Shown here one piece after another: positions 1-64,000 of a DNA stretch of 64,000 nt; within the stretch, counting starts at the first letter, position 1, and every line of letters begins with the position of its first letter. Under the pieces are notes generated by a model. The model was not told the DNA's origin. It did not search any database and saw nothing but the letters and a program-made list of their open reading frames with translations. Source of the stretch: Escherichia phage fp01. The DNA is taken from sequence record NC_048731.1. The stretch is one strand, 5' to 3'. Made by a program: the position numbers and the translations under genes.

Positions 1-158
1 ATGCAGCACTGGGAAACTGGCTATAAGGATGGTGTTGAATCCTGTGCTACTATGCTAGAAGTTATTGCTAATACCTTAATGGAGAAAGGCAATAAAGAAT
101 TAGCTGAGCTATTAGACAGTATTGGGCAAAATTTCAGAGAACAGGTGAAAAATGCGTA
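1..158 (+). CDS. C-terminal fragment of an ORF truncated by the window edge (hypothetical protein)
   Basis: Open frame 1 runs from window start to TAG at 156-158, overlapping the next start; no recognisable motifs. Confidence 0.3.
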
Positions 159-988
159 GATTAATTATTATTAGCGGTGCGGGTTTGAGTGTTGAAAGTG
201 GTGTACGAGCTTTTCGTACTGATACTGCTAGTGGTAAAGCATTGTGGGATGATTATGATCTAGAAGAAGTATGTAATATTCATGCCTTTCGTGGTAACTT
301 CTATCATAAAACCCATATGTTTTACAACAAGCGTCGTGAAGAGCTAAAAACTGTTGAACCCAATCTTGCGCATTTGCGTATTGGTGAATGGTATAAACAA
401 TATCCAGGTCAGGTAGTAAACTTGACTACCAACGTTGATGACCTTATTGAGCGTGCTGGCGTTCCAAATAGTGACATTCTGCACATTCACGGATATTTAA
501 AAGAGGTTGTTGTAGCTGATAGCTACAATAGTAGCAATAAACGGATTATTGATGTAGGATACAATTCTATTGATCCAGATGATTATAAATGGGTTAAACC
601 TAATGTAATCTTCTTTGGGGAGCATGCTCCAGCGTATGCAGAAATGTACAATGTTTTTGATGGTATTACCAGTCAAGATATGATCATTGTGGTTGGTTGC
701 TCTAACCAAGTAATTAACTTCTACTGGGAATTATTTCCTGTTCTTAATTTGAATGCTGCCAAACTAATGGTAGTTAACTACTATGATAGTGCCCTCGCAG
801 CGGAACCGGGCTATCAAGGTATGACTCGTAGTGAGATGTACCAACTGGAAGAACGTGGTATCCCTTACTGGAGTAAAGGTGCGGTAGATGCTTTTAGTGA
901 CCCTGATTTTATTGCTCGTGTAGAAGCTCATTTAGAGGGTAGACCTTATGTGTCGAGAAGCAAGGGAAACAGATATGTCCATAGTTAA
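152..988 (+). CDS. SIR2-family (sirtuin-like) NAD-dependent protein, zinc-ribbon-less
   Basis: Sirtuin core motifs in order: GAGLSVESGVRAFR, TTNVDDLIERAG, HIHG, VIFFGE, IIVVGCS; no CxxC...CxxC zinc module between HG and FGE. Confidence 0.6.
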   Translation: MRRLIIISGAGLSVESGVRAFRTDTASGKALWDDYDLEEVCNIHAFRGNFYHKTHMFYNKRREELKTVEPNLAHLRIGEWYKQYPGQVVNLTTNVDDLIERAGVPNSDILHIHGYLKEVVVADSYNSSNKRIIDVGYNSIDPDDYKWVKPNVIFFGEHAPAYAEMYNVFDGITSQDMIIVVGCSNQVINFYWELFPVLNLNAAKLMVVNYYDSALAAEPGYQGMTRSEMYQLEERGIPYWSKGAVDAFSDPDFIARVEAHLEGRPYVSRSKGNRYVHS

Positions 989-1157
989 ACCTGTGTATAC
1001 ACATCCTGATGATATATTTGTATGGGCGGACGGTAGTTGGTGCTATCGCTGTGAGCTGTGGGAAATGGATTATAAATCCGATGACTATGGTGTTATATAT
1101 GTTGATACGGTTGAGTATGATACGTTCTTAGAAAGGAACAAAAATGGAAATAAGTAA
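975..1157 (+). CDS. hypothetical small protein
   Basis: Short ORF bridging SIR2 and HAD genes; start moved to internal ATG (MSIVKPVY) to reduce overlap; no motifs. Confidence 0.25.
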   Translation: MSIVKPVYTHPDDIFVWADGSWCYRCELWEMDYKSDDYGVIYVDTVEYDTFLERNKNGNK

Positions 1158-1650
1158 TACTCCAATTATTTTTCTAGACATTGATGGGGTGCTCAATTCG
1201 AGCATCTCCCACCATCATGCACCTGATAATGAAAAGATTTTCTTTGGAAGTGACTGGGTTTTCAAACCCCTTCTCAAGGCTTTTCAGGATTTTATTCGTC
1301 CTTCTCCGATAATGATTGTTGGAGTATCCTCATGGTTCTCTGTCAGGAATGAGATGGAGAACGTTCAGATTATGACCGGATTAGGTCTTATCGATCGTTT
1401 TCTTGGTACAACGGATTTTACTGGGGGTGGATTATCTAGAGGTAATTCTGTTCTTCGTTTCGTTGAAAAGCATAAGCTCAAACATTGGTGTGTGCTTGAT
1501 GATGCTGGTGCTATGATGTATCAGTATCCAACGGTTATAGTCAACGGTAGGACTGGGATAAATCTTCAAGATTTAAAAGCTGTTAGCTATATGCTAGAAT
1601 TTAGCCCAGATCTTGAAATGTGTAAATCCTTACAACAATTTAAGGTGTAA
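1144..1650 (+). CDS. HAD-superfamily phosphatase (nucleotidase-like)
   Basis: HAD motif I FLDIDGVLN near N-terminus, motif II-like IVGVSS, motif IV-like VLDDAG; 168 aa. Confidence 0.5.
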   Translation: MEISNTPIIFLDIDGVLNSSISHHHAPDNEKIFFGSDWVFKPLLKAFQDFIRPSPIMIVGVSSWFSVRNEMENVQIMTGLGLIDRFLGTTDFTGGGLSRGNSVLRFVEKHKLKHWCVLDDAGAMMYQYPTVIVNGRTGINLQDLKAVSYMLEFSPDLEMCKSLQQFKV

Positions 1651-1652
1651 AT

Positions 1653-2081
1653 ATGTTCAATAATGTATTCTCTAAAGAAGCTAACCCAATTTTGGTTAAC
1701 TTTTGGCGTACCCTCCCGGCTAGCCTGTATAATGAGGCTATTAACTCTTTGAAAATATGGTGTGAGAATAACGAAATCTCCTTTGCTTTTAAAGATGATA
1801 TTGATGAGGCCCCTTGTATTGGTTTAATTGTTCAGGTAGAGGAGGGTCTTGAAGAGATTGTCGGCTGGAAAGAGTTAGATGAAATGGGCTTAGTTTTTGC
1901 ATTAAACTATAAGCTGTTTATGCCTGCTAAGCATCGCCTCGTTGTTAACTATAAAACTAGTGAATCTCCTGGTTTTCAGGTTAATGAACGTTATGGTTGG
2001 TCTTACTCACCGGAAGAAGTAAATGAGGGGATTCAGAAACTTCGACGTTTCGGGTATATGATCCCAGGTTTAACTGCTTAA
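1653..2081 (+). CDS. hypothetical protein, paralog A of a tandem pair
   Basis: Shares DDxPCIG...W.EL..MGL..ALN..LF.P...GxxPGL pattern with the adjacent ORF. Confidence 0.5.
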   Translation: MFNNVFSKEANPILVNFWRTLPASLYNEAINSLKIWCENNEISFAFKDDIDEAPCIGLIVQVEEGLEEIVGWKELDEMGLVFALNYKLFMPAKHRLVVNYKTSESPGFQVNERYGWSYSPEEVNEGIQKLRRFGYMIPGLTA

Positions 2082-2090
2082 GGAGGCAAA

Positions 2091-2483
2091 ATGGAACAAG
2101 TATATTGGCGTCAGATTGACCCTAGTTTGGTAAAGCGTGCGGAAAAGCTGCTACAACGTTGGTTGGGAGTAAGACAAGCCTCCTTCACTTTTCCGGAGCA
2201 GCAAACGGATGATCCCTGCATTGGCGTTTTCCTGTCTGGGTATGCCGGGGAATGGGAGATGGACTGGAATGAATTGTCCGCTATGGGTTTAATTGTTGCC
2301 CTAAATTTCTCTTTGTTCCATCCACGTGGTTTTGCCATATGTCGTGTGCCGGATGATGGCTGTTCGCCACATCTTTTACAGGTGGAAGACGATATTTGGG
2401 AGTACACTCCAGGTATTCTCAAAGAAGCTAAAGAACAGTTAAACAGTGTTGGGATCTATGTTCCGGGATTAAATGATGAATAA
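2091..2483 (+). CDS. hypothetical protein, paralog B of a tandem pair
   Basis: RBS GGAGG upstream; same conserved pattern as 1653-2081. Confidence 0.5.
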   Translation: MEQVYWRQIDPSLVKRAEKLLQRWLGVRQASFTFPEQQTDDPCIGVFLSGYAGEWEMDWNELSAMGLIVALNFSLFHPRGFAICRVPDDGCSPHLLQVEDDIWEYTPGILKEAKEQLNSVGIYVPGLNDE

Positions 2484-2667
2484 AGAATATTGGGTATGTT
2501 ATGGTAAAATTAAAAAGTGGAATAAGGGTCAACTTTCAGCTAAGCAAGTAAAATTTATGGCAAGATATTTGACTGATCCCACTTTCGATATTAAAAAGTT
2601 AAGTAGCTCAAACCGCGCTATTATACTTAAATTTGCTAGTACTATTCGTGGTCTTTTTTATGATTAA
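2473..2667 (+). CDS. hypothetical small basic protein
   Basis: 64-aa ORF overlapping the previous stop, followed directly by a hairpin terminator. Confidence 0.3.
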   Translation: MMNKEYWVCYGKIKKWNKGQLSAKQVKFMARYLTDPTFDIKKLSSSNRAIILKFASTIRGLFYD

Positions 2668-2672
2668 TCCGT

Positions 2673-2702
2673 ATAACCGAGTCATTTTGACTCGGTTTTC
2701 TC
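2673..2702 (+). terminator. rho-independent terminator
   Basis: Stem ataaccgagtc / gactcggtt with loop attttga, then TTTTC. Confidence 0.6.
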
Positions 2703-2734
2703 TATGCTCAAAGACACTGATAGCACCTTTGGGA

Positions 2735-2780
2735 AAAATTTACTTGCATGATGCCCAAAATCTTGATATAATATTTATAT
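2735..2780 (+). promoter_or_regulatory. T5-type early promoter (sigma70)
   Basis: AAAAATTT UP-like tract, -35 TTGCAT (2744-2749), 17-nt spacer, -10 TATAAT (2767-2772). Confidence 0.6.
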
Positions 2781-3271
2781 TGAATTGAGAGACATTAGTA
2801 AAAATTGATTTTGCTAATTTTTCTTGTTTACAATCCGCGATACGGAACAGTTAGGCTGCCCCATTAAGGGTTGTTTTAACTGTTACGTGTTAGTTTTTAA
2901 ACAAATAGTTAATAGAATACTTAGCGATCTGCGTCCCATAGGAACCCTGGTAAGGCCTCGAAGCAACCTAGTATGAGGTGGTTGTGAAGTGAGATGGGAG
3001 GAGTGAAAAACTACCGAGACGTGATTCTGTAAGTTATATTGCATCTAGTATGAGCTAGTACATGAAGCATTAGGTGAGCAAATCTGGCTTAGCGGCCATC
3101 CTCAAGGATTTGTGCGGTATAATGAGGCAGCAGCGCAGCGTGAAAGTGGAAGTTGCCACCCCACTTCAGTATTTGCGATTAATTGTTGAGAAATTGACAG
3201 TAACAGTTGTTCTATTCTTTCTGAATAGTCCTAAAGAAAACTTATTTCATTTCCAACACAGGAGTATTGTT

Positions 3272-6061
3272 GTGTTCTCAATCCTACAAGGTCATGCAGG
3301 ATTTCATCGCGATTTAGCCACTGGCATTTGGCGAGAAGTTAAAGCAGAAGACTATCTTTTTGCTAAAAGATTTTCCTCAAAGCATCCTGAAGGTAAACCA
3401 GCTTCAATGCCCTTCAAGTTTGATGTAATTGATGAAATTGATCCTCAAACCCTAGTAGAAATGCTCCCCCTTATGAGACGTTTAACGTCTGACCCTCATA
3501 TCGTTGCGGTACGAGGACGATGTCTTGCACCCAAAAATAATGTGCGACGTAAGAAGGGCAACTTTAATGTATCTAACCCAAGTCATATAATTGCAATGGA
3601 CGTGGATGGTATTGTAGATACAGGTGGTTGTAACAAGTTTGATCTTGTTGGCATGGCTCGACATATTATTAGGATGTTAAATAGTATTAGTGAGGATATG
3701 TTTCCTCTTGATGCAGGGTTTATTGCTCATGCATCGTCTTCGGCTGGGCTAAAACCAGGTATCCGAATGCACTTAATACTAGAATCTAATGTTAAAGTAA
3801 CTCAGGGTCAAATCAAATTCTTATTTACATCTATCAACGAAAGTAGTAGACAAAAGTATGGCTTTGATATTGCCGACTTAGCTTATTACTCTTCCGTACA
3901 GCTCCATTATTTTGCAGATCCGTTGTTTACCGATGGTATAGTAGATCCGTTTAAAGCGGAGGGTGCTTCACGTCTGGTATTTGTTAAGGGTTCTAAAGTA
4001 AATTTACCCAATAATCTGGTTGACTATGAAACAACTAGAGGTGAGTTTAAAGAAGAGTTCTACTCTTTACTCGACCAAATTAAGGGTAAAAAAGCTGCCT
4101 CTGATAAAGTAGAAGAAACTATCAGCGAACTAGAAGAAGCTGAGGATGGAGTGTATCTACGTATTATTCCTAAACTCTATCACAGGGCTTTGGAGGATGG
4201 TGTTGATTTTGCATGGTTAGAAAAAGAAATCCGTCCAGCCTTATCAGAATATATTGCAACTAAAGATAATAGTCGTAATATTCAAGACTACTTTAATAAT
4301 GGTCGTAAACAGGCTCTAAAAGCGTTTGTTAATAATTCTAAACGTGATATACCGGATGTTTTAAAAGGTATTCCACTTAAAAAGCTAGAAACTAACTCTT
4401 TAGAGACTGATAACTTCTTGAAATTAAATACTGTACCACCAGAAGGTTATATGACTTTTGTAAAAGCAAGTTTAGGTACAGGTAAAACTACAGCGGTTGT
4501 GCGTTGGTTAGATTCAGGAGTTATTAAAGGTAATTTCTTAGCAATTACCAATACTCGAGCACTGGTATCTTCAAATGCTAAGAAATTTAGTGCAGGACAA
4601 TATGATAAGTCTGTAGATATGCTTAATTTTAAGCGTGGTGCTATTGACCGTATGTCCACAACTATTCACTCTTTGCATAAGTTCAAGAGTTTTATTGGTC
4701 AAATCGATGCAATCTTTATCGATGAATGTGATGCTGTAATGAATGACCTATTGTTCGCCCCTGTTGTTAAACAACGTCGTGAATGTATTCAGGTTCTTCG
4801 GGATATTCTTGCAACTGCAAAAATCATTATATTATCTGATGGTGATATTAGTGCAGAAACAATTGAAGCATATGGTTCTTTGATTGAGTTTGATAAACCG
4901 GTTGCATTTTATAATCATCACCGTAAAATGCTGTCAAAAGCTCATGCTTACGAGTTCCCTGACGAATCCAGTATTTGGGTTGCACTTCAGACTTCTCTAG
5001 AGATGGGTGAGAAATCTATTCTGGTATCTGACTGTGGGCCGGATGAACTGAATGAGAAGGGCATGGCGTTGCGTCGTAATACGGGTGCATTAGTTAAGGA
5101 AATCCACTCAAACTCTACGTCTGATGTAGATATTAGACGTATTCTGGATTACACAACTAATGAGCTAATTGACCAACAAATTGATTGCTTATTATGTAGT
5201 CCATCCGTAACGAGTGGTGTTGACTTTAACTATTTTGATAACGTATTCGTTATCACTAGAACTAGTAACCAAGCGCCAAACATGCGTTTCCAAGCAATCA
5301 GGCGCGACCGTGGTGCTCAGAACATTTATTATTTTATTGATAAATCTACGAGTGGATTCTCCGCAGGTTCTGAGCAATATAACATTGATGAAGGTTGGCT
5401 GGAGTTAGCACAGCAATTATACGCACGTCGAAGAGAGCTGGAATCTAGGAACTATACTAGTACTTTACGTTATTATTTGCTTGATCAAGGTGCAACTATT
5501 GATATTTTCAGTGAAAGCTGGGGAACTATCGAAGGTGCAGGAAAAGAGTATACGGAAGAGCGAATCAAAGCTATATTGTATTCAACTCCTGATTATTGTG
5601 CTCCACGTCATGCAGATGCGTATGAAGCTAAACTACTTCTTGTTCGCTATTATCATCTTGAATCTATTAAAGATGTAACAGTTGAGCATGTTGAACAATA
5701 TATCAAGGATAAACCGAATGATCGAGCAGCATTCTTCCATAAAATGCACGAGATGTTCTGGGAAGATATTAAGAAGTGTTCAAATGTCACTATCAAACCA
5801 TTCATAGAAGCTCTGAAAGGTAAGAAGAAAGATTTCTTCCTTAAAACAGGTCAGAGTGCTAACCCAAAATATGCCAGAATGTATCTTGGTATGATGGGTA
5901 TTGGTAAGGATATGAACACGGAGAATATTGTAGACTGGTACAGAACTTATTGTAAAATCGAGTGTATGCCAATCCCGTATAAGTTTATGACTGATGAGGA
6001 GAAACATATGCATGATGAAGCAATGGCAGAGCTAGGTGCTAGAAATGACAGTGAAGAATAA
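3272..6061 (+). CDS. large P-loop NTPase, possible replication-initiation or origin-binding helicase-like protein
   Basis: Walker A SLGTGKTT and Walker B IFIDECD; frame open from 3074 but probable start is in-frame GTG at 3272 behind RBS AGGAG; N-terminal extension looks non-coding. Confidence 0.5.
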   Translation: MFSILQGHAGFHRDLATGIWREVKAEDYLFAKRFSSKHPEGKPASMPFKFDVIDEIDPQTLVEMLPLMRRLTSDPHIVAVRGRCLAPKNNVRRKKGNFNVSNPSHIIAMDVDGIVDTGGCNKFDLVGMARHIIRMLNSISEDMFPLDAGFIAHASSSAGLKPGIRMHLILESNVKVTQGQIKFLFTSINESSRQKYGFDIADLAYYSSVQLHYFADPLFTDGIVDPFKAEGASRLVFVKGSKVNLPNNLVDYETTRGEFKEEFYSLLDQIKGKKAASDKVEETISELEEAEDGVYLRIIPKLYHRALEDGVDFAWLEKEIRPALSEYIATKDNSRNIQDYFNNGRKQALKAFVNNSKRDIPDVLKGIPLKKLETNSLETDNFLKLNTVPPEGYMTFVKASLGTGKTTAVVRWLDSGVIKGNFLAITNTRALVSSNAKKFSAGQYDKSVDMLNFKRGAIDRMSTTIHSLHKFKSFIGQIDAIFIDECDAVMNDLLFAPVVKQRRECIQVLRDILATAKIIILSDGDISAETIEAYGSLIEFDKPVAFYNHHRKMLSKAHAYEFPDESSIWVALQTSLEMGEKSILVSDCGPDELNEKGMALRRNTGALVKEIHSNSTSDVDIRRILDYTTNELIDQQIDCLLCSPSVTSGVDFNYFDNVFVITRTSNQAPNMRFQAIRRDRGAQNIYYFIDKSTSGFSAGSEQYNIDEGWLELAQQLYARRRELESRNYTSTLRYYLLDQGATIDIFSESWGTIEGAGKEYTEERIKAILYSTPDYCAPRHADAYEAKLLLVRYYHLESIKDVTVEHVEQYIKDKPNDRAAFFHKMHEMFWEDIKKCSNVTIKPFIEALKGKKKDFFLKTGQSANPKYARMYLGMMGIGKDMNTENIVDWYRTYCKIECMPIPYKFMTDEEKHMHDEAMAELGARNDSEE

Positions 6062-6279
6062 AAAATGGGAAACAAGGAAGTTCCCAGTAAAAGAACGTAA
6101 AGTTCCTGTTTACGACACTTCGGAAAAGCTATGTAGGGTGGTACCACATAGATTAGCTGGCATCCCTAACATATCCGAGTGGTTACTTAAACAACGGAAA
6201 ACAAACGTGTCTCTTCGCATCGGCTTTGAGTTAGATAAAGTCTATGCTGAACTTGCTTCTTTGCTCAAGGAATCGTAAA

Positions 6280-6325
6280 AATTTATTTGCATAGTGCAAA
6301 AAATTTCTGTATAATAGATTCATAA
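6280..6325 (+). promoter_or_regulatory. T5-type early promoter, PN25-like
   Basis: AAAATTTATTTGCATAGTGCAAAAAATTTCTGTATAATAGATTCATAAATTTGAGAGAGGAG: -35 TTGCAT, 17-nt spacer, -10 TATAAT, conserved downstream ATAAATTTGAGAGAGGAG leader, closely resembling the classical T5 PN25 promoter as I recall it. Confidence 0.7.
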
Positions 6326-6346
6326 ATTTGAGAGAGGAGTTTAAAT

Positions 6347-7051
6347 ATGGCTGGTTCTCGTAGAAAGAAACATATCCATGAAATCCCTGATGAAGTCTTT
6401 AAAAAGGTTATAGAGCATCTGGGGAACGGTGGTACTAAGAAAGCAGCATGTGAAATGCTCGGCGTATCATCTAATCCAACTATGGAAAGGATGATTGAAG
6501 AATGGCAAGACCGCCAGATTCAAGTTGCCGAAATGAAGAAAAAGAAACGTGGCACACTTATTGAAGGCATCGAGCTAGCTAACGTTATTGAGCAGTATTT
6601 GTCTGGTGATTCTTTTGAAGAGATTGCCGATCGTAATTATCGCTCTGTAGCAATGGTTAAATCTGTTCTGGAACGATATGGTGCTCTACTTCGTTTGAAC
6701 GATATTGTAGATCCATTGAATCCTCCGATTATTCCTGATGATGCTGTAGCAGAAGAATTTGCAGTTGGTGAGCTTGTTTGGGTTCCTGGATACCAGTGTA
6801 TCGGTGAAATCAAAAAAGCAATGGATAATCCTGTTGGTTGCTACCGTGTATGGCTTCTATCAGAAGGCAAACAACAGAACGTCCATTATATGAATTACGA
6901 GCTGGCCTCTGTTAAACATCTGGAAAAGCTAGGGGTTGACGTAAAGTCTCTGGGATATAAATGGACTCGTGAAGAAATTATTACGTTGATTAACGAAGCT
7001 GTTAAGGCTGCCCTGAAACTTGATAAAGAAAAAGGAAAACGCCGTGAGTAA
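6347..7051 (+). CDS. hypothetical early protein with HTH-like segments, possible regulator
   Basis: Starts 16 nt after the PN25-like leader RBS; HTH-like stretches GTKKAACEMLGVSSNPTMERMI and FEEIADRNYRSVAMVKSVLER. Confidence 0.5.
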   Translation: MAGSRRKKHIHEIPDEVFKKVIEHLGNGGTKKAACEMLGVSSNPTMERMIEEWQDRQIQVAEMKKKKRGTLIEGIELANVIEQYLSGDSFEEIADRNYRSVAMVKSVLERYGALLRLNDIVDPLNPPIIPDDAVAEEFAVGELVWVPGYQCIGEIKKAMDNPVGCYRVWLLSEGKQQNVHYMNYELASVKHLEKLGVDVKSLGYKWTREEIITLINEAVKAALKLDKEKGKRRE

Positions 7052-7295
7052 GCTAACTGATTTGCTTAAAGATGGGGAAGTAAAAACTCTGTACCGTAGA
7101 AGCTGGGATAATGATAATAATGGCTTAGTATTACTAACTCTAGATGCTGATTTGGATGTAGTTACCCAACATACCTGGGTAGCTGGTAACTATCCGTATA
7201 GCGAGGTTGTAGCATTAACAGTATGCGAAGCTATTGCGGACGATTGGGAGGTTTCCAGCATCGATGATATGCTCGCTGTTGGCCTAGTGGAGTAA
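7047..7295 (+). CDS. hypothetical protein
   Basis: ORF overlapping previous stop (GTGA); probable GTG start after purine-rich tract; acidic small protein. Confidence 0.4.
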   Translation, partial: SKLTDLLKDGEVKTLYRRSWDNDNNGLVLLTLDADLDVVTQHTWVAGNYPYSEVVALTVCEAIADDWEVSSIDDMLAVGLVE

Positions 7296-7304
7296 CTACT
7301 GAAA

Positions 7305-7345
7305 AATTTCAGTTGCTTAATCCTATAATTCTTGATATAATATTC
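7305..7345 (+). promoter_or_regulatory. T5-type early promoter
   Basis: -35 TTGCTT (7313-7318), 17-nt spacer, -10 TATAAT (7336-7341), AT-rich upstream. Confidence 0.55.
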
Positions 7346-7398
7346 TCATAGTTTGAAAGAACTATTCTGTTTAATTCTTAATTAAGGAAATATAAAAT

Positions 7399-7809
7399 AT
7401 GACTACTCCAACTCAGTGGACTGATGAACTGTTCGAAAAAATGTCTTCCGAATACGTTGCTCGTATGGAGCAATTCCCAGAGGATGAACGTCCGGGTGTT
7501 AGCATGGAAATTGTTAGCGAAATTGCCCAAGAAAATGGTGTAACTCCGAACGGTTTTCGTATGAAGCTGACTAAAGCAGGTTTGTATATCAAGAAAGCTG
7601 CTGGCTCTGCTTCTAAATCTAGCGCATCTACAGGAGAAAAAGCTTCTGGTGGTTCTCGTACTTCCAAAGCCCAAGCTCATGCCGACCTTCGTTCAGCATT
7701 CTCTGATGCTGGCCTAGCACCAGATTTTCTGGATGATGCAATTATCGACAAACTGACCGGTAAAGCGGCTGCTCATCTGGCAGAAGCAATCCGAGCTATC
7801 ACTAAGTAA
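7399..7809 (+). CDS. hypothetical protein, likely abundantly expressed
   Basis: Good RBS (AAGGAAAT), strong bias to CTG/CGT/GCT codons unlike neighbours; Ala/Ser/Lys-rich central linker. Confidence 0.55.
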   Translation: MTTPTQWTDELFEKMSSEYVARMEQFPEDERPGVSMEIVSEIAQENGVTPNGFRMKLTKAGLYIKKAAGSASKSSASTGEKASGGSRTSKAQAHADLRSAFSDAGLAPDFLDDAIIDKLTGKAAAHLAEAIRAITK

Positions 7810-7823
7810 TAAGGAGATTATAC

Positions 7824-8114
7824 ATGAACAAGCAAGAAATTATCTCCGCATGTGAAGCTCATAACGAGTTCTATCTTCATTACGAGAAATTACGCCAAAA
7901 AGGTACTACGTACCTTCAAGGTACTATGGATTTTTCTGATAAGTACCTTAGTAAACGATTTGCCCAGGAGCGTATTCGTCAACCAAAAGACGACGAGATT
8001 CTAGTATTTAGTCGTACTAATGATAGCTTCCGTTTTATTCCTGTAAATAAGGTGAAACGTATTACTTCATTGTCTAGTGAACTCGATAGAGCTACGCCAG
8101 TAGGCAAAAAATAA
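7824..8114 (+). CDS. hypothetical protein
   Basis: RBS AAGGAGA 7 nt upstream; 96 aa; followed by a terminator. Confidence 0.45.
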   Translation: MNKQEIISACEAHNEFYLHYEKLRQKGTTYLQGTMDFSDKYLSKRFAQERIRQPKDDEILVFSRTNDSFRFIPVNKVKRITSLSSELDRATPVGKK

Positions 8115-8120
8115 TAAAGA

Positions 8121-8150
8121 AAAGGAGAGCTTCGGCTCTCCTTTGTTGTA
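8121..8150 (+). terminator. rho-independent terminator
   Basis: aaaggagagc-ttcg-gctctccttt perfect stem followed by TTGTTGTAT. Confidence 0.6.
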
Positions 8151-8161
8151 TATGGGTTATA

Positions 8162-8827
8162 GTGAAAAAGTTAACAGCAAAGCAAATAAATAAAGAATTA
8201 GAGCCGCGAGGTTTTAGTATAGTAAGTGAGTGGATTAATATAAGGACACCCGCCATATTTAAGTGCTCAAAAGGTCACCAATGGAGGGCATACCTAAACA
8301 ACATAAGAAAAGGTAGTGGTTGTCCACACTGTAGTAATAAAGCTAAGCTTACTATAGAGCAAATAAATCAACAATTAGCCAATAGAGGTATAAAACTTGT
8401 ATCCACGTATATCAATGCCCATAGTCAAGCAGTATTCGAGTGCGAAGAAGGACATAGGTGGACTAGTAGCGTGGATAAGATTAAAAATGCAGGAAGATCT
8501 TGTCCTATCTGTATAGCTACAAGCTATTTGTATATATTTTATAGCCAGCAGCTTGGAACAAAAATAGGAACATCTAAAAGTCCAGAGAGAAGACTTTTAG
8601 AGATCAAAAAAGATTCTAATCTAGAGGACTTGAGTGCATATGGAGTATACTCTTGTGAGGGGTCAGCATATAATCTAGAAAATAAAGCACATAGATTCTT
8701 TAGTGCTACACAGATATTTACAGAATCAATATTTGACGGTTCTACTGAGTTTTTCAATATTCAACCAGAGGAGGCAGAGGAATATCTCCTAAGTCAGGGA
8801 GCAATAAAATGTCAGGAGATAATGTAA
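8162..8827 (+). CDS. putative homing-endonuclease-like protein (duplicated Cys4 zinc ribbons plus GIY-YIG/T5orf172-like segment)
   Basis: Two repeated modules C-x-x-GH-x-W...C-P-x-C; downstream YLYIFYSQ...TKIGTS resembles the GIY-YIG/T5orf172 nuclease core; AT-rich codon usage unlike flanking genes; GTG start. Confidence 0.4.
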   Translation: MKKLTAKQINKELEPRGFSIVSEWINIRTPAIFKCSKGHQWRAYLNNIRKGSGCPHCSNKAKLTIEQINQQLANRGIKLVSTYINAHSQAVFECEEGHRWTSSVDKIKNAGRSCPICIATSYLYIFYSQQLGTKIGTSKSPERRLLEIKKDSNLEDLSAYGVYSCEGSAYNLENKAHRFFSATQIFTESIFDGSTEFFNIQPEEAEEYLLSQGAIKCQEIM

Positions 8828-9120
8828 ATCAGGATTATGTTGGACATGTAGATGATCAGTCCATAGTTATCTGGGAAAGAGAAGATGGCCAACAGGTTAG
8901 GCTAACTGTATCTGAGTTTAGGGGGAATCTATACTTAGGAATTAGGTACTGGCTCCAAGATATAGAAGGTGAATGGTTTCCAACAAAAAGTGGATTCAGT
9001 ATGCCCTACACTCTAGAAACAACATCTCATTTATTTAAGGCATTTACTAAAATATTATCTAATAGTGAGGTTTTATTAGAAGTAGAAAAAGAAGCTAAAC
9101 GCCTGGCGGAAAAAGAATAA
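8809..9120 (+). CDS. hypothetical protein
   Basis: 103-aa ORF overlapping upstream gene end; AT-rich codon usage shared with 8162-8827. Confidence 0.35.
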   Translation: MSGDNVNQDYVGHVDDQSIVIWEREDGQQVRLTVSEFRGNLYLGIRYWLQDIEGEWFPTKSGFSMPYTLETTSHLFKAFTKILSNSEVLLEVEKEAKRLAEKE

Positions 9121-9124
9121 ATGT

Positions 9125-9160
9125 ATTTGCTTTCAACTCAGTTTTGTTATATAATATTTA
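9125..9160 (+). promoter_or_regulatory. T5-type early promoter
   Basis: -35 TTGCTT (9127-9132), 17-nt spacer, -10 TATAAT (9150-9155), then ATAAATTGATGAGAG leader. Confidence 0.6.
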
Positions 9161-9186
9161 TATAAATTGATGAGAGATACAAATAA

Positions 9187-10158
9187 ATGACTAATGTAAA
9201 AGACTTTATTAAACGTTGTCAAGAAGCATATTACCAGGGAATGTCTTTAATCTCTGACGAAGAATATGATCGTCTGATTAAAAGATTTCCGTTAGAAGAA
9301 GAGATCGGGCCTAAGGGTGATATTCCACATCTGTATCGTATGTATTCTTTACAGAAAGTTTATTATAATCGTGGAGATAAACCCCCATTTAACCCGTTAG
9401 GTCAGGTAGAAACTGATAAGTTAGATGGTTGTGCGATTTCTCTGTTATATATTAATGGCGAATTTGTTCAAGCACTAACTCGTGGCAATGGTATTCTAGG
9501 GAATGATGTCACAAGCAACGTAAGATTGCTGAACATCCCCAAAAAGATTTCCCAAAAAGTACCTACTCAAATCACTGGTGAAGTTCTAATTACAAAAGAA
9601 GTAGAAAATAAACGTAACTTTGCCTCTGGTGCTATTAACCTCAAAGATAGCGATGATTTCGTACAACGTATCGGAGAAGGTGGTTTAATCTTCGTTGCAT
9701 ATGGTATCCAGTGTTCTGCTGAATCTGTAGGTATTACAGAAACGTATTTAAAAGATATGCTTTGGCTAGAGAATGAGAACTTCTTAACAGTTGTTAATGT
9801 GCGTTCCTTCTTTAAATGGATTCCGACGGATGGTAAAGTTGTTCGTATTAATGACAACAACAAATTCTTCCGAGAAGGCTGGACTAATAAATTCCCTCGT
9901 GGAGCATTCGCTATTAAAGAGGATGAAGAAGGCGAGATTACAACTCTTACTAAAGTTGAATGGCAGGTAGGGGCTTCTGGTAAAGTAACTCCAGTTGGTT
10001 ATTTCGAACCGGTAATTATTGATGATGCTACAATTGTTAAGGCGACTCTTAATAACGTTGATTATATTAACTCTCTTGATCTAGAGATCGGTTGCCAGAT
10101 TCGAGTGATTCGTGCCGGTGGTGTAATCCCGTGCATAGTAGAGCGAGTATACGATTAA
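9187..10158 (+). CDS. ligA: NAD-dependent DNA ligase, N-terminal subunit (domain Ia, adenylation, OB fold)
   Basis: Domain Ia-like SDEEYDRLIKRF, adenylation lysine motif KLDGCA, TRGNG motif; ends before the Zn-finger region. Confidence 0.8.
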   Translation: MTNVKDFIKRCQEAYYQGMSLISDEEYDRLIKRFPLEEEIGPKGDIPHLYRMYSLQKVYYNRGDKPPFNPLGQVETDKLDGCAISLLYINGEFVQALTRGNGILGNDVTSNVRLLNIPKKISQKVPTQITGEVLITKEVENKRNFASGAINLKDSDDFVQRIGEGGLIFVAYGIQCSAESVGITETYLKDMLWLENENFLTVVNVRSFFKWIPTDGKVVRINDNNKFFREGWTNKFPRGAFAIKEDEEGEITTLTKVEWQVGASGKVTPVGYFEPVIIDDATIVKATLNNVDYINSLDLEIGCQIRVIRAGGVIPCIVERVYD

Positions 10159-10208
10159 TACATAACCCTTTGCTACCCATCCACCATATCGGAATTATAA
10201 AGTGGTTA

Positions 10209-10237
10209 TTGACATTTTCGCCGCTTAGGTATATACT
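10209..10237 (+). promoter_or_regulatory. near-consensus sigma70 promoter inside the ligase spacer
   Basis: TTGACA (10209-10214), 17-nt spacer, TATACT (10232-10237). Confidence 0.5.
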
Positions 10238-10299
10238 ATTATCATTCAGTTGAGGGATAGAAAGTTATGGCGAGGGTAAGCAAAGTTAGTTAAAATTGT

Positions 10300-10335
10300 A
10301 GTTGCTAAATGCTTAAATACTTGCTATAATATTTA
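10300..10335 (+). promoter_or_regulatory. T5-type early promoter
   Basis: -35 TTGCTA (10302-10307), 17-nt spacer, extended -10 TGCTATAAT (10322-10330), then ATAAATTGATAAGGAAG leader. Confidence 0.6.
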
Positions 10336-10357
10336 TATAAATTGATAAGGAAGAAAT

Positions 10358-11140
10358 TTGATGAAAATCGAAATTCCAACACAATGTCCCTCTTGTGGTT
10401 CTAAGCTAGATCTTGTCAACGGACAATTATTCTGTCGGAATAAGTCCAACTGTCCAGCGCAATCAAGTAAGTTAATTGAGAACTTCTGTACAAAAATGAA
10501 GTTAAAGGGCTTTGGCCCAAAAACTATTGAGAAGCTGGAGCTGACGAAGATTTCAGAACTATTTTACCTAACCGAAGAAGATTTGGTTAGAGCCGTGGGT
10601 AGCAAGGTTGCCGCTAAGTTAATTAGCGAATTAAATACTAAAGTTCGCGGAGACATTGACTTTGGTTCAGTTCTCGGTTCTTTAGGAATCCCTCTAATAG
10701 GAGAGGTTGCAGCAAAGAAATTATCCCAAAATTGCACTAGCTTCCACGATGTGAAGGCTGACGGCAAGGCTGGAGAAAATTATAAAGCCTGGCTAAATTC
10801 CCCACAAGGCAGGGATGTTATCGAACTACCGTGGAAATTTTCAACCGGTATTAAGGGCACTAAAGCTAATATCATCATTACAGATGAATTAGTTGCCCAG
10901 CCAAATGGAATCGCGGTATGTATTACCGGATCTTTGCAAGATTTTGCAAATAGAACGGATGCAACAAACTATTTAGAAGGTCTAGGATATACGGTTAAGA
11001 AATCCGTTACCAAAGACGTCAAATACCTGATCTGTGAGGATGAATCAAAACGTTCTTCCTCATCTTATAAGAAAGCCGAAACGAATGGGATAGAAATCCT
11101 GTCGATTAAAGAACTATTGGAGAAAAATAATAATGTCTAA
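10358..11140 (+). CDS. ligB: NAD-dependent DNA ligase, C-terminal subunit (Zn finger, HhH, BRCT)
   Basis: Starts with Cys4 Zn finger CPSCGSKL...CRNKSNCPAQ, then Gly-rich HhH-like segments and BRCT-like C-terminus. Confidence 0.8.
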   Translation: MMKIEIPTQCPSCGSKLDLVNGQLFCRNKSNCPAQSSKLIENFCTKMKLKGFGPKTIEKLELTKISELFYLTEEDLVRAVGSKVAAKLISELNTKVRGDIDFGSVLGSLGIPLIGEVAAKKLSQNCTSFHDVKADGKAGENYKAWLNSPQGRDVIELPWKFSTGIKGTKANIIITDELVAQPNGIAVCITGSLQDFANRTDATNYLEGLGYTVKKSVTKDVKYLICEDESKRSSSSYKKAETNGIEILSIKELLEKNNNV

Positions 11141-11900
11141 ACTGAACTGGAACGTAGAAGGTGTAACCGAGTCTCTGAAAGCAAAAGCCACTGCTCTGGG
11201 TGTTTCTGTAATCTCTCAAGAACAAGTAGCTGCTATCGCTGCTGAACTGGCTGCTGAAACTGGCAAAGATGTTACTGCCCGCTCTGTTGGCTCTAAACTG
11301 CGTAAAGAAGGTTTTGAAGTACAGAAAGCTAACGAAGTACAGAAATCCCCGTGGACTCCTGAGCAGGAAGCTGAACTGGTTGATTTCCTGAACGCTCATG
11401 CTGGTCAGTATACCTATGCTGAAATCGCTGCTGCTGTAGCTGGTGGCCAGTTCGGTGCTAAACAGGTACAGGGTAAGATTCTGAGCCTGGAAATGACCGC
11501 TTCTGTTAAGCCAACCGAAAAAGCTGCTGCTGTTCGTTCCTTCACTCCGGATGAAGAAACTGATTTTGTTAATCAGGTTGTTGCTGGTGCTACTATTGAA
11601 GCTATCGCTGCTCACTTCGGTCGTAATATCAAGCAGATCCGTGGTAAAGCTCTGAGCCTGCTTCGTGAAGGTCGTATCGCGGCTATGCCGGTACAGGAAA
11701 CTTCAAGTGCTAAAACTCGTGAAGATCTGTTAGAAGGTCTGGATCTGGTTAACATGACTGTTGCTGAGATCGCTGAGAAAACTGGTAAATCTGAGCGCGG
11801 TGTTAAATCTATGCTGTCTCGTCGTGGTCTGGTTGCTAAGGACTATGATGGTGCCGCTAAGCGTGCTAAACTGGATGCAAAAGCTGCGGCTGTTGAATAA
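11133..11900 (+). CDS. Ala-rich abundant protein, possibly a D5-like DNA-binding protein
   Basis: RBS GGAG; strongly E. coli-optimised codons; internal duplicated segments; size about 28 kDa. Confidence 0.4.
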   Translation: MSKLNWNVEGVTESLKAKATALGVSVISQEQVAAIAAELAAETGKDVTARSVGSKLRKEGFEVQKANEVQKSPWTPEQEAELVDFLNAHAGQYTYAEIAAAVAGGQFGAKQVQGKILSLEMTASVKPTEKAAAVRSFTPDEETDFVNQVVAGATIEAIAAHFGRNIKQIRGKALSLLREGRIAAMPVQETSSAKTREDLLEGLDLVNMTVAEIAEKTGKSERGVKSMLSRRGLVAKDYDGAAKRAKLDAKAAAVE

Positions 11901-11914
11901 TCTGGTAAATTAAA

Positions 11915-11950
11915 CCTAAGGGGAGGGGGCTATGCTCCTTCCCCTTTTTG
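11915..11950 (+). terminator. rho-independent terminator
   Basis: aagggga...tcccctt stem followed by TTTTTG. Confidence 0.55.
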
Positions 11951-11982
11951 CATTTAGAAGGCACGAAAGCGTGCAAAGGAGA

Positions 11983-13455
11983 ATGACCTTGTTTAACGTG
12001 CAAGCTGTAGTGTTGAAGATGCTTCTAGCTTCCGAACAGAAGCAAATAGCATTGGAAACATTCTCAAAACTGCATAAAGATCATTTTAATGACGCTTTCT
12101 CCTCAATTTACCAAGCCGTCCAGAATTATTATAAAAAATATAACACAATGCCGTCCATTGACGCACTTATGCTTGAAGCTAATAGGAACGCCCGCCTTTC
12201 TCAAGCTCTAGTCGTCTTAGCTAACACTCAAATTCCAGAAGTGAGCATGGAACAGGCACTTGAAGTCCTAGAAGCCGAGTATACGCAGGATTTATTCTTG
12301 AAGCTTCTAGAAACAGACGTGCTTCAAGATTTAACAATGCTGGATCAGGGAGAAATTCTCAACCGAGTTGCCTCCCTTCACTTAAAATTAGAAGAGAAAG
12401 TAACGAATACTGGAAAAGTATTCAACGCAGATAACATGCGTATTTTCCAGAGAGAAGAAGATACCAAACTGAACTTAATCGCTCTTGGTATTTGTAATGA
12501 GTTCGACGCTCAAATTGGTTTAGCTCGCACAGAAACGTTACTGCTTGGTGGTTGGCGTGGTACTGGTAAATCCATTATCTGTTCAAACATACAGGTTCAG
12601 CAATATTTGAATGGAGATATTGCTCCATACTTCTCAATTGAGATGAAAGAACATGAAGTATTTAGACGTAATCTAGCCATGTTAGCTGGTGTATCAGCAC
12701 TAGCAATGCGTAATAATACTCTAGAAGGTGCAGCTCTGTTGAGATTAGCCAGAACTAGAGCTAGAATGTTTAATGGTGGTGAAGAGCTTTTCGATAACTT
12801 CGTTAAACAGTATACAATGGCTAAGATGAGTGATTTCTACGATATGGAGAGTAAGCTAATAGAAGGGTATGAACTACATACTCCTATGATTATTGTTTAT
12901 GATCCTGAACTGTCCATTACAACAGTTGACGTAGAATTAAATAAGTTAGTTGCTAGATATGGTGATAAAGTTACAGTAGCTTTACTTGATTATATTAACC
13001 AAACCCGACTTCCAGACTCTAAAACCATTGATATGTATGACTGGAAAGAACAGATGGTTGTTAGCTCGTCTTTCAAATCTATCTGTCAGAAACATAACGT
13101 GGCTGGCGTAGCTCCTTACCAGATCGATCAAGATGGTAGAACACGTATGTCAAAGGGGATTCTTGATTCCGCAGACATGGCTGCTAATCTTAATGCTGCA
13201 AAAGCTGATAATGGTCAAGGTGCTATTATGTTTGACTTCGTTAAGACTCGTTCTTCTGATAGCGTGAAGTTTATGCCTAAAATGAACTGGGAAACCCTGC
13301 GGATGGATAACACTACCAATCTAGCAATGGAAGATATATCTCAAATGGAAGCTGAGTTCGTTATCCCTATTGAGAAGGATAAGCCGGCTCAACCTAAACG
13401 TGCTAAGAAAGACAAAACTGAAAATTCAACAGGTGAACAGGCCAGCGATATATGA
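11983..13455 (+). CDS. DnaB-like replicative helicase (RecA-fold ATPase)
   Basis: Walker A-like GGWRGTGKS and Walker B-like IIVYDPE; start moved to internal ATG at 11983 (RBS AAAGGAG) because the track start lies inside the upstream terminator. Confidence 0.6.
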   Translation: MTLFNVQAVVLKMLLASEQKQIALETFSKLHKDHFNDAFSSIYQAVQNYYKKYNTMPSIDALMLEANRNARLSQALVVLANTQIPEVSMEQALEVLEAEYTQDLFLKLLETDVLQDLTMLDQGEILNRVASLHLKLEEKVTNTGKVFNADNMRIFQREEDTKLNLIALGICNEFDAQIGLARTETLLLGGWRGTGKSIICSNIQVQQYLNGDIAPYFSIEMKEHEVFRRNLAMLAGVSALAMRNNTLEGAALLRLARTRARMFNGGEELFDNFVKQYTMAKMSDFYDMESKLIEGYELHTPMIIVYDPELSITTVDVELNKLVARYGDKVTVALLDYINQTRLPDSKTIDMYDWKEQMVVSSSFKSICQKHNVAGVAPYQIDQDGRTRMSKGILDSADMAANLNAAKADNGQGAIMFDFVKTRSSDSVKFMPKMNWETLRMDNTTNLAMEDISQMEAEFVIPIEKDKPAQPKRAKKDKTENSTGEQASDI

Positions 13456-14342
13456 GTAGAATAACAGAACTACTTGATCTGAAAGGCATTGAATATAAAG
13501 ACACAGGTGGGGACATCCTCATCTGTTGTCTCAATCCAGATCATGACGATAAACACCCAAGTTTGCGTATTGATCCTGAAACAGGTATTATGCACTGCTT
13601 GAGTTGTGGCTTCGGTAAAGGTATACCGAGCATTTACCATTATTTTAATGAGACTCAGTACCGACAGTCTCCAAGACTATCGCAGGTACGTAAAAAGATT
13701 TCAGAGATTAGGAATGGATCTACGAATCTTGCAATTCCTGAATCTGCTTACCTTTTCGAAGGTGATTTCCGAGGTATAAGTTCTAAGACCTTGAAGAAAT
13801 ATTTTGCTTTCCAACACCAAGCAGACTGGGAAGGCAGAATTGTATTCCCAATCACAGATGCTGTTGGACGCAATATCCTATTTTTGGGTCGTTCTATAAA
13901 CAGTTCTGCCCCTCCTAAATACTTAGTAAAACCAAAACAAGTTTCACCACCGATTTTCCCTGTACGATATAATACTCCAGTTCTTATTCTAGTTGAAGGT
14001 ATCTTTGATATGCTGAACCTAGAGGATAATGGTATAGACTATGCTTCTTGCTGCTTTGGCACACATCAGTTCACCTCAGATAACATTGCAGATAAGTTCA
14101 GTCCTTATATTATTGCTGGTGTTAAAGTTGTTGTTATCTTACTAGATAATGATGCTTCTGGTAATAAGGCTGCACAAGCATTGGCCAAATTAATTCGTAC
14201 AAAAACGCGTTTAACACCTGTAGTTGCTAACTTTCTTCTACCAGAAGGCAAAGATCCAGGTGACTTAAACAAAGATGAAATTGATATGTTAGCAAAACGT
14301 ATTGAAATTTTAGTTGCTGAATCGCTTAAAGATTTGGTATAA
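13452..14342 (+). CDS. DNA primase (CHC2 zinc finger plus TOPRIM-like)
   Basis: Zn-binding CCLNPDHDDKHPSLRID...HCLSCG typical of DnaG-type primase; ATGA overlap with helicase. Confidence 0.7.
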   Translation: MSRITELLDLKGIEYKDTGGDILICCLNPDHDDKHPSLRIDPETGIMHCLSCGFGKGIPSIYHYFNETQYRQSPRLSQVRKKISEIRNGSTNLAIPESAYLFEGDFRGISSKTLKKYFAFQHQADWEGRIVFPITDAVGRNILFLGRSINSSAPPKYLVKPKQVSPPIFPVRYNTPVLILVEGIFDMLNLEDNGIDYASCCFGTHQFTSDNIADKFSPYIIAGVKVVVILLDNDASGNKAAQALAKLIRTKTRLTPVVANFLLPEGKDPGDLNKDEIDMLAKRIEILVAESLKDLV

Positions 14343-14404
14343 TATATTGGTAAGTTAGAGAAGAAACACTGAAGTTATACTTACTTACCAAGAGGAGATT
14401 AAAT

Positions 14405-16972
14405 TTGAAAATCGCAGTAGTTGATAAAGCTCTAAATAACACTCGTTACGATAAACATTTCCAGCTATACGGCGAGGAAGTTGATGTATTCCATATGTGT
14501 AACGAGAAGTTATCTGGTCGTTTGCTTAAAAAGCACATTACTATTGGAACACCAGAAAACCCATTTGATCCGAATGATTATGATTTTGTTATACTAGTAG
14601 GTGCTGAACCTTTCCTGTATTTCGCAGGTAAGAAAGGCATTGGTGACTATACTGGTAAACGTGTAGAGTATAATGGATATGCTAACTGGATTGCGAGTAT
14701 CAGCCCAGCCCAGTTACACTTTAAGCCTGAAATGAAACCAGTTTTCGATGCAACAGTAGAAAATATCCACGATATTATCAATGGTCGTGAGAAGATTGCA
14801 AAAGCTGGTGATTACCGTCCTATTACTGACCCTGATGAGGCGGAAGAATATATCAAGATGGTGTATAATATGGTTATCGGACCTGTCGCATTCGACTCCG
14901 AAACCTCAGCACTATACTGTCGAGATGGTTATCTGCTAGGTGTTTCTATATCTCACCAAGAGTATCAGGGTGTATATATCGATTCTGATTGTCTCACAGA
15001 GGTTGCAGTATATTATCTCCAGAAAATTCTGGATAGTGAAAACCACACTATTGTTTTTCACAACTTGAAGTTTGATATGCACTTTTATAAGTACCATCTG
15101 GGACTTACTTTTGATAAAGCACATAAAGAACGCAGGCTCCATGATACTATGTTGCAGCATTATGTTCTAGATGAGCGTCGTGGTACTCATGGCTTGAAAT
15201 CTCTAGCAATGAAGTATACCGATATGGGTGACTATGACTTTGAACTAGATAAGTTCAAGGAGGATTACTGCAAAGCACATAAAATCAAGAAAGAAGATTT
15301 CACCTATGATTTAATTCCGTTTGATATTATGTGGCCTTACGCTGCGAAAGATACTGATGCCACCCTACGTTTGCACAACTTCTTCTTACCAAAAATTGAG
15401 AAGAATGAAAAACTTTGCAGCCTGTATTATGATGTCCTAATGCCTGGTTGTGTATTTCTCCAGCGTGTTGAGGATCGTGGTGTACCTATTTCTATTGATC
15501 GTTTAAAAGAAGCACAGTACCAGTTAACCCATAATCTGAATAAAGCTCGTGAGAAGCTGTATACTTATCCAGAAGTAGTTCAGCTAGAGAAAGATCAGAA
15601 TGAAGCGTTTAACCCAAACTCTGTTAAACAACTCCGTGTTCTTCTGTTTGACTATGTTGGCTTAACTCCAACAGGTAAATTGACGGATACTGGAGCAGAC
15701 TCTACAGATGCAGAAGCTCTGAACGAATTGTCTACGCAGCATCCAATTGCTAAGACTCTACTAGAGATTCGTAAGCTGACTAAGCTGATCTCTACTTACG
15801 TTGAGAAAATTCTTCTGAGTATTGATGCAGATGGTTGCATTCGTACTGGCTTCCACGAACACATGACTACTTCTGGTCGCCTGAGTTCTTCTGGTAAACT
15901 GAACCTGCAACAGTTACCTCGTGATGAATCTATTATCAAGGGCTGTGTAGTAGCTCCTCCCGGGTATCGTGTAATCGCATGGGACTTAACAACTGCGGAA
16001 GTTTATTATGCTGCTGTTCTATCTGGCGATAGAAATATGCAACAAGTATTTATCAACATGAGAAATGAACCAGATAAATACCCGGACTTCCACTCTAACA
16101 TCGCACACATGGTATTTAAGCTCCAATGCGAACCTCGTGATGTTAAAAAGTTATTCCCAGCTCTGCGTCAAGCAGCTAAAGCAATCACCTTTGGTATTCT
16201 ATATGGTTCTGGCCCAGCTAAAGTAGCTCATTCTGTTAACGAAGCTCTTCTGGAGCAGGCTGCTAAGACAGGCGAACCGTTTGTAGAATGTACGGTTGCA
16301 GATGCTAAAGAGTATATCGAAACTTACTTCGGTCAGTTCCCGCAGCTTAAGCGTTGGATTGATAAGTGCCACGATCAGATCAAGAATCATGGATTTATCT
16401 ATAGTCACTTTGGTCGTAAGCGTCGTCTGCACAATATCCACTCCGAAGACCGTGGTGTTCAGGGTGAGGAAATCCGTTCTGGATTTAACGCAATCATTCA
16501 GTCTGCTTCTTCTGATAGTCTCCTTTTAGGTGCTGTAGATGCAGATAATGAGATCATTTCTCTTGGCCTAGAACAAGAGATGAAGATTGTTATGCTGGTT
16601 CATGACTCCGTAGTTGCTATTGTTCGTGAGGATTTGATCGACCAATACAATGAAATCCTGATTCGTAATATTCAGAAAGACCGTGGTATCAGTATTCCTG
16701 GCTGTCCGATTGGTATTGATTCAGATTCTGAAGCTGGAGGTTCTCGTGACTACTCTTGTGGTAAGATGAAGAAGCAGCATCCATCAATCGCTTGTATTGA
16801 TGATGATGAATATACCCGCTATGTCAAAAGTGTGTTACTTGATGCAGATTTCGAGTATAAGAAACTAGCTGCAATGGATAAAGAGCATCCAGATCACAGC
16901 AAATACAAGGATGATAAGTTTATTGCTGTATGTAAAGATTTGGATAACGTGAGAAGGATTCTCGGTGCTTGA
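14405..16972 (+). CDS. DNA polymerase, family A (Pol I-like) with 3'-5' exonuclease domain
   Basis: Exo motif AFDSETSAL, Pol A motif A-like IAWDLTTAEV, motif B-like RQAAKAITFGILYGSG, motif C VHDS; 855 aa; TTG start behind RBS GAGGAG. Confidence 0.9.
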   Translation: MKIAVVDKALNNTRYDKHFQLYGEEVDVFHMCNEKLSGRLLKKHITIGTPENPFDPNDYDFVILVGAEPFLYFAGKKGIGDYTGKRVEYNGYANWIASISPAQLHFKPEMKPVFDATVENIHDIINGREKIAKAGDYRPITDPDEAEEYIKMVYNMVIGPVAFDSETSALYCRDGYLLGVSISHQEYQGVYIDSDCLTEVAVYYLQKILDSENHTIVFHNLKFDMHFYKYHLGLTFDKAHKERRLHDTMLQHYVLDERRGTHGLKSLAMKYTDMGDYDFELDKFKEDYCKAHKIKKEDFTYDLIPFDIMWPYAAKDTDATLRLHNFFLPKIEKNEKLCSLYYDVLMPGCVFLQRVEDRGVPISIDRLKEAQYQLTHNLNKAREKLYTYPEVVQLEKDQNEAFNPNSVKQLRVLLFDYVGLTPTGKLTDTGADSTDAEALNELSTQHPIAKTLLEIRKLTKLISTYVEKILLSIDADGCIRTGFHEHMTTSGRLSSSGKLNLQQLPRDESIIKGCVVAPPGYRVIAWDLTTAEVYYAAVLSGDRNMQQVFINMRNEPDKYPDFHSNIAHMVFKLQCEPRDVKKLFPALRQAAKAITFGILYGSGPAKVAHSVNEALLEQAAKTGEPFVECTVADAKEYIETYFGQFPQLKRWIDKCHDQIKNHGFIYSHFGRKRRLHNIHSEDRGVQGEEIRSGFNAIIQSASSDSLLLGAVDADNEIISLGLEQEMKIVMLVHDSVVAIVREDLIDQYNEILIRNIQKDRGISIPGCPIGIDSDSEAGGSRDYSCGKMKKQHPSIACIDDDEYTRYVKSVLLDADFEYKKLAAMDKEHPDHSKYKDDKFIAVCKDLDNVRRILGA

Positions 16973-17462
16973 TTTCAAATTGCCCGTATATGCTTTACGG
17001 GCGTTTGTATCAATTGAGCAAGAGGGTGATTATTCCGTAATTACAACAAGGTATAATAAATATGTGCTAGATAACAGGAAGTTGCCTGGCACGTTTTCTC
17101 AACGTAGGCTTATTCTATTTGAGAAACGGAAAGAATTACCCTACAAGCTCTACCCTATTAGAGGTAGAATATCAATGTTGTCTCAATTAGTTGGGTCAAA
17201 GCGTAGCCAATTTATAGATTCTGATGGAAATCTTATTAACTGGAAGAAAACTACATTCTATGATGTTGTCACCTCTAAAGTTTTGCATTCAGCTAGAATT
17301 TATAATGGAAAATACCAATGCTATGTAGCTAAAGTTCCATACCCATTTGTATTATCCTATGTTCCAGCTTATATAAGCTATATTCTGGTAAATAATAGCC
17401 CTGTTATTTACCAAGTCCATCAAGAGGAGCCTGAAATTCCTAGACTTAGAATAAAATTATGA
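16965..17462 (+). CDS. hypothetical protein
   Basis: ORF overlapping polymerase stop, GTG start, AT-rich codons; no motifs. Confidence 0.35.
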   Translation: MLDFKLPVYALRAFVSIEQEGDYSVITTRYNKYVLDNRKLPGTFSQRRLILFEKRKELPYKLYPIRGRISMLSQLVGSKRSQFIDSDGNLINWKKTTFYDVVTSKVLHSARIYNGKYQCYVAKVPYPFVLSYVPAYISYILVNNSPVIYQVHQEEPEIPRLRIKL

Positions 17463-18811
17463 AAGTTGTTATATCTAATAAAGCCTATTTCAAGCCCGAT
17501 GATGAACTTTGGGATTATTGTAGTAAGCAAACCACTTATCACATAGAGACAATGACTAGTAAATACCCTATTATGTATAAGAATAGTGGTGTTGTTGCCA
17601 AAGAGATTAAGTGGATTCCTATCACTCGTCTAGATTTATTAGATGCTAAAGGAGTAAAATACGAATTAGTCGATAAACGCACATTAGCTCCGGCAGATAT
17701 ACCAAAACCTAAGTTCAAGCTGCGTGAAGAAGATCAGCTTCCAATATACGAAGAATGCGATGATACCTGTATTATTAATGGTAAGCCTGGATTTGGTAAA
17801 ACTATCCTAGCCCTTGCACTTGCGTATAAATTTGGCCAAAAAACTCTGGTAATATGTACGAATACATCCATTCGTGAGATGTGGGCAGCAGAAGTTCGTA
17901 AATGGTTTGGGTTTGAACCGGGTATCATAGGTTCTGGGAAATACAATATTGATCCACCAATTGTAGTCAGTAATATTCAAACAGTGAATAAACATGCGAA
18001 TAATCTTTCTAAAGTATTCGGTACTGTTATAGTTGATGAAGTTCACCATTGTGTGGCTACAACTTTCACTAACTTCCTAGAAATATCATGTGCTCGCTAT
18101 AAGATTGGACTATCCGGTACATTAAAAAGAAAAGATGGTCTACAAGTTATGTTCAAAGATTTCTTTGGATATAAGATTTTTAGCCCACCGGTTAATAATA
18201 CTGTTGCACCTACAATCCATAGGTACTCTGTACCTGTTGAGTTATCAGGAAATCAGAATGTGCCATGGGCATTACGTGCTAATGATGTGTACAATCATCC
18301 TGAGTATCGAGAAACTATTATAAACCTAGCACATTTATATGTGAATATGGGGCATAAAGTACTCATTGTAAGCGATAGAACAGAGTTAATCCAAACAGTA
18401 CTAGAAGCTCTTGCACAGCGTGGTGTTACAACTTATGAAATTATAGGGGCAACCCACTTAGATGACCGATTAAAAATCCAGGAAGATATAGCAAAAGGTG
18501 GACCTTGTGTACTTGCAGCAGCTCAGAGTATCTTCTCTGAAGGTATTTCCCTTAATGAGCTATCTTGTTTAATAATGGGAAGTCTTATTAATAATGAATC
18601 TCTCATTGAACAGCTTGCAGGACGTGTTCAACGTATTGTCGATGGTAAACTCGACCCTATTGTTGTAGATCTAATCATGAAAGGTGGTACTGGGCTAAGA
18701 CAGGCTTCTGGACGTATGGCAGTATATCGTAACAACGGGTGGAAAACTATTACCACGACTCCGGAGAAAGCAGTTCAATTAGCTAAAATTGCATTTGGCA
18801 ACAGCTCATAA
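17459..18811 (+). CDS. SF2 (DExH-box) DNA helicase
   Basis: Walker A GKPGFGKT, DExH motif VIVDEVHH, helicase C-terminal motifs; ATGA overlap upstream. Confidence 0.7.
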   Translation: MKVVISNKAYFKPDDELWDYCSKQTTYHIETMTSKYPIMYKNSGVVAKEIKWIPITRLDLLDAKGVKYELVDKRTLAPADIPKPKFKLREEDQLPIYEECDDTCIINGKPGFGKTILALALAYKFGQKTLVICTNTSIREMWAAEVRKWFGFEPGIIGSGKYNIDPPIVVSNIQTVNKHANNLSKVFGTVIVDEVHHCVATTFTNFLEISCARYKIGLSGTLKRKDGLQVMFKDFFGYKIFSPPVNNTVAPTIHRYSVPVELSGNQNVPWALRANDVYNHPEYRETIINLAHLYVNMGHKVLIVSDRTELIQTVLEALAQRGVTTYEIIGATHLDDRLKIQEDIAKGGPCVLAAAQSIFSEGISLNELSCLIMGSLINNESLIEQLAGRVQRIVDGKLDPIVVDLIMKGGTGLRQASGRMAVYRNNGWKTITTTPEKAVQLAKIAFGNSS

Positions 18812-18825
18812 ATGATGTATAATAT
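18795..18825 (+). promoter_or_regulatory. T5-type early promoter (first of tandem pair)
   Basis: -35 TTGGCA, 17-nt spacer, -10 TATAAT (18818-18823), then ATAAATTTGAGAGAG leader. Confidence 0.5.
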
Positions 18826-18892
18826 ATACATAAATTTGAGAGAGAAAGTTTCGGATTGATAAGAAAGTCCGAAGCAGAAAAATAAAAATTTT

Positions 18893-18926
18893 AGTTGCTA
18901 AATTCTCTCGAAATCTAGTATAATAT
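18893..18926 (+). promoter_or_regulatory. T5-type early promoter (second of tandem pair)
   Basis: -35 TTGCTA (18895-18900), 18-nt spacer, -10 TATAAT (18919-18924), then ATAAATTCGAGGAG leader. Confidence 0.55.
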
Positions 18927-19031
18927 ATACATAAATTCGAGGAGAAAACAAAAATTAAATTCTTCGATTATGAAAAGCTATACTTACTAGCTAGAGGAAA
19001 TTCCGACCTAATTATTAAGCTATTCAAAAGA

Positions 19032-19316
19032 ATGCTTACAGAGCCTGATGCTCACCAACTATTGGTCGGTTCCTCATTCATTTTGAATGAATCAACTATT
19101 GTTGATAATCCAAATAAATTGTCTAATAGACAACTGGCAGAATATCTAGGAATTTTAAGTCTACGAAATTATGCCGAATACAAGTTTACAAACGATCCTA
19201 GTTTGGACATGCAATATGTTCCAGTATGGATACCACGTTTAGTAATCGACACTAACCCACTAATCGCAATTAACAAATCGAAATTAATCTTTAAAGAGGA
19301 AATAAAATATGGCTAA
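19032..19316 (+). CDS. hypothetical protein
   Basis: 94-aa ORF between tandem promoters and the next gene; weak RBS. Confidence 0.25.
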   Translation: MLTEPDAHQLLVGSSFILNESTIVDNPNKLSNRQLAEYLGILSLRNYAEYKFTNDPSLDMQYVPVWIPRLVIDTNPLIAINKSKLIFKEEIKYG

Positions 19317-20082
19317 GTCTTGGGGCGAAACTACTGGCGGTTCTAACGATAAAATCGAATTCCTGAAGTTCAACAACGGTATCACTCGTGTTCGTATCGT
19401 TTCTGGTGTTCTTCCACGTTATGTCTATTGGCTGACTAATAAAGAGGGTAACGTAGCTCCTTTTGAATGTCTCCGTTTTAACCGTGACAAAGAGAGCTTT
19501 GTTCGTGGTAAAGCTGATCCAGTTCATGAGATGGGCTTCTTCGAGAAAGAGCTGGATAAAGATGGTAATCGTGTTCCGCTGAAACCGAAGAAAAACTATA
19601 TCGCTTTTGTTATTGACCGTTCTGATAACAAACTGAAAGTAATGGAAGTCAAGGCTACTATTCTGAAAGGCATCCAGTCTATCATGAAGCAGCTGAGCCT
19701 GGCAACTCCGTTTGATATTGATATTTCTATCGAGAAAAAAGGTAAAGGTTTCGATACTGAGTATGATGTACAGCAGATTGCTGCTATGCAGTTCCAGATT
19801 AAGCTGCAAGATCCTAACAGTGCGGAATCTAAGCAATATGCTGCGGATGTCGATCTGATCGGTGAAGCTATGTGTGATGAAGATGGCGACATCATTAAGT
19901 TCGAAAAAGTTCCTTCTCTGGAACAAACCTATCCGGTTCCTACCTATGAAGAGCAGAAAGAAGCAATTCAAGCCTTCATGGAGGGTCGTGAGAATAAAGA
20001 TGATGATGCCAAATCTGGTAATAGCAATGCAGGCTCCCAGAAAGGTATTGACTCAGAAGCTGCAAGCGATCTGGACGACTAA
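19309..20082 (+). CDS. putative ssDNA-binding protein
   Basis: Highly expressed codon usage, RBS AAGAGGA, acidic C-terminal tail (SEAASDLDD) typical of phage SSBs; sits among replication and recombination genes. Confidence 0.4.
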   Translation: MAKSWGETTGGSNDKIEFLKFNNGITRVRIVSGVLPRYVYWLTNKEGNVAPFECLRFNRDKESFVRGKADPVHEMGFFEKELDKDGNRVPLKPKKNYIAFVIDRSDNKLKVMEVKATILKGIQSIMKQLSLATPFDIDISIEKKGKGFDTEYDVQQIAAMQFQIKLQDPNSAESKQYAADVDLIGEAMCDEDGDIIKFEKVPSLEQTYPVPTYEEQKEAIQAFMEGRENKDDDAKSGNSNAGSQKGIDSEAASDLDD

Positions 20083-20087
20083 TAAAT

Positions 20088-20112
20088 AGAGGGGCTTCGG
20101 CCCCTTTCTTTT
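20088..20112 (+). terminator. rho-independent terminator
   Basis: agaggggc-ttcg-gcccctt then TCTTTTT. Confidence 0.6.
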
Positions 20113-20118
20113 TAACCA

Positions 20119-21096
20119 ATGAGAATATTATTTAGTGCTGATCATCATATCAAACTAGGACAAGATAAAGTTCCAAAGGAATGGCAGAAGCGTCGCTTCC
20201 TGATGCTAGGAGAACGGTTAAATGATATATTCCATAATCATAACTGTGATCTTCATATTGCTGGTGGTGATATACTTGATGTTGCCGACCCGTCGTCAGA
20301 AGAAATAGAACTGCTTGAACAGTTCATGTCAAGACTTGACCATCCAGGCAAAATCTTTACTGGAAATCATGAAATGTTAACTAAAACCATTTCATGTCTA
20401 TATCATTATGCAGGAGTTATTAATAAAGTAACGAGCGGGAAGTGGGAAGTAATTACCAAACCATATCGTTCCCCTGAATTTGATATTGTTCCATATGACG
20501 AAATCCATAAATCTAAGTGGAAACCATCTGAATCAAAACTATGTTTCACGCATGTTCGTGGTGAAATCCCTCCACATGTAAAACCAGAAATTGATCTAAC
20601 TAAGTATAACTGTTATGATACTGTAATTGCTGGCGATTTACATTCTTATACTAATAGCCAGACTATCGGATCTACTAGACTTCTCTACCCAGGGTCTCCA
20701 TTAACTACATCGTTCCATAGAGAACGCACAAAAGGTACAAATGGTTGTTTTATCGTTGATACCGACACATTAAAAGTAGAATGGATTGAACTCGGTGATT
20801 TACCACAACTGATTCGTAAAACAATCGGAGCCGGTGAAGAGATGGAACCTAGTGATTATGATCGTGTAGTATATGAAGTTACTGGTGACGTTGTTCAATT
20901 AAAGTCAATCAAAGACTCTGATTTATTAGATAAGAAGATTAACCATCGAGTTACTAAAGACGCTAAGTTAAATCTTGTCGATCTTGATATGTTAGGTGAA
21001 CTTGAACTTTACTTCCGTGAAGTCGAGAAGCTATCTCAAGGCGACATTGATAGAATCTTGGCTAGAGCTGCGAAATATGTCAAAGATTACAATTAA
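20119..21096 (+). CDS. SbcD/Mre11-like metallophosphoesterase nuclease
   Basis: Calcineurin-like motifs: LFSADHH, GGDILD, GNHE, GDLH. Confidence 0.75.
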   Translation: MRILFSADHHIKLGQDKVPKEWQKRRFLMLGERLNDIFHNHNCDLHIAGGDILDVADPSSEEIELLEQFMSRLDHPGKIFTGNHEMLTKTISCLYHYAGVINKVTSGKWEVITKPYRSPEFDIVPYDEIHKSKWKPSESKLCFTHVRGEIPPHVKPEIDLTKYNCYDTVIAGDLHSYTNSQTIGSTRLLYPGSPLTTSFHRERTKGTNGCFIVDTDTLKVEWIELGDLPQLIRKTIGAGEEMEPSDYDRVVYEVTGDVVQLKSIKDSDLLDKKINHRVTKDAKLNLVDLDMLGELELYFREVEKLSQGDIDRILARAAKYVKDYN

Positions 21097-22915
21097 GACA
21101 CTAAAATTTAGTAACGTTATGTCTTACGGTAAGGACATCGTAATTCATTTCGATAAGAATCCAGTTACTCAACTAATTGGTGGCAATGGGCTAGGGAAAT
21201 CCACTATTGCTACTGTTATTGAAGAATTGTTTTATAACAAGAACTCACGGGGTATTAAGAAGGACGCCCTGTTCTCTTGGTCTACTCCGAAAAAAGAGTA
21301 TGATATGCACGCTTACTTCTCGAAAGATGAAGATGAGTATGAATTGCATAAAGTAGTTAAATCAACTGCTAAAGTAACTCTTATTAAGAATGGAGAAGAT
21401 ATTAGTGGCCACACGGCAACTCAAACATACAAGATGATTGAAGAGATTATGGGTGGTGACTTCCAAACATTCACCAAACTAATTTATCAATCAGTGGGTT
21501 CCAATCTAGACTTTCTAAAAGCAACAGATGCAACACGTAAGGCTTTTCTTGTCAACTTGTTCAATCAAGAACAGTATAAAGAAATGTCAGAAACTATTAA
21601 GGCTGACCGTAAAGAAATAGCAAATACCTTAAATAATTTGCAGGGCCAAATGGCTGTAATTACGAAGATCCTTAATGGAAAGAATAATCTGGGAACTTTG
21701 CAGGAACCTGTAGAAGTACCGGAGTTTGATGAAGAGCCATTAGCACAAGAACTTACTGAATCGAAAATTAAGGCGGCATTAGCCAAGTCTCAAGAGGCTA
21801 ATATTACTAAATTGCGTAATTTGGACAAAGCTGTACAAGTTGCCGAACAATCTTTCGAACCTTTCAAAAATTTGCCCGCGCCTACTGACCAAAACGAAGA
21901 GATCTCAAGTGTTACGCGTGACCTAACGATTGTGACCTCACGTGCGGGAGAAGTTAAGAAACGTTATCAGAAGTTCAAGCAAGAGGCTTCAAATACTGAA
22001 TGTCCTACTTGTGGTACTCATCTGGATACAACTGCTGCTCAAAAAGCAATGGATATGGCTAGAATAGAATATGACCCTCTGTTCAAAGAGAAGCAATCTC
22101 TTGAAGCTAAGCTAGAACAGTTGAAGAAAGAACAACTTGAGTACGTTGCGTATACTAGAGCAAAGGATGCTTTGGATAAAGCAGTGGCAGCTAGAGACGA
22201 GTTCAAAAATTCAATGAGTGACGCCTCTTTTGAAGAACTCAATGTGCAAAACCTACAGGTGCAAATCCGACAACTAGAACAGGAAATAGCTGATGGCCGT
22301 TCTAAGGTTGCAATTGCCAAAGAGCATAATGCAAATGTCGAATTAGCCAATGCAAAATATAAAGCGAAACTAGAACAGATTGAGAAAGCTGAGGCAGAAA
22401 TGTCTGAGATTACTTCCAAACTGGATGAAGTATCAGAAGCTGTTTCTGATCTAGATATTCTGATTGCTGCATTGAAAAATCTGGTAGGGTATAAACTAGA
22501 ACATAGCGTGAAAGTATTTGAAGAGCTTATCAATAAATACCTTTCCATTATGACTGGCGGTAAGTTCGCACTTGGATTTGAACTTGATGAAACAAAATTA
22601 CAAGTAGTAATCTTCAATGATGGAAACCGTACTAGTATGGAGAATTGCTCTACTGGTCAGCAAAGTCGAATCAACCTAGCAACTCTGTTAGCTATTCGAA
22701 TGCTACTAACATCTATTAGTAAAGTTAATATTAATCTTCTATTCCTTGATGAAGTAATTAGCTTTATTGATACGAAAGGACTTGACACCCTTGTTGAATT
22801 ATTAAATGAGGAAGAAAGTCTAAATTCTATCATTGTTTCTCATGGGCATACGCATCCATTGGCCCATAAGATTACTGTCAAAAAAGATGCAGAAGGATTT
22901 TCCTACTTAGAATAA
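21077..22915 (+). CDS. SbcC/Rad50-like ATPase with zinc hook
   Basis: Walker A GGNGLGKST, long coiled-coil, CPTCG hook motif, C-terminal LFLDE (Walker B/D-loop); start set to internal ATG at 21077. Confidence 0.75.
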   Translation: MSKITIKTLKFSNVMSYGKDIVIHFDKNPVTQLIGGNGLGKSTIATVIEELFYNKNSRGIKKDALFSWSTPKKEYDMHAYFSKDEDEYELHKVVKSTAKVTLIKNGEDISGHTATQTYKMIEEIMGGDFQTFTKLIYQSVGSNLDFLKATDATRKAFLVNLFNQEQYKEMSETIKADRKEIANTLNNLQGQMAVITKILNGKNNLGTLQEPVEVPEFDEEPLAQELTESKIKAALAKSQEANITKLRNLDKAVQVAEQSFEPFKNLPAPTDQNEEISSVTRDLTIVTSRAGEVKKRYQKFKQEASNTECPTCGTHLDTTAAQKAMDMARIEYDPLFKEKQSLEAKLEQLKKEQLEYVAYTRAKDALDKAVAARDEFKNSMSDASFEELNVQNLQVQIRQLEQEIADGRSKVAIAKEHNANVELANAKYKAKLEQIEKAEAEMSEITSKLDEVSEAVSDLDILIAALKNLVGYKLEHSVKVFEELINKYLSIMTGGKFALGFELDETKLQVVIFNDGNRTSMENCSTGQQSRINLATLLAIRMLLTSISKVNINLLFLDEVISFIDTKGLDTLVELLNEEESLNSIIVSHGHTHPLAHKITVKKDAEGFSYLE

Positions 22916-22918
22916 AAC

Positions 22919-23401
22919 ATGGCTGTAGATAGTAGAGAGAAAGGTAAACGTGGTGAATATCAGGTAAGAGATATTCTACGTGAGCGTACAGGTCTTGAGT
23001 GGGAACGTGTTCCTGGCTCTGGTGCTTTTGGCCAGAGCCACGGACTAAAAGGTGACATCTACCTTCCACCACAAAGCGGACACATTAGTAGATACTGCTT
23101 CGAAGTTAAGTGGTATAAAGATGATAATATATCAAGTAATTTATTTAATGTTGGTGAATCCACTCTAGAGAAGTGGTGGCAGCAGTGCTCACGTGAAGGT
23201 GAGCAAATGAACTCCAAACCTGCATTAATATTCAAAAAAGACAGAGGACAGTGGTTAATAGCTTTGGATAGCTCAGACCCGATGGTTGACAACTTAATGA
23301 GTCGTACCCATATGGTGTTAAATAAGAAAGACATGGAAATCGTAATTGGTTTATTTGAGCCGTGGCTACATCATGCATCTGTTGAGGACTTAATTAAATA
23401 A
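22919..23401 (+). CDS. putative Holliday-junction resolvase-like nuclease (PD-(D/E)xK, Hjc-like)
   Basis: N-terminal REKGKRGE...ERVPGSGAF...KGDIY resembles the Hjc/restriction-endonuclease-fold signature. Confidence 0.4.
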   Translation: MAVDSREKGKRGEYQVRDILRERTGLEWERVPGSGAFGQSHGLKGDIYLPPQSGHISRYCFEVKWYKDDNISSNLFNVGESTLEKWWQQCSREGEQMNSKPALIFKKDRGQWLIALDSSDPMVDNLMSRTHMVLNKKDMEIVIGLFEPWLHHASVEDLIK

Positions 23402-24276
23402 TGAGTAAATCCTGGGGAAAATTTATTGAAGAAGAGGAAGCTGAAATGGCTTCCCGTCGTAACCTAATGATTGTCGATGGAACTAACTTAGGCTTTCGCT
23501 TCAAGCATAACAATAGTAAAAAACCATTTGCCTCAAGTTATGTTTCCACTATTCAGTCTCTTGCAAAATCTTATTCTGCTAGAACTACAATAGTTTTAGG
23601 AGATAAGGGGAAGTCTGCATTCCGCTTAGAGCATTTACCTGAGTATAAGGGTAATCGAGATGAGAAATACTCTCAGCGTACGGAAGAGGAGAAAGCGTTA
23701 GATGAGCAGTTCTTCGAGTATTTGAAAGATGCTTTCGAATTATGTGAAACTACGTTCCCAACTTTCACTATTCGTGGTGTAGAAGCAGACGACATGGCAG
23801 CTTATATTGTTAAGCTCATCGGGCATCTATATGATCATATTTGGCTAATTTCTACCGATGGTGACTGGGATACTTTATTAACTGATAAAGTATCTCGCTT
23901 CTCTTTCACAACACGTCGTGAATATCATCTTCGTGATATGTATGAGCATCATAATGTTGACGATGTAGAGCAGTTTATCTCCCTGAAAGCAATTATGGGT
24001 GATTTAGGGGATAATATCCGAGGTGTTGAAGGTATTGGGGCAAAGCGTGGGTATAATATTATTCGTGAATTTGGTAACGTTCTGGATATTATTGATCAGC
24101 TTCCACTGCCTGGAAAACAGAAATATATACAGAATTTAAATGCTTCGGAAGAATTGCTTTATCGAAACCTAATTCTGGTTGATTTACCTACCTACTGTGT
24201 GGATGCTATTGCTGCTGTAGGTCAAGATGTATTAGATAAATTTACAAAAGATATTTTGGAGATTGCAGAACAATGA
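23401..24276 (+). CDS. flap endonuclease / 5'-3' exonuclease
   Basis: 291 aa; FEN N-terminal acidic cluster MIVDGTNLGFR and HhH-like region GDLGDNIRGVEGIG. Confidence 0.8.
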   Translation: MSKSWGKFIEEEEAEMASRRNLMIVDGTNLGFRFKHNNSKKPFASSYVSTIQSLAKSYSARTTIVLGDKGKSAFRLEHLPEYKGNRDEKYSQRTEEEKALDEQFFEYLKDAFELCETTFPTFTIRGVEADDMAAYIVKLIGHLYDHIWLISTDGDWDTLLTDKVSRFSFTTRREYHLRDMYEHHNVDDVEQFISLKAIMGDLGDNIRGVEGIGAKRGYNIIREFGNVLDIIDQLPLPGKQKYIQNLNASEELLYRNLILVDLPTYCVDAIAAVGQDVLDKFTKDILEIAEQ

Positions 24277-24719
24277 TTAAAATTAAATTAACTCATCCAG
24301 ATTGTATGCCTAAGATTGGTTCCGAAGATGCTGCAGGTATGGATCTGCGAGCATTCTTTGGTACTAACCCTGCTGCAGATTTACGTGCTATTGCACCAGG
24401 CAAATCCCTAATGATTGACACCGGTGTCGCGGTGGAAATTCCGCGAGGTTGGTTCGGTTTGGTAGTTCCTCGTAGCTCTTTAGGTAAGCGTCATTTGATG
24501 ATTGCAAATACCGCGGGAGTGATTGACTCAGACTATCGTGGAACTATTAAGATGAACCTGTTCAACTACGGTTCTGAAATTCAAACTCTGGAAAATTTTG
24601 AAAGACTTTGTCAGCTGGTAGTAGTACCACACTACTCAACTCATAATTTTGAAATTGTTGACGAACTAGGGGAGACTGATCGTGGAGAGGGTGGCTTTGG
24701 AAGTTCGGGAAGTAAATAA
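24273..24719 (+). CDS. dut: dUTP diphosphatase
   Basis: dUTPase motifs AAGMDLRA, PRSS, IANTAGVIDSDYRG, RGEGGFGSSG. Confidence 0.85.
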   Translation: MIKIKLTHPDCMPKIGSEDAAGMDLRAFFGTNPAADLRAIAPGKSLMIDTGVAVEIPRGWFGLVVPRSSLGKRHLMIANTAGVIDSDYRGTIKMNLFNYGSEIQTLENFERLCQLVVVPHYSTHNFEIVDELGETDRGEGGFGSSGSK

Positions 24720-24741
24720 TCTACATATCAAATAAATAATA

Positions 24742-24780
24742 AACCCCAGAGGGATATCCCTCTGGGGTTTTCTTTTATTG
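24742..24780. terminator. bidirectional terminator between convergent early and late blocks
   Basis: aaccccagaggg-atat-ccctctggggtt flanked by A-rich tract on one side and T-rich on the other. Confidence 0.6.
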
Positions 24781-26904
24781 AGGTACTATCTGTACCTTTA
24801 ATTGCTTGAGTTCTTCTTCTAAGTCTTCAATCCTTTTAATAAGATCTTGAACAACATGCATAGTATCAAGAAGCATTGGAGTTGTATCAAGTTCTTTTTG
24901 TTCCTGTTCTGCCCCATTGTTATCATAGAATTTTCTAGTTTTAACATAAAGCGGTTCTATAACTTCTGTTTCCTGAGCGATAACACCTCGTCTTATACGT
25001 TGAAGATTATCGTTATTATATATGAATGTCACAAAGTTTAGATTTTTGATGTTTTCTAAAGCTTTTTCAACAGTTGTATTTTCTATAGAATGTTTAAGGC
25101 GCCTATCTGAAGTTGCATTCTTTTGTAAAGTGTATGTTTCTTCTGATCCTGGTTGCCATTTGTGGAAAAAAATATCGGAATTTAATGGTTGAATACCGAC
25201 ACGAACTCCATAAGCGTTATTAGCATCGCCAGCAATATGCCATACGGATTGTGCAAAAGATGTTCCGTTGTGATGAATCATCCCCCAGTGACACGAAGTC
25301 TTATAACCACCTTGACTAGATTGGGCACCACTAAGAAGACTATTAAAAGCGTAATTTGCTCCAATAGCCTGGTCTTCCGCGCTAAATGTACCTTTAGTAA
25401 AACCTGTTTCACTCCAAGCCATCATAGTCCCATATCTTGCTCTATATCGATCGCTACTCAGCGTACCTGTGTCATCAAAGGCAAGGTCTTTTGTCACCCC
25501 TTTTGTCTTGTTGTATACAGACAGAATCGCATAATAAAGGCCATCCATGTATGCATCGCATCGCAATCCTGCATCCGCTTCAACAACGGTGCCGATTTTG
25601 TATTGGGCCTTTACCTGTCCTGACAATGCCTTTACGCCAGAGCCTGGGCGGACAGCATCAGCATTCATTACACTCCAAGACGTATTCGCGGCAACAAAGC
25701 CACCAGAGGCACGAATCACCCAAACGCCGACAAAGTTGCGCGGAACGATTTCTGCTGCTGAACGACCATAAACAGGACTGCAGCGAGAAGCGTCAAAGTT
25801 GGTTTGTATGTACCTTGAACCAGAGCCAACCGCAGCAGGAGCGTCCCCCGAAGTTATCGACTGAAAAGCACCGTTAGTTGCCACTTGGCTTGCTAAAGAA
25901 GCCAATGTCACCATTGTGTGCGGCGCTGCGTAAGTTATATTTGGAGCGCCTGATTCAGACACAACCCCGTTGGACGATGAATTCCCGCCGTCACCCCTGC
26001 CAAATAAGGCCTGTATGGAACCAGTTTGAACACCGTTCCTGTCAGGCACTCGAAACGTTGTTGTTCCGTTACCCAAAGAATATTTACCACGCTTTGATGC
26101 GTCAGCAAGCCATTCCGCATCTGAAATCGGCGTAAGCATTTGCGCATATGCCCAAAGCTCAGGCCAGTCAGCCCTGTTAAGAAGCTGCCCATCAGAAACC
26201 ACCTCATACGGTTGAATATACGCACGGCTATCTCGAAGATGGAAATCACCGACACCGTAGTTCATCACGCCATTCATTGTGGGTCCTACTGTGCCAGTAT
26301 TAATTTTGTTCTCCACCCAACGCTTAGTTACAGCATCATAATCATTAACGGGGTCTCCCGCAAGGGGGGTAGATCCAATAGGACGAACATTTAACCACGC
26401 AGCTGCGCGATCTGCTAAATCTGATAAATTATTTTCAGTCAATAGGCTTTCGTCTTTTGTTGGCACATTATAACTTTGTCTAAAAGCTTCTTTTGATACT
26501 ACTCCAGTACCCCCTTGTTCTATAGAAAGTGCAGTGGTTAAACCTGTTAAAGATTTAATAGTTGAGTTGGCACCATCCATGTCTATACTAGCAAATCTTG
26601 ACCATGCAGTCCATGAACTGTAAAAAGATCTACTATATATCTCATTACTATTATAAGGTAAGTAAATTTGAGTACAAGAAGTTGCTAAATTGCTTGCATT
26701 ATTTTTTAAAACTAGTAATGTACCTGCAGCCGCAACAGGATAGTTAAGAGAAGTAGGAGAGTTAGCATTTTCAGATTGCCAATACTTTCCATACACACTC
26801 CCATCAAGTGTATTTAAATTTGTTCCTGTAGTAATTAAACCATATACAGGTAAAGCGGCTACATCAGTAGCCTTTAAGTTAATTTTATCAATTCTAAGAG
26901 CCAT
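24775..26904 (-). CDS. tail fibre distal subunit (LtfB-like) with C-terminal intramolecular chaperone domain
   Basis: RBS AAGGAG; C-terminal SDRRLKHSIE...coiled-coil matches the self-cleaving S74-type chaperone domain of phage fibres; GC-rich internal segment. Confidence 0.7.
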   Translation of the reverse strand: MALRIDKINLKATDVAALPVYGLITTGTNLNTLDGSVYGKYWQSENANSPTSLNYPVAAAGTLLVLKNNASNLATSCTQIYLPYNSNEIYSRSFYSSWTAWSRFASIDMDGANSTIKSLTGLTTALSIEQGGTGVVSKEAFRQSYNVPTKDESLLTENNLSDLADRAAAWLNVRPIGSTPLAGDPVNDYDAVTKRWVENKINTGTVGPTMNGVMNYGVGDFHLRDSRAYIQPYEVVSDGQLLNRADWPELWAYAQMLTPISDAEWLADASKRGKYSLGNGTTTFRVPDRNGVQTGSIQALFGRGDGGNSSSNGVVSESGAPNITYAAPHTMVTLASLASQVATNGAFQSITSGDAPAAVGSGSRYIQTNFDASRCSPVYGRSAAEIVPRNFVGVWVIRASGGFVAANTSWSVMNADAVRPGSGVKALSGQVKAQYKIGTVVEADAGLRCDAYMDGLYYAILSVYNKTKGVTKDLAFDDTGTLSSDRYRARYGTMMAWSETGFTKGTFSAEDQAIGANYAFNSLLSGAQSSQGGYKTSCHWGMIHHNGTSFAQSVWHIAGDANNAYGVRVGIQPLNSDIFFHKWQPGSEETYTLQKNATSDRRLKHSIENTTVEKALENIKNLNFVTFIYNNDNLQRIRRGVIAQETEVIEPLYVKTRKFYDNNGAEQEQKELDTTPMLLDTMHVVQDLIKRIEDLEEELKQLKVQIVPQ

Positions 26905-26913
26905 TTTAACTCC

Positions 26914-27219
26914 TTATGCCCACATGCGAACAGGTGTTTCTGGGTTTACTATAAATTTATCTAGTATAGAGAGATCAAAATCATCAATATTCATAATACG
27001 CAGATTAACGTGATATCCTTCTTGCACTACATACTCAATATCTTCTATATTTTGATACTCTGTTAAGGGTTTTGCAGGCTGACTGATAATACCGATAAAA
27101 TCAATACTGACATTTTCACAATATAAACTACCTGTTTCTTCATCTAAACTAAAGCCAAATTTTATCAAATTAATTTTCATTTCATCAGCATTAGTAAATT
27201 TTAGATATAAATCTTTCAT
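26914..27219 (-). CDS. hypothetical protein between the two tail-fibre genes
   Basis: 101-aa acidic ORF with RBS AAGGA. Confidence 0.35.
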   Translation of the reverse strand: MKDLYLKFTNADEMKINLIKFGFSLDEETGSLYCENVSIDFIGIISQPAKPLTEYQNIEDIEYVVQEGYHVNLRIMNIDDFDLSILDKFIVNPETPVRMWA

Positions 27220-27265
27220 TATAGAATCCTTAATTTTATGGGAACATTATATAATATTCCTGTAC

Positions 27266-29169
27266 TTACCGTAAGCCATTAATTTGATCATTATTTAAAG
27301 CCCTATACCATACTCGGAAATTCTTAATATGATATACAAATTTAGAAGGGGTAGGAGATGGTGATGCACCTAACCTAGACGGAATACCTGTCAAACTCAC
27401 GGGAGTACTAGTAGATTTAGCAGTTTTACCATTAAAGAAATTACTAATCTCATTCCCTGTTATTTTTTGAGCATAGGTCATAGGAGGTAGACTTTCTATA
27501 TCTGGAATAGCTAAGGTTGGCCCTGTACTAGATCTATATGTTCTTATAGTGGCATTATCAGCGCTATCACAGCGGCAGATAATGTCATACTTAGAACCTC
27601 TTACTTGCATAACTTCTACATAACTAGTATAAGGTCGTACTTTACAATTAAATTCAAAAGATACTGTGCGCTCAAAGTAGTCCGCCAGGGTTCTATAGCC
27701 GGCATTATCTGGTATACACCACCATTCATCTGCTGTTCTAGTAGTGGTGGTATCAGTGCTATTACGGATGTAAGAAGTTGGAGCTATGCCTTCCTCAACC
27801 TGTATACCCCAAATGTAGAAACCAGAAACACCATCCCCCTGGTAGACAGTAGTATTGGTATTTTTAGCCATCTGGAGTCTAAATATAGTGCTTCGACTTT
27901 CAGTGGCTGCAAAAGAAACCCAAATTCTATATATACCTCCAGTTAATCTCTCATACCCCCCTCTAATATTACTAGCAGAACCACTTGTAGCAACAGTTTC
28001 ATTTTTAATATCAAAAAACATACCAACAGTTGTACCGGAAGCTACACGTAGATATACTAAACGGTTAGCGGTATCATCTTTAACATAAGCAGAATAGCAA
28101 TAAAAAGTATCAGCAGTCAAAGATATCCATTTATCGTTGCAGTAATGCTCGCCGTCATTGGTATTCTCGGTAAACTTAGTCATCAACATTTCGCCAGTCG
28201 GGCACGCCGAAGCATTAGGAGTTGTAATAACTAGACTACCTCCAGTAATTGCTTCTGAATTAGTATATAAATTAGTGCACTGAGACTCCATTAATAAACC
28301 TTGCTTTTCAAATCTAGGTTCATTAATATCTGCAAAACACATTTTACCACTTTTATCTATATAACTGGCGGTAGTTGAGCGAGTAAAATTTGCAGATTTT
28401 GTTGGCAATTCCAGAGTTACATCATTAATTGTTGCTAAATCGTAGGGGGCCATACCAGATAATAATCTCATATCATCAGTTAAAGGTACCCAAACATCCG
28501 GATAAGGGACAGGTTCATACATAATAATACTAGCAGCAGAAGCAGCGGCGGCAGCTTCAGAAGCTTTAGCATTAATTTCAGAAGCTTTAGCGTTAGTCTC
28601 TGAAGCTTTAGCATTAGTCTCAGAAGNNNNNNNNNNNNNNNNNNNNNNNNNNNNNNNNNNNNNNNNNTTTTACTTGCTAATGCATTAGTTTCGCTAGTAG
28701 CAGCATTAGTTTCCGAGGTTTTAGCTTTGGTTTCACTAGATTTTGCATTAGTTTCTGATGCTTTTGCATTAGTCTCGGATGTTTTAGCCTTAGTTTCACT
28801 AGCTTTCGCATTAGTCTCAGATACTTTAGCTGCTGCGGCTGATGCTGCAGATCTATCCGCTGATGCAGCAGATTGAGTAGCAGATGTAGCGGACTGAGTG
28901 GCAGAGGCTTCAGAAGCTCCAGCAGAAATAGCAGCTTCCTGTTCAGAATCCTTAGCATTAAGTTCTGAAGTCTTAGCAGCTATCTCAGAAGCTTTTGCAG
29001 CTGCAGCAGATTTAGCCGTAGCCTCAATAGAGGATACTAATTCACTTGCAGTAATAGAGCTAATAGAATTACCTAGAGTTACAGTATATCTAGGAAATTT
29101 ACTAGCAGTAGCTTTAGTATCATCAATATTTAATATCTGTTGTACAATAATCTTAGTAGTTACTGCCAT
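27266..29169 (-). CDS. L-shaped tail fibre proximal subunit (pb1 N-terminal/LtfA-like), interrupted by an assembly gap
   Basis: The 418-aa and 229-aa track ORFs are the same reading frame on either side of the N-run; SETNAKA-type repeats continue in frame; N-terminus matches the T5 fibre N-terminus as recalled. Confidence 0.6.
28540..28860 (-). repeat. in-frame tandem 21-nt coding repeats (heptapeptide A-K-A/T-S-E-T-N array)
   Basis: Repeated gcattagtctc(a/t)ga(a/t)gctttagc units on both sides of the gap. Confidence 0.8.
28627..28667. other. assembly gap (41 N)
   Basis: Run of n characters inside a tandem coding repeat. Confidence 0.95.
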
Positions 29170-29591
29170 TATTTAGTTACCCCATCACTGATAAATACTT
29201 TACCCTCCATTATGCGAAAGGAGCTAATTGCAGATCCTACAACATCTCTAGTCATGATTATATCATAGTATCCTGCTAATCGCTGACGGGGGTTATACTT
29301 ATCTCTATCTTTAGATGCTTTAGCTCCTAGATTTTCCACGGATTCTACTGGCAAACTTATAGCCACAGCCCCCTGGGCAGCATCAATAATATTAGTAGTA
29401 AAGGATGCTAGGGTTTCTGCGTTCTCTTCTAGACTACTTTTTATAACACCTCTTAGAGAATACCCCGTTAAATTAACAGGGGTATTTGTAGGTGGGTAAG
29501 TACTATCATCAACATCTAAGAACTGCATCATTAAACCATATGGTACTTTCTCATCTATTACTAAGTCTATAACTCTATTTTCAGTACTCAT
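29169..29591 (-). CDS. tail collar protein (p132-like)
   Basis: 140 aa, directly downstream of baseplate genes and upstream of the fibre gene. Confidence 0.45.
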
Positions 29592-29594
29592 TAT

Positions 29595-31667
29595 TTACCT
29601 TATATGGATGTACCCGTTTTGCAGGTCTATCTTCATTCTGTAATAGGCTTCCGGGTTGGAGGATAGTGCTGCTGCACGATCATATATAATATTTACACCG
29701 ATTTGGGATAGGAAAGCATTACCAGCAACTATTTTACTAGCAGTTACAGTACCATTAACTATCATATCACCGTGTAAGACCATAGCAGGGCTAACCCATG
29801 CCGAGCCATTCCATTGTCTAGTAAATGCTGTTTGCGGAGCATTACTATTAAACTCAGTTAATACATCGTATTTAACAGGCGGGGAACCAAAATTACTTTG
29901 GAAGAAGGAGTTAGCACGACTATCGTCCCATCCTCCTAATCCGGCCACTCCAAGAGAATACATGCCCGGACCTCTCTGGCCATCCGCACCAATAGTACCT
30001 TCAGTACCACTCCACTGAACAACATCCGCCCAACTAGTACCTTCCAATAATTTATTTGTAACAGGGTCTAGAGTACCAGTTGTAGCATAAATATTCTGAG
30101 TCATATCAGTACGGTTAGGTGGTGTTTTAGACCATCCAGGAGGCGGATAATCTTGCTCCAATGGTTTTGCTGGCAAACTTTTACCAAGTTTATAAACAAA
30201 TACTGTTTGTTTACCCTGCATCCCAGTACCAATATCTACGTCTCCATTAGGAGTACCAATAACAACTCCACTAGAAATACGAAGAGTATCGCCATCATAG
30301 CGTATCCACTGAGTAGCATTACCTATATCTAACTTTGGCTTAGCAGAAGTGTTATCCATTCCCATCCAGATACCAGATTTTGTATCTCCCCAAGTTTTAC
30401 CTTGAGTATAGATTGCCGGGTTATCTTGGCCAGTTAGATTAGTCATTACAAAGTTAGCAGCATTGATAGTTTTAGTTATAATACTACCATCAACGTTAAC
30501 TATCTTTTTAATAGGGTCGAAAGATATTGGTGCTTTTCCTTCTGCATCTAGGAGGCCTATATTAATAGCACCAGTAGCAGCATCGATTAAAAATGTTTGC
30601 TTCCACGTGGAGCCATCTTTGATCTTACCTTTAATATACGCATAGTTTACTTCTATACCAGTTTCATTAACAAAGCTATTATCAAGATGGGTGTCCTCAT
30701 TTAGTATAAAAGTCTGTACTGCAGAATCTGTAACATCTTGAGCATTTGGCCCCCACGCTATAGAGGAGACCTTAAATTTATGCTCAATTTTCCACGGAAA
30801 CGATATAATAGTTGCCGCTTGTGCAGCACCTACGTTAATTTTTTGGGCCTTAGTCCATCCAGTTCTTGCAAATTCTGTGGAATCTATATAAGAAACGACA
30901 AATTCCCGAACATTGGCTCCAGATCCCCTATTCCACTCCCACTGTACACGAAGGTCATATCTCTCTTTACCATCTGCAATTCTTGCAGCCTTGAAGGTAA
31001 TATTGCTAGGAGCAGTGGGCGGTACAAAGTTATACTCTACAGTAAGAACTTTAGAAAATTCAAAGTATCCAGAGGAGTCTACCGTTACACCATCAGGCAT
31101 AGTAACTTGCCCTGATATGCGTACTTTATAATCACCAATAGGGACACCACCAAATCTAATAGTGGGGGATAACGGACCTACATAATATTTTACCCACGTA
31201 CTATTTGAAGGTTGAGTACTTTTTAACTCAATAGTACAGTAGCTTGCTTCACCAGTTGTTTCTACGACAACTATCGGTGCACCTACCCCAACATCCACAG
31301 GTTCTGATTCAGATCTTGCTGCAACAATTGTTGGCTTCTCTTTTGTCCTAAAGTTAGTCTCATTAGAGAGATTGATACCAATCTTAGCCTCTAACAGTTC
31401 AGAATCAATAATAGAGTCGTAAAAAGCCCCTTGAATCTCATAAGAGGTTGAAGGGGTCAGATTATTAATCATTACGAAGAAAGTATCTATACCAGTATAA
31501 TCACGTCTATCTATACTTTCTCCTGTCTTTAACCAAAAAGATCTGCCAATAACGTCATAGTCAGTATATATAGAATGCTGGACATATGCCATTGTATATC
31601 CAGTCATTATACTATTTAAGACCATTTTGGCTGGTGCATTATTCGAAATCATTAAATGGATGCCCAC
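29595..31667 (-). CDS. baseplate / central fibre protein (pb4-like)
   Basis: 690 aa; position between baseplate hub and collar; Gly-rich beta-structure signature. Confidence 0.55.
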   Translation of the reverse strand: MGIHLMISNNAPAKMVLNSIMTGYTMAYVQHSIYTDYDVIGRSFWLKTGESIDRRDYTGIDTFFVMINNLTPSTSYEIQGAFYDSIIDSELLEAKIGINLSNETNFRTKEKPTIVAARSESEPVDVGVGAPIVVVETTGEASYCTIELKSTQPSNSTWVKYYVGPLSPTIRFGGVPIGDYKVRISGQVTMPDGVTVDSSGYFEFSKVLTVEYNFVPPTAPSNITFKAARIADGKERYDLRVQWEWNRGSGANVREFVVSYIDSTEFARTGWTKAQKINVGAAQAATIISFPWKIEHKFKVSSIAWGPNAQDVTDSAVQTFILNEDTHLDNSFVNETGIEVNYAYIKGKIKDGSTWKQTFLIDAATGAINIGLLDAEGKAPISFDPIKKIVNVDGSIITKTINAANFVMTNLTGQDNPAIYTQGKTWGDTKSGIWMGMDNTSAKPKLDIGNATQWIRYDGDTLRISSGVVIGTPNGDVDIGTGMQGKQTVFVYKLGKSLPAKPLEQDYPPPGWSKTPPNRTDMTQNIYATTGTLDPVTNKLLEGTSWADVVQWSGTEGTIGADGQRGPGMYSLGVAGLGGWDDSRANSFFQSNFGSPPVKYDVLTEFNSNAPQTAFTRQWNGSAWVSPAMVLHGDMIVNGTVTASKIVAGNAFLSQIGVNIIYDRAAALSSNPEAYYRMKIDLQNGYIHIR

Positions 31668-34501
31668 TCCACAGACTGTTCTCCATCATCTCCTTCCGCT
31701 CTAATACGAAAATATAGTTTTCTATTGATTCCTAGAGCATCACTATTATGAAGAGCAAAATCTGCCTTATTATACATTAATAAATAGTCATAAGTATACT
31801 GATTTTCAATACGTACACTTCTTAGCATTCTATTCTGGGAATCATAGATTTCCAGAGTATAGAATATACTTTCTATTATATCTTCTTCTGGTATCCTATC
31901 CCAAGCTAGTTTTACATCTGGGCCTACAAATTCAGTTACATCCCCAGAAGCCGTATTAGTTACCCTAAAATTAGATACTACGCTTAGGTTTTTAGCAGAG
32001 TTAAGTTCTATAGATAATGTTACTGGAGAACTTCTCCTACCATTTATATCCACAGCCCTTATTTCAAATATTGCTAAACCTGCAGGCTCTCCAATTATCT
32101 CTTGGATCATGCGTTCATTGGGATTTGTTTCTAGTTGCTGCACAATATAAGGCTCAGCATGACCGGAATGCACGATAGAGTAATAAACTACGTTATTAGT
32201 TAAACTTGGAAGCCAGGATAACTCACCATTTTTTCCTATGGAACCAACTAAACCACCAGGTGTAGGAGTATATTTAAAATCTCTAGGAGGAAGAACATTG
32301 TTACTAATATCTGGTATATCATTACCACTATTATCTACTTGATCAGAGTTGATAAATACATCTTCCCCATACTCCTGTAGAGTAACATTTATCTTTCCTT
32401 CCCTAGAGTTTTCGACTTCATCTACTAAAAAGTACTTCTTATCCCATCCGTAACGGTCGTATGTAAATGCAATAGCATCATTAGGCTCAATACCAATGAA
32501 TTGATATGGTAAAGAAAATGAGAGGGTTCTAGAATACCTAGATTTCTTAAGTTCTCTGTCTGCAAAACTTCTAGCAGTATAGTAGTTAGTTATATTTGCA
32601 AAAGATAATTGTAATTTTTTGTCTAAATTTTTATCTTGCTCTTTATATCTAGAGTTATAAAAGGTAATAGAGTTAGTTTTCCAGCTAAGAGCTGGGTCTA
32701 CGATAGATGCTTGAACTGAGTTGAATTTATTTCTACCAGTAGTATCTGATAGCTCTAAATCACCATAAGTATCCAGAAAATTAATTTCTAATGGAGTATT
32801 AGAATATTTTTCTACAGTAATCCTATATTGACCCGATAAGTTGTTAATAGCCCCACCGTAGGATTCTAGTAAACCTTGAACATTTTTAAATACTGATTCA
32901 GATGTATCTAGAATAGTATTCATTTGTACTATTTGTCTATTTTCTGCTAATGGATCAGTCCACCCAACATATCTCCAGTATGGCTGCCAGGATACTTGGT
33001 AGGATTCATCTATAATATCTAGGATAGCAGCTTCTTGTACCAATTGTTGGAGAGGGAACTGATCAATAGCAATGTTTGCACCATACCTATCTGAAGTTAA
33101 GTAGTCAAGTGTTTGCCAAATACCATTTAAACTAGTACTATTAGCAGTTACTCTACCATCAGAATGGTAGATTTTTATCTTCTTACCCTGAATCTCAGCA
33201 CTAACTTCTGGAATCTCAGTTCTATTTTCATTAATAGTAAAGCGTACTACCGCGTATGCAGTATCTAATAGTTTATATCTAGCATCCCAGTACTCAGGCC
33301 CATTACCGTTCATACTTTGGAGATAGAACCCACGCTCCTTCGCTATATTTACTAATACTTCAGAAGCCGTTTGATCAGCTTTTCCATGATAAGTCCAAAT
33401 CCTTATATCACCATTACCATCGTTATATTTATATTCCTGGCCATGCACAGAAGGACTACTAGAAGACATTCCTGATGCTATTCTCTGCATGGTGTCTCCT
33501 GCTACTTTTTTAACACCGAAACAGGTTCTAGCAGAGCTATCATTAGAGTCCATACAAATCATAGGGTTATCCCCGAAGGAAAAGTCAAGAAAACCGTCTA
33601 TCTCTCCTTCAGCAAAAGCATATACTACGTAAACTATATTAGGATTGTGTAATTCCGTATCCGCAAAAATAGGTATTCCCGGTATTTTCTGTACACCATA
33701 AACTACTGGTATATACTTAGCAGCAAGGTTAAAATCTATATCTACTTCTTTAGTAACAGTCTCATAATACTTTTTAAGACTATAACTTCTAGATAGTCCA
33801 AATAGCTTTTTCTTAGACTTTAGCTTGTATCTTTCTTCCTGTACCTGATACTTTGCTAGAATAGAGATACTTTTATTGGCGTGAAAGAAACCGTAGTCTT
33901 CTTGGTACTCAAGTCTTTTAGCCCCATTAGATGGAAGTAATTGTCCTGCTACAACTTCAAGCCCTCTATGAGAAGCATCATCAGTAAATCTACCATTAAC
34001 CCTATCAAAATCATAGAATTGGTTAGAACAATTCCAAGTAATTGTGGAGGTTCCAACTCCCGAAGTACTAATATTATCCTTAATACCTCCACCAGTAATT
34101 CTACCTCTAAAGTATAATAAAGGCCCATTTGTGTCTGGGTCTACAGGTAAAATAGAACCATCCTCTGTAATAATTGCTTGATGAATTGATACTAGTCTAT
34201 CTAAAAAGGACACACCATTCTGCACTAATTTCAGTACTTCATCCTGCGCTGTACCTGTAATAGTAAAAGATAGGCTGCCAATAGATAAATCTCTATTTTG
34301 TTTATGTGTGCTAATAGACTTAACTTTACCGGCCTGGTACAGAATACCGTTATATAGTACATCTCTAAAATAGTCAGTTAAGTAAATAAAAGCAGTACTA
34401 GTACCAGTAGAGCCGGGTAATTCTAGAGAAATTAGACTAGCAGTTTTTATTCTGCTATTATTTTTTAAGTAGTTTCTAGCACTATCTAATATTTTTTTCA
34501 T
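31652..34501 (-). CDS. baseplate hub protein (pb3-like)
   Basis: 949 aa immediately downstream of the distal tail protein gene. Confidence 0.6.
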   Translation of the reverse strand: MKKILDSARNYLKNNSRIKTASLISLELPGSTGTSTAFIYLTDYFRDVLYNGILYQAGKVKSISTHKQNRDLSIGSLSFTITGTAQDEVLKLVQNGVSFLDRLVSIHQAIITEDGSILPVDPDTNGPLLYFRGRITGGGIKDNISTSGVGTSTITWNCSNQFYDFDRVNGRFTDDASHRGLEVVAGQLLPSNGAKRLEYQEDYGFFHANKSISILAKYQVQEERYKLKSKKKLFGLSRSYSLKKYYETVTKEVDIDFNLAAKYIPVVYGVQKIPGIPIFADTELHNPNIVYVVYAFAEGEIDGFLDFSFGDNPMICMDSNDSSARTCFGVKKVAGDTMQRIASGMSSSSPSVHGQEYKYNDGNGDIRIWTYHGKADQTASEVLVNIAKERGFYLQSMNGNGPEYWDARYKLLDTAYAVVRFTINENRTEIPEVSAEIQGKKIKIYHSDGRVTANSTSLNGIWQTLDYLTSDRYGANIAIDQFPLQQLVQEAAILDIIDESYQVSWQPYWRYVGWTDPLAENRQIVQMNTILDTSESVFKNVQGLLESYGGAINNLSGQYRITVEKYSNTPLEINFLDTYGDLELSDTTGRNKFNSVQASIVDPALSWKTNSITFYNSRYKEQDKNLDKKLQLSFANITNYYTARSFADRELKKSRYSRTLSFSLPYQFIGIEPNDAIAFTYDRYGWDKKYFLVDEVENSREGKINVTLQEYGEDVFINSDQVDNSGNDIPDISNNVLPPRDFKYTPTPGGLVGSIGKNGELSWLPSLTNNVVYYSIVHSGHAEPYIVQQLETNPNERMIQEIIGEPAGLAIFEIRAVDINGRRSSPVTLSIELNSAKNLSVVSNFRVTNTASGDVTEFVGPDVKLAWDRIPEEDIIESIFYTLEIYDSQNRMLRSVRIENQYTYDYLLMYNKADFALHNSDALGINRKLYFRIRAEGDDGEQSVEWASI

Positions 34502-35112
34502 AGACTTTCCCGTAAATTTAATGAGATGTTGGAATATGTTCCGTTATTATTTAGTGTAGATCCAAAAGCATCACCATTCATGAGTTTTGTTCTAAATAGT
34601 ATTCCATTAAATACTGGCTTCTCCGCTCCAGTAGTAGTTATAAATAAATCAGGGTATAAGTTTATAGACCATGTATTACCTGATTTGTTAAATGATGTTA
34701 TTTTATATACTTTTGGGTGGTTAGACAGCTTAAATAGATCCCCCGGTTTTGGAGTACCTGTAAGAAGTCCTTTTGTATCCATAGTTACATTAGAACCCTT
34801 CTGTCCAGCAGGTATATTTACTAGACTAGTATTACCTCTAACTCTAAAAGCTTCGTATTGGGGTAATATAACATCTATGTAACCACCAGTCCTTTTGTAT
34901 TCTAGAATAAAAGCATCTAGAACACTATATTCATCTGGAAATAATTCTGGATAAGAAATATTTATACCCCAGTATTGAGCAGATACCTTAACTTCGTTAA
35001 CTTTACCATTTGGTAACTCATCACGAATTACTGGGTCATTATCAATCAGGTTAACACTTTCGAATCCTAAGCCTGAAAGTTCTGGATTCGTGTATGGGTC
35101 TGGTAATCTCAT
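34498..35112 (-). CDS. distal tail protein (pb9-like)
   Basis: 204 aa directly after the tape measure gene; preceded on the minus strand by TTGATA-17-TATAAT and RBS. Confidence 0.55.
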   Translation of the reverse strand: MRLPDPYTNPELSGLGFESVNLIDNDPVIRDELPNGKVNEVKVSAQYWGINISYPELFPDEYSVLDAFILEYKRTGGYIDVILPQYEAFRVRGNTSLVNIPAGQKGSNVTMDTKGLLTGTPKPGDLFKLSNHPKVYKITSFNKSGNTWSINLYPDLFITTTGAEKPVFNGILFRTKLMNGDAFGSTLNNNGTYSNISLNLRESL

Positions 35113-35192
35113 AGTTAATTTCTCCTCTTTAATAACAATATTATAATAGTATTAGAAAATTTTATCAAGAAATTTTTATTTTTCCATAAAGA

Positions 35193-35221
35193 AAAGGAGG
35201 ACTCAAAGTCCTCCTCCAGTT
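35193..35221 (-). terminator. intra-operon terminator after tape measure gene
   Basis: Minus strand ggaggactttgagtcctcc then TTTTCTTT. Confidence 0.5.
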
Positions 35222-38200
35222 TTAAGAATTTCCTAATGTTTTCAGACTAGCACCGTTCTCATTCAGAGCTAATTCTACTGCGTCTCTTAGAGCACTACTA
35301 TTACTAGAAGCAAACTCTCTAAAACTTGCAGCATCCATAGCACTAATATTCAGGATGATAGGTCTTCCTGAAGTTGAGTTAGATGAGGTTTTTAGCTCAT
35401 CATTAGGTGTAGCTTTCATAGGAACCATAGGGGTAACTACTTCTGTACCATGCTCACCCATTTGATAACTAACCCCAGGGTACATATTACCGCCTTCAGC
35501 ACGAGGAACGAAAGAGTTAGCACCACCTATACCTTTATCGCCTCTGATATAAGATAGTTCACCTGCATTAGCAGACATGGACACATCTATATTCTTCTGA
35601 CGTTCTCCTAAGGTTAGGTAACTAGTTGTATCCGCTCCAGAATCTGCAATAGAAGACATACCAGATGCAGAAGATGCTTGAGCAAGAGCTAAGGCACCTG
35701 CTAAACCTGCCGCCACCATCAAAGGAATAGAGAACGGGTACGGTACAGCTGTCGCCGCTTGCATTACAGCTACTGCAGTTTGGATGATGATCTGCTTCTT
35801 AGCTGCGTCTTGTTGAATCTTCAGTTTTTCAGCTTCCAACTTCTTCAACTTAGCTTTAGATGCTTCTGATTTACCATCACGTTTCTGCTCTGCTGCAATA
35901 GCCTGATCAATTGCACTAACCTGCTGACTAGTACTATACTGAATCACAGAAGATACAGCTTGCATACCTGCTGCGATCGTGGAAGTAGTATCTAGTGATT
36001 TCATTGAGAACTGAATCATAGCATTAGTTAAATTACCCATGCTTTGAGCCACAGCAGTTGCTTCTGAGTTTAGCTCAGATAACTTAGAGATTGCCTGATC
36101 ATAAGAGGCCATCCTATTTCCCATATCAGCAAAATCTTTGTCTTTTCCAGATAGTCCAGTTGTAGGAGTATACACAGCACCTAAAGAAGACCCAACAGAA
36201 GCTTGCATTTGAGCATTACGTTGTGCTGTTAAAGCCGCTATCTGAGCCCTTGTCTTGGCTATTTCAGCATTCCAACGCATCTGCTCATTAGCGTTACCTT
36301 TAGTAAGTTCCTTCATCTGAGTATAAAAGTCTAACTGCATTTCCATTTTTTGCATTTCCCCTGCCAGAGGGAACATTGAAGTTAGAGTATTTTCAAAGGC
36401 TTCCTGCCTTTTACTGGTCATTTCAGCTTGCTGATCTTGGCGGAATTTCCAGATTTCACGTTCAATTTGGGCTTGAGCACGTCTTGATTGTTCAGCTTCT
36501 TTGTGTTTATCTGCTTGCTTAGAGTACCACTCATACTTTTCTTTTTCAATGGTCAATTCAAGATTTAACTGTGCTAGACGATACTGAGTATCTGTCATAG
36601 TACGGTTATTTAAGAGAGCTATCTCACGATCTACACCCAGGATTTTATCTGTGTAATCCTTGACCTTCTTCTGAGCTTCCATACCCTGATTGGTAAGTTT
36701 AAGTTTCTCCAGCTGAATTTTTTCAATTTCTTTCTCAACAGCTTTATTTCCCTGGTTTGTTTGAAGAACACGGCGTAAAGCAGCTTCTTGCTCTTCTAAC
36801 TGTTGCAGCTCTAAACGTCTACCAGCTTCCTGAGCTTTTTCTTTATCCTTAGTTTGGTTATATACATCAGCTATCTTCTGTTGAACTGCTAACTGGTTCT
36901 TAGTCTCATTACCAGTTAGTTTAACGTACTCAGATAAGGCCTGAGACGCAGTTTTCATTTCAGACAGAGTATTGTAACCTAGGTTAAGATTTTTAACGTA
37001 TTCATCAGCACTCTTACCAGTACCTAGAGATAGAGATTCTATGTTTTTTATAGCATCTGCTAAAGTAGCACTAGTTTTAGCAGCAGTATCTGTATTCTGA
37101 GCAACGTTCTGTATATCATTAGCTAAGTCACTAGCAGTTTTCTTAGTCTGATTGTACGCTTTCTGCTGCTCAGTTAATCCTTTTAATACAGTAGAGTTAA
37201 AATCGTATACAGCATCAGGATCAGTAGTGTCTCTTTGTAGATTAATTTGCTTCTGAAACTCTGGACTAGCCTTTGCAGCAGCAGCCCCAGCAGCTTGATA
37301 CGCTGATTTCCAAGCATTTAGGTTCTCTGTAGAATCCTCTACTTCCTTACCAAGTCTAGTTACTTGTAGACCCATAGCTGCAGTTTCTGCTACAAATTGC
37401 TTATTGGCCTCCGAAGCACCTGCTGCTGCAAGACCAACAGGAATACCTTCACCAACTTGACGTATAGCTAGTTTTGTATAGAAATCTGCTTGTTCCATTC
37501 GTTTATCGAACTCAGATTTTAGCTTATTACGCTTATCAAGAGATTCCTTATACATATCTAGAGCTTTATTATAGCCTTCTTCAGAGGCAGCTAAACTTAA
37601 AGCAACAGCACCAACATTGGTAGGGTCTATCTGTCTATTAGTTTTTTCTTGGGCCCTAGCTGCTTCAGCAGATATAGAAGCCTGAGATGTATAAAATACT
37701 GTGTTGATAGCATCAATTACTGGCCCTAAATATTTAGCAGCAGCTTGTTGTATTTTTCTTAGTGCAGCATCTGCATTAGCAGCAAATTGCTCCCACGGAG
37801 TTGCACGTAGTACTTCATCTAGGTAGCCAAATCGCTTAGTAGATTCAGCAATTACCGCGTTAGCGTATGCTTGTTGTTTCTGGAAGGTAGTAAGACTATT
37901 AACATTATATGTTATACCTGTGTTTGCAGCATTTAACTGTTTAACATAATCAGCGTATGCGTCATTAAGACGGATAGTGACACCAAGTTCATCCAGAAGT
38001 TCGATTTCTTGTTTAGATACGCCCTTAATTACACGGTTAAGTGCATCAGTCATATCAACGCCAAGAACAGCAGCCGCACGACGAGCTACTAAACCAAATT
38101 TATTAAGTTGTTCGGCATCAAATCCATAAGCGGATGCTGAAGACGCCTGTCTCATTGCTTCCTCAAAAGAAATAGCATATCCAGCAGCTTCTTGTAGCGA

Positions 38201-38905
38201 TCTAGCAAGGGTCTGAACAGGAGTACCTGTCTGAGTACCTACTATAACACCAAATTTTTCTAGACGATTTAGCTGATCACCTAGTTTAAGTTGTTCAAAT
38301 GCTGATTGCAAAACGAAGATGTTGGAAGCAAGAGCTGCGTACATAATAGGTAGACTACCACCGATCTTAGCCATTGCCGCAAAATCACGAGTTGCACCAC
38401 GTGCTGAACCAGAAGTATTACCAATAGCTCTAGAAGCTCTACCAGCGGCACCAGCAGTATCATTAAAACCCCTAGCTGTGCCACCTAATGCTCTATTAGT
38501 ATCATATAATCTATCCTGGACTTTTTCTGTTGCAGCTGCAACATCATTACCCATTGTTTTAACAGATCTAGAAACTCCATCGAATCCAATTTCTAGTTTA
38601 TCTGTTACTTCAATGAGCTGGATAGCCAGGTAATCTAGCTTATCACCAATACCGTCAATGGATTTAGTGATACCAGCCATACCCCTACTAGCTTGCATTT
38701 TAGTAAGACTTTTCGCTGCTCTGTCTGCTGCCCTCTCAATGGAATAAAGAGTTTTGGGCATTTTACCTAACTGCTCATTTGTCAGTTCGGAAGCAGCAGC
38801 AGCGTTTTCTAACGCATCAGATACGTTTTCAATAGACTTTGCAGTACGAGTTGCCCCCTTCTGTTTAACGTCTATTAATAATTCTCGTATTAGCTTATCA
38901 GTCAT
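35222..38905 (-). CDS. tail tape measure protein (pb2-like)
   Basis: 1227 aa; long Ala/Gln/Glu-rich coiled-coil, hydrophobic segment, C-terminal region. Confidence 0.85.
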   Translation of the reverse strand: MTDKLIRELLIDVKQKGATRTAKSIENVSDALENAAAASELTNEQLGKMPKTLYSIERAADRAAKSLTKMQASRGMAGITKSIDGIGDKLDYLAIQLIEVTDKLEIGFDGVSRSVKTMGNDVAAATEKVQDRLYDTNRALGGTARGFNDTAGAAGRASRAIGNTSGSARGATRDFAAMAKIGGSLPIMYAALASNIFVLQSAFEQLKLGDQLNRLEKFGVIVGTQTGTPVQTLARSLQEAAGYAISFEEAMRQASSASAYGFDAEQLNKFGLVARRAAAVLGVDMTDALNRVIKGVSKQEIELLDELGVTIRLNDAYADYVKQLNAANTGITYNVNSLTTFQKQQAYANAVIAESTKRFGYLDEVLRATPWEQFAANADAALRKIQQAAAKYLGPVIDAINTVFYTSQASISAEAARAQEKTNRQIDPTNVGAVALSLAASEEGYNKALDMYKESLDKRNKLKSEFDKRMEQADFYTKLAIRQVGEGIPVGLAAAGASEANKQFVAETAAMGLQVTRLGKEVEDSTENLNAWKSAYQAAGAAAAKASPEFQKQINLQRDTTDPDAVYDFNSTVLKGLTEQQKAYNQTKKTASDLANDIQNVAQNTDTAAKTSATLADAIKNIESLSLGTGKSADEYVKNLNLGYNTLSEMKTASQALSEYVKLTGNETKNQLAVQQKIADVYNQTKDKEKAQEAGRRLELQQLEEQEAALRRVLQTNQGNKAVEKEIEKIQLEKLKLTNQGMEAQKKVKDYTDKILGVDREIALLNNRTMTDTQYRLAQLNLELTIEKEKYEWYSKQADKHKEAEQSRRAQAQIEREIWKFRQDQQAEMTSKRQEAFENTLTSMFPLAGEMQKMEMQLDFYTQMKELTKGNANEQMRWNAEIAKTRAQIAALTAQRNAQMQASVGSSLGAVYTPTTGLSGKDKDFADMGNRMASYDQAISKLSELNSEATAVAQSMGNLTNAMIQFSMKSLDTTSTIAAGMQAVSSVIQYSTSQQVSAIDQAIAAEQKRDGKSEASKAKLKKLEAEKLKIQQDAAKKQIIIQTAVAVMQAATAVPYPFSIPLMVAAGLAGALALAQASSASGMSSIADSGADTTSYLTLGERQKNIDVSMSANAGELSYIRGDKGIGGANSFVPRAEGGNMYPGVSYQMGEHGTEVVTPMVPMKATPNDELKTSSNSTSGRPIILNISAMDAASFREFASSNSSALRDAVELALNENGASLKTLGNS

Positions 38906-38925
38906 GTTTTATTTTTCCCAATAAA

Positions 38926-38956
38926 AAAGGCTCTGGGCAAATCACCCAGAGCCAAG
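38926..38956 (-). terminator. terminator within a conserved module upstream of the tape measure gene
   Basis: Minus strand ggctctgggtgatttgcccagagcc then TTTTTTATTGGGAAAAATAAAAC-ATG. Confidence 0.6.
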
Positions 38957-38988
38957 CCTCATCGTGGAACGCCCATTGGAGGAAACTT

Positions 38989-39357
38989 TTATCGTGCACG
39001 AGATTTAGCATGTGGTTTAACGTTAGGAATCCTTCCGTTTTGCGGTTTATGCTTCTCAGCACGTTTACGTGCAGCGTCTACAGCTTTAGCATCAAATATA
39101 TTGATAATGTGTAGAACAAATTCTTTTTCTATAGGATCAGTAATCCCATAAATATCAAATAAAACACCTAATGCAGCCTTATCCTTACCTATAAAAATAG
39201 GAAAGTCACCCGGTATGAAACAATCAATTAGACTGTTATAAATATTCATACTAATAGATACAATAGGTGGAAAATCTTCGAGTTCAACGGGCATAGCCTT
39301 TGGATCAGGTTCTATACCCATTGACTCGCAAAGTATTAAATATTGTTGTTTAGTCAT
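38989..39357 (-). CDS. putative tail assembly chaperone
   Basis: 122-aa ORF immediately upstream of the tape measure gene. Confidence 0.35.
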   Translation of the reverse strand: MTKQQYLILCESMGIEPDPKAMPVELEDFPPIVSISMNIYNSLIDCFIPGDFPIFIGKDKAALGVLFDIYGITDPIEKEFVLHIINIFDAKAVDAARKRAEKHKPQNGRIPNVKPHAKSRAR

Positions 39358-39418
39358 TTTAGATGCTGAGCTTTTAATACATTTGTCTGCAAAATCAGCA
39401 ACAGCATCTAGGAGTTCT

Positions 39419-39823
39419 TTACGCTTTTGGGCTACGAAAAGTGTCTAAGTGGAACACTGTCTGGTTGATCCAAGAATCAAACGCAGCAGAGTTCTGCATG
39501 AGCATTACAGCATTATCGCGGCTAAAAGGAACCTCAGTAGCAGGATCAGCATCTGTTTCAATCAGCATCAGTTTTTCAACGTCACCAACAGTTAAGCCAG
39601 TCCAACCTTTAATAGCTGCGTCAACAAAGGCTTCAATGAACTTATCATCATCCTGCACCTGAATCAAAGTACCGTTAACCCATTCATCGCGTTTAGCAGA
39701 AGAAATAACACGTTTAGAGGTAGCACGAGACATATAGTTAAGTTCTAGTTTAAAGTTCGGCATACCTGGGTAGGAAAGAGTAATAGTACGAGTATCAAGA
39801 GTAATATCTTTTAAATTAATCAT
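39419..39823 (-). CDS. putative tail assembly chaperone
   Basis: 134-aa ORF between tail tube and tape measure genes. Confidence 0.35.
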   Translation of the reverse strand: MINLKDITLDTRTITLSYPGMPNFKLELNYMSRATSKRVISSAKRDEWVNGTLIQVQDDDKFIEAFVDAAIKGWTGLTVGDVEKLMLIETDADPATEVPFSRDNAVMLMQNSAAFDSWINQTVFHLDTFRSPKA

Positions 39824-40719
39824 TTTTTAATTTCTCCAAAGAAATCTATTCTCACTGGGTCTGAAGAAGCAGTAGGTATAATATCCCACTCAACTCTATA
39901 CACATCTGAGAACTCTAGGCGTTTTGTAATACGTGCTGAAGGAAAATCTATAGAAATATTATTATTTCTTATCGTTAAAGGTACATCTGTCTCCGGTTCT
40001 ATATTATAAACCATATCTCCTGCAAAACGTTTTAAGTAGTATAGAGAAATGGTTGCCGAAGCATTCATTTCAGTTACATAGGCTCTTTTATTATTATAAA
40101 TTTTATTTATATCAAAAACACTCTTATCCTCTCTCCAGGAGCACTGCTGTTGGAAAGATAAAGAGGCAGAAATAAGACCGGGTAAGATGCTGCCATTAGT
40201 AGAAGCCATTACTGGGCTGTAAGACATTACTTCACCCTGTATAATAGAAGCTGCTTCTCTATATGTAGATACTTCTGAGAATTTCCCAGACTCAATACCA
40301 ACATTAAGAATTGGTATGTTCTTATCTAAAGAAAAATCTACTGTAGATACATAACAGTTTTCAAAATATACACAGTTATTATCTTTGTTTACTATATAGA
40401 TATTGAACATAATAGGTTCAATATTACTACTATATAGCGGGAGTAAGAAAGTATTACCTTTTCTATCAAAACCTAACCATTCAAAGAAGTTAGCCTCAGT
40501 AAGAGTATTACTGAAATTTACTGCTAAAGAGATAGAAGAGGGGGTTTGAGCATTTATAATAGAGTCTGCATAGTTAGTTCTACGATGAACAGTCCTACGA
40601 AGAGTCTTGAATTCCTCGTAGGAAGTCTGTATATCATAGTTTGATAGGGCATCAAAATGAAATGCCCTACCATCATACTCAACTATAACTTTTGACTCTC
40701 TCATTAGAGAGTAGTACAT
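39820..40719 (-). CDS. hypothetical tail-associated protein
   Basis: 299-aa ORF, AT-rich codons, downstream of tail tube gene. Confidence 0.35.
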   Translation of the reverse strand: MYYSLMRESKVIVEYDGRAFHFDALSNYDIQTSYEEFKTLRRTVHRRTNYADSIINAQTPSSISLAVNFSNTLTEANFFEWLGFDRKGNTFLLPLYSSNIEPIMFNIYIVNKDNNCVYFENCYVSTVDFSLDKNIPILNVGIESGKFSEVSTYREAASIIQGEVMSYSPVMASTNGSILPGLISASLSFQQQCSWREDKSVFDINKIYNNKRAYVTEMNASATISLYYLKRFAGDMVYNIEPETDVPLTIRNNNISIDFPSARITKRLEFSDVYRVEWDIIPTASSDPVRIDFFGEIKK

Positions 40720-40723
40720 TTAA

Positions 40724-42133
40724 TTAGCCACCAGAACTAGTAACTGTAATGCTCTTAGTACCTTCTACACCAGAACCATCTTTAGCAACAGCTTTAACAG
40801 TAACCTCTCCAGTCTTAGTAGTATCCGCAGTTAATAGACCAGATTCTGGATCAATTGTAGCTGCATCACCACTAGAAATAGACCAAGTTACAGCACTATT
40901 AGTAGCGTCAGGCGGAGTTACTTCAACAGACATCTGTAAAGTATTGCTATTCTCCACTGAAGTGACATTACCAGCAGATTTAACTGTGATTGATTCAACT
41001 AGTTTTGGTGGAGTTTTAGCGCCATCTCCTGTAGCAATCAGATTAGCCACAGTGGTTTTAGTATACTTGTTAGAGAAACCAAGATAACCCTCATCACCCG
41101 TATCCAAATCTGTAGGGATAGCTTTAAACTCTACTGAAGTACCAAGTACATCATCAGTCTCAATAGTAGGAATGTTAACATGCGCCTGTTTAGCAACTAA
41201 CACAGCTGCCGGACGTTCATCATCGTATTCACCACCAAGGATAAGTGCAATCTCAAACTTGTTAACTACCTTAAGAGTTTTAATTAGATCTTTATATAGC
41301 TCCATAGATCCTAGAGCTTTATCGTTAAGGTAAGCTGTCAGAGAACCAGTTAGTTCAAATGCGCCAGTAAATGAACCGATCGGAATATTTACACGGGACA
41401 TAATATTCGGGGTTAGATACGTGATGTTATTATTAATGGTGAAAGTACCACCAGTAATAGGGATATCATATGCCTTATCAGAATCCATATCCTTAATTTT
41501 CAGGATAGTCAATTTGTTCTTGATATAAGAACTCTGAATAGTCATATAAGTTTCATCATCAATACCTACCTCATCTGGATCAAATGGTTGCGCATCCAGA
41601 GGAATAAGCTGATTACCATTACCAGACCAAGTTACACGACCAATATCCTCAATATCAACGTTAACTTCTGCCTGGTTGATCTGGCAAGAGTCGATGTAAC
41701 TCCATGCTTTGTCAGTCAGGATGTAGATATGCAGCATTGCCAGTTCGTGGTACGCGTTATCTTTAAAGTTAACCATAAAATTGGTTTCGTTATTATGTGC
41801 TCCTGTATCACCTTCTAGGTTAAGAGCTTTACCACTAGAAAGAGCATGCCATAACATATAGTCAGGGACAATCTGTTTGTTAGTAGTTTTATCTTTATAT
41901 GGCAGGATATAAGTAGAGAAACTCCACTCAGCCGCGTTTAAAGAGTCGTTAAAACGTTTAGAACCACGAGTTGGACGCGGACCAGCTTCATTAACAGTAA
42001 TATCTGTTGAGTTACTGTCCTGACCCCAAGAAATATCATCCTGAACTAGAATCTCTTGCGTGTTGGTCTTATCATGACCAGTCTTAACCGTAGACACGAA
42101 GATTCGAGTATTACGTAATAGTTGTAAAGACAT
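40724..42133 (-). CDS. major tail tube protein (pb6-like) with C-terminal Ig-like domain
   Basis: 469 aa; highly expressed codon usage; C-terminal Big_2-like Ig segment. Confidence 0.7.
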   Translation of the reverse strand: MSLQLLRNTRIFVSTVKTGHDKTNTQEILVQDDISWGQDSNSTDITVNEAGPRPTRGSKRFNDSLNAAEWSFSTYILPYKDKTTNKQIVPDYMLWHALSSGKALNLEGDTGAHNNETNFMVNFKDNAYHELAMLHIYILTDKAWSYIDSCQINQAEVNVDIEDIGRVTWSGNGNQLIPLDAQPFDPDEVGIDDETYMTIQSSYIKNKLTILKIKDMDSDKAYDIPITGGTFTINNNITYLTPNIMSRVNIPIGSFTGAFELTGSLTAYLNDKALGSMELYKDLIKTLKVVNKFEIALILGGEYDDERPAAVLVAKQAHVNIPTIETDDVLGTSVEFKAIPTDLDTGDEGYLGFSNKYTKTTVANLIATGDGAKTPPKLVESITVKSAGNVTSVENSNTLQMSVEVTPPDATNSAVTWSISSGDAATIDPESGLLTADTTKTGEVTVKAVAKDGSGVEGTKSITVTSSGG

Positions 42134-42159
42134 TTAATTATTTTCTCCTAATCTGTAAC

Positions 42160-42645
42160 TTATCTGCGAAGTGACCTACGTGGAGGCTGATACCTCACTG
42201 TTACATTTATTTCTGCTAAACCATATGGGGCCAGTAGACCCTCATCTGTACTAACTGATGTAATGATCATATCAGTTGCCTCACATGGGAAGGTCGATCC
42301 ATTAGGTTTACTAACAGTATATTCTAAATTTCCACCTGTGTCAATAACGGTTTTTATATCCGCTACGAGTTTTTCAAGTTGCTCTTGAATGTCTGTTTTC
42401 TCTTTATCGTACACCAGGATTGGAAGTTCTAAAAACATCCACTGTTGGCCTGAAGGAAGATACTGCCCAGTTTCAGTTCCGATATGAACTGCCACATAAG
42501 GAAACTCTCGTATTTCCTCAAATTTATAAGTTTGACGAGAAACGTTTCCATATAGGTTATTAAAATATTCGTCAGGTTGAGAACCGTCCAACTGTTTAGA
42601 TATACGGTCAACCAGAGCTTGTGCAATACTTGTTCTATGATCCAT
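42160..42645 (-). CDS. tail terminator protein (p142-like)
   Basis: 161 aa directly upstream of tail tube gene. Confidence 0.45.
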   Translation of the reverse strand: MDHRTSIAQALVDRISKQLDGSQPDEYFNNLYGNVSRQTYKFEEIREFPYVAVHIGTETGQYLPSGQQWMFLELPILVYDKEKTDIQEQLEKLVADIKTVIDTGGNLEYTVSKPNGSTFPCEATDMIITSVSTDEGLLAPYGLAEINVTVRYQPPRRSLRR

Positions 42646-42648
42646 TTA

Positions 42649-43416
42649 TTAGGTTCCTTGATTAACCTTGATTTTATATCTAGAGTGAATCAGGTCTCTT
42701 GCAGCTTTTGCTATAGCCTCACCAATAAGTTTTTGGGGGTTTCTAGCACCAGGATAAGGTCGTAGAGATAGTCCCCTATAGGTAGATACTGCAGGGTTGA
42801 ATACAGAATATGGACGAGTCATATAATTATACGTTACGTTTAATTCAGGAGAACCTTTACTAGTTTCAGAATCACGGAGCATAACATCTTTAATTTTTAA
42901 AGAGTTTGCAAACCTGCCAGTTCTAAATTTTAATGGAGCTCCTGTCTTTTTCATATCCTTTATTAAGTACTCTTTAGCAACTATCTCTAGTATAACCTTC
43001 ATATTGCTATTAGACACGAAACGTCCGGAAGCACCTGTTATTGCACCTGAGTATCCATCCTCTACGTCTCTAGGATCCCCAAAGTTTACCTGCACTCTGC
43101 CTGTAGAACGTTTTTTACCTACAGCGGATTTTTTGCCAGCAGTTGCCTGTATAAGATTTTCTAGAGCACCTAAATCCCCAGAAAGATCTAAACTAGAGGA
43201 TACCGCTTTTAGTATAGAGGCTGTTCTAACATCAAGAAGATCTTGTGATACGGGTTTTGAAAACTTAAAAGATACTTGAGCAACAGTACCATCTCTGGTA
43301 GGATCTTTTAACCCTGTTTCAACAGAGTATACAACAGTATTCTTATTATTTTCAGATCGTCCTGCAGTATCTAGCTGCTCTTTAATAATCTGTTTAGCTA
43401 GATCGGAAAGAGACAT
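42649..43416 (-). CDS. hypothetical head-tail joining or tail completion protein
   Basis: 255-aa ORF between connector and terminator genes. Confidence 0.4.
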   Translation of the reverse strand: MSLSDLAKQIIKEQLDTAGRSENNKNTVVYSVETGLKDPTRDGTVAQVSFKFSKPVSQDLLDVRTASILKAVSSSLDLSGDLGALENLIQATAGKKSAVGKKRSTGRVQVNFGDPRDVEDGYSGAITGASGRFVSNSNMKVILEIVAKEYLIKDMKKTGAPLKFRTGRFANSLKIKDVMLRDSETSKGSPELNVTYNYMTRPYSVFNPAVSTYRGLSLRPYPGARNPQKLIGEAIAKAARDLIHSRYKIKVNQGT

Positions 43417-43928
43417 TATACTCTCCTATACACTTCAATAATAGTACGAATATGCTCTGGAATACCAGACTTAGTGCTATTGAAGGTTACTGTTTCACCA
43501 CCAATTGTTTTAGCTTGGCGGTAATCTTGTTTGTGCCAATGATCTACTAGCATACATGCTGCAAGTTTGAGATCTTCAGGTATTGGATTGAATCCACCTT
43601 GTGTATATGCTACATCCATATAACCTTCTGGAGGATTAAATTTGAGAAGGATAATACCGTCAGAGTATAGCTTATACTGCTCTGGGTCAATCTCATTATC
43701 ATTAATCGTCACTTTAGTTACGGAAGTAGCAGATGGTGAACTCAGAAAATATTTCCTACGTGTAGGTTTTGTATTGATTAACTGGTCTACCGCATCAGCA
43801 TCATCCATGCCTAGAAGGCTTGTAATCAGCGCATTGGCAGCAGTAATCATCATTTCTACACCAGACTCTAATTCAGGTCGTTTTAAACTACCGTATAATC
43901 TATAATCTTCGGCTGTGATGATTTGCAT
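43416..43928 (-). CDS. putative head completion / head-tail adaptor protein
   Basis: 170-aa ORF immediately after capsid gene; start preceded by the conserved GGGAAAAATAAA motif. Confidence 0.4.
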   Translation of the reverse strand: MQIITAEDYRLYGSLKRPELESGVEMMITAANALITSLLGMDDADAVDQLINTKPTRRKYFLSSPSATSVTKVTINDNEIDPEQYKLYSDGIILLKFNPPEGYMDVAYTQGGFNPIPEDLKLAACMLVDHWHKQDYRQAKTIGGETVTFNSTKSGIPEHIRTIIEVYRRV

Positions 43929-43940
43929 TTATTTTTCCCA

Positions 43941-43972
43941 ATAAAAAAGGAGAGCCGAAGCTCTCCTTATCG
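43941..43972 (-). terminator. terminator within a conserved module after the capsid gene
   Basis: Minus strand ggagagcttcggctctcc then TTTTTTATTGGGAAAAATAAATG. Confidence 0.6.
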
Positions 43973-43987
43973 GCTGAAAAGCCTGTA

Positions 43988-45364
43988 TTAAGACGCAGCG
44001 TAAGCACCAGATACAACGCCATTACTAAAGTAACGTTGCAGGTTAACACGCTGAGTAACGTAGTACGCATCACGCTGTTTACCAGCTTGGCGCTCACGTT
44101 CAACAGTAACAGCGCGCTGACGCGGCATTACGAAGTTATCTTTATAAACAATAACTGCGAACTCTTTATCTACTGCTTTAGCTGGGAAGTACTCAGAAAC
44201 TACAACCGGCAGACCATAAATACGACCAACCTGACCTTGCAGTTTAACAGCATCGTTACCAACCTGGGCAACATCCTGCCATTCTTCATCTTCTAGCAGG
44301 TCGTAGTAAGCATCCATAGATACGATCAGTACCAGTTTGCTCAGTTTCAGACCATGACGGCCAAGTTTACGACGCAGTTTAGAAATAGTTTTAGCAGTTA
44401 CCAGAACAGTACCATCAGCTTTAGCTTCAGTAGTAACTTTAGCACCATCGTCTTCAGCCAGTTTCAACAGACCTTTCGGTTTACCAGTACCATCACCAGT
44501 CATAAACGCTTCTTCGATAGAAACAGCATGTGCTTCAATCAGACGCTTACGCAGCAGAGGCAGCAGAGAGAAGATTGCATCTTCTTCAGTTTCATCAGTG
44601 ATGAAGGATTTAGCAGCCAGTTTGTAGGTTTTAAAACTAATTTCAGTTAAAGTACCCTTAACTTCTTCACCAACAGTAGCATCAGTACCATATGAACCAG
44701 CATCTACCCAAGTAGCTTTTCCAGCTTCAGGCTCAACCAGCATAGTAAGAATTTTGCTGGACATTGGCAGTTCATCGAACAGTGCACCAACTACTAACTC
44801 TTTCTGCAGGTCACGAAGAATACGGGTAGAGAAAATAGTTTCATAGTTTTCACTGGAAACCTGTACAGAGGAAGAGGTATTAACAGCTTTAACGTGGGCC
44901 TTACCATGTTCAGTTTCAAATACGTCCTTCTCCATCATATAGGACAGAAGAACTAGTTTTTCAACTTCATCTTCAAAAGCTTCCTGAGTACCGTACAGTG
45001 CTTTAGCTACACTATCACCAACGAAGGAACGACCTTCACGAGCTGCTAGCAGAGATTTAATTTCATCCTGAAGACCAACAATAGTTTCCTGCTGTTTTTC
45101 TACAGTCTGTGCAAACAGTTCTGCGCTCTTCTTGGATTTTTCATCCAGGGACTTAACCAGCTCCAGAGCTTGTTCCAGTTTCTGACGATCTTCGCCAACT
45201 GCTTTAGAAACCAGGTCATTCATACGAGCCAGTTCTTTTTCTTCCTGCTCTTTACGCATACGTTCAGCTTCGGCAGCTTTCTGAGCAGCGGTCAGACCTT
45301 CCAGAGATTTAGCCAGATCACCCAGACCAAGTTCTTCTTTCAGCTTATTAATATCAATAGTCAT
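43988..45364 (-). CDS. major capsid protein (HK97 fold) with N-terminal scaffolding delta domain
   Basis: 458 aa; N-terminal coiled-coil about 150 aa then capsid core; optimised codons; RBS GGAG. Confidence 0.85.
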   Translation of the reverse strand: MTIDINKLKEELGLGDLAKSLEGLTAAQKAAEAERMRKEQEEKELARMNDLVSKAVGEDRQKLEQALELVKSLDEKSKKSAELFAQTVEKQQETIVGLQDEIKSLLAAREGRSFVGDSVAKALYGTQEAFEDEVEKLVLLSYMMEKDVFETEHGKAHVKAVNTSSSVQVSSENYETIFSTRILRDLQKELVVGALFDELPMSSKILTMLVEPEAGKATWVDAGSYGTDATVGEEVKGTLTEISFKTYKLAAKSFITDETEEDAIFSLLPLLRKRLIEAHAVSIEEAFMTGDGTGKPKGLLKLAEDDGAKVTTEAKADGTVLVTAKTISKLRRKLGRHGLKLSKLVLIVSMDAYYDLLEDEEWQDVAQVGNDAVKLQGQVGRIYGLPVVVSEYFPAKAVDKEFAVIVYKDNFVMPRQRAVTVERERQAGKQRDAYYVTQRVNLQRYFSNGVVSGAYAAS

Positions 45365-45381
45365 TTTTAAATAATTCTCCG

Positions 45382-46014
45382 TTATTCTTTAACGTAGCCT
45401 AAAGCTATCGCAAGTTTTTCTAGTTCAGAAAGATTACGTTCTTGAGCTGGGACAGCTTTAGAACTTATTGCAGTAAAAGATTTGCGCCATTCAGTATAAT
45501 CATGACCATTCATACTCTTAGCGAGATTGAATGTTGAGTCTTGATTACAAGGTACAGAAACTACCGAAACTTCGTATAGTTCTAAATCTTTAATAATAAA
45601 TATATCAGTAGCTTCATCCCACTCTGCATCTAGGCAGCGGAATCCGATACTAAAAGTTTTCAGTACACCGTTTTTAATTAGTGAAAAGATAGCCGGATCA
45701 GAACTTTCATAGATCTCGCATTCGATTTCGAGACCCATTTCAGTAGGATTAAGATCAATACACTTGCCGATTGGACGACGATGGTCGTGTCCGAAAAGAA
45801 TAATCGGGTTTTTCATGTAGTTAGCAAGTGCATTAGATGTTTTCCATGCCGAAGCAGGAATCACATCACCAGCACGATCTTTACTAATTGTATTAGCAAA
45901 TCCACGGATTTTTACAACACCCTCTTTGGATTCGCTATCAATAGATTTAATATAAGCATCTAAATGAACCGGTGCTGATTTTAACTTATTATAGTCAATC
46001 GCAGCGTTTGTCAT
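45382..46014 (-). CDS. prohead maturation protease
   Basis: 210 aa between portal/decoration and capsid genes; HK97-type protease-like. Confidence 0.7.
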   Translation of the reverse strand: MTNAAIDYNKLKSAPVHLDAYIKSIDSESKEGVVKIRGFANTISKDRAGDVIPASAWKTSNALANYMKNPIILFGHDHRRPIGKCIDLNPTEMGLEIECEIYESSDPAIFSLIKNGVLKTFSIGFRCLDAEWDEATDIFIIKDLELYEVSVVSVPCNQDSTFNLAKSMNGHDYTEWRKSFTAISSKAVPAQERNLSELEKLAIALGYVKE

Positions 46015-46017
46015 TTA

Positions 46018-46500
46018 TTAGCCTCCAACACCGGGATTAACAGTAGCCACACACTCGTTAGAAGTAATAGAAACGGATTTACTATCCGTTACCACAACTT
46101 TATAAGTGCCAGCATCTTCCGCAGCAGCTGTAGCTTTGTTAAAGTTAGGACCAGTAGCACCACTTAGCGGGGAACCATCTTTAGTCCAAGCATAAGTATA
46201 AGGTGCTGTACCTCCAGTAACTGTTACACCAAGATTAATTGCTGCACCAGTTTCAACTGTTAGAGTTTTAGCTAAATTTTTAGTGAAGGCTAGAGCAGGT
46301 ACTGCTGGACCAGCCTTACCATAAGCCTCTACAAATTTCTTCCATACTTTGCGGTTAGTATGCGCAGATGAAAGTCCTAGTTCTCTACGCAGAAAAGCAT
46401 AGCTAGGAACATATTTATGCGCAGCAACCGTAGCAAAGAAGATATGAGATTCTGGTAGTTTTTCACCAAAAATGGTCTTTAGACCACTATAATCAATCAT
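46018..46500 (-). CDS. capsid decoration protein with Ig-like domain (pb10-like)
   Basis: 160 aa; C-terminal Ig-like beta segment. Confidence 0.5.
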   Translation of the reverse strand: MIDYSGLKTIFGEKLPESHIFFATVAAHKYVPSYAFLRRELGLSSAHTNRKVWKKFVEAYGKAGPAVPALAFTKNLAKTLTVETGAAINLGVTVTGGTAPYTYAWTKDGSPLSGATGPNFNKATAAAEDAGTYKVVVTDSKSVSITSNECVATVNPGVGG

Positions 46501-47714
46501 TCTTTATCTCCCTCGGTGGAACCTTGAGGTCTACCACCTTCTTGACCGGATACGCCTGTTGCAGAACCAGCGACGTTAGCAGGAATACGAATCTTATTCA
46601 TCTGCTCATCATCTAAAGGCTCAAGGTTCAGCTCTAAACGAGCTTCGTTACCAGTTATAATACCATTATTAACCAATGAGGTTAAATGTTTAGCCTCAGA
46701 TTCTTTATCTGGTGTTAATGCAGCTACTTCCTTAGTATTAGGAGTAATCTTATAACCAAAAAAGAAAGTAAGAGAACTAGTCAGCTTGTTCAGCATAGGG
46801 ATGATAGTCATATAATAGAACAGTTCGATATTTGGTCGAATGTTCGCATTATTACCACCATCAAGTAGCACTTGCGGAACACCAAAGGCTAGACAGATAG
46901 ATTTATTAAATCCTTCAATGTCTTCCTTAAAGTCTAGATCTTTAAAAGAGGATATTTGGGAGTACGGTTTAGCTTTCATACCACCATCTAGAATCAGGAC
47001 AGAGGACTGACCAGTACTAGGATTATAATCTAGTTGCAATTCTTCTTGTTTACGCTCACGCAATTTCTTGTTCAGGATTTCATCCGTCTCAAGAATAAGA
47101 CCAATCACGGTTCCGTTATCGAGGAATTTCTCTTTAAAGTTAAGCATCTTAGAACGCTTCTCAAGAGAATCAATAACAGTAGCAACACGAGATTGTCCAG
47201 AAATTTGAGAATTTGTGCCGCACACGTAACTGTTATCCTTTATAAAGATAATCTCATCTACGCGATAGTCTATCTGATTATTAAATATAAATTTTTTGAT
47301 AAACTTATTGGCATCTGCCTCTACTTGCATTAGTGCAGCAGGGACATGGTAAAGTGCTGTGCCATCCCAATAGATGTATGCACAACCTTCAAAGAGTAGG
47401 TCAGTGACTACAAGTCTACGGAATGTGCTTATATCCATGAATGGATTAGGTCGTACATTTAAGAGAGTGTCTAGAGTCTTTGTCTTGATGCCATTGGCAT
47501 ATGTGACAATATTATATTTATCTCCGACAGTATAAGAACACTCCGCCGCACTATCTATAACCATATTAGCAGTTCTATTGAGAATCTCAATTTTACTGTA
47601 GGCTTGTCCAGTGGTAAAAGGCTTACGGTTAGTGCGATGACTAACTGGTTCCATGTCTCTTATAATACGTTGACCCGGATTTAGCTTTTCAGTAATCCAG
47701 CTTTTAAAACCCAT
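46497..47714 (-). CDS. portal protein
   Basis: 405 aa immediately downstream of terminase region and upstream of protease. Confidence 0.75.
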   Translation of the reverse strand: MGFKSWITEKLNPGQRIIRDMEPVSHRTNRKPFTTGQAYSKIEILNRTANMVIDSAAECSYTVGDKYNIVTYANGIKTKTLDTLLNVRPNPFMDISTFRRLVVTDLLFEGCAYIYWDGTALYHVPAALMQVEADANKFIKKFIFNNQIDYRVDEIIFIKDNSYVCGTNSQISGQSRVATVIDSLEKRSKMLNFKEKFLDNGTVIGLILETDEILNKKLRERKQEELQLDYNPSTGQSSVLILDGGMKAKPYSQISSFKDLDFKEDIEGFNKSICLAFGVPQVLLDGGNNANIRPNIELFYYMTIIPMLNKLTSSLTFFFGYKITPNTKEVAALTPDKESEAKHLTSLVNNGIITGNEARLELNLEPLDDEQMNKIRIPANVAGSATGVSGQEGGRPQGSTEGDKE

Positions 47715-48151
47715 TATAAGAACCTTGCGAATCCTGATTTTGTTTCAGTCTTGACTTGTGTCTTTTCTTGAGGATTCTGTAATTTGTCTTTCTGCTTTTG
47801 AACCCACACTTTTTGCTTATTAGCAGAAAATAAGGGAGGTTCTTTTGTGTAAACCTTATGTAATAATTGGTGATGGTGTACACAAAGGGTAACAGTGTCT
47901 TCTACTAGCTCATGCCTGTATCGATCATAGAATGCCGTCCTATTTGAAAGGACTGTTTCTTCGTCAGTGAAATCCAGTTGGAGTTCTTTAGCAAATTTTT
48001 TAACTAGTAGAGACACCGTATGGTAATGATGAAGCTCTAATTCTTCAGCACAACCGCAGATAGCACATTGAGAGTCTTTTTTATATTGACTTTTTATTCC
48101 GTCTCTCATAAGGGATATAGCATCGCGTTTATATTTTACATTGCTTGCCAT
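47714..48151 (-). CDS. HNH endonuclease
   Basis: CAICGC...HHYH...CVHHH..LH zinc-finger HNH motif; start set at internal ATG with RBS GAGGAG. Confidence 0.65.
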   Translation of the reverse strand: MASNVKYKRDAISLMRDGIKSQYKKDSQCAICGCAEELELHHYHTVSLLVKKFAKELQLDFTDEETVLSNRTAFYDRYRHELVEDTVTLCVHHHQLLHKVYTKEPPLFSANKQKVWVQKQKDKLQNPQEKTQVKTETKSGFARFL

Positions 48152-48265
48152 AGTGTTCTCCTCAACTGTATGAATATAGTATACATAATCGTATCGAATT
48201 TGTAAAGGGGATTTTAAAATGCAGGAATGGGATACCAACTGAGTAGTATCCCATCCTATACTTAT

Positions 48266-49582
48266 TTATTTACCACGGGAAATAGAGTAAATTCCATAGC
48301 GCAGAGCATCACAAAGGTGAGAGTTAGCATCATGACGTGGTTTTTCACGTGATAATTTCTCTTCGCCTTCTTGGAAATCCCACTTGTAGTTCTGCAATGC
48401 ATGGATTAATGAAGAGCATGAAGCGTCTACAATAATCTTACCCTGTTGGAATAGTGCTTGTAAACATGCTAATCCATCTAGGACAGATTTTTTAGCTGGA
48501 GCTGATGCAATTTCATGTTCGTAAGCTAAGTCCTGGCGGAACTGAGCTGCCGCGGAATCAACGAAGATACGATCTACGTTATAACGATCTATACAGTGCT
48601 GAATATACGCAGCATGCTGAGCTGTAGTTTTCTCTGCCTGCTGGTACTCTTCTAATACATAGTAAGTATCTGTATCATAATGATACTTGATAGTAAGAAC
48701 TGCTGTAGGATCACGATAACCAACGTCAATGCCAAGCAATGTTTCGAATGCTTCATCATCTTTAAAGAAGTGACGCATACCTTTAAGGTCTTTAACATGA
48801 TCGATAGCATTAAAGGTATCAAAGATCTGACCTTCGAATACAGAGAAGTCAGCCTCATATTCCTGACGGAAGTAGTTTTTACTAACAGTACGACGTGCTT
48901 CTTCGATGTCATTCAGGTCAGCACGTGGATTATCACGATATGTACCATGAATAGACACCCAGTTAGGTAATGTATCATCAAATCCATAGGCATAAAACTC
49001 TTTAAACCAGTTACCACCACGAGGAGTAGAGATAAATAGAGCCTTAGAATTAGGTTTATCTAGAGTAGGGCGCAGCTGAACCCTAAAGGCATCACCACCC
49101 ACATCGGAAATTGCCGCCTCGTCAAAGATGATAAAATCATATGAACGTCCAACTGCGGAGTCCGCCTGAGCCGCAGAAGCTAGTTTAAATAGAGAACCAT
49201 TAGCTAACTCAATCTCTTTATCTTTAGCATTCTCACGTTCAGTTTGCAACCCATACTTCTTAATAAGACCACGAATCTGAGACCATCCGATATTGGCCAG
49301 TGAGTAGTTAGGGGCAACTACTAGCACCTTCACATTAGGTTCCAGCAATTTTAGGAACCCAAGTGTATATGCTATAAAGGATTTGCCTACACGACGTGAC
49401 ACACACGCCGTTACAAAACGATGTCTAGGGTCCTCTAAAGCATTAATAATTGCTATTTGAGGACCATTAGGTGTAATACCTTCTTGCGCTAGTATTCCTG
49501 AAACCGGTAGACGAAAGAAACGTTTGTCTATTCCGAAATCAATAACATCTACTGTATTAACGTAGGGTCTTGATACTTCCAT
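48266..49582 (-). CDS. terminase large subunit
   Basis: Walker A VSRRVGKS, Walker B DFIIFDEAA, C-terminal nuclease-like region; 438 aa. Confidence 0.85.
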   Translation of the reverse strand: MEVSRPYVNTVDVIDFGIDKRFFRLPVSGILAQEGITPNGPQIAIINALEDPRHRFVTACVSRRVGKSFIAYTLGFLKLLEPNVKVLVVAPNYSLANIGWSQIRGLIKKYGLQTERENAKDKEIELANGSLFKLASAAQADSAVGRSYDFIIFDEAAISDVGGDAFRVQLRPTLDKPNSKALFISTPRGGNWFKEFYAYGFDDTLPNWVSIHGTYRDNPRADLNDIEEARRTVSKNYFRQEYEADFSVFEGQIFDTFNAIDHVKDLKGMRHFFKDDEAFETLLGIDVGYRDPTAVLTIKYHYDTDTYYVLEEYQQAEKTTAQHAAYIQHCIDRYNVDRIFVDSAAAQFRQDLAYEHEIASAPAKKSVLDGLACLQALFQQGKIIVDASCSSLIHALQNYKWDFQEGEEKLSREKPRHDANSHLCDALRYGIYSISRGK

Positions 49583-50064
49583 TACTTCTTACCTCCAGTA
49601 GCTAGGGAAGTAATTAAGTCCATGTAGTTTTGATCCCCAGCTCCAGCAATAATATTATTCTGGATGTTGGTCTGATTGGCTGGAGTACGGGCTGCTGCCT
49701 TCACTTTCTCCAGTTCTACCATCATTTTCATTTCTTCCATCTTCATCTTGTGTGCCTTCCAGAGAATATCCATAATATCCTGGTCAGAACCCATGCCGGT
49801 TTCTTCTAGCTCCTCTAGTTTACGCTTGATAACTTCATCCAGAACACCAAATAAACGATCTCTGTTACGGAAACCACTCTCCATAAAAATATCATTTAAG
49901 TAGTTCTTAACTTCACTACGATTCATAATATCTCGAAAAGCAATTTCGGACATCCCAAGACTACGTGCGGCAGAAGGCACATCGCTGCCGCACTGTAAAT
50001 AAGCTTCAATCACATCCATCCCTTCAGGGGACATAAGATCTGGTACTAATACATCATTTGCCAT
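49582..50064 (-). CDS. putative terminase small subunit
   Basis: 160 aa, N-terminal HTH-like [17 protein letters not shown], coiled-coil C-terminus; immediately upstream of large subunit. Confidence 0.45.
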
Positions 50065-50074
50065 ATTTCCTCCT

Positions 50075-51832
50075 TTAGGTAAGGCGTTGAACTGTTACTC
50101 TTAATCTAGGTAGGAAAACCGCACTACCTAAACTTACGTGCATAACTACCCCTAACTCTACATTTCCATTTCCTAGATTTTTAACTGTATATGTGAAACT
50201 ATTTCTACTTAGTGCATTATTAGGTGTGTATCTAAATGCAGATGTAGTATGAAATGGTACTAAGTAACCTACAGGTAATGTTAAAATCTGGTGGAATATT
50301 GCATCTCCATTACTATAGCTATAAGCCCTTCTTCCCTGCACCTGAAATACACCGTTATTCCATGTATTAGCCGGAACACCAGCACAATTAAGATTACCAG
50401 ATATAACTTCAGTAGTAAGAATAACGGTAGCATTACCTCCTGGAATTCCTAGTCCAATAGTAGATAGAGCCACGTATCTGTCTCCAGTTCCGGGGTAGTA
50501 AGGGGTAATATCATCCCCCATGTAAGAACTACCAACATTTCCACTAAAAAGTCTCAGAGGAACTGAAGAAGGCCCCCAAACAACACCATGTTCATTACCA
50601 ATAGTATTATTACTTGAGTTTACGTACCATTGCTTACCCGCTCCGAATTTGTAAATACTAATTTGAGACTTAGCCCCTCCATAGTCTACGGGAGACCATA
50701 AACTTCCATTACTAGAGCCTACAAGTTCGCACCTTGCAGTGGTATCTCCAAAGGCTCCAGTGTACGCTGCGTTATTTCCGACGTATTCCATATCTGGCCT
50801 ATAGCCTAAGTTACCAAAAGCATTCTGGTTAATAAACTTATATCCAGTATTCGGTAAACTAACCCCTTTTATAGTAAAATTAGAGGGGGAGATAAGAATA
50901 TCTGAACCAGTAAAAGGATTACCAGAGATACCCATATTACCATTAGAATACCTCAGATTAAGTACATACCAAATAACCTTAGTAGGAGTTATGTTATACC
51001 AATCCTGTAATATTGTAGCATTACCAGATTGATTAGCTAAATTAGTTGTAGAACCCCTACAAACAAATCTGTTACCTCCATCGTGGTACATAGTATTTAC
51101 GCTACCAGGAAGACCTTGTCTTACCCCGCCATACCCACGTATGTTAGAGCTACAAACATAGAACCAATCGTGTCCTCTGTGTGCTGATCCTAAAGGAGAC
51201 ATCCATCCCGGATCCCAGTAATATGGATTATTACCATCTATAGGTACTGTACTACTATTAGTAGGAAAACCCAGCTGTGCAAAAGCTTCTGCAACAGTAA
51301 TACCTACTGGAGCTCCTGCACCTGGCCTAACTATACCATGATAAGTACTATGTAGGGTGGTCCCACCAGTACCATTTCTAGAGATAGATTCTTCATGCCC
51401 TATAGATGGGTTATAGTTATATGTGCCAGATGCCAGGCTATTACCAAATGCAAATCCACTAGTTTGGGAAACGCTAGCAAAAGATCTAAAAGGATCTGCT
51501 TGAGTGGCAACTATAGTTTGACCTACTTTACTCTGAGTACCATTAAGAAAAGCCCTATGAGTACCATTAATCTCAATAGCAGTTAGTATAACTCTACCTG
51601 GGTCATTGGATTTAATATTTATTATGTCAGAGGGCATCTGACATACAAAAAACCCATTTCCAGCATTTCCTAACCCGGCCTCATAAGTACCATCAACTAG
51701 GACAAATGGCATATCACTATGAAAAATACTATTGGCATTTGGACTATAGTGACGATTAATGTCACCCCCAGATTCAGTATTTAAAGATAGTACGGTCTTA
51801 CCATCGCTATATTTTCCAGCGAAAAAACCCAT
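50075..51832 (-). CDS. putative receptor-binding tail protein (pb5-like)
   Basis: 585-aa Gly/Asn/Ser/Tyr-rich beta-type protein next to a divergent lipoprotein gene, the arrangement of T5 oad/llp. Confidence 0.5.
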
Positions 51833-51857
51833 ATAATCTCCTATTATAAAAATGTAT

Positions 51858-51890
51858 TTGCTTTCATCCCTCTATTTTGCTATAATAGAT
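51858..51890 (+). promoter_or_regulatory. T5-type early promoter for the lipoprotein gene
   Basis: -35 TTGCTT (51858-51863), 17-nt spacer, -10 TATAAT (51881-51886), then AGATTCATAAATTAGAAATGGAGAG leader. Confidence 0.6.
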
Positions 51891-51917
51891 TCATAAATTA
51901 GAAATGGAGAGATAAAT

Positions 51918-52184
51918 ATGAAAAAGTTTGTGATTGCACTAGTTGCCGCAGTTATGTTATCTGGTTGTGCACCTGCTCCCAAACCATTTTGTACTGGATT
52001 TGTAAAATCTTTTGGTGGTGCGGGAGAAGAACATTACGGTCTCAAGATTCAAAAAGTTCGTATTAAGGGAGATCGCTTCCCAGTAGTACAGCTCCGTACT
52101 AAGTTTGGGTGGTGGGATCTCAGTCAGTTTGACCTTAAATATGGTGATTGTAAATTTAAACTAGAGCAATCTAACTACCTGTAA
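51918..52184 (+). CDS. llp: superinfection-exclusion lipoprotein (Llp-like)
   Basis: Signal peptide with lipobox LSGC; small size; divergent from the receptor-binding gene; own early promoter. Confidence 0.6.
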   Translation: MKKFVIALVAAVMLSGCAPAPKPFCTGFVKSFGGAGEEHYGLKIQKVRIKGDRFPVVQLRTKFGWWDLSQFDLKYGDCKFKLEQSNYL

Positions 52185-52359
52185 TTAGTATAAAGCAAAA
52201 AGACATCCAAGTAAACTAAATTTTTTATTTTTTGGATGGTATATTGGCAGAAACCACTATGCAAGAAAAGTAGAAGTCCTTCTAGGAAGTCACGAGTATG
52301 GTTGGTTATGCACAAACTATAAAATATTCCAAATACAACATTTACGGGGCACGAAAGTT

Positions 52360-52488
52360 ATGTCAAATAAAAGAAAGAGCAGACGCGGAGAAGTGTATGA
52401 TAGCTGGATAAATAGTTTTGGGTTCGGAACTATCTTATTCTTTATTTTCGTAGGTTTTTGGTTAGCAGCTATGGCGGGGTGGATTTAA
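52360..52488 (+). CDS. small membrane peptide (42 aa)
   Basis: C-terminal hydrophobic helix ILFFIFVGFWLAAMAGWI; stop overlaps next start (TAATG). Confidence 0.35.
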   Translation: MSNKRKSRRGEVYDSWINSFGFGTILFFIFVGFWLAAMAGWI

Positions 52489-52592
52489 TGGGAGTAGTAA
52501 TTATTGTTTTACTAATTATTGTAATTCTAGGGCAATGTGTCTTGGATAACCACTTAGCTCGTATTGAACGTAAGCTGCGGGAATATAAATAA
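52488..52592 (+). CDS. small membrane peptide (34 aa)
   Basis: N-terminal hydrophobic helix GVVIIVLLIIVILG; TAATG overlaps on both sides. Confidence 0.35.
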   Translation: MGVVIIVLLIIVILGQCVLDNHLARIERKLREYK

Positions 52593-52837
52593 TGTTTAGT
52601 ATTATAATTGCTTTTATTATCGGGATACTCGCGGGAGTTTTCGGGACGACTGCGGCAATCAACAAGCATCGTAAATATATTGCGGGAGTGACGCGGGAGA
52701 TTGCGGAAAGGGAGCGGAAGTTTGACGAGAAACGTGCGGAGTTTGAGCGAGAGTGGTCGGATGGATCTCGGGCGTCGCGGAAGAGATTCCGTGAGTTCAG
52801 GCCAGAACACAGGTTTGATGACCCTTCTATGCGCTAA
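52592..52837 (+). CDS. small membrane protein with charged Arg/Glu-rich tail (81 aa)
   Basis: N-terminal TM helix FSIIIAFIIGILAGVFG then highly charged tail. Confidence 0.4.
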   Translation: MFSIIIAFIIGILAGVFGTTAAINKHRKYIAGVTREIAERERKFDEKRAEFEREWSDGSRASRKRFREFRPEHRFDDPSMR

Positions 52838-52947
52838 TTTGACTTTTGCCAAATTTCATAAGATTACACATGGAGGTGTGCCCAGTGGGTTGGGGGAGAA
52901 TACTTAGTCTGCTAACCGCCACCCCCGTTACTATTACCTTGCTAACT

Positions 52948-52986
52948 GTTTCATCCTGTAACCATTTTAATTACAGGATGAAACTA
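52948..52986. promoter_or_regulatory. perfect hairpin downstream of dmp-like gene
   Basis: gtttcatcctgtaa-ccatttta-ttacaggatgaaac, 14-bp perfect stem; no clear U-tract. Confidence 0.4.
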
Positions 52987-53001
52987 TGTCAACTTTAATT
53001 A

Positions 53002-53736
53002 TTACGCAACTTTTAATTTCTCAATATATTGTTGCGGGCTGCAACTATATTCTGCGCGTTCTTCCTCGGTCATACTTTCCCAACATAATTTCAAACGATC
53101 GGCTAGGAACTGATAATCATTATCATCCTCGAGGGATTCATCAATAAAGGTTCCGCCTATCAATGCCACGCCGATTGATAGAATATCATTAACGGCTTGC
53201 GCATCTAGCGTTTTAAATCCATATGACGCAGCCGCTGATAATACACCTTTATGATCATCAATCATTGTAAAATCAGCGTTCGGATATAGCTGTTTAAATA
53301 ATTCAAAGTAATAACTTTTGTATACTGCGTCCTTGCTGTGGTATATCTCGCTAACCTTATCAGCCTCAAAATATTTATGCAGTGTATCGCGGGAAAATAC
53401 ACGGATATTACTATCACCACGCCCGCGCAATCCTTGTTTGCGCAAATAATAATAATCCGACTTGCTCATCAGCCGAGCGGTGCAAATAATGTTTAAAGTA
53501 TTTGAGTCATTCATACATTGGCGCATATATTCCACCAAAGGTAATAAGGTGTCTTGCATTATTAAATCATGTTTACACGCTTCATTTTTATACTTATTTA
53601 AATTTAAATTCCCGTCGCTATCAAAGCAAGGCGCTACACGATGGAAAGAATTAATGATAGTGCCGTCCAGATCCCAAATCATGACGCGGGAAATATGCGG
53701 GAAATTACGGGAAATATTCATAATAGCTTTATTCAT
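53002..53736 (-). CDS. dmp: HAD-family phosphatase, 5'-deoxynucleotidase (Dmp)-like
   Basis: HAD motif I IWDLDGTIINS, motif II-like ICTARL, motif IV-like MIDDHKG; 244 aa; location in pre-early region next to A1-like gene. Confidence 0.5.
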   Translation of the reverse strand: MNKAIMNISRNFPHISRVMIWDLDGTIINSFHRVAPCFDSDGNLNLNKYKNEACKHDLIMQDTLLPLVEYMRQCMNDSNTLNIICTARLMSKSDYYYLRKQGLRGRGDSNIRVFSRDTLHKYFEADKVSEIYHSKDAVYKSYYFELFKQLYPNADFTMIDDHKGVLSAAASYGFKTLDAQAVNDILSIGVALIGGTFIDESLEDDNDYQFLADRLKLCWESMTEEERAEYSCSPQQYIEKLKVA

Positions 53737-53815
53737 TTGTTACGTTCTCCATTAAAGGGATGTAGTTTATCCAGCACTGCCCGCTATTTATAAGCGGGCA
53801 ATAATAAATCAACTA

Positions 53816-54223
53816 TCAAAGACCATAAGCCAAAGCATCGGCGATAAAACTAATATCTTCGCCGGATATATGGGAACGAATACCCGCGCAGATATACACC
53901 TTTGCGCTTGATAGCTGATCATCAAAGCAAGCCGGACAAGGCGCGACAACTGCAAACGCAAGGCCAGCTTTCACGGCGTCAATGATAATCGTTTCTTGTT
54001 TCACCGTATCAACATAAACGCCTGCGGCCTTGATGTAACTACTTGCGCGGCCTTGCGTATAGGCGAAAGTCGTGATCTGTAGCGCCTCATTAAATTCGAT
54101 TAAATCATCAACAACGTGACCGGCCTCAACGTGATACCGCTCACCATTAGAATAAACCAGAACGATTGAGGATTGAGCGCGATCGAATGGAATATTTTGC
54201 TTTTTCATATTTATAAACTCCAA
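53816..54223 (-). CDS. hypothetical pre-early protein (A2-position)
   Basis: 135-aa ORF between A1-like and dmp-like genes; contains HVE...PCPAC. Confidence 0.4.
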   Translation of the reverse strand: MEFINMKKQNIPFDRAQSSIVLVYSNGERYHVEAGHVVDDLIEFNEALQITTFAYTQGRASSYIKAAGVYVDTVKQETIIIDAVKAGLAFAVVAPCPACFDDQLSSAKVYICAGIRSHISGEDISFIADALAYGL

Positions 54224-54274
54224 TTAATTTAATAAGGGGCATAAGCTGGAAGTATTTCCAGCTTATAAATTTAA

Positions 54275-55954
54275 TTATGCGAAAAATTTGCCGTTTTTAA
54301 AGTCAATCAAAGTGCGTTGCCCGTTGGCGTATGTAATTAAATGCGTTTGCGTCCAGCTTGACGCGCCAACGTTGTAACCCATATCCAGACTACCAGCTAC
54401 GCCAGCGGTATAAACGCCGCCATAAATGCTAGCGGTGTGAGTGTGTCCGGTGTTTAACTTGCCCAATTTCTTAAACTGCTTAGGATTGCCACGGCTGCCG
54501 TTTATGCCGTTATGACCGTGTACACCACACTCAATGCCTGCAATTTTGAATGATTGATCAGTCGTTAGGAAAATCGCGTTAAACTCGCAACCTGCGACGC
54601 TACGCAGCGCATAATCTAGCACGTTGAAAGTATCGTCATGATTACCGATTGCCGCGTAAATTGCAGCATTAAGGCGGTGATATAGTTCCGCATTGGCTGG
54701 GTCGTCTTTAATGTTAGCATTACGATCATCAAGCCAACGAGATAGCGCCAAATCGTGATTCGATTCAACAATGATCGTTTGACTAAAATCACGCTCCATC
54801 GATTCCAGCACGCGCCCGGTATCGATAAGATCATCAATAACCTTATCCCGTCCGGCTGCATACTGTTTCGCTAGAAATACACCGGAAGCGCGGTTATGAT
54901 GATTGCGCGATGTAAAATCATGCACGTCATGGATAAACTGATATTTAGGCTTGAGAATATCAAGCAAACTATTGTCGCCAGCCCATGACGCTGCGGCGCA
55001 CTCCTCATCTAATTTTTCGGCGTGAATGTCACCATACTGTAAGCCTAAAACATGCCCCGATGTTTCATAGCATCCGGCGGGAGTAGCGCAAACATTCAGA
55101 TCATAAAACACCCCGCTTTCATCCATTGTTTCAAGCTGGCGAACAAAAAATTCACCGTCCTCATCGAACTCGACAATCAGCGCACCAAAGTTATGAAGTG
55201 CTTCCGCTTTCTGTCCTGCTTTCTGCTGAATGTAGTTTTTGAGTGTTGCCGTTCCGGTTGAATACATGCGGCGCACCACTTCACCTTTTAAAGCTGGGAC
55301 GCTTTCGGCGGTGATTTTAGCGTGACCAATTGCCAGACCCTCGATATTTAAAGCCGTTGCAGTTTCTGCAAATCCAGAAAGCGGATAATCTGCGGTTGGC
55401 AAAACATTAATTTCAGCCATGAAAGCAAAACGGCGGTTATTTAAAAACACGTTTTTGCTGCAAATATACTTATCAAAAGCGGAATCATATTTGATTCCGT
55501 CAGCACCTTCCCCATTTTGGAATCCGTTTTTATTATAAATATACTTAGAAACAAGCAAATCAGCGCCGATAAATTTGGCATATTGTTCAAGCGAGGACAA
55601 AAAGTTTTTATGCGGGAAAGTATTATTCTGAATCGATGTAATAATAAAGCGTTTGCCTTGTTTTACTTCCCACTGTTCCACGGTACTAGAAACAATTCCA
55701 GCCGCTTCGGGGCGCTCATCGTTTTTAATGGCTTTTACCGCTTTCGCCGCTTTCGGTTTAGCTGGTTTATTTGCTTCCAGCCAGTCGCAGATAGCGGTTG
55801 AATGTTTTGCAGTATCGTAAACCGCTTTTGATATATCGTCGCAGACCTCCAATTTAGTAGCGCGCAGACGTTTACCATAGAAATTAAAGTCAGCGGCTAG
55901 TTTCAGGATAGCGGTTTGTTTTTCTGCGGAAAAAATCATAGTAATAAACTCCAT
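54275..55954 (-). CDS. A1: A1-like pre-early protein with metallophosphoesterase-type nuclease motifs
   Basis: 559 aa; calcineurin-like motifs GDIHAE and GHTH; GC-rich composition; position matches T5 A1. Confidence 0.55.
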   Translation of the reverse strand: MEFITMIFSAEKQTAILKLAADFNFYGKRLRATKLEVCDDISKAVYDTAKHSTAICDWLEANKPAKPKAAKAVKAIKNDERPEAAGIVSSTVEQWEVKQGKRFIITSIQNNTFPHKNFLSSLEQYAKFIGADLLVSKYIYNKNGFQNGEGADGIKYDSAFDKYICSKNVFLNNRRFAFMAEINVLPTADYPLSGFAETATALNIEGLAIGHAKITAESVPALKGEVVRRMYSTGTATLKNYIQQKAGQKAEALHNFGALIVEFDEDGEFFVRQLETMDESGVFYDLNVCATPAGCYETSGHVLGLQYGDIHAEKLDEECAAASWAGDNSLLDILKPKYQFIHDVHDFTSRNHHNRASGVFLAKQYAAGRDKVIDDLIDTGRVLESMERDFSQTIIVESNHDLALSRWLDDRNANIKDDPANAELYHRLNAAIYAAIGNHDDTFNVLDYALRSVAGCEFNAIFLTTDQSFKIAGIECGVHGHNGINGSRGNPKQFKKLGKLNTGHTHTASIYGGVYTAGVAGSLDMGYNVGASSWTQTHLITYANGQRTLIDFKNGKFFA

Positions 55955-56033
55955 TAAAGGGATAAAAAACGTTTGTTATTGGCAATATTGCCAGATATAA
56001 CGCCTTGAATAATAGGCGTTATAATTTGCAACA

Positions 56034-56231
56034 TTAATTTAAAGGCATAAGGCTAGAACTAACACCACAAACAACGGCGGCAATAAAACAAATCAGACCT
56101 AAACGCTTCGCTAACTTAGATTTGCGTTTAAAATAATACGAATCTAAGTCATTTTGAAAATATGCGAACAATAACGAGGCCGCCATAATAAATAGTCCTA
56201 GAATCAGCGATTCAGTAGGGTAAAAGATCAT
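56034..56231 (-). CDS. small membrane protein
   Basis: Two hydrophobic helices; start set to internal ATG with RBS TGGAG. Confidence 0.35.
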   Translation of the reverse strand: MIFYPTESLILGLFIMAASLLFAYFQNDLDSYYFKRKSKLAKRLGLICFIAAVVCGVSSSLMPLN

Positions 56232-56288
56232 TTTAATAACTCCAGTTAAAGGGAAATTATAGTGGGGAATAATCCCCACTAGTTAAAT

Positions 56289-56696
56289 TTATTCACCTGC
56301 GGCCTGTTTTACTTCATCGGCAACGCCTAACAACTGCGCCACGGCGTCCAGCGTTTCCAGTTTCGCGCTTTCAAGGCTTGCCAGATCATCGGCGTCTTTG
56401 ATAATGCCGGAATCAATAGCGTGTTTTGCAATTACTCGCACATAATGAGCCTTGCGGATTGAACTGCCGCCGCCAACTTTGCGCGGCTTATCGCTTTTTT
56501 GATAGGCTTTCGCGCTGGTCAATTTTGAGCGAACGGATACGGGAGAAGTCGCGCCCACTGCCTTTGCAATCTCTTTCAGGCCGTCGCTATTTGCAAATTC
56601 TAAACCGTTTTCGTTGATTAACTGCTGATACAGGGTAACAGCTTTTTGGGTGTTGTCTTCATTCCAAGTGAATTTTGCGGTTTTTGCGTTAGTCAT
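56289..56696 (-). CDS. hypothetical pre-early protein
   Basis: 135-aa ORF, E. coli-like codons, RBS GGAG. Confidence 0.45.
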   Translation of the reverse strand: MTNAKTAKFTWNEDNTQKAVTLYQQLINENGLEFANSDGLKEIAKAVGATSPVSVRSKLTSAKAYQKSDKPRKVGGGSSIRKAHYVRVIAKHAIDSGIIKDADDLASLESAKLETLDAVAQLLGVADEVKQAAGE

Positions 56697-56794
56697 GGTA
56701 AAAACTCCAATTAATTTAATTTAAGGGATTAGATTAACTAATGTTAATCGTTATAACCCTCCTTATTCTAGGAGGGTATAAAGTTAACACTAAT

Positions 56795-57046
56795 TTATAA
56801 TACAGCTTCCCATTTTTCGTTGCGTTGAACAACCTTTACAACATCGCCTGATTTAACGCGAACGTTATAAACGGTTTTGCCGTTGTTACTGCGTTCTGTT
56901 TCAGCGTATACCGCGTCGATTGTATCGAACGGCATAAGCGCCGCGCCTTTAATACGTTCGGCCTTTCCGGTTAATTCATCCGTTTTAGTAACGAAAGGAA
57001 TAAAAACGGATTGACCAATTTTAGGCGTGGTAATAACGTTTTGCAT
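56795..57046 (-). CDS. hypothetical pre-early protein
   Basis: 83-aa ORF with RBS GGAG. Confidence 0.4.
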   Translation of the reverse strand: MQNVITTPKIGQSVFIPFVTKTDELTGKAERIKGAALMPFDTIDAVYAETERSNNGKTVYNVRVKSGDVVKVVQRNEKWEAVL

Positions 57047-57246
57047 AATATAGACTCCAGTTTATTCAGTGGATTGTTCCGCATTACCTGCTAGAAAATA
57101 ACAGGTAATAAGAAAAAATCCGCTCGCCATTATAAAATCAAATTAAAGAACTCCACGCGGGCCGCTATATCCCAGTTAGGGGGCGAGACACATTATGGTA
57201 AGTGCCGACCGTCAAATTGTATCAAGTTATCGCTCTTTTCGAACTG

Positions 57247-57271
57247 GGTATATCTTAAAAGCCCATCGGCT
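57247..57271. repeat. left arm of a 25-bp inverted repeat flanking a two-gene cassette
   Basis: GGGTATATCTTAAAAGCCCATCGGC; reverse complement with one mismatch at 57670-57694. Confidence 0.8.
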
Positions 57272-57277
57272 AGGTTG

Positions 57278-57478
57278 TCAAACTATTTTTTGCAGTTTTT
57301 TATGATTTTCCTTCAGGTCAATCATAATATTACGCCAGATCATTTCTAAACCTTGCTGGCGCCCTTTCTTGTACTGCGTGAAGCGGTATTTTACCGATCT
57401 TTGCGCTACTGTCAATAATTTTTTAGTTTCGCTATCCAGTGCCTTGCTAGGTTTACCAGTGATCAATAGAGTTTGCAT
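57278..57478 (-). CDS. hypothetical small basic protein
   Basis: 66 aa, Lys/Arg-rich; start overlaps upstream stop (TAATG). Confidence 0.35.
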   Translation of the reverse strand: MQTLLITGKPSKALDSETKKLLTVAQRSVKYRFTQYKKGRQQGLEMIWRNIMIDLKENHKKLQKIV

Positions 57479-57636
57479 TATTTGAGATCCTCCAAAGCGT
57501 ATAAACCTTTGCCATCATTGCAGATTATTACTGCTTCTGAATAGGTGGCATGATATTCGTTTGCCGCTTTTACCCATTGCTCGATCTTTTCGATCGTGTC
57601 GTGGGTAGCTGGATGATCGTTATATATTGTTTGCAT
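57478..57636 (-). CDS. hypothetical small acidic protein
   Basis: 52-aa ORF found by hand (below the track length cut-off); RBS AAGGA 9 nt upstream; translationally coupled to the next gene. Confidence 0.3.
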   Translation of the reverse strand: MQTIYNDHPATHDTIEKIEQWVKAANEYHATYSEAVIICNDGKGLYALEDLK

Positions 57637-57669
57637 ATCGTCGATTCCTTATAATGAATAAGTTTACCG

Positions 57670-57694
57670 CCGATAGGCTTTTAAGATATACCCA
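57670..57694. repeat. right arm of the 25-bp inverted repeat
   Basis: GCCGATAGGCTTTTAAGATATACCC; embedded in a local palindrome agtttaccgccg...cggcggtaaact. Confidence 0.8.
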
Positions 57695-58148
57695 ATTTTT
57701 AAAGAGCGCGGCGGTAAACTCCCCGCCGTGTAGTTCGTCATTGCCGCCCTACGAGATAAATAATAACAAACAACGAAAAAGGCGCAACCTTATATTTGTA
57801 AAGAAATGTAAAGACAAAATCCACCGGACACCGTGCGGCGATCTGGGCGCGACGGCCTAAAATTAAAAGAAACGGGCGCGCGAATACCACAAAACACAGC
57901 AGATAAGCAAGTAATTTTTTCATTTATATTTGCTTTGCCCTACTTGACAAAATCTAAAAAGCTCGTGGCGACGATAAACGACGTGGCCCCTTATGATTGG
58001 ATGGCTAAAAACTTTACTGCGTTCTGGGGCGTTTCAGGCCGCTTATTTTCGACTTAACAAATCATTAACAAACGCAAAATTGAAAAATAGTTGGAAAAGG
58101 TCTTGACTTTTAAAAATCAAGACCAAATGACTTAATTTATTAAATTAA

Positions 58149-58667
58149 TTAATTGACAATTCCAAATTCAGCTTTTTTAGTTTCAAGCCATAATAATAAC
58201 TCTTGTAAATCATAACCTGACTTACTAACACGCTTGTTAGTAATAGGATTCTTAATTTGAGCAGTCAAATAGTCACGCCCGTAACTATCACGGGGGCGAA
58301 CTTTATTAACGTAAATGTTTTTAGGGATACCATTAGCACGCTTACAGTTTTCATACTCACTAGGAGTACGATTATAATTATTCTGCGAACTATCAACCGC
58401 GCGAAGATTCCAGATGTTATTATTACGAGTGTTACGATCGATATGATCAATCATTAGCTCGCTATCTATACCGCCATTCATTATACAAAAGATAATTCTA
58501 TGTACTTTTAACTGTCCCATGCCTAATAGTTCAACTTGCCAATAATTACCATTTAAACCACCTGCGACGGCGTGATCTTCCCGCCAACGTAAAAATGATA
58601 ACGCTGTTTCATCATAATAAAAGTAACTATTAAAAAGATCATAATCTATATCTTTATATTTACCCAT
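58149..58667 (-). CDS. HNH homing endonuclease
   Basis: HNH signature MIDHIDRNTRNNNIWNLRAV (H-x-D...N...N); AT-rich codons unlike the GC-richer neighbours. Confidence 0.65.
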   Translation of the reverse strand: MGKYKDIDYDLFNSYFYYDETALSFLRWREDHAVAGGLNGNYWQVELLGMGQLKVHRIIFCIMNGGIDSELMIDHIDRNTRNNNIWNLRAVDSSQNNYNRTPSEYENCKRANGIPKNIYVNKVRPRDSYGRDYLTAQIKNPITNKRVSKSGYDLQELLLWLETKKAEFGIVN

Positions 58668-58931
58668 TGTTATAGTTTCCTTATGTTATTAATTTAATCT
58701 CTATTATATTATATCAAAACAATTAGCAGACTAGCTAATGAGTTTTTCAGGTTTAATTAGCAGACTCATAATCACTCTAAAAACCTATTAGCCAACTAAC
58801 TATATTTTATTATATAATAACTGTATAAATTAGTTAGTGAGAACCACTATCATTTAAGTTACCCACAGCCTTATACATTTTGTAAAATAATTTGACACAA
58901 TAGGCGGCGATATGAGGGCTTTTACACAGAC

Positions 58932-58940
58932 TTATCCACA
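58932..58940 (+). promoter_or_regulatory. consensus DnaA box
   Basis: TTATCCACA exact match to the DnaA box consensus. Confidence 0.5.
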
Positions 58941-58950
58941 GGTTATTCCA

Positions 58951-58966
58951 CTGTATAAATATACAG
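58951..58966. promoter_or_regulatory. LexA (SOS) box-like palindrome
   Basis: CTGTATAAATATACAG fits CTGT-(AT-rich 8)-ACAG. Confidence 0.4.
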
Positions 58967-59232
58967 GGTAAAAAGGTAGTGTTAACAACTGCAATCAATT
59001 TTAAGCGGCCTAAAACGCTTTCTAACGAGCTAAACGCTGCGGGGTAGTATTAAAGTAAAGCCTTCACCCGTCGGCCTGGTGGCTTCGCCGTGTCTTGCTC
59101 TTTACTACACCGCTGCGCGGTTAGCATAAAACTAGGTGTTAGGCAAGGAAAATAAAAAAGTAAAATAATCTTTGCCTATGCTAGAAAATTACCCTTATCA
59201 TTCACTCACCGATTAACGAGGGAGGCCAACAA

Positions 59233-60219
59233 ATGCGGCTATATAAACCAGATAACGCAACCGTCTTAAAAGGTGCGCTGCGTAACCTGCTGGACGGTAG
59301 CAGAACAACCAGCATTAAACATTTTGTTTTCAATATTGAAACTATTCATCAAAACTTTTTTGATGATTATGATGCTTACAATATGAATAGTTTTCTACCG
59401 TTATATAAGCAAGGGGCAACGCTTGTTTTATATAATCAGGATTATCAATTACTTACTAGTAGGGGGCCGGATACTGATTTCATAGTCGTAAAAGGCAACA
59501 CAGTAAAAGCCTATGATACTGGGGCGGGCTTAGAAGTTTTTTCAATAGAAAACTATGAAGCCAATGATAATGATCTTTATGACGTAGAAAATTTTCTTGA
59601 TTCATTTTGGCGTTATTTATCAGTTGGCTGGAATCGGTCGGATTCTGATGGGTATCGTTTTGCGGCTATAATGGCCTTTGATGATAACGGTAATTTTTTG
59701 CTACCGTCGGAGTTATATAATCGGGTATATGAAGGCGATATTGTTGACGCCGGATTTTCTTTCGAAAGGGAAGAAAGTATTGACAGTATAGAAAAACATG
59801 CTGTAAATTCTAACACTAAAAGCGTTCACACTCAAACTACTGAAAACAAAGGAAAAAATGCCATGACCAAGATCGCTAACATCGTTGCCGCCAATAAGTC
59901 TGCCGTTGTAAACGCTGCAAAACTGGAAGCGGGTAAAATTGCACTGACTCAAATTACGAAAGTAGCGGCTAAAAAAGCACCGTTCATGATCAAAGGCTAT
60001 ATTGATACGCCGATTGGTCGTGTAGTGATCGCTAACCTGCTGAGTGTAGCGGTTGACCAGTACGCCCCGAGTAACCAGAAAGCGAAAGCGGTAGCAGGGG
60101 CGGCTATGGAAGCGGCGATGTTGGAAATGGTGCAAAGTTTTAACATCGCTGAGATGATTGATGAAATGGTAAAAGGTATCGATATTTCTACTTTCACCAC
60201 TAACACCGAAAGCGAGTAA
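59233..60219 (+). CDS. hypothetical pre-early protein (328 aa), two-part composition
   Basis: RBS GAGGGAGG; C-terminal third Ala-rich with E. coli-like codons. Confidence 0.45.
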   Translation: MRLYKPDNATVLKGALRNLLDGSRTTSIKHFVFNIETIHQNFFDDYDAYNMNSFLPLYKQGATLVLYNQDYQLLTSRGPDTDFIVVKGNTVKAYDTGAGLEVFSIENYEANDNDLYDVENFLDSFWRYLSVGWNRSDSDGYRFAAIMAFDDNGNFLLPSELYNRVYEGDIVDAGFSFEREESIDSIEKHAVNSNTKSVHTQTTENKGKNAMTKIANIVAANKSAVVNAAKLEAGKIALTQITKVAAKKAPFMIKGYIDTPIGRVVIANLLSVAVDQYAPSNQKAKAVAGAAMEAAMLEMVQSFNIAEMIDEMVKGIDISTFTTNTESE

Positions 60220-60283
60220 TAATAACTAGCGGGGTAACAATCCCCGCTTTACTATTCCCTTGTTAATTAATAGGAGGCTAATT

Positions 60284-60601
60284 ATGCAGCTTAACAAAAA
60301 AATGCTAGAACAATTGCGGGGTAGAATCCAGCGCGATGACTACCCTCACATTAATTATTCTTCGGAAGTAGTAGACACTGCCGATTCATGGAAAAAAGCA
60401 GGTTACCCCTATGTATGGCAACATGCAGAAAGCGCAAACGGATTCCATGCCTTTCGTGATTTAGGTCATGGAAAACTTTGCGTTTTTAAAGGTGAGTTAT
60501 TAATAGGAGTATCAGAATCGGAAGTAATCACGGATGAGGTTGTATTCTTAGACAATGACCAATATGAAACAGGCAATCAGTTTTATTTTCCCGCTAATTA
60601 A
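60284..60601 (+). CDS. hypothetical protein
   Basis: Start at ATG 60284 behind TTAATTAATAGGAGGCTAATT; the track start at 60260 lacks an RBS. Confidence 0.4.
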   Translation: MQLNKKMLEQLRGRIQRDDYPHINYSSEVVDTADSWKKAGYPYVWQHAESANGFHAFRDLGHGKLCVFKGELLIGVSESEVITDEVVFLDNDQYETGNQFYFPAN

Positions 60602-60615
60602 TAGGAGGCTAATTA

Positions 60616-61110
60616 ATGGCTGAAGAAAAATATGGCTTCTCACTGGGAGAAGTGAGCACGGCAAAACATGATATGATCATTTTAGTCGATTGTCATACTG
60701 GCTATTGCGGGGAAGGGAATACCGAGGAATATTTTGTTCCTGCTGGTACGGATCTAGACGCTTTCGCTCAGGAAATGGCTATTGATAATGCTTCTCGTTT
60801 TGGTAGCGATGGCTATGAAGACGAGGAAACTGGCGAATGGTATGAAAATGAAAACGTATATGCGAGCCTTTATCATTATCAATTAAGTAAATCCGGCACA
60901 TATGTAAACGGCGGCGATCCTATTAATTCCGTCATGAAATTAATTATTAAACACGGTGGCGTCGAGATAATTGATAACAAAGCGGTAATATATGCAAACC
61001 GATTAAAACAGCTTGTTTATATCCCTGATAGTACCCGATGGGATGAATACGCCGTTTTGCATGACGAATTGAAACGATGTTTCAATGTTGAAGCCTTACA
61101 AGTAGTCTAA
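60616..61110 (+). CDS. hypothetical acidic protein
   Basis: Preceded by the same TTAATTAATAGGAGGCTAATTA element; 164 aa. Confidence 0.45.
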   Translation: MAEEKYGFSLGEVSTAKHDMIILVDCHTGYCGEGNTEEYFVPAGTDLDAFAQEMAIDNASRFGSDGYEDEETGEWYENENVYASLYHYQLSKSGTYVNGGDPINSVMKLIIKHGGVEIIDNKAVIYANRLKQLVYIPDSTRWDEYAVLHDELKRCFNVEALQVV

Positions 61111-61123
61111 TGTAAAGTTTTGT

Positions 61124-61152
61124 AAAGGTCGCCTTTTATGGTGGCCTTTTTT
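61124..61152 (+). terminator. putative terminator followed by an extended -10 element
   Basis: aaaggtcgcc-ttttat-ggtggccttt (G-U wobble stem) then TTTTTTGCTATAATG. Confidence 0.4.
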
Positions 61153-61216
61153 GCTATAATGCCTTTACACCGTTTGAGGACGGTTGAAAATTTTCCCAAA
61201 AATTTGGAGGCTTAAA

Positions 61217-61447
61217 ATGGTTGCTTATTCTTCTTCTGACGCTCTTTTCACTGGGAAAGGCTGGGTATCTAATCGCTGGATTATTCAAGAAATGGTGCAA
61301 GAATACGGCATTGCTAAAACTTACACTACCATTCAGGCGCTTTATGATAATGATCAAATCGATCAGCAAACGGCGGGCTTTTTGCTGGATACCCTGAAAG
61401 CGGAACACTGTACCAAAAAACAAGCGGCAAAAATTGTTTTAATGTAA
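61217..61447 (+). CDS. hypothetical protein
   Basis: ATG at 61217 with RBS TGGAGG; 76 aa. Confidence 0.35.
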   Translation: MVAYSSSDALFTGKGWVSNRWIIQEMVQEYGIAKTYTTIQALYDNDQIDQQTAGFLLDTLKAEHCTKKQAAKIVLM

Positions 61448-61496
61448 TTAATAACGGGGCGTTACTTTCGCCCCACTAACTAGGGGAGTAGTACAA

Positions 61497-61679
61497 ATGG
61501 TTATTTTTCGAGCTGTTCTAGCAGGTATCTTGGGCGCTATTTTGACCCTTTTCGCCACCGCGTATGGTATTCAGGATTCCTATTGCGGTTTGGTAAATAC
61601 AAAACCAATGGTTACTATTGGCGCTGGCATTGCTGTATTTTCTTATCTGCTAGGCTGCATGACTAGTAAAGGAGAATAA
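61497..61679 (+). CDS. small membrane protein
   Basis: 60 aa with two hydrophobic helices; RBS GGGGAG. Confidence 0.35.
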   Translation: MVIFRAVLAGILGAILTLFATAYGIQDSYCGLVNTKPMVTIGAGIAVFSYLLGCMTSKGE

Positions 61680-61681
61680 AA

Positions 61682-61894
61682 ATGATCCGCAACGTTTCTC
61701 TTGCACGTTCGAAAGGCTTTAAGCTGGTGGATGCTAACACGTTCGAGCGTCTTGATTGTAAAATCGAATATGTAGCACGTAACAAAAATGCCTTTCGTGT
61801 TACCGAGAAAAAATTTGACAAGCGCGGCAACGTGATCGCTGAAACGGTTAAACACTTTGCCACCTTTTACGCTGCGTTTCGTGGGGTGTTATAA
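61682..61894 (+). CDS. hypothetical small basic protein
   Basis: 70 aa; starts 3 nt after previous stop. Confidence 0.35.
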   Translation: MIRNVSLARSKGFKLVDANTFERLDCKIEYVARNKNAFRVTEKKFDKRGNVIAETVKHFATFYAAFRGVL

Positions 61895-61895
61895 A

Positions 61896-62240
61896 ATGGT
61901 TATTTATGAAGGCAATCGTTTTGTTGCTAATTGCCGCCCGGCATTGTTAGCAAACTATTTAAATCAGCTTTCGCCAGCTTATAAGGGCGTTATTAATATT
62001 TATGAGGGCAAGGCACATTATAAAATTAATGCGGTCGTTGCCCGTGAACTAGCATTTCAATTTTTGACCTTTGCATCTTGTGACGTTCAAGTTATGGGTG
62101 AAGCATTAATTGCGGAAAATGAAGAGGATTTTATTAATATTTTCCGCAAGGTATGCACCGAGCGCCTGATAATGAAAGGCGCGTATATTCAATCCACTGC
62201 GGATAGTATTGAAACAGCGTTTCGAAAGGTGGCACAATGA
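61896..62240 (+). CDS. hypothetical protein
   Basis: ATG at 61896 directly after upstream stop; 114 aa. Confidence 0.35.
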   Translation: MVIYEGNRFVANCRPALLANYLNQLSPAYKGVINIYEGKAHYKINAVVARELAFQFLTFASCDVQVMGEALIAENEEDFINIFRKVCTERLIMKGAYIQSTADSIETAFRKVAQ

Positions 62241-62395
62241 AAAAGTTTTTAATAGCTGGCATGTTTCCTTTGTTGCCTTATGTAATTTGCTGGGCTTTAT
62301 ATGCTCATGGTGCTAGTGTTCCCGGTGTGGCTGCATTTGGTGTATCAGCGGGCTTTCTAGCCGGACTACTAGCAAGCGTATATTTACGCAAGTAA
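62237..62395 (+). CDS. small membrane peptide (52 aa)
   Basis: Hydrophobic throughout; ATGA overlap with upstream gene; found by hand. Confidence 0.3.
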   Translation: MKKFLIAGMFPLLPYVICWALYAHGASVPGVAAFGVSAGFLAGLLASVYLRK

Positions 62396-62414
62396 TTAAC
62401 AACGGAGCGTTATT

Positions 62415-62609
62415 ATGAGCAATAAAATTATTGTAACCAAAACCAGCACAACGGTTGATGTTTTTTACGTGCCCGATACGCCGGAAAACCGACAAGCGGT
62501 CGAGCGTGGGGAATATGATAAAGTGATTTATGATCACGATGGTTATTATCAGTATTTGGTGGATTCATATGGGGAGGAGGAAAAGATCACGCACCGACTA
62601 CCGGACTAA
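62415..62609 (+). CDS. hypothetical small acidic protein
   Basis: 64 aa; RBS ACGGAG. Confidence 0.35.
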   Translation: MSNKIIVTKTSTTVDVFYVPDTPENRQAVERGEYDKVIYDHDGYYQYLVDSYGEEEKITHRLPD

Positions 62610-62650
62610 TAATCACGGGGCGCAACTATCAGGAAGTGCCCCCAATTCTC

Positions 62651-62671
62651 AAATGAGAATGATTCTCATTT
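62651..62671. repeat. perfect 21-bp palindrome
   Basis: AAATGAGAATGATTCTCATTT; related copies at about 63160 and 63220. Confidence 0.7.
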
Positions 62672-62893
62672 GACCGCGCCCGCGATGGTTAGCCTGCTAA
62701 TGGTTAGGGTGTTACGTGTCGCCTTGTGTGATCGTTAGCGAGCTAACTAATTTTCAAGCCTCCTCCAATTTTGCCCTTGTTTTAGTATCCCCACCAAAAT
62801 TAAACGCGTTAGAATGCGTTTGAGGGCGTTTTAGCGGTATATTAGAATTATTCACTGCGTAGGAATACTGTATATTTATCCAGTAGGATAAGC

Positions 62894-62978
62894 TGTGGAT
62901 AAGTCTGTTGATAACGCTTCAAAACGGCTAGGATTTTGTCAAGTCAAATCGTGCTGTTGATAAGTCTGGGGATAACTT
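62894..62978. promoter_or_regulatory. cluster of DnaA-box-like sites
   Basis: TGTGGATAA (62894-62902, exact reverse-complement consensus), TGTTGATAA at 62906 and 62955, GGGGATAAC at 62967. Confidence 0.55.
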
Positions 62979-63007
62979 AAATAATAGTGTTTCTCACTTC
63001 CGTTCTT

Positions 63008-63250
63008 AAATGCGAATCATTATCATTTGCATTCCACTTCCTGAATAAGAATCATTCCACTATCTAAACGATAATCATTCCACTTCCTGAATAATAATCA
63101 TTCCACTATCTAAATAAGAATCATTCCACTATCTAAACGATAATCATTCCACTTTTTAAATGAGATTGATTCTCATTCCACTTTCTAAATGCGAATTATT
63201 ATCATTCGCATTCCGCTTTTTAAATGAGAATGATTCTTATTATCATTCGT
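63008..63250. repeat. about 9 tandem copies of a roughly 23-bp direct repeat (iteron-like)
   Basis: Repeating (A)ATCATTCCACT(A/T)TCTAAA(C/T)(G/A) units. Confidence 0.8.
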
Positions 63251-63255
63251 ATTTA

Positions 63256-63282
63256 GCGCAGAGCAATTGCTCTGCGCTTTTG
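63256..63282 (+). terminator. perfect 22-bp palindrome with T-tract
   Basis: GCGCAGAGCAATTGCTCTGCGC then TTTTG. Confidence 0.55.
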
Positions 63283-63520
63283 TGCAAAACCGACATTGCT
63301 CCACGGGTGTTACGTGCGGGCGTATGTGCAAATCCGACAGGATTTTTGGTAGTGTGCAAATCCGACCCGAAAAATTTTTATAGTGTGCGAATCCGACAAT
63401 GAATTTTTCCAAAAACTCCAGCAATCCGATGCTGCGCATCAATCCTGTGGAATTAACTAGAATATGTGCAAATCCGACATGAGTTTATTTGTGCGAATCC
63501 GACAAGATTTTTGTGACTTC
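63282..63520. repeat. six direct 13-bp repeats GTGCRAAWCCGAC
   Basis: Copies near 63282, 63328, 63353, 63384, 63466, 63490, each followed by an A/T-rich tract. Confidence 0.8.
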
Positions 63521-63529
63521 GATTGGAGG

Positions 63530-63700
63530 GTGTGTGATTGTGTGGGTTTGGGGAGAAGTTGAGAGAGCGAGGGAAAATTAGGGGAGAAGCTAGAGAGGCG
63601 CATGTTTGGTGCGGGGGCACCCGATTTGCGGGGATTTTGGGGAAGAGTTGAGAAGATTTGGGTTAATTTGAGATTAGTGGAGATAAAGTAAAATTTTATT
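63530..63700. repeat. purine-rich G-tract region with three GGGGARRAGYTRGAGA copies
   Basis: ggggagaagttgagaga, ggggagaagctagagag, ggggaagagttgagaag; strong G/A strand skew. Confidence 0.6.
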
Positions 63701-63834
63701 AGCTAAATGGGGCAAAATAGCTTGACAAGTGAAAATTCTTGTGGCTCTAAAAACTCAGGCAATCATGGGCCTTCGGCCCGAAATAATGCTGCCATTTTCA
63801 AGAGATTATGTGTCCATGAAAACTTAGGCAATTG

Positions 63835-63985
63835 TGCAAATCCGACCATAAATTTCTAGAAACACAATGTGCAAATCCGACAGTAAAATCCAGAAATGTG
63901 TTTTCAAAAAATGTTGTCTAGAAATAACCGCCCTCCCCATAACCGCCCTGTATTAAACCGCCTAGTATATGTTCCTAGAAACTTA
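63835..63985. repeat. two further GTGCAAATCCGAC copies followed by four AACCGCC motifs
   Basis: GTGCAAATCCGAC at about 63837 and 63870; AACCGCC at about 63927, 63943, 63957, 63981. Confidence 0.7.
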
Positions 63986-64000
63986 GGAGAACCGCCCACT

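What the first reader, a model, noticed from the sequence alone, without database searches (positions are those of the whole stretch)
59233..62609. Plus-strand cluster of nine small or uncharacterised genes in the pre-early region, with repeated ribosome-binding cassettes
Nine tightly packed ORFs, several with stop-start overlaps and three predicted small membrane proteins, are transcribed away from the divergent control region toward the repeat region. Two consecutive genes are preceded by the identical element TTAATTAATAGGAGGCTAATT. None shows a recognisable enzymatic motif. Pre-early genes of T5-like phages are known to include unidentified host-shutoff and anti-restriction functions, so this block is a reasonable place to look for anti-defence genes.
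Basis: partly seen in the sequence, partly recalled or inferred. Interest (0 to 1): 0.5.

Follow-up and report, generated by a model that had tools for sequence, protein, structure and literature searches.

The report
T5-type pre-early right-arm operon
This is the already described rightward "pre-early" operon of a T5-like phage, a set of mostly dispensable host-takeover genes; the repeated ribosome-binding element is the leader that accompanies each optional gene plugged into one variable slot.

Summary
The nine plus-strand ORFs at 59233-62609 are real and 92% coding. They form the rightward pre-early (first-step-transfer) operon of a Tequintavirus. Six are orthologs of T5 genes 011, 012, 013, 014, 015 and 017 (77-99% identity). 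The promoter region is 95% identical to T5's.

Published T5 work shows that this whole arm (hegG-017) can be deleted. [quoted passage not shown] Its ortholog here is ORF7, not the 70-aa ORF6 that RefSeq and PHROGs label.

ORF2, ORF3 and ORF8 have no T5 counterpart. They sit in two variable slots, between 011 and 012 and between 015 and 017.

The repeated element (20 nt exact, 32 nt imperfect, 331 bp apart) is a stop-plus-Shine-Dalgarno leader. Across 41 stretches of T5-like DNA its copy number equals the number of genes in the first slot: 0, 1 or 2. It therefore marks a gene-sized insertion or deletion (ORF2), not a special regulatory device.

ORF3 is acidic and gives a confident predicted fold with no match among solved structures. 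No ORF matches a known anti-defence family, so an anti-defence role is neither supported nor excluded. The region is ordinary and largely already described.

The parts
59172..59201 (+). Sigma-70 promoter of the rightward pre-early operon (TTGCCT, 18 nt, TATCAT) behind an A-rich upstream stretch
   Evidence: Found by the promoter scan. It lies inside the stretch that aligns with the promoter annotated at T5 6411-6489. The whole control region is 95% identical to T5. Annor et al. list the T5 promoter upstream of 011 as experimentally characterised.
59233..60219 (+). O1, 328 aa, ortholog of T5.011 (DUF7566, the '37 kD pre-early protein'). It has an N-terminal alpha/beta part, a disordered linker and a C-terminal helical, Ala/Lys-rich domain.
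   Evidence: Pfam DUF7566 E=1.7e-111. 77% identity to T5.011 over the full length. The AF2 model is low-confidence, pLDDT 51, so only secondary structure is usable. T5 011 is toxic and disturbs nucleoid organisation. O1 is 100% identical to a protein of Escherichia phage fp01.
60228..60248 (+). Terminator-like hairpin after O1 (AGCGGGG...CCCCGCT, then TTTACTATT). It is present only in phages whose slot A is filled.
   Evidence: Terminator scan. The junction alignment shows it in the window, DaisyDussoix, SaI_NFG_5581 and chee24 but not in T5.
60253..60284 (+). Leader cassette, copy 1: TATTCCCTTGTTAATTAATAGGAGGCTAATTA, with stop codons, the GGAGG Shine-Dalgarno and an A/T spacer, directly before the O2 ATG
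60284..60601 (+). O2, 105 aa, acidic (pI 5.0). It is the optional first gene of slot A. Its last codons (F-P-A-N-stop) are encoded by cassette copy 2.
   Evidence: Absent from T5, chee24 and SaI_NFG_5581. It is 96% identical only in phage DaisyDussoix, and about 44% identical in 78 other records, with a homolog in the same slot in both Epseptimavirus loci examined (Sepoy L005 and L033). It belongs to a family of about 100-aa proteins: 59 clusters at E<=1e-3, and the ten members scanned gave no Pfam match.
60584..60615 (+). Leader cassette, copy 2: TATTTTCCCGCTAATTAATAGGAGGCTAATTA, directly before the O3 ATG, 331 bp after copy 1
   Evidence: Copy number tracks the number of slot-A genes in 41 stretches of DNA.
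60616..61110 (+). O3, 164 aa, strongly acidic (pI 4.4, net charge -17). It is the common slot-A gene, absent from T5.
61124..61149 (+). Rho-independent terminator-like hairpin with a T-run after O3, homologous to the terminator annotated after T5.011
61217..61447 (+). O4, 76 aa, ortholog of T5.012
   Evidence: 99% identity; phrog_5145. Not toxic in T5.
61497..61679 (+). O5, 60 aa, two hydrophobic segments, ortholog of T5.013
   Evidence: 93% identity; hydropathy scan. In one study, expression of T5 013 lysed part of the cells.
61682..61894 (+). O6, 70 aa, basic (pI 10.2), ortholog of T5.014. It carries the RefSeq/PHROG label 'endonuclease nicking abasic sites', which appears to be misplaced.
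   Evidence: 97% identity to T5.014; phrog_4227. The same 70-aa protein is called 'ORF015' in another T5 record. In the loci fetched with O7 as query, it accompanied O7 in all of them.
61896..62240 (+). O7, 114 aa, ortholog of T5.015, the Ung-dependent AP-site nickase
   Evidence: 93% identity over the full length. UniRef names the T5 protein 'DNA-(apurinic or apyrimidinic site) endonuclease'. Function from Mahata et al. 2021. Numbering cross-checked against Annor et al., who use NC_005859.
62237..62395 (+). O8, 52 aa, two hydrophobic segments, one of at least eight alternative fillings of slot B. Its start overlaps the O7 stop (ATGA).
   Evidence: Hydropathy scan. Present in 41 phage records. 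Absent from T5, which has T5.016 there. Slot B survey.
62415..62609 (+). O9, 64 aa, acidic, ortholog of T5.017
   Evidence: 89% identity; phrog_6973
58836..58966 (.). Left arm of the large inverted repeat that brackets the operon, with paired DnaA boxes (58920 TTTTACACA, 58932 TTATCCACA)
   Evidence: It matches Davison's IRC-spacer-IRD description.
62868..62998 (.). Right arm of the inverted repeat, with a DnaA box at 62894 on the minus strand. This is the start of the injection-stop repeat region.

Best explanation
The block is the rightward pre-early (first-step-transfer) operon of a Tequintavirus, the counterpart of T5 genes 011-017.

How it most likely works:
- A strong host-RNA-polymerase promoter at about 59172-59201 drives it in the first minutes of infection, while only the terminal-repeat DNA is inside the cell.
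- Its products are accessory host-takeover effectors, not essential functions.
- O7 (the 015 ortholog) binds host Ung and nicks the abasic sites that Ung makes, which stalls host replication.
- O1 (011) disturbs the nucleoid, and O5 (013) damages the membrane.
- O4, O6 and O9 are conserved small proteins of unknown role.

Around this conserved core lie two plug-in slots.
- Slot A, between 011 and 012, holds 0, 1 (O3) or 2 (O2+O3) genes.
- Slot B, between 015 and 017, holds one of at least eight alternative small genes, here O8.

Each slot-A gene comes with the same leader, TAATTAATAGGAGGCTAATTA. The leader supplies the stop codon of the upstream ORF, a consensus Shine-Dalgarno sequence and an A/T spacer. 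Two genes in the slot therefore give two copies.

Recombination between such leaders is the most likely way that gene modules are gained and lost.

Shown: orthology, synteny, promoter homology, slot states, and the link between cassette copies and gene number.
Inferred: timing of expression in this phage, the activities of the orthologs, and recombination at the leaders.
For: - Identity of the region: 432 phage records match, nearly all T5-like by organism name. The best is 95.5% identical but covers only 92%; alignment of this record and chee24 to the window shows they lack O2.
- Orthology to T5.011, 012, 013, 014, 015 and 017 at 77-99% identity.
- The left arm (dmp, A1, A2, hdi, hegG) lies upstream.
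- The control region is 95% identical to T5, including the annotated promoter.
- Inverted repeats with DnaA boxes bracket the operon, and injection-stop repeats follow it.
- Published function: the hegG-017 deletion of T5 is viable; 011, 013 and 015 are toxic; 015 is the Ung-dependent nickase.
- In the related Tequintavirus Bas33, pre-early transcripts were detected and ten pre-early proteins were found by proteomics.
- Cassette: phages without O2 have exactly one copy, directly before the O3 ATG. The window and DaisyDussoix have O2 inserted precisely there, with a second copy.
- The same arrangement exists in an Epseptimavirus whose O2 homolog is only 44% identical.
- Counts in 41 stretches of DNA (the window plus 40 fetched loci, several of them the two terminal repeats or duplicate records of one phage): 23 with the slot empty and 0 copies, 12 with O3 only and 1 copy, 4 with O2+O3 and 2 copies, and 2 exceptions due to divergence.
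- Slot A lengths fall into three main groups of about 120, 670 and 1000 bp, plus single loci at 317, 710 and 1021 bp. Slot B has 21 distinct sequences in at least eight content states.
Against: - Pre-early timing and promoter use are inferred from T5 and Bas33, not measured for this phage.
- Two terminator-like hairpins, at 60228 and 61124, lie inside the 'operon'. Downstream genes therefore need read-through or an unrecognised promoter.
- Toxicity on overexpression does not establish the natural role of 011 and 013, and Mahata et al. did not see toxicity for 013.
- The direction of the O2 event, insertion or ancestral presence with repeated loss, is unresolved.
- Recombination at the leader is inferred from junction anatomy only.
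- The slot B junctions share only about 5 nt (ATGAG), so the leader-recombination idea does not obviously extend to that slot.
Confidence: 0.75

Rival explanations
1. Anti-defence island. One or more of these genes, most plausibly the slot genes O2, O3 or O8, inhibits a host defence such as restriction-modification, CRISPR or RecBCD, or excludes competing phages. The slots would then be arms-race hotspots.
For: - T5-like phages have unassigned pre-early functions that protect later-injected DNA from restriction, CRISPR and RecBCD.
- The two slots are hypervariable among otherwise 90-99% identical neighbours.
- O3 is strongly acidic (pI 4.4, net charge -17) and has a confident fold with no known relative.
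- The authors of the T5 deletion say these genes may matter in hosts that carry defence systems.
Against: - T5 lacks O2, O3 and O8 yet is the classic restriction-insensitive phage. These three genes therefore cannot be the general factor.
- Davison reports that DT57C lacks several genes of this region; its loci L031/L032 show no O1, O3 or O4. It is nevertheless grouped with the resistant Tequintaviruses.
- Epseptimaviruses, reported as R-M sensitive, carry O2 and O3 homologs in the loci examined (Sepoy).
- There is no match to any known anti-defence family or fold.
- The anti-defence genes identified so far in this phage family lie in the tRNA region.
Confidence: 0.25
2. The identical leader is a cis-regulatory operator, for example the target of a translational repressor or of an RNA structure. 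It would put O2 and O3 under common post-transcriptional control, and it is conserved for that reason.
For: - Twenty-one nucleotides are identical in the two copies, although only GGAGG is needed for initiation.
- The second copy is also identical in Sepoy, whose O2 protein has diverged to 44% identity.
- An imperfect inverted repeat, 77% complementary, pairs copy 1 with 60336-60357 inside O2 (I1).
Against: - No other gene of the operon carries it.
- Its copy number simply follows the number of genes in the slot.
- No Rfam family matches at E<=1 in the block.
- An A/T-rich unstructured leader with a consensus Shine-Dalgarno sequence is expected for a strongly translated phage gene without any repressor.
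Confidence: 0.1
3. The mosaic, including the O2 insertion or deletion, results from homing-endonuclease-driven gene conversion starting at the adjacent HNH gene (hegG, 58149-58667), not from recombination at the leaders.
For: - An HNH endonuclease gene sits next to the operon. It is itself variably present and comes in at least two alleles, 57% versus 93-97% identity.
- O1, O4 and O5 each occur in two or three discrete identity classes in different combinations, as expected from repeated patchy recombination.
Against: - Presence of hegG shows no consistent association with the slot A or slot B state, or with the O1 allele class, in the 40 loci.
- The O2 junctions are precise at the leader, 1.6 kb from hegG.
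Confidence: 0.1

Closest known systems
Bacteriophage T5 pre-early genes 011-017 (right arm of the first-step-transfer DNA, NC_005859 6495-9157)
   Same: Same position, orientation and promoter region (95% identical). Same bracketing inverted repeats with DnaA boxes. Orthologs of 011, 012, 013, 014, 015 and 017 in the same order.
   Different: The window has two extra genes (O2, O3) and an extra hairpin between 011 and 012. It has a 52-aa membrane protein (O8) where T5 has the 85-aa T5.016. O1 is only 77% identical to T5.011.
T5.015, the Ung-dependent AP-site nickase (Mahata et al. 2021, PMC8201957)
   Same: O7 has the same length (114 aa), is 93% identical and occupies the same position after the 70-aa gene.
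   Different: The activity was not tested for this ortholog. Public annotation (RefSeq product names, phrog_4227) places the function on the neighbouring 70-aa protein instead.
Modular accessory-gene slots of virulent and temperate phages: 'morons' of lambdoid phages and the hyperplastic regions of T4-like phages, where short repeated promoter/stem-loop sequences flank exchangeable genes (recalled from my own knowledge, not checked here)
   Same: Small genes of unknown function are gained and lost as units at fixed positions between conserved genes. Short repeated non-coding sequences sit at the module borders.
   Different: Here the repeated border is a translation leader (stop codon plus Shine-Dalgarno) inside an operon, not a promoter-terminator unit. 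Recombination at it is inferred, not shown.
Acidic DNA-mimic anti-restriction proteins such as Ocr and ArdA (recalled from my own knowledge)
   Same: O3 is small, very acidic (pI 4.4, net charge -17) and sits in the region expressed first during infection.

Membership tests
T5-type pre-early right-arm operon (T5 011-017) | Lies in the first-step-transfer region, divergent from the dmp-A1-A2 arm and upstream of the injection-stop repeats | tested here: met
   dmp, A1, A2, hdi and hegG orthologs lie at 53005-58667 on the minus strand. Injection-stop-type repeats follow at 62868-63881.
T5-type pre-early right-arm operon (T5 011-017) | Orthologs of the T5 genes in conserved order | tested here: met
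   011, 012, 013, 014, 015 and 017 at 77-99% identity over full length. 016 is absent and replaced by O8.
T5-type pre-early right-arm operon (T5 011-017) | Promoter homologous to the characterised T5 promoter upstream of 011 | tested here: met
   The control region is 95% identical. TTGCCT, 18 nt, TATCAT lies within the stretch aligned to T5 6411-6489.
T5-type pre-early right-arm operon (T5 011-017) | Transcribed before second-step DNA transfer | not testable with these tools
   Shown for T5 and Bas33 in the literature, not for this phage.
T5.015 Ung-dependent AP-site nickase (for O7) | Full-length sequence orthology to T5.015 (114 aa) | tested here: met
   93% identity over residues 1-114. 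UniRef names T5.015 an AP endonuclease.
T5.015 Ung-dependent AP-site nickase (for O7) | Binds Ung, nicks abasic sites, and shows ung-dependent toxicity | not testable with these tools
   Biochemistry exists only for the T5 protein.
T5.015 Ung-dependent AP-site nickase (for O6, as labelled by RefSeq and PHROGs) | Is the protein that Mahata et al. called T5.015 | tested here: not met
   O6 is the ortholog of locus tag T5.014. The 70-aa protein is 'ORF015' only in a different T5 record. Annor et al., using NC_005859 numbering, found 015 toxic and 014 not.
Known anti-defence protein families | Sequence or fold similarity to a described anti-defence protein | tested here: not met
Small phage membrane proteins (O5, O8) | Two hydrophobic segments long enough to span a membrane | tested here: met
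   Kyte-Doolittle 19-residue windows above 1.6 at O5 1-26 and 37-56, and at O8 3-23 and 27-50. None of the other seven ORFs has such a window.

The most novel reading that the evidence does not exclude
Slots A and B of the T5-type pre-early operon are counter-defence or superinfection-exclusion hotspots. At least one of the genes without a T5 counterpart would then neutralise a specific host defence or exclude rival phages during the few minutes when only the first 8% of the genome is inside the cell. Those genes are O3 (acidic, confident fold with no known relative), O2 (member of a family of about 100-aa proteins spanning 59 clusters) and the membrane protein O8.
Probability: 0.25. Interest if true: 0.6.

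Novelty: already known. Interest (0 to 1): 0.27.

Why it matters
How T5-like phages protect their later-injected DNA from restriction, CRISPR and RecBCD has been open since the 1970s, and the responsible pre-early gene is still unidentified. This block is one of the few places it could be.

The evidence here narrows the search.
- The three genes special to this phage (O2, O3, O8) cannot be the general factor, because T5 lacks them.
- The core genes are dispensable for growth on a laboratory host.

Two practical points follow.
- The 'Ung-dependent endonuclease' label in RefSeq and PHROGs appears to sit on the wrong gene: the 70-aa protein instead of the 114-aa one. The error is being propagated into new phage annotations.
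- The leader cassette gives a simple marker for scoring gene gain and loss in this slot across T5-like genomes.

Tried and rejected
- Pfam, NCBIfam and PADLOC scans of all nine proteins gave only DUF7566 for O1; the other hits are sub-threshold noise.
- PDB sequence searches for O1 and O3 gave nothing significant.
- The word-indexed homolog search for O2 returned only two near-identical proteins, so no useful alignment for structure prediction could be built.
- The full HMMER search for O2 found a family of about 100-aa proteins; the ten members scanned gave no Pfam match. A 5556-aa hit with 10 stretches looks like an artefact of a repetitive fibre-like protein.
- Structure prediction of O1 from 44 homologs of at least 87% identity failed (pLDDT 51), so I did not use it for fold search.
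- The 120 O1 homologs listed were all at least 87% identical. The more distant ones among the 317 found were not shown.
- The afdb50 fold library was unavailable.
- An Rfam scan of 57000-64000 gave only a chance miRNA match.
- The supplement of Mahata et al., where primer sequences could settle the 014/015 question directly, is not held. Davison's 2015 review is not held either.
- I considered whether the cassette is a generic chance Shine-Dalgarno match and rejected it (0.03 expected).
- I considered whether the adjacent HNH gene explains the mosaic and found no association in the 40 loci.

Full report
**What is there.** The interval 59233-62609 holds nine + strand ORFs, each with an ATG start behind a Shine-Dalgarno sequence:

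| ORF | Coordinates | Length (aa) |
|---|---|---|
| O1 | 59233-60219 | 328 |
| O2 | 60284-60601 | 105 |
| O3 | 60616-61110 | 164 |
| O4 | 61217-61447 | 76 |
| O5 | 61497-61679 | 60 |
| O6 | 61682-61894 | 70 |
| O7 | 61896-62240 | 114 |
| O8 | 62237-62395 | 52 |
| O9 | 62415-62609 | 64 |

- Coding density is 92%. Intergenic gaps are 64, 14, 106, 49, 2, 1, -4 and 19 nt, so there is one true overlap, the ATGA at O7/O8.
- All nine match phage protein families in PHROGs, with E-values from 7e-26 to 2e-168.
- Only O5 and O8 have hydrophobic segments of membrane-spanning length, two each.

**Where it comes from.** The DNA matches 432 phage records, nearly all T5-like by organism name. The best is Salmonella phage SaI_NFG_5581, at 95.5% identity over 92% of the query. 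O1 is 100% identical to a protein of Escherichia phage fp01.
- Upstream on the minus strand lie orthologs of T5 dmp, 002, A1, 005, A2, 007, hdi and 009, and an HNH gene in the hegG position.
- The 600-bp divergent control region is 95% identical to T5. It contains a TTGCCT-18-TATCAT promoter at 59172-59201, inside the stretch aligned to the promoter annotated upstream of T5.011.
- The block is bracketed by inverted repeats, 58836-58966 and 62868-62998, that carry DnaA boxes.
- It is followed by the repeat-rich injection-stop region: eight copies of GTGCRAATCCGAC and a 23/46-nt tandem array. Davison describes the same features for T5.

**Gene by gene against T5.** BLASTP gives the following identities:

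| Window ORF | T5 ortholog | Identity |
|---|---|---|
| O1 | T5.011 | 77% |
| O4 | T5.012 | 99% |
| O5 | T5.013 | 93% |
| O6 | T5.014 | 97% |
| O7 | T5.015 | 93% |
| O9 | T5.017 | 89% |

O2, O3 and O8 have no counterpart anywhere in the T5 terminal repeat, and T5.016 is absent from the window.

**What is published for the T5 genes.**
- Mahata et al. cloned 13 pre-early genes. They found 008, 011 and 015 toxic, and showed that 015 binds Ung and nicks Ung-generated abasic sites (PMC8201957).
- Annor et al. deleted hegG-017 together with the dispensable left-arm genes (dmp, 002, 003, 005, 007); that mutant (ΔLΔR) is viable with smaller plaques.
- They found 011, 013 and 015 toxic. 011 gave uneven nucleoid staining and 013 lysed part of the cells. 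They found A1 alone responsible for host DNA degradation (bioRxiv 10.64898/2026.04.02.716235).
- In the related phage Bas33, pre-early transcripts and ten pre-early proteins were detected (PMC13250531).
- The block is therefore an accessory host-takeover operon that has already been dissected genetically in T5.

**An annotation conflict.** RefSeq product names and phrog_4227 put 'endonuclease nicking abasic sites generated by host uracil glycosylase Ung' on the 70-aa protein, which is T5.014 and O6 here.
- The cluster look-up shows that this 70-aa protein is called 'ORF015' in a different T5 record.
- The 114-aa protein with locus tag T5.015 is named 'DNA-(apurinic or apyrimidinic site) endonuclease' by UniRef.
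- Mahata's list of cloned genes fits the NC_005859 tags.
- Annor et al. state that they use NC_005859. They found 015 toxic and 014 not, with 013 being the two-transmembrane protein.
- I conclude that O7, not O6, is the nickase ortholog, and that the RefSeq/PHROG label is an off-by-one transfer. Primer sequences that would settle this directly were not available.

**The repeated element.** TAATTAATAGGAGGCTAATT occurs twice, at 60264 and 60595, against 0.03 expected by chance. The repeat extends imperfectly to 32 nt, 60253-60284 and 60584-60615, at 84% identity and 331 bp apart.
- Phages without O2 (SaI_NFG_5581, chee24) have exactly one copy, directly before the O3 ATG.
- In the window and in DaisyDussoix, O2 sits precisely between that copy and O3, followed by a second copy that also encodes the last codons and the stop of O2.
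- T5 lacks both copies, the first hairpin, O2 and O3.
- The Epseptimavirus Sepoy has a 44%-identical O2 homolog in the same slot with the same flanks.
- I compared 41 stretches of T5-like DNA: the window, 35 loci from viral contigs and 5 from GenBank records. Several are the two terminal repeats, or duplicate records, of one phage. Cassette copies equal slot genes in 39 of the 41:

| Slot A content | Cassette copies | Stretches |
|---|---|---|
| empty | 0 | 23 |
| O3 only | 1 | 12 |
| O2+O3 | 2 | 4 |
| divergent exceptions | mismatched | 2 |

- The O1-to-O4 distance falls into three main groups of about 120, 670 and 1000 bp, plus single loci at 317, 710 and 1021 bp.
- The element is thus the translation leader of each slot-A gene module: stop codon, consensus Shine-Dalgarno and A/T spacer.
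- Recombination between leaders is the simplest route for gain or loss. This is an inference from junction anatomy, and the direction of the O2 event is unresolved.

**A second slot.** Between the O7 stop and the O9 start the same sample shows 21 distinct sequences in at least eight content states:
- nothing, with O9 starting at the ATGA that overlaps the O7 stop;
- a 10-aa remnant;
- a 31-aa ORF;
- O8;
- a different 53-aa membrane protein;
- a 71-aa protein;
- a 66-aa protein;
- T5.016.

O8 occurs in 41 phage records, O2 in 80 and O3 in 345. Davison had already noted many deletions and insertions in this interval. He also noted a My1 ORF shared with chee24 and Shivani but missing from T5, which is probably O3: O3 homologs occur in chee24, Shivani and phage My1.

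**The genes without T5 data.**
- O3 is acidic (pI 4.4, net charge -17).
  - Its 18-sequence alignment shows invariant motifs, and some homologs carry a CxxC...CxxC insert.
  - AlphaFold2 gave a confident model, pLDDT 86.7 and pTM 0.81.
  - The significant BFVD matches (E<=0.001) are all uncharacterised or unnamed viral proteins; the named ones are from phages of Salmonella, Pectobacterium, Klebsiella and Pantoea, with a Vibrio phage just at the threshold.
- O2 belongs to a family of about 100-aa proteins, 59 clusters at E<=1e-3; the ten members scanned gave no Pfam match.
- The O1 model failed (pLDDT 51). Only its secondary-structure layout is usable: an alpha/beta N-terminal part, a disordered linker and a helical C-terminal domain. 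This agrees with the published remark that 011 resists functional prediction.

**Anti-defence?** Nothing found here supports it, and nothing excludes it.
- For:
  - Unassigned pre-early protection functions exist.
  - The slots are hypervariable.
  - O3 is acidic and has no known structural relative.
- Against:
  - T5 lacks O2, O3 and O8 yet is restriction-insensitive.
  - Davison reports that DT57C lacks several genes of this region; its loci show no O1, O3 or O4.
  - R-M-sensitive Epseptimaviruses carry O2 and O3 homologs in the loci examined.
  - There is no similarity to known anti-defence families.
  - The known anti-defence genes of this phage family (Rad, tRNAs) lie elsewhere.

**Verdict.** The region is the known T5-type right-arm pre-early operon. 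The repeated cassette is explained as a module leader duplicated by a gene-sized insertion or deletion. Novelty is low. The residual interest lies in the uncharacterised slot genes and in the misplaced nuclease label.

Noticed in passing
window 61682-61894 (O6) and 61896-62240 (O7); L003 8086-8644: RefSeq product names and phrog_4227 attach 'endonuclease nicking abasic sites generated by host Ung' to the 70-aa protein (locus tag T5.014). UniRef and two experimental papers point to the 114-aa T5.015. The 70-aa protein is 'ORF015' in another T5 record, which probably caused an off-by-one transfer that now spreads to new phage annotations.
   Followed up: yes
window 62237-62415; loci L001-L040 around position 5342: The junction between the 015 and 017 orthologs is a hypervariable slot, with 21 distinct sequences in at least eight content states. 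A recurrent unannotated 31-aa ORF (MRLYIFVGNVEAANDSAGGDNVRHYWQKYIY) starts at the ATGA that overlaps the 015 stop codon.
   Followed up: partly
window 58836-58966 and 62868-62998: Inverted repeats of about 130 bp (76-87% complementary) bracket the whole operon. They carry DnaA boxes: 58920 and 58932, which are 3 bp apart, and 62894. This matches Davison's IRC-spacer-IRD and IRD'-spacer-IRC' of T5.
   Followed up: partly
window 63282-63881, plus one copy at 22259: Eight copies of GTGCRAATCCGAC lie in the injection-stop region, against 0.08 expected in the whole window. The motif's complement resembles a DnaA box with one mismatch (ATTTGCACA). A single exact copy lies far away at 22259, next to a consensus-type box at 22243-22251.
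   Followed up: no
window 63030-63248: Tandem array with 23/46-nt and 29/35-nt periods (CATTCCACT...TAAATAATAAT units) in the non-coding injection-stop region.
   Followed up: no
window 58149-58667 (minus strand): The HNH endonuclease gene in the hegG position is only 57% identical to T5 hegG. It is 93-97% identical to the allele in several other T5-like phages and is absent from many, so at least two alleles of a mobile endonuclease occupy this site.
   Followed up: partly
window 61444-61469, 62392-62417, 62610-62630: A second family of repeated intergenic sequence, TAATTAAYAACGGRGCGTTA, follows the stop codons of O4, O8 and O9. Two copies form the 5' half of G+C-rich hairpins without a T-run. 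It may be another module border or an RNA-stability element.
   Followed up: no
window 59000-59135: A G+C-rich, strongly self-complementary stretch lies between the left inverted repeat and the O1 promoter. It is conserved with T5, and no Rfam family matches it at E<=1.
   Followed up: partly
alignment A2 (O3 homologs P0101, P0102, P0104, P0106): Some O3 homologs carry an insert of about 20 residues with two CxxC pairs (a zinc-ribbon-like motif) at the acidic loop, where the window protein has only DEETGE.
   Followed up: no

Follow-up and report, generated by a model that had tools for sequence, protein, structure and literature searches.

Bases 62610–64000 of Escherichia phage fp01, an injection-stop-type repeat region with LexA-box-like palindromes beside tandem DnaA boxes

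Phage T5 has been known since the 1960s to deliver its DNA in two steps. The T5 element called Repeat Region 3, or the injection stop signal, is reportedly treated in Heusterspreute 1987, Wang 2005 and Davison 2015. In the T5 record (GenBank AY543070), a misc_feature at 9140..10149, inside the left terminal repeat, is labelled 'injection stop signal (iss)', and in the published description the FST shear point at ~7.9% falls in the injection-stop region. The same repeats and DnaA boxes were described in 25 T5-like phages (Davison 2020). With the receptor alone T5 ejects its DNA completely in vitro, the stop does not depend on protein synthesis, and papers from 2026 describe the stop/restart mechanism of T5 as poorly understood.

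We compared this element with bases 62610–64000 of phage fp01 (NC_048731.1); the whole analysed stretch of 64,000 nucleotides is referred to as the window. By sequence comparison the window belongs to a T5-like (Tequintavirus) genome, and the region is homologous to T5 Repeat Region 3 (83% over 1.2 kb, with window 62774–63964 aligned at 83% to T5 9317–10436). It is ~94% identical to Salmonella phage GSP044 and 72–92% identical to 26 relatives, and 449 phage records contain homologous, collinear sequence, with coverage of 80% or more of the region in 215 of them; many of the compared genomes are close relatives, so these counts overstate independent support. The region sits right after the rightward pre-early operon, whose genes stop at 62609, at the inner end of the terminal repeat, and no other 1.2 kb of the window is as dense in repeats (score 212, the median being 10). 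Equivalent regions were located by this k-mer repeat density in place of an ORF-free-gap criterion, the gaps being filled by random six-frame ORFs. The DRE, DRC, DRD and DRA repeat families occur in T5 order, and from left to right the region comprises a 131-bp inverted-repeat copy, AT-rich 23-bp repeats, a hairpin, GTGCRAAWCCGAC copies, the repeat boundary and unique DNA. Judging from this alignment, bases 62610–64000 are almost certainly a homologue of the T5-type iss; the original prediction had suggested such a region near the inner end of the terminal repeat, and both homology and the T5 annotation bear this out. The region type is already known and is ordinary for T5-like phages: a non-coding, presumably cis-acting composite that occupies the inner end of a long direct terminal repeat, with 253 bp of the window to the right of the inner boundary extending into unique DNA. 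The elements, and their counterparts elsewhere in the window, are the following.

About 52878/52879 (entry 52878–52927), plus strand: left boundary of the single (collapsed) terminal-repeat copy, from the T5 alignment
58836–58966, plus strand: partner inverted repeat (IRC-spacer-IRD, T5 'Repeat Region 2'), upstream of the rightward pre-early operon
58949–58968, no strand: LexA-box-like palindrome CACTGTATAAATATACAGGG, the partner copy, 19.0 bits, second-best match in the whole window
62610–62860, plus strand: spacer after the last pre-early gene, with a 25-bp palindrome and short repeats
62866–62885, no strand: LexA-box-like palindrome TACTGTATATTTATCCAGTA, 8 bp from the first DnaA box
62868–62998, plus strand: IRD'-spacer-IRC' block of 131 bp, an inverted copy of 58836–58966
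62894–62975, minus strand: four DnaA boxes (62894–62902, 62906–62914, 62955–62963 and 62967–62975)
62977–63254, plus strand: AT-rich repeat block (30% GC) of direct repeats, a tandem array and palindromic units
63255–63283, plus strand: GC-rich hairpin (22/24-bp perfect palindrome) and TTTTG
63282–63503, plus strand: six GTGCRAAWCCGAC ('DRD') copies, starting at 63282, 63326, 63354, 63385, 63466 and 63491
63511–63690, plus strand: purine-rich block (66% purine on this strand), with GGGGAGAAG-type repeats at 63550, 63581 and 63639
63691–63800, plus strand: best-conserved block, 95–99% conserved, spanning the inner boundary and a hairpin
63834–63881, plus strand: two GTGCAAATCCGAC copies outside the terminal repeat, starting at 63834 and 63869 (T5 equivalents 10306 and 10341)
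63924–63996, plus strand: four AACCGCC motifs in unique DNA right of the repeat, at 63926, 63941, 63956 and 63990, including two ATAACCGCCCT units

All motifs that the original prediction had listed are present where it placed them, far above chance: a DnaA-box cluster with one exact box (62894, with three one-mismatch boxes, a clustering absent from shuffles), a perfect 22-bp palindrome with a T-tract (63255–63278), eight 13-mers (exactly 8 copies of GTGCRAAWCCGAC, all on the plus strand), three purine-rich repeats (GGGGARRAG, 3 times) and four AACCGCC motifs. Its statement that the region holds no plausible ORF likewise held, there being no profile match, no conservation and no codon bias. 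The last real gene (62415–62609, stop codon 62607–62609) matches phrog_6973 at 4e-42. The ORFs of 80 and 85 aa within the region have no PHROG or Pfam match and are intact in only 4/27 and 8/27 relatives, respectively, a minus-strand frame stays open in 13/27, and substitutions by codon position are even (55/54/55, p=0.99). A coding role for the two ORFs was ruled out by the absent matches, the poor conservation and the flat codon-position pattern, and tRNA and Rfam scans of the region returned nothing above noise. The spacer that follows the last gene carries a 25-bp palindrome, TCAAATGAGAATGATTCTCATTTGA, at 62649–62673 (RNA fold −11.6 kcal/mol, z −4.0), which is found in most close relatives and is absent from T5, as well as ATGGTTAGC-type short repeats at 62685–62745.

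The four DnaA boxes form two same-strand tandem pairs with 3-bp gaps, the pairs lying 61 bp apart; the box at 62894 is an exact TGTGGATAA, and those at 62906, 62955 and 62967 have one mismatch each. The total of 19 boxes with at most one mismatch in the window is at the chance level (19.4). Four boxes within 170 bp were seen in 0/200 shuffles (maximum 3), two pairs in the 12-bp register again in 0/200, and this is the only DnaA-box cluster of its kind in 64 kb. In T5 (112 kb), pairs in this register occur at this region only, and the paired geometry is found in My1 and Roth49 as well. The 131-bp block that contains the boxes is 91–97% conserved across 27 genomes; within it, variation is greatest at the bases by which the DnaA boxes are defined (TGTGGATAA, TGTTGATAA, TGGGGATAA, TGTTAATAA and TGTTGAAAA), and therefore most boxes are non-consensus. 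From the sequence, we consider it likely that DnaA binds the boxes in vivo. The partner repeat at 58836–58966 is identical at 98/133 positions to the reverse complement of 62868–62998, has DnaA boxes TTACCCACA (58859), TTTTACACA (58920) and TTATCCACA (58932), and adjoins a LexA-type palindrome of its own.

The palindrome at 62866 differs from TACTGTATATATATACAGTA at two positions, a match expected 0.01 times per window. A matrix derived from 12 E. coli SOS boxes, which themselves span 18.5–25.3 bits, gives it 25.3 bits, the score of the umuD and sbmC boxes, and ranks it first in 64 kb. Across 27 genomes the half-sites of this palindrome do not vary, whereas its centre does. We found that a LexA-type box adjoins the DnaA boxes in both repeat copies, family-wide, at a separation of 7–8 bp, and that the window, My1 and Chloris share one LexA–DnaA spacing. 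LexA-type sites lie within 60 bp of a DnaA box in 72/75 cases at T5-like loci, in 4/4 in My1/Roth49 and in 9/12 in Vibrio phages; in 310 kb of control contigs no LexA-type site was found. The module thus reads LexA-type box, N8, DnaA box, N3, DnaA box, ~40 bp, DnaA box, N3, DnaA box. The combination of a LexA-type box with tandem DnaA boxes has no other occurrence in T5 or the window, and the module is mirrored 3.9 kb to the left, both copies converging on the rightward pre-early operon.

The putative landing-pad module of LexA-type and DnaA sites is conserved from Vibrio to E. coli/Salmonella Demerecviridae. In Chloris, pVp-1 and four more Vibrio-phage genomes the A2-distal operon lies between convergent DnaA-box clusters, in excess of shuffles, and the Vibrio-phage A1 is ~32% identical to that of phage fp01. 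Since the host consensus is kept in phages whose own proteins are ~32% identical, we argue that the constraint comes from the host. On balance LexA probably binds the palindromes, which could instead be a DNA structure or the binding site of a phage protein. Distant A1-encoding IMG/VR contigs (L044–L057 and L071–L074, with A1 36–47% and ~30% identical) do not have a T5-like layout and serve as negative controls only; they contain no DnaA-box cluster, LexA-type site or comparable non-coding repeat patch, their repeats being coding. The searchable literature gives no link of T5-like phages to SOS boxes, an earlier report in three older papers being possible. A near-consensus LexA box at the DnaA boxes goes beyond the accessible literature, as do the convergent DnaA-box clusters that extend to Vibrio Demerecviridae, where they too bracket the A2-distal pre-early operon.

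To the right of the module, the AT-rich block consists of two 81-bp direct repeats (62977–63057 and 63156–63236), a 23/46-bp tandem array in which TRF finds 5.7 copies of the 23-bp unit (63030–63161), diverged 29/35-bp units to 63248, and AAATGAGAATGATTCTyATT palindromic units. The CATTCCRCT core of the array occurs 8 times in the region and once elsewhere in the window; hence the tandem array of about nine 23-bp repeats in the original prediction is present, and its count was slightly high. A comparison of copy number across related phages shows that the array is expanded in phage fp01, with 8 cores against 0–6 in relatives, and it is gapped in ~80% of them.

The block is followed by the hairpin, in which GCGCAGAGCAATTGCTCTGCGC at 63255–63278 is perfectly palindromic over 22 bp (24 counting the A/T on its flanks) and precedes TTTTG. 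Its RNA fold is −22.5 kcal/mol (z −5.9), and its 6-bp core stem is paired in 11/11 sequence variants with 2 compensatory pairs, the loop being enlarged to 10–12 nt in a divergent clade. As a terminator, the hairpin has a tract of only TTTT before GTG, and the consensus scan gave no call. The T5 nick at 9748/9749 occupies the same place in the homologous hairpin, equivalent to window 63277/63278, and the '7.9%' single-strand interruption of T5 is predicted on the minus strand between 63277 and 63278 (5'-AAAA^GCGC). The D13 site at window 21881/21882 is homologous to T5 78573/78574; the only DRD copies outside the region lie 363 bp from this nick site.

With at most one mismatch, GTGCRAAWCCGAC has 10 matches in the window, where 0.11 are expected. 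The array is conserved in T5 and My1, its start-to-start spacings of 44, 28, 31, 81, 25, 343 and 35 bp are irregular, and in at least one relative an HNH gene of 0.6 kb is inserted inside it. The DRD 13-mer as a nick-site marker was ruled out, the T5 nicks at 22336 and 39746 having no DRD nearby. My1 has an analogous purine-rich block, and the AACCGCC motifs are conserved there at 13013–13040.

The left boundary of the collapsed repeat copy follows from the alignment of window 52893 to T5 position 15 and of window 52592 onward to T5 111245 onward, across the T5 right-repeat start at 111532. Just inside this boundary, GCTAACCGCCACCCCC at 52912–52927 is an AACCGCC-type motif like those at 63924–63996. 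The inner boundary lies at 63747/63748, with CTTGTGGCTC on its left and TAAAAACTCAGG on its right, in the best-conserved block, which also includes the hairpin GGGCCTTCGGCCC (63767–63779). The junction sequence is identical in T5 (10219), X5 (9508) and L6jm (10386), and the repeat/unique junction is the right physical genome end in these three and at least five further deposited genomes. Eight of nine right-repeat loci stop at query position 1136–1139, which is window 63745–63748; the deposited boundaries that disagree are those of one locus that ends ~207 bp earlier and of Kenya-K36, which annotates the repeat ~600 bp further right. The block at 63691–63800 is presumed to be the terminase end-formation site, and this right-hand 110 bp would then have a separate function, the formation of the genome end.

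How might such a region stop DNA transfer? DNA would enter left end first, and host proteins already present, membrane-associated DnaA and probably also LexA, would bind the module as soon as it reached the cytoplasm, which would explain why the pause requires a cell without new protein synthesis. A complex at the channel mouth would then arrest transfer while the AT-rich repeats, the hairpin with its nick and the DRD array are still in the envelope or tail. Identity as an iss homologue, combined with a layout served by this host-protein mechanism, is in our view a probable overall explanation and the best one. Binding of pre-existing host proteins is, we infer, the best-supported account of the stop, and the step from binding to causing the stop is offered tentatively, at somewhat less than even weight. 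It is doubtful that the core of the stop signal is specifically a landing pad for LexA and DnaA, mirrored round the A2-distal operon and acting as a brake or membrane anchor. The variability of the DnaA-box bases and the non-consensus state of most boxes count against the host-protein account. A protein on DNA that has already entered has no obvious way to stop a push from capsid pressure unless it sits at the channel mouth. LexA cleavage cannot be a requirement for the restart, since recA cloning strains support the growth of T5-type phages. Furthermore, T5 tolerates a deletion running from hegG to 017, which takes the partner repeat with it, and still forms plaques, albeit small ones; the mirrored copy is therefore dispensable.

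The explanations that compete with binding by host proteins differ in what they make of the same elements. That the repeats are an assembly artefact is scarcely credible, even though the source assembly has its terminal repeat collapsed to one copy and the copy number of the 23-bp array exceeds that of every relative, because homologous, collinear sequence occurs in the 449 phage records and all elements except the array copy number are shared with relatives. A replication origin was an alternative in the original prediction; if DnaA-dependent, it would combine the DnaA boxes with an AT-rich unwinding element and with iterons. The four-box cluster, the adjacent 30% GC block and the eight 13-mer 'iterons' do look origin-like, but the geometry does not fit. 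In E. coli oriC the unwinding element lies 3' of a box read as TTATCCACA. The boxes here read TTATCCACA on the minus strand, so that an unwinding element would be due to the left of 62894, whereas the AT-rich repeats lie to the right, at 62977–63254; orientation thus rules out an oriC-like unwinding geometry. In the basal unwinding system, tandem DnaA boxes are combined with DnaA-trios and an AT-rich element within ~16 bp of the box. The irregular spacing of the DRD copies (25–343 bp) and the absence of an adjacent initiator-like gene also speak against an origin, and phased repeats beside an initiator gene, as at iteron-type origins, were not found at the region. The T5 origins are mapped near the genome centre, the T5 replication genes are silent in the first-step period, the gene for the T5.108 'origin binding protein' lies at 59.5 kb in T5 (DNA flanking its start aligns to window ~2.7–3.4 kb), and a relative tolerates the 0.6-kb HNH gene within the DRD array; we therefore regard an origin as very improbable. 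A locus solely for packaging or terminus recognition, like the arrays that in T7-type phages flank the terminal repeats as concatemer-junction processing signals, would account for the repeat boundary within the most conserved block and for AACCGCC-type motifs close to both ends, inward of the left terminus and outward of the right boundary. It would not account for the ~770 bp between the boundary block and the DnaA/LexA module, for a module copy 3.9 kb away in mid-repeat, where no cutting occurs, or for an HNH gene that can split the two halves of the region. As an explanation of the whole region packaging is thus quite unlikely; the packaging alternative in the original prediction holds for the boundary sub-block, where the junction lies in the most conserved 110 bp, and fails for the rest.

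Two further explanations bear on the stop itself. Palindromes, the GC hairpin and the predicted interruption at 63277/63278 might extrude or kink and so jam the tail or envelope channel, in which case the DnaA and LexA sites would serve another purpose. The density of palindromes and inverted repeats, the maintenance of the hairpin by compensatory changes and loop replacement, the coincidence of the first major T5 nick with the hairpin and the 7.9% first-step boundary, and the block of a Tequintavirus after first-step transfer by a DNA intercalator are all consistent with a structural stop. We nevertheless think such a stop rather unlikely: complete ejection in vitro with the receptor alone means that the structure of virion DNA does not by itself stop transfer, My1 keeps the remaining architecture but lacks the GCGC/TTTTG hairpin before the first DRD copy, and interruption-deficient T5 mutants are reportedly viable. 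The LexA/DnaA modules might otherwise be transcription or insulation devices of the pre-early operon (a roadblock, a terminator, or a control that senses SOS or DnaA), with the stop signal elsewhere in the region. LexA and DnaA both regulate transcription, the modules bracket the operon convergently in all subfamilies examined, and the hairpin with its T-tract (−22.5 kcal/mol) lies downstream of the operon, the T5 terminator annotated at 9275–9296 not being conserved in phage fp01. Against this, the LexA-type sites in T5 (6211 and 9409) do not overlap the annotated promoters (5938–6012 and 6411–6489), the consensus scan of the region found no excess of promoters or terminators over shuffles, and the genes of the operon are all dispensable, yet the flanking non-coding modules are better conserved than these genes. 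A purely transcriptional role is accordingly unlikely.

The window itself adds one more member to a well-described element. The comparison narrows the candidates for the stop signal to a short module kept at host consensus, a LexA-type box with tandem DnaA boxes, and it distinguishes functions previously treated together: the host-factor module, the AT-rich array of variable copy number, the nick-site hairpin, the DRD array and the genome-end block. If the host-protein account is true, assembly of LexA and DnaA on the entering DNA would make two-step delivery possible. The family-wide pair of putative host-protein sites could help test how T5-like phages pause DNA entry.

The closest known system is the T5 iss region itself, which the fp01 region resembles in its position behind the last rightward pre-early gene and astride the repeat boundary, in the order of its elements (131-bp inverted repeat with paired DnaA boxes, DRE/DRC, 7.9% nick hairpin, DRD 13-mers, DRA) and in the mirrored copy in Repeat Region 2. 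The two phages differ in that the exact DnaA box is at position 4 in T5 and position 1 in fp01, in that T5 has 1 CATTCCRCT core where the expanded 23/46-bp array of fp01 has 8, and in that fp01 has the 25-bp palindrome after the last gene where T5 has the annotated terminator. A compensated G>A / C>T change in the hairpin arms makes the nick motif CTCTGCGC in fp01, against CCCTGCGC in T5. The T5 interruption motif (5'-NPu^pGCGCN-3', nicked strand) is found in the window on the minus strand at 63277/63278 and at the D13 site; four distinct annotated T5 nick sites share the extended motif CCC(T)GCGC/Y, from which the first site of the window differs at one base. Like T7-type terminal-repeat arrays, the region has short reiterated motifs on both sides of a direct-repeat boundary and a highly conserved block at the cut, but the T5 repeat is ~10 kb and contains genes, and the motifs are unrelated in sequence.

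The module also resembles two kinds of host site. As in oriC, the basal unwinding system, datA and DARS, tandem same-strand DnaA boxes at most 3 bp apart lie beside AT-rich DNA, one box of the tandem is closer to consensus than the other, and the two box arrays face each other like the halves of oriC. Unlike in oriC, the AT-rich array is on the opposite side, the two box arrays lie 3.9 kb from each other with genes in between, a LexA-type box accompanies the DnaA boxes, and the T5 origins map elsewhere than the DnaA-box region. Compared with E. coli SOS operators (consensus TACTG(TA)5CAGTA), the 20-mers at 62866 and 58949 score at the top of and within the range, respectively, and have invariant half-sites and a variable centre, as expected for a dimer site. 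The phage sites differ from these operators in that their T5 homologues overlap no annotated promoter, in being always coupled to DnaA boxes and in belonging to a virulent phage.

Searched by megablast, the region 62610–64000 matched 449 phage records, nearly all from T5-like phages of Salmonella or Escherichia (Demerecviridae, Tequintavirus), with Salmonella phage GSP044 closest (93.7%, full length). The window runs collinear to the right half of the T5 genome, with 15308–50112 aligning to T5 72.0–108.5 kb. One copy of the long terminal repeat follows in the alignment (window 52893 at T5 position 15), the T5 right-repeat end falls at window 63747 (T5 121750), and beyond it the alignment is to the T5 DNA that adjoins the left repeat on its right side (window 63964 at T5 10436). 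Because the alignment passes through one repeat copy into T5 left-unique DNA, the assembly has a single collapsed repeat, flanked by right-unique and left-unique DNA and, by homology, probably spanning ~52879–63747. Window 62774–63964 aligns to T5 9317–10436 at 83%. In the T5 record (GenBank AY543070), 9140..10149 carries the label 'injection stop signal (iss)' and lies inside the left terminal repeat (1..10219); a 'major DNA single-chain interruption' is placed at 9748/9749. The same 1.2-kb element is described as 'Repeat Region 3' in the Davison 2020 preprint (10.1101/866236), where it overruns ~270 bp into unique DNA and is conserved in 25 T5-like phages. The region is therefore one more copy of an element already known and named, and homology and annotation support the preferred reading of the original prediction, a T5-type injection-stop region.

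Features of the region in window coordinates
62610–62860: spacer, containing a 25-bp palindrome (62649–62673)
62866–62885: LexA-type palindrome
62868–62998: IRD'-spacer-IRC' inverted-repeat block (131 bp); inverted partner at 58836–58966, 98/133 identical
62894, 62906, 62955, 62967: DnaA boxes
62977–63254: AT-rich repeat block, 30% GC
63255–63283: GC hairpin and TTTTG
63282–63503: six DRD copies (13-mer repeat)
63511–63690: purine-rich block
63691–63800: block spanning the repeat boundary
Unique DNA right of the boundary: two further DRD copies and four AACCGCC motifs

All the motifs listed from the sequence alone were found in 62610–64000. The DRD 13-mer GTGCRAAWCCGAC is present in exactly the eight copies claimed, and with ≤1 mismatch it has 10 matches in the window against 0.11 expected. 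The predicted DnaA-box cluster comprises one exact TGTGGATAA and three one-mismatch boxes, and the perfect 22-bp palindrome with a T-tract is confirmed, extending to 24 bp if the flanking A/T is counted, with TTTTG after it. The 23-bp array is present, but the claimed count of about nine is slightly high, with 5.7 strict-register copies and eight copies of the core CATTCCRCT in the region; diverged 29/35-bp units extend the array. K-mer repeat density peaks here, and no other 1.2 kb of the window is as repetitive (212 versus a median of 10). The second most repeat-dense stretch, ~27600–29000, is collinear with the T5 L-shaped tail-fibre gene region and includes a run of 41 N (28627–28667). The region was also rightly called gene-free: none of its ORFs matches a PHROG or Pfam family, the two longest are intact in 4/27 and 8/27 relatives, and its substitutions have no codon-position bias (55/54/55, p=0.99). 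Searches of the region for tRNAs and Rfam families matched none. The last real gene, at 62415–62609, matches phrog_6973 (4e-42).

Conservation along the region, aligned across the window and 26 distinct relatives (72–92% identical), is uneven. It is highest across the repeat boundary (95–99%), and reaches 91–97% in the inverted-repeat block and ~90% in the hairpin and first DRD copies. Repeat copy number was compared among related phages, a check proposed with the original prediction: there are eight CATTCCRCT cores here versus 0–6 in the 26 relatives, and the 23-bp array is gapped in ~80% of them, so its copy number is free to vary. The 23/46-bp AT-rich array at 63030–63161 has the most copies of any compared phage, either a real expansion or an assembly effect. 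Two IMG/VR relatives (L012 and L036) carry a ~0.6-kb insertion between the fourth and fifth DRD copies (window ~63428), with a 179-aa HNH-endonuclease-like ORF on the − strand (…VDHIDQDPTNNSPENL…). The region thus tolerates a mobile gene, and the distance between its left and right halves need not be fixed. Elsewhere, a 172-aa ORF (58149–58667, − strand) between Repeat Regions 1 and 2 has the length and position of the T5 hegG HNH endonuclease, an insert missing from most T5-like phages according to Davison. Two + strand ORFs (113 and 164 aa) at 60260–61110 lie in a ~0.9 kb insertion that T5 does not have, with the gene 011 homologue on one side and the gene 012 homologue on the other, and L6jm has a 164-aa ORF annotated at the equivalent place.

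In T5, X5 and L6jm, the right genome end (last record bases) is ...CTGTGGCTC, the left repeat copy runs on after the junction as TAAAAACTCAGG..., and in the window the junction is at 63747|63748. Of nine IMG/VR right-repeat loci, eight end at positions corresponding to 63745–63748. In My1, from a different subfamily, the annotated repeat end (12854) is closely preceded by GGGGCAAAA..TTGACAAnTGAAAA and closely followed by AACCGCCCT repeats. The boundary sub-block is best read as a putative signal for genome-end formation, and the suggestion of a packaging-related locus holds for this sub-block and not for the rest of the region. Deposited boundaries are not unanimous: one IMG/VR locus ends ~207 bp before the T5-type junction, and Kenya-K36 (L001, 1–8641) annotates its terminal repeat ~600 bp right of it. 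In the window the left repeat terminus (52878–52927) is followed by GCTAACCGCCACCCCC, which is similar to the AACCGCC repeats found immediately beyond the right boundary. X5 (L004) and L6jm (L006) have at positions 1–40 a left-terminal AGATGAGAATGAGTCTCATTA palindrome like those of the stop-signal region; the window and T5 are without it.

The homologous T5 palindrome has the annotated nick at its 3′ edge (GCAGGGCAATTGCCCTGCGC|TTTTGTGCAAATCCGAC), and the five annotated T5 nicks, at four distinct sites, have in common the + strand motif CCC(T)GCGC|Y, which is the right arm of the hairpin. The window has CTCTGCGC|TTTT, and its left arm is changed to match. All 11 sequence variants keep the six-pair core stem paired, two independent compensatory double changes were equalled by only 2/500 shuffles, and a divergent clade has swapped the CAATTG centre for a 10–12-nt loop and kept the stem. 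The compensatory changes and the loop replacement indicate a stem-loop and not a dimer-binding palindrome. With a predicted RNA fold of −22.5 kcal/mol (z −5.9), the hairpin could be a terminator of the rightward operon; its T-tract is short, and a consensus terminator scan gave no call. The terminator annotated in T5 has no conserved counterpart in the 62610–62860 spacer. Separately, the nick context of T5 D13 (an SbcC-like gene) is conserved at 21862–21901 (...GCCCGCGC|C), where the − strand is predicted to be nicked at 21881|21882. A DRD-like 13-mer tandem pair (GTGCAAAACCTAC, GTGCAAATCCGAC) lies inside the D13 gene at 22244–22271, 363 bp right of the predicted nick, and is in T5 too (78936/78951). 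A general DRD–nick link, suggested by this pair, was rejected.

DnaA boxes are at chance frequency window-wide (19 versus 19.4); in 200 shuffles neither four boxes in 170 bp nor pairs in 12-bp register arose. The region's boxes form two same-strand pairs with 3-bp gaps; their positions are fixed in the 131-bp block, yet no columns of that block vary more than the bases that define the boxes, and each genome keeps one or two consensus boxes and weaker others. The inverted partner at 58836–58966 lies upstream of the rightward pre-early operon. The paired geometry and the mirrored partner are kept in Roth49 (Klebsiella; A1 73% identical) and My1 (Pectobacterium; A1 65% identical), and in the 112 kb of T5 same-strand 12-bp-register pairs occur only at 9437 and 9498 and in the right-repeat copies. 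The Vibrio phages Chloris and pVp-1 and four further Vibrio-phage genomes, with A1 ~32% identical to that of fp01, have two oppositely oriented clusters, both exceeding shuffles. One (4–5 boxes) lies between A2 and a divergent small operon, and the other (3 boxes, spacing ~50 then 12 bp) at the operon's far end, ~0.4–0.6 kb from the repeat's inner terminus. Hence, in all three sampled Demerecviridae subfamilies, convergent DnaA-box clusters bracket the A2-distal pre-early operon.

A sensitive comparison of the Vibrio and T5-type modules revealed a common palindrome directly outside the tandem boxes. At 62866–62885 it reads TACTGTATATTTATCCAGTA, which differs at two positions from TACTGTATATATATACAGTA, the SOS-box consensus of E. 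coli (0.01 expected), and a second LexA-type palindrome, CACTGTATAAATATACAGGG, lies at 58949–58968. Under a matrix of 12 E. coli SOS boxes (PMC3009722 Table 4; training sites 18.5–25.3 bits), these are the top two sites of the 64-kb window, at 25.3 and 19.0 bits; the next-best match scores 15.5, and 30 shuffle maxima average 12.7 (highest 20.5). Sites of at least 18 bits in T5 (112 kb) occur only at 6211–6230, 9409–9428 and the repeat copies, and further boxes lie at ~501–520 in Chloris (L060) and at ~6027 and ~8810 in pVp-1 (L061). LexA-type sites fall ≤60 bp from a DnaA box in 72/75 cases in T5-like loci, 4/4 in My1/Roth49 and 9/12 in Vibrio phages; 310 kb of control contigs contained none. 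In the relatives' alignment the half-sites are invariant and the centre variable, and the window, My1 and Chloris share one module spacing (20-mer, N7–8, box, N3, box). Both inverted-repeat copies have a LexA-type box abutting tandem DnaA boxes, conserved from Vibrio to enteric Demerecviridae.

The T5 stop mechanism is still open in the 2026 literature. A1 and A2 are reported to be required to resume T5 DNA transfer, the receptor alone gives complete ejection in vitro, and the shear point of first-step DNA lies in the Repeat Region 3/iss region. We favour Davison's host-factor brake, widened to LexA, as the candidate explanation of the pause, because the LexA/DnaA module is the only part of the region at host consensus family-wide, is found nowhere else in these genomes, and would bind proteins that pre-exist in the cell, which fits a pause needing the cell and no new synthesis. 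The module would be the last DNA to reach the cytoplasm at the pause, and the AT-rich repeats, hairpin/nick and DRD array would remain in the channel. This brake has weak points: the DnaA boxes are mostly non-consensus, a complex on entered DNA would block entry only if at the channel mouth, and the mirrored partner is dispensable, since T5 remains viable when hegG to 017 is deleted, although the mutant's plaques are small. T5-type phages grow on recA strains, and LexA cleavage therefore cannot be the restart trigger.

Rival readings are that the stop is purely structural, that the modules serve transcription or insulation, or that the region has a role in packaging only. The replication-origin alternative was not borne out, for three reasons: an oriC-type module would have its AT-rich block on the other side of the boxes, the DRD copies are irregularly spaced, and published mapping puts T5 origins elsewhere, with the annotated origin-binding-protein gene at 59.5 kb. 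Window ~2673–3427 is homologous to the T5 intergenic DNA that precedes T5.108 (annotation 'putative replication origin binding protein') and would be a more plausible origin location than 62610–64000.

The family-wide coupling of a LexA-type box to DnaA boxes is possibly unreported: the Davison 2020 preprint (10.1101/866236) never mentions LexA or SOS, and a literature search linking T5-like phages to SOS boxes, outside which the 1987, 2005 and 2015 T5 accounts lay, returned no paper. The element itself is already known, and what is of interest is the mechanism of the stop and this possibly unreported LexA-type box.
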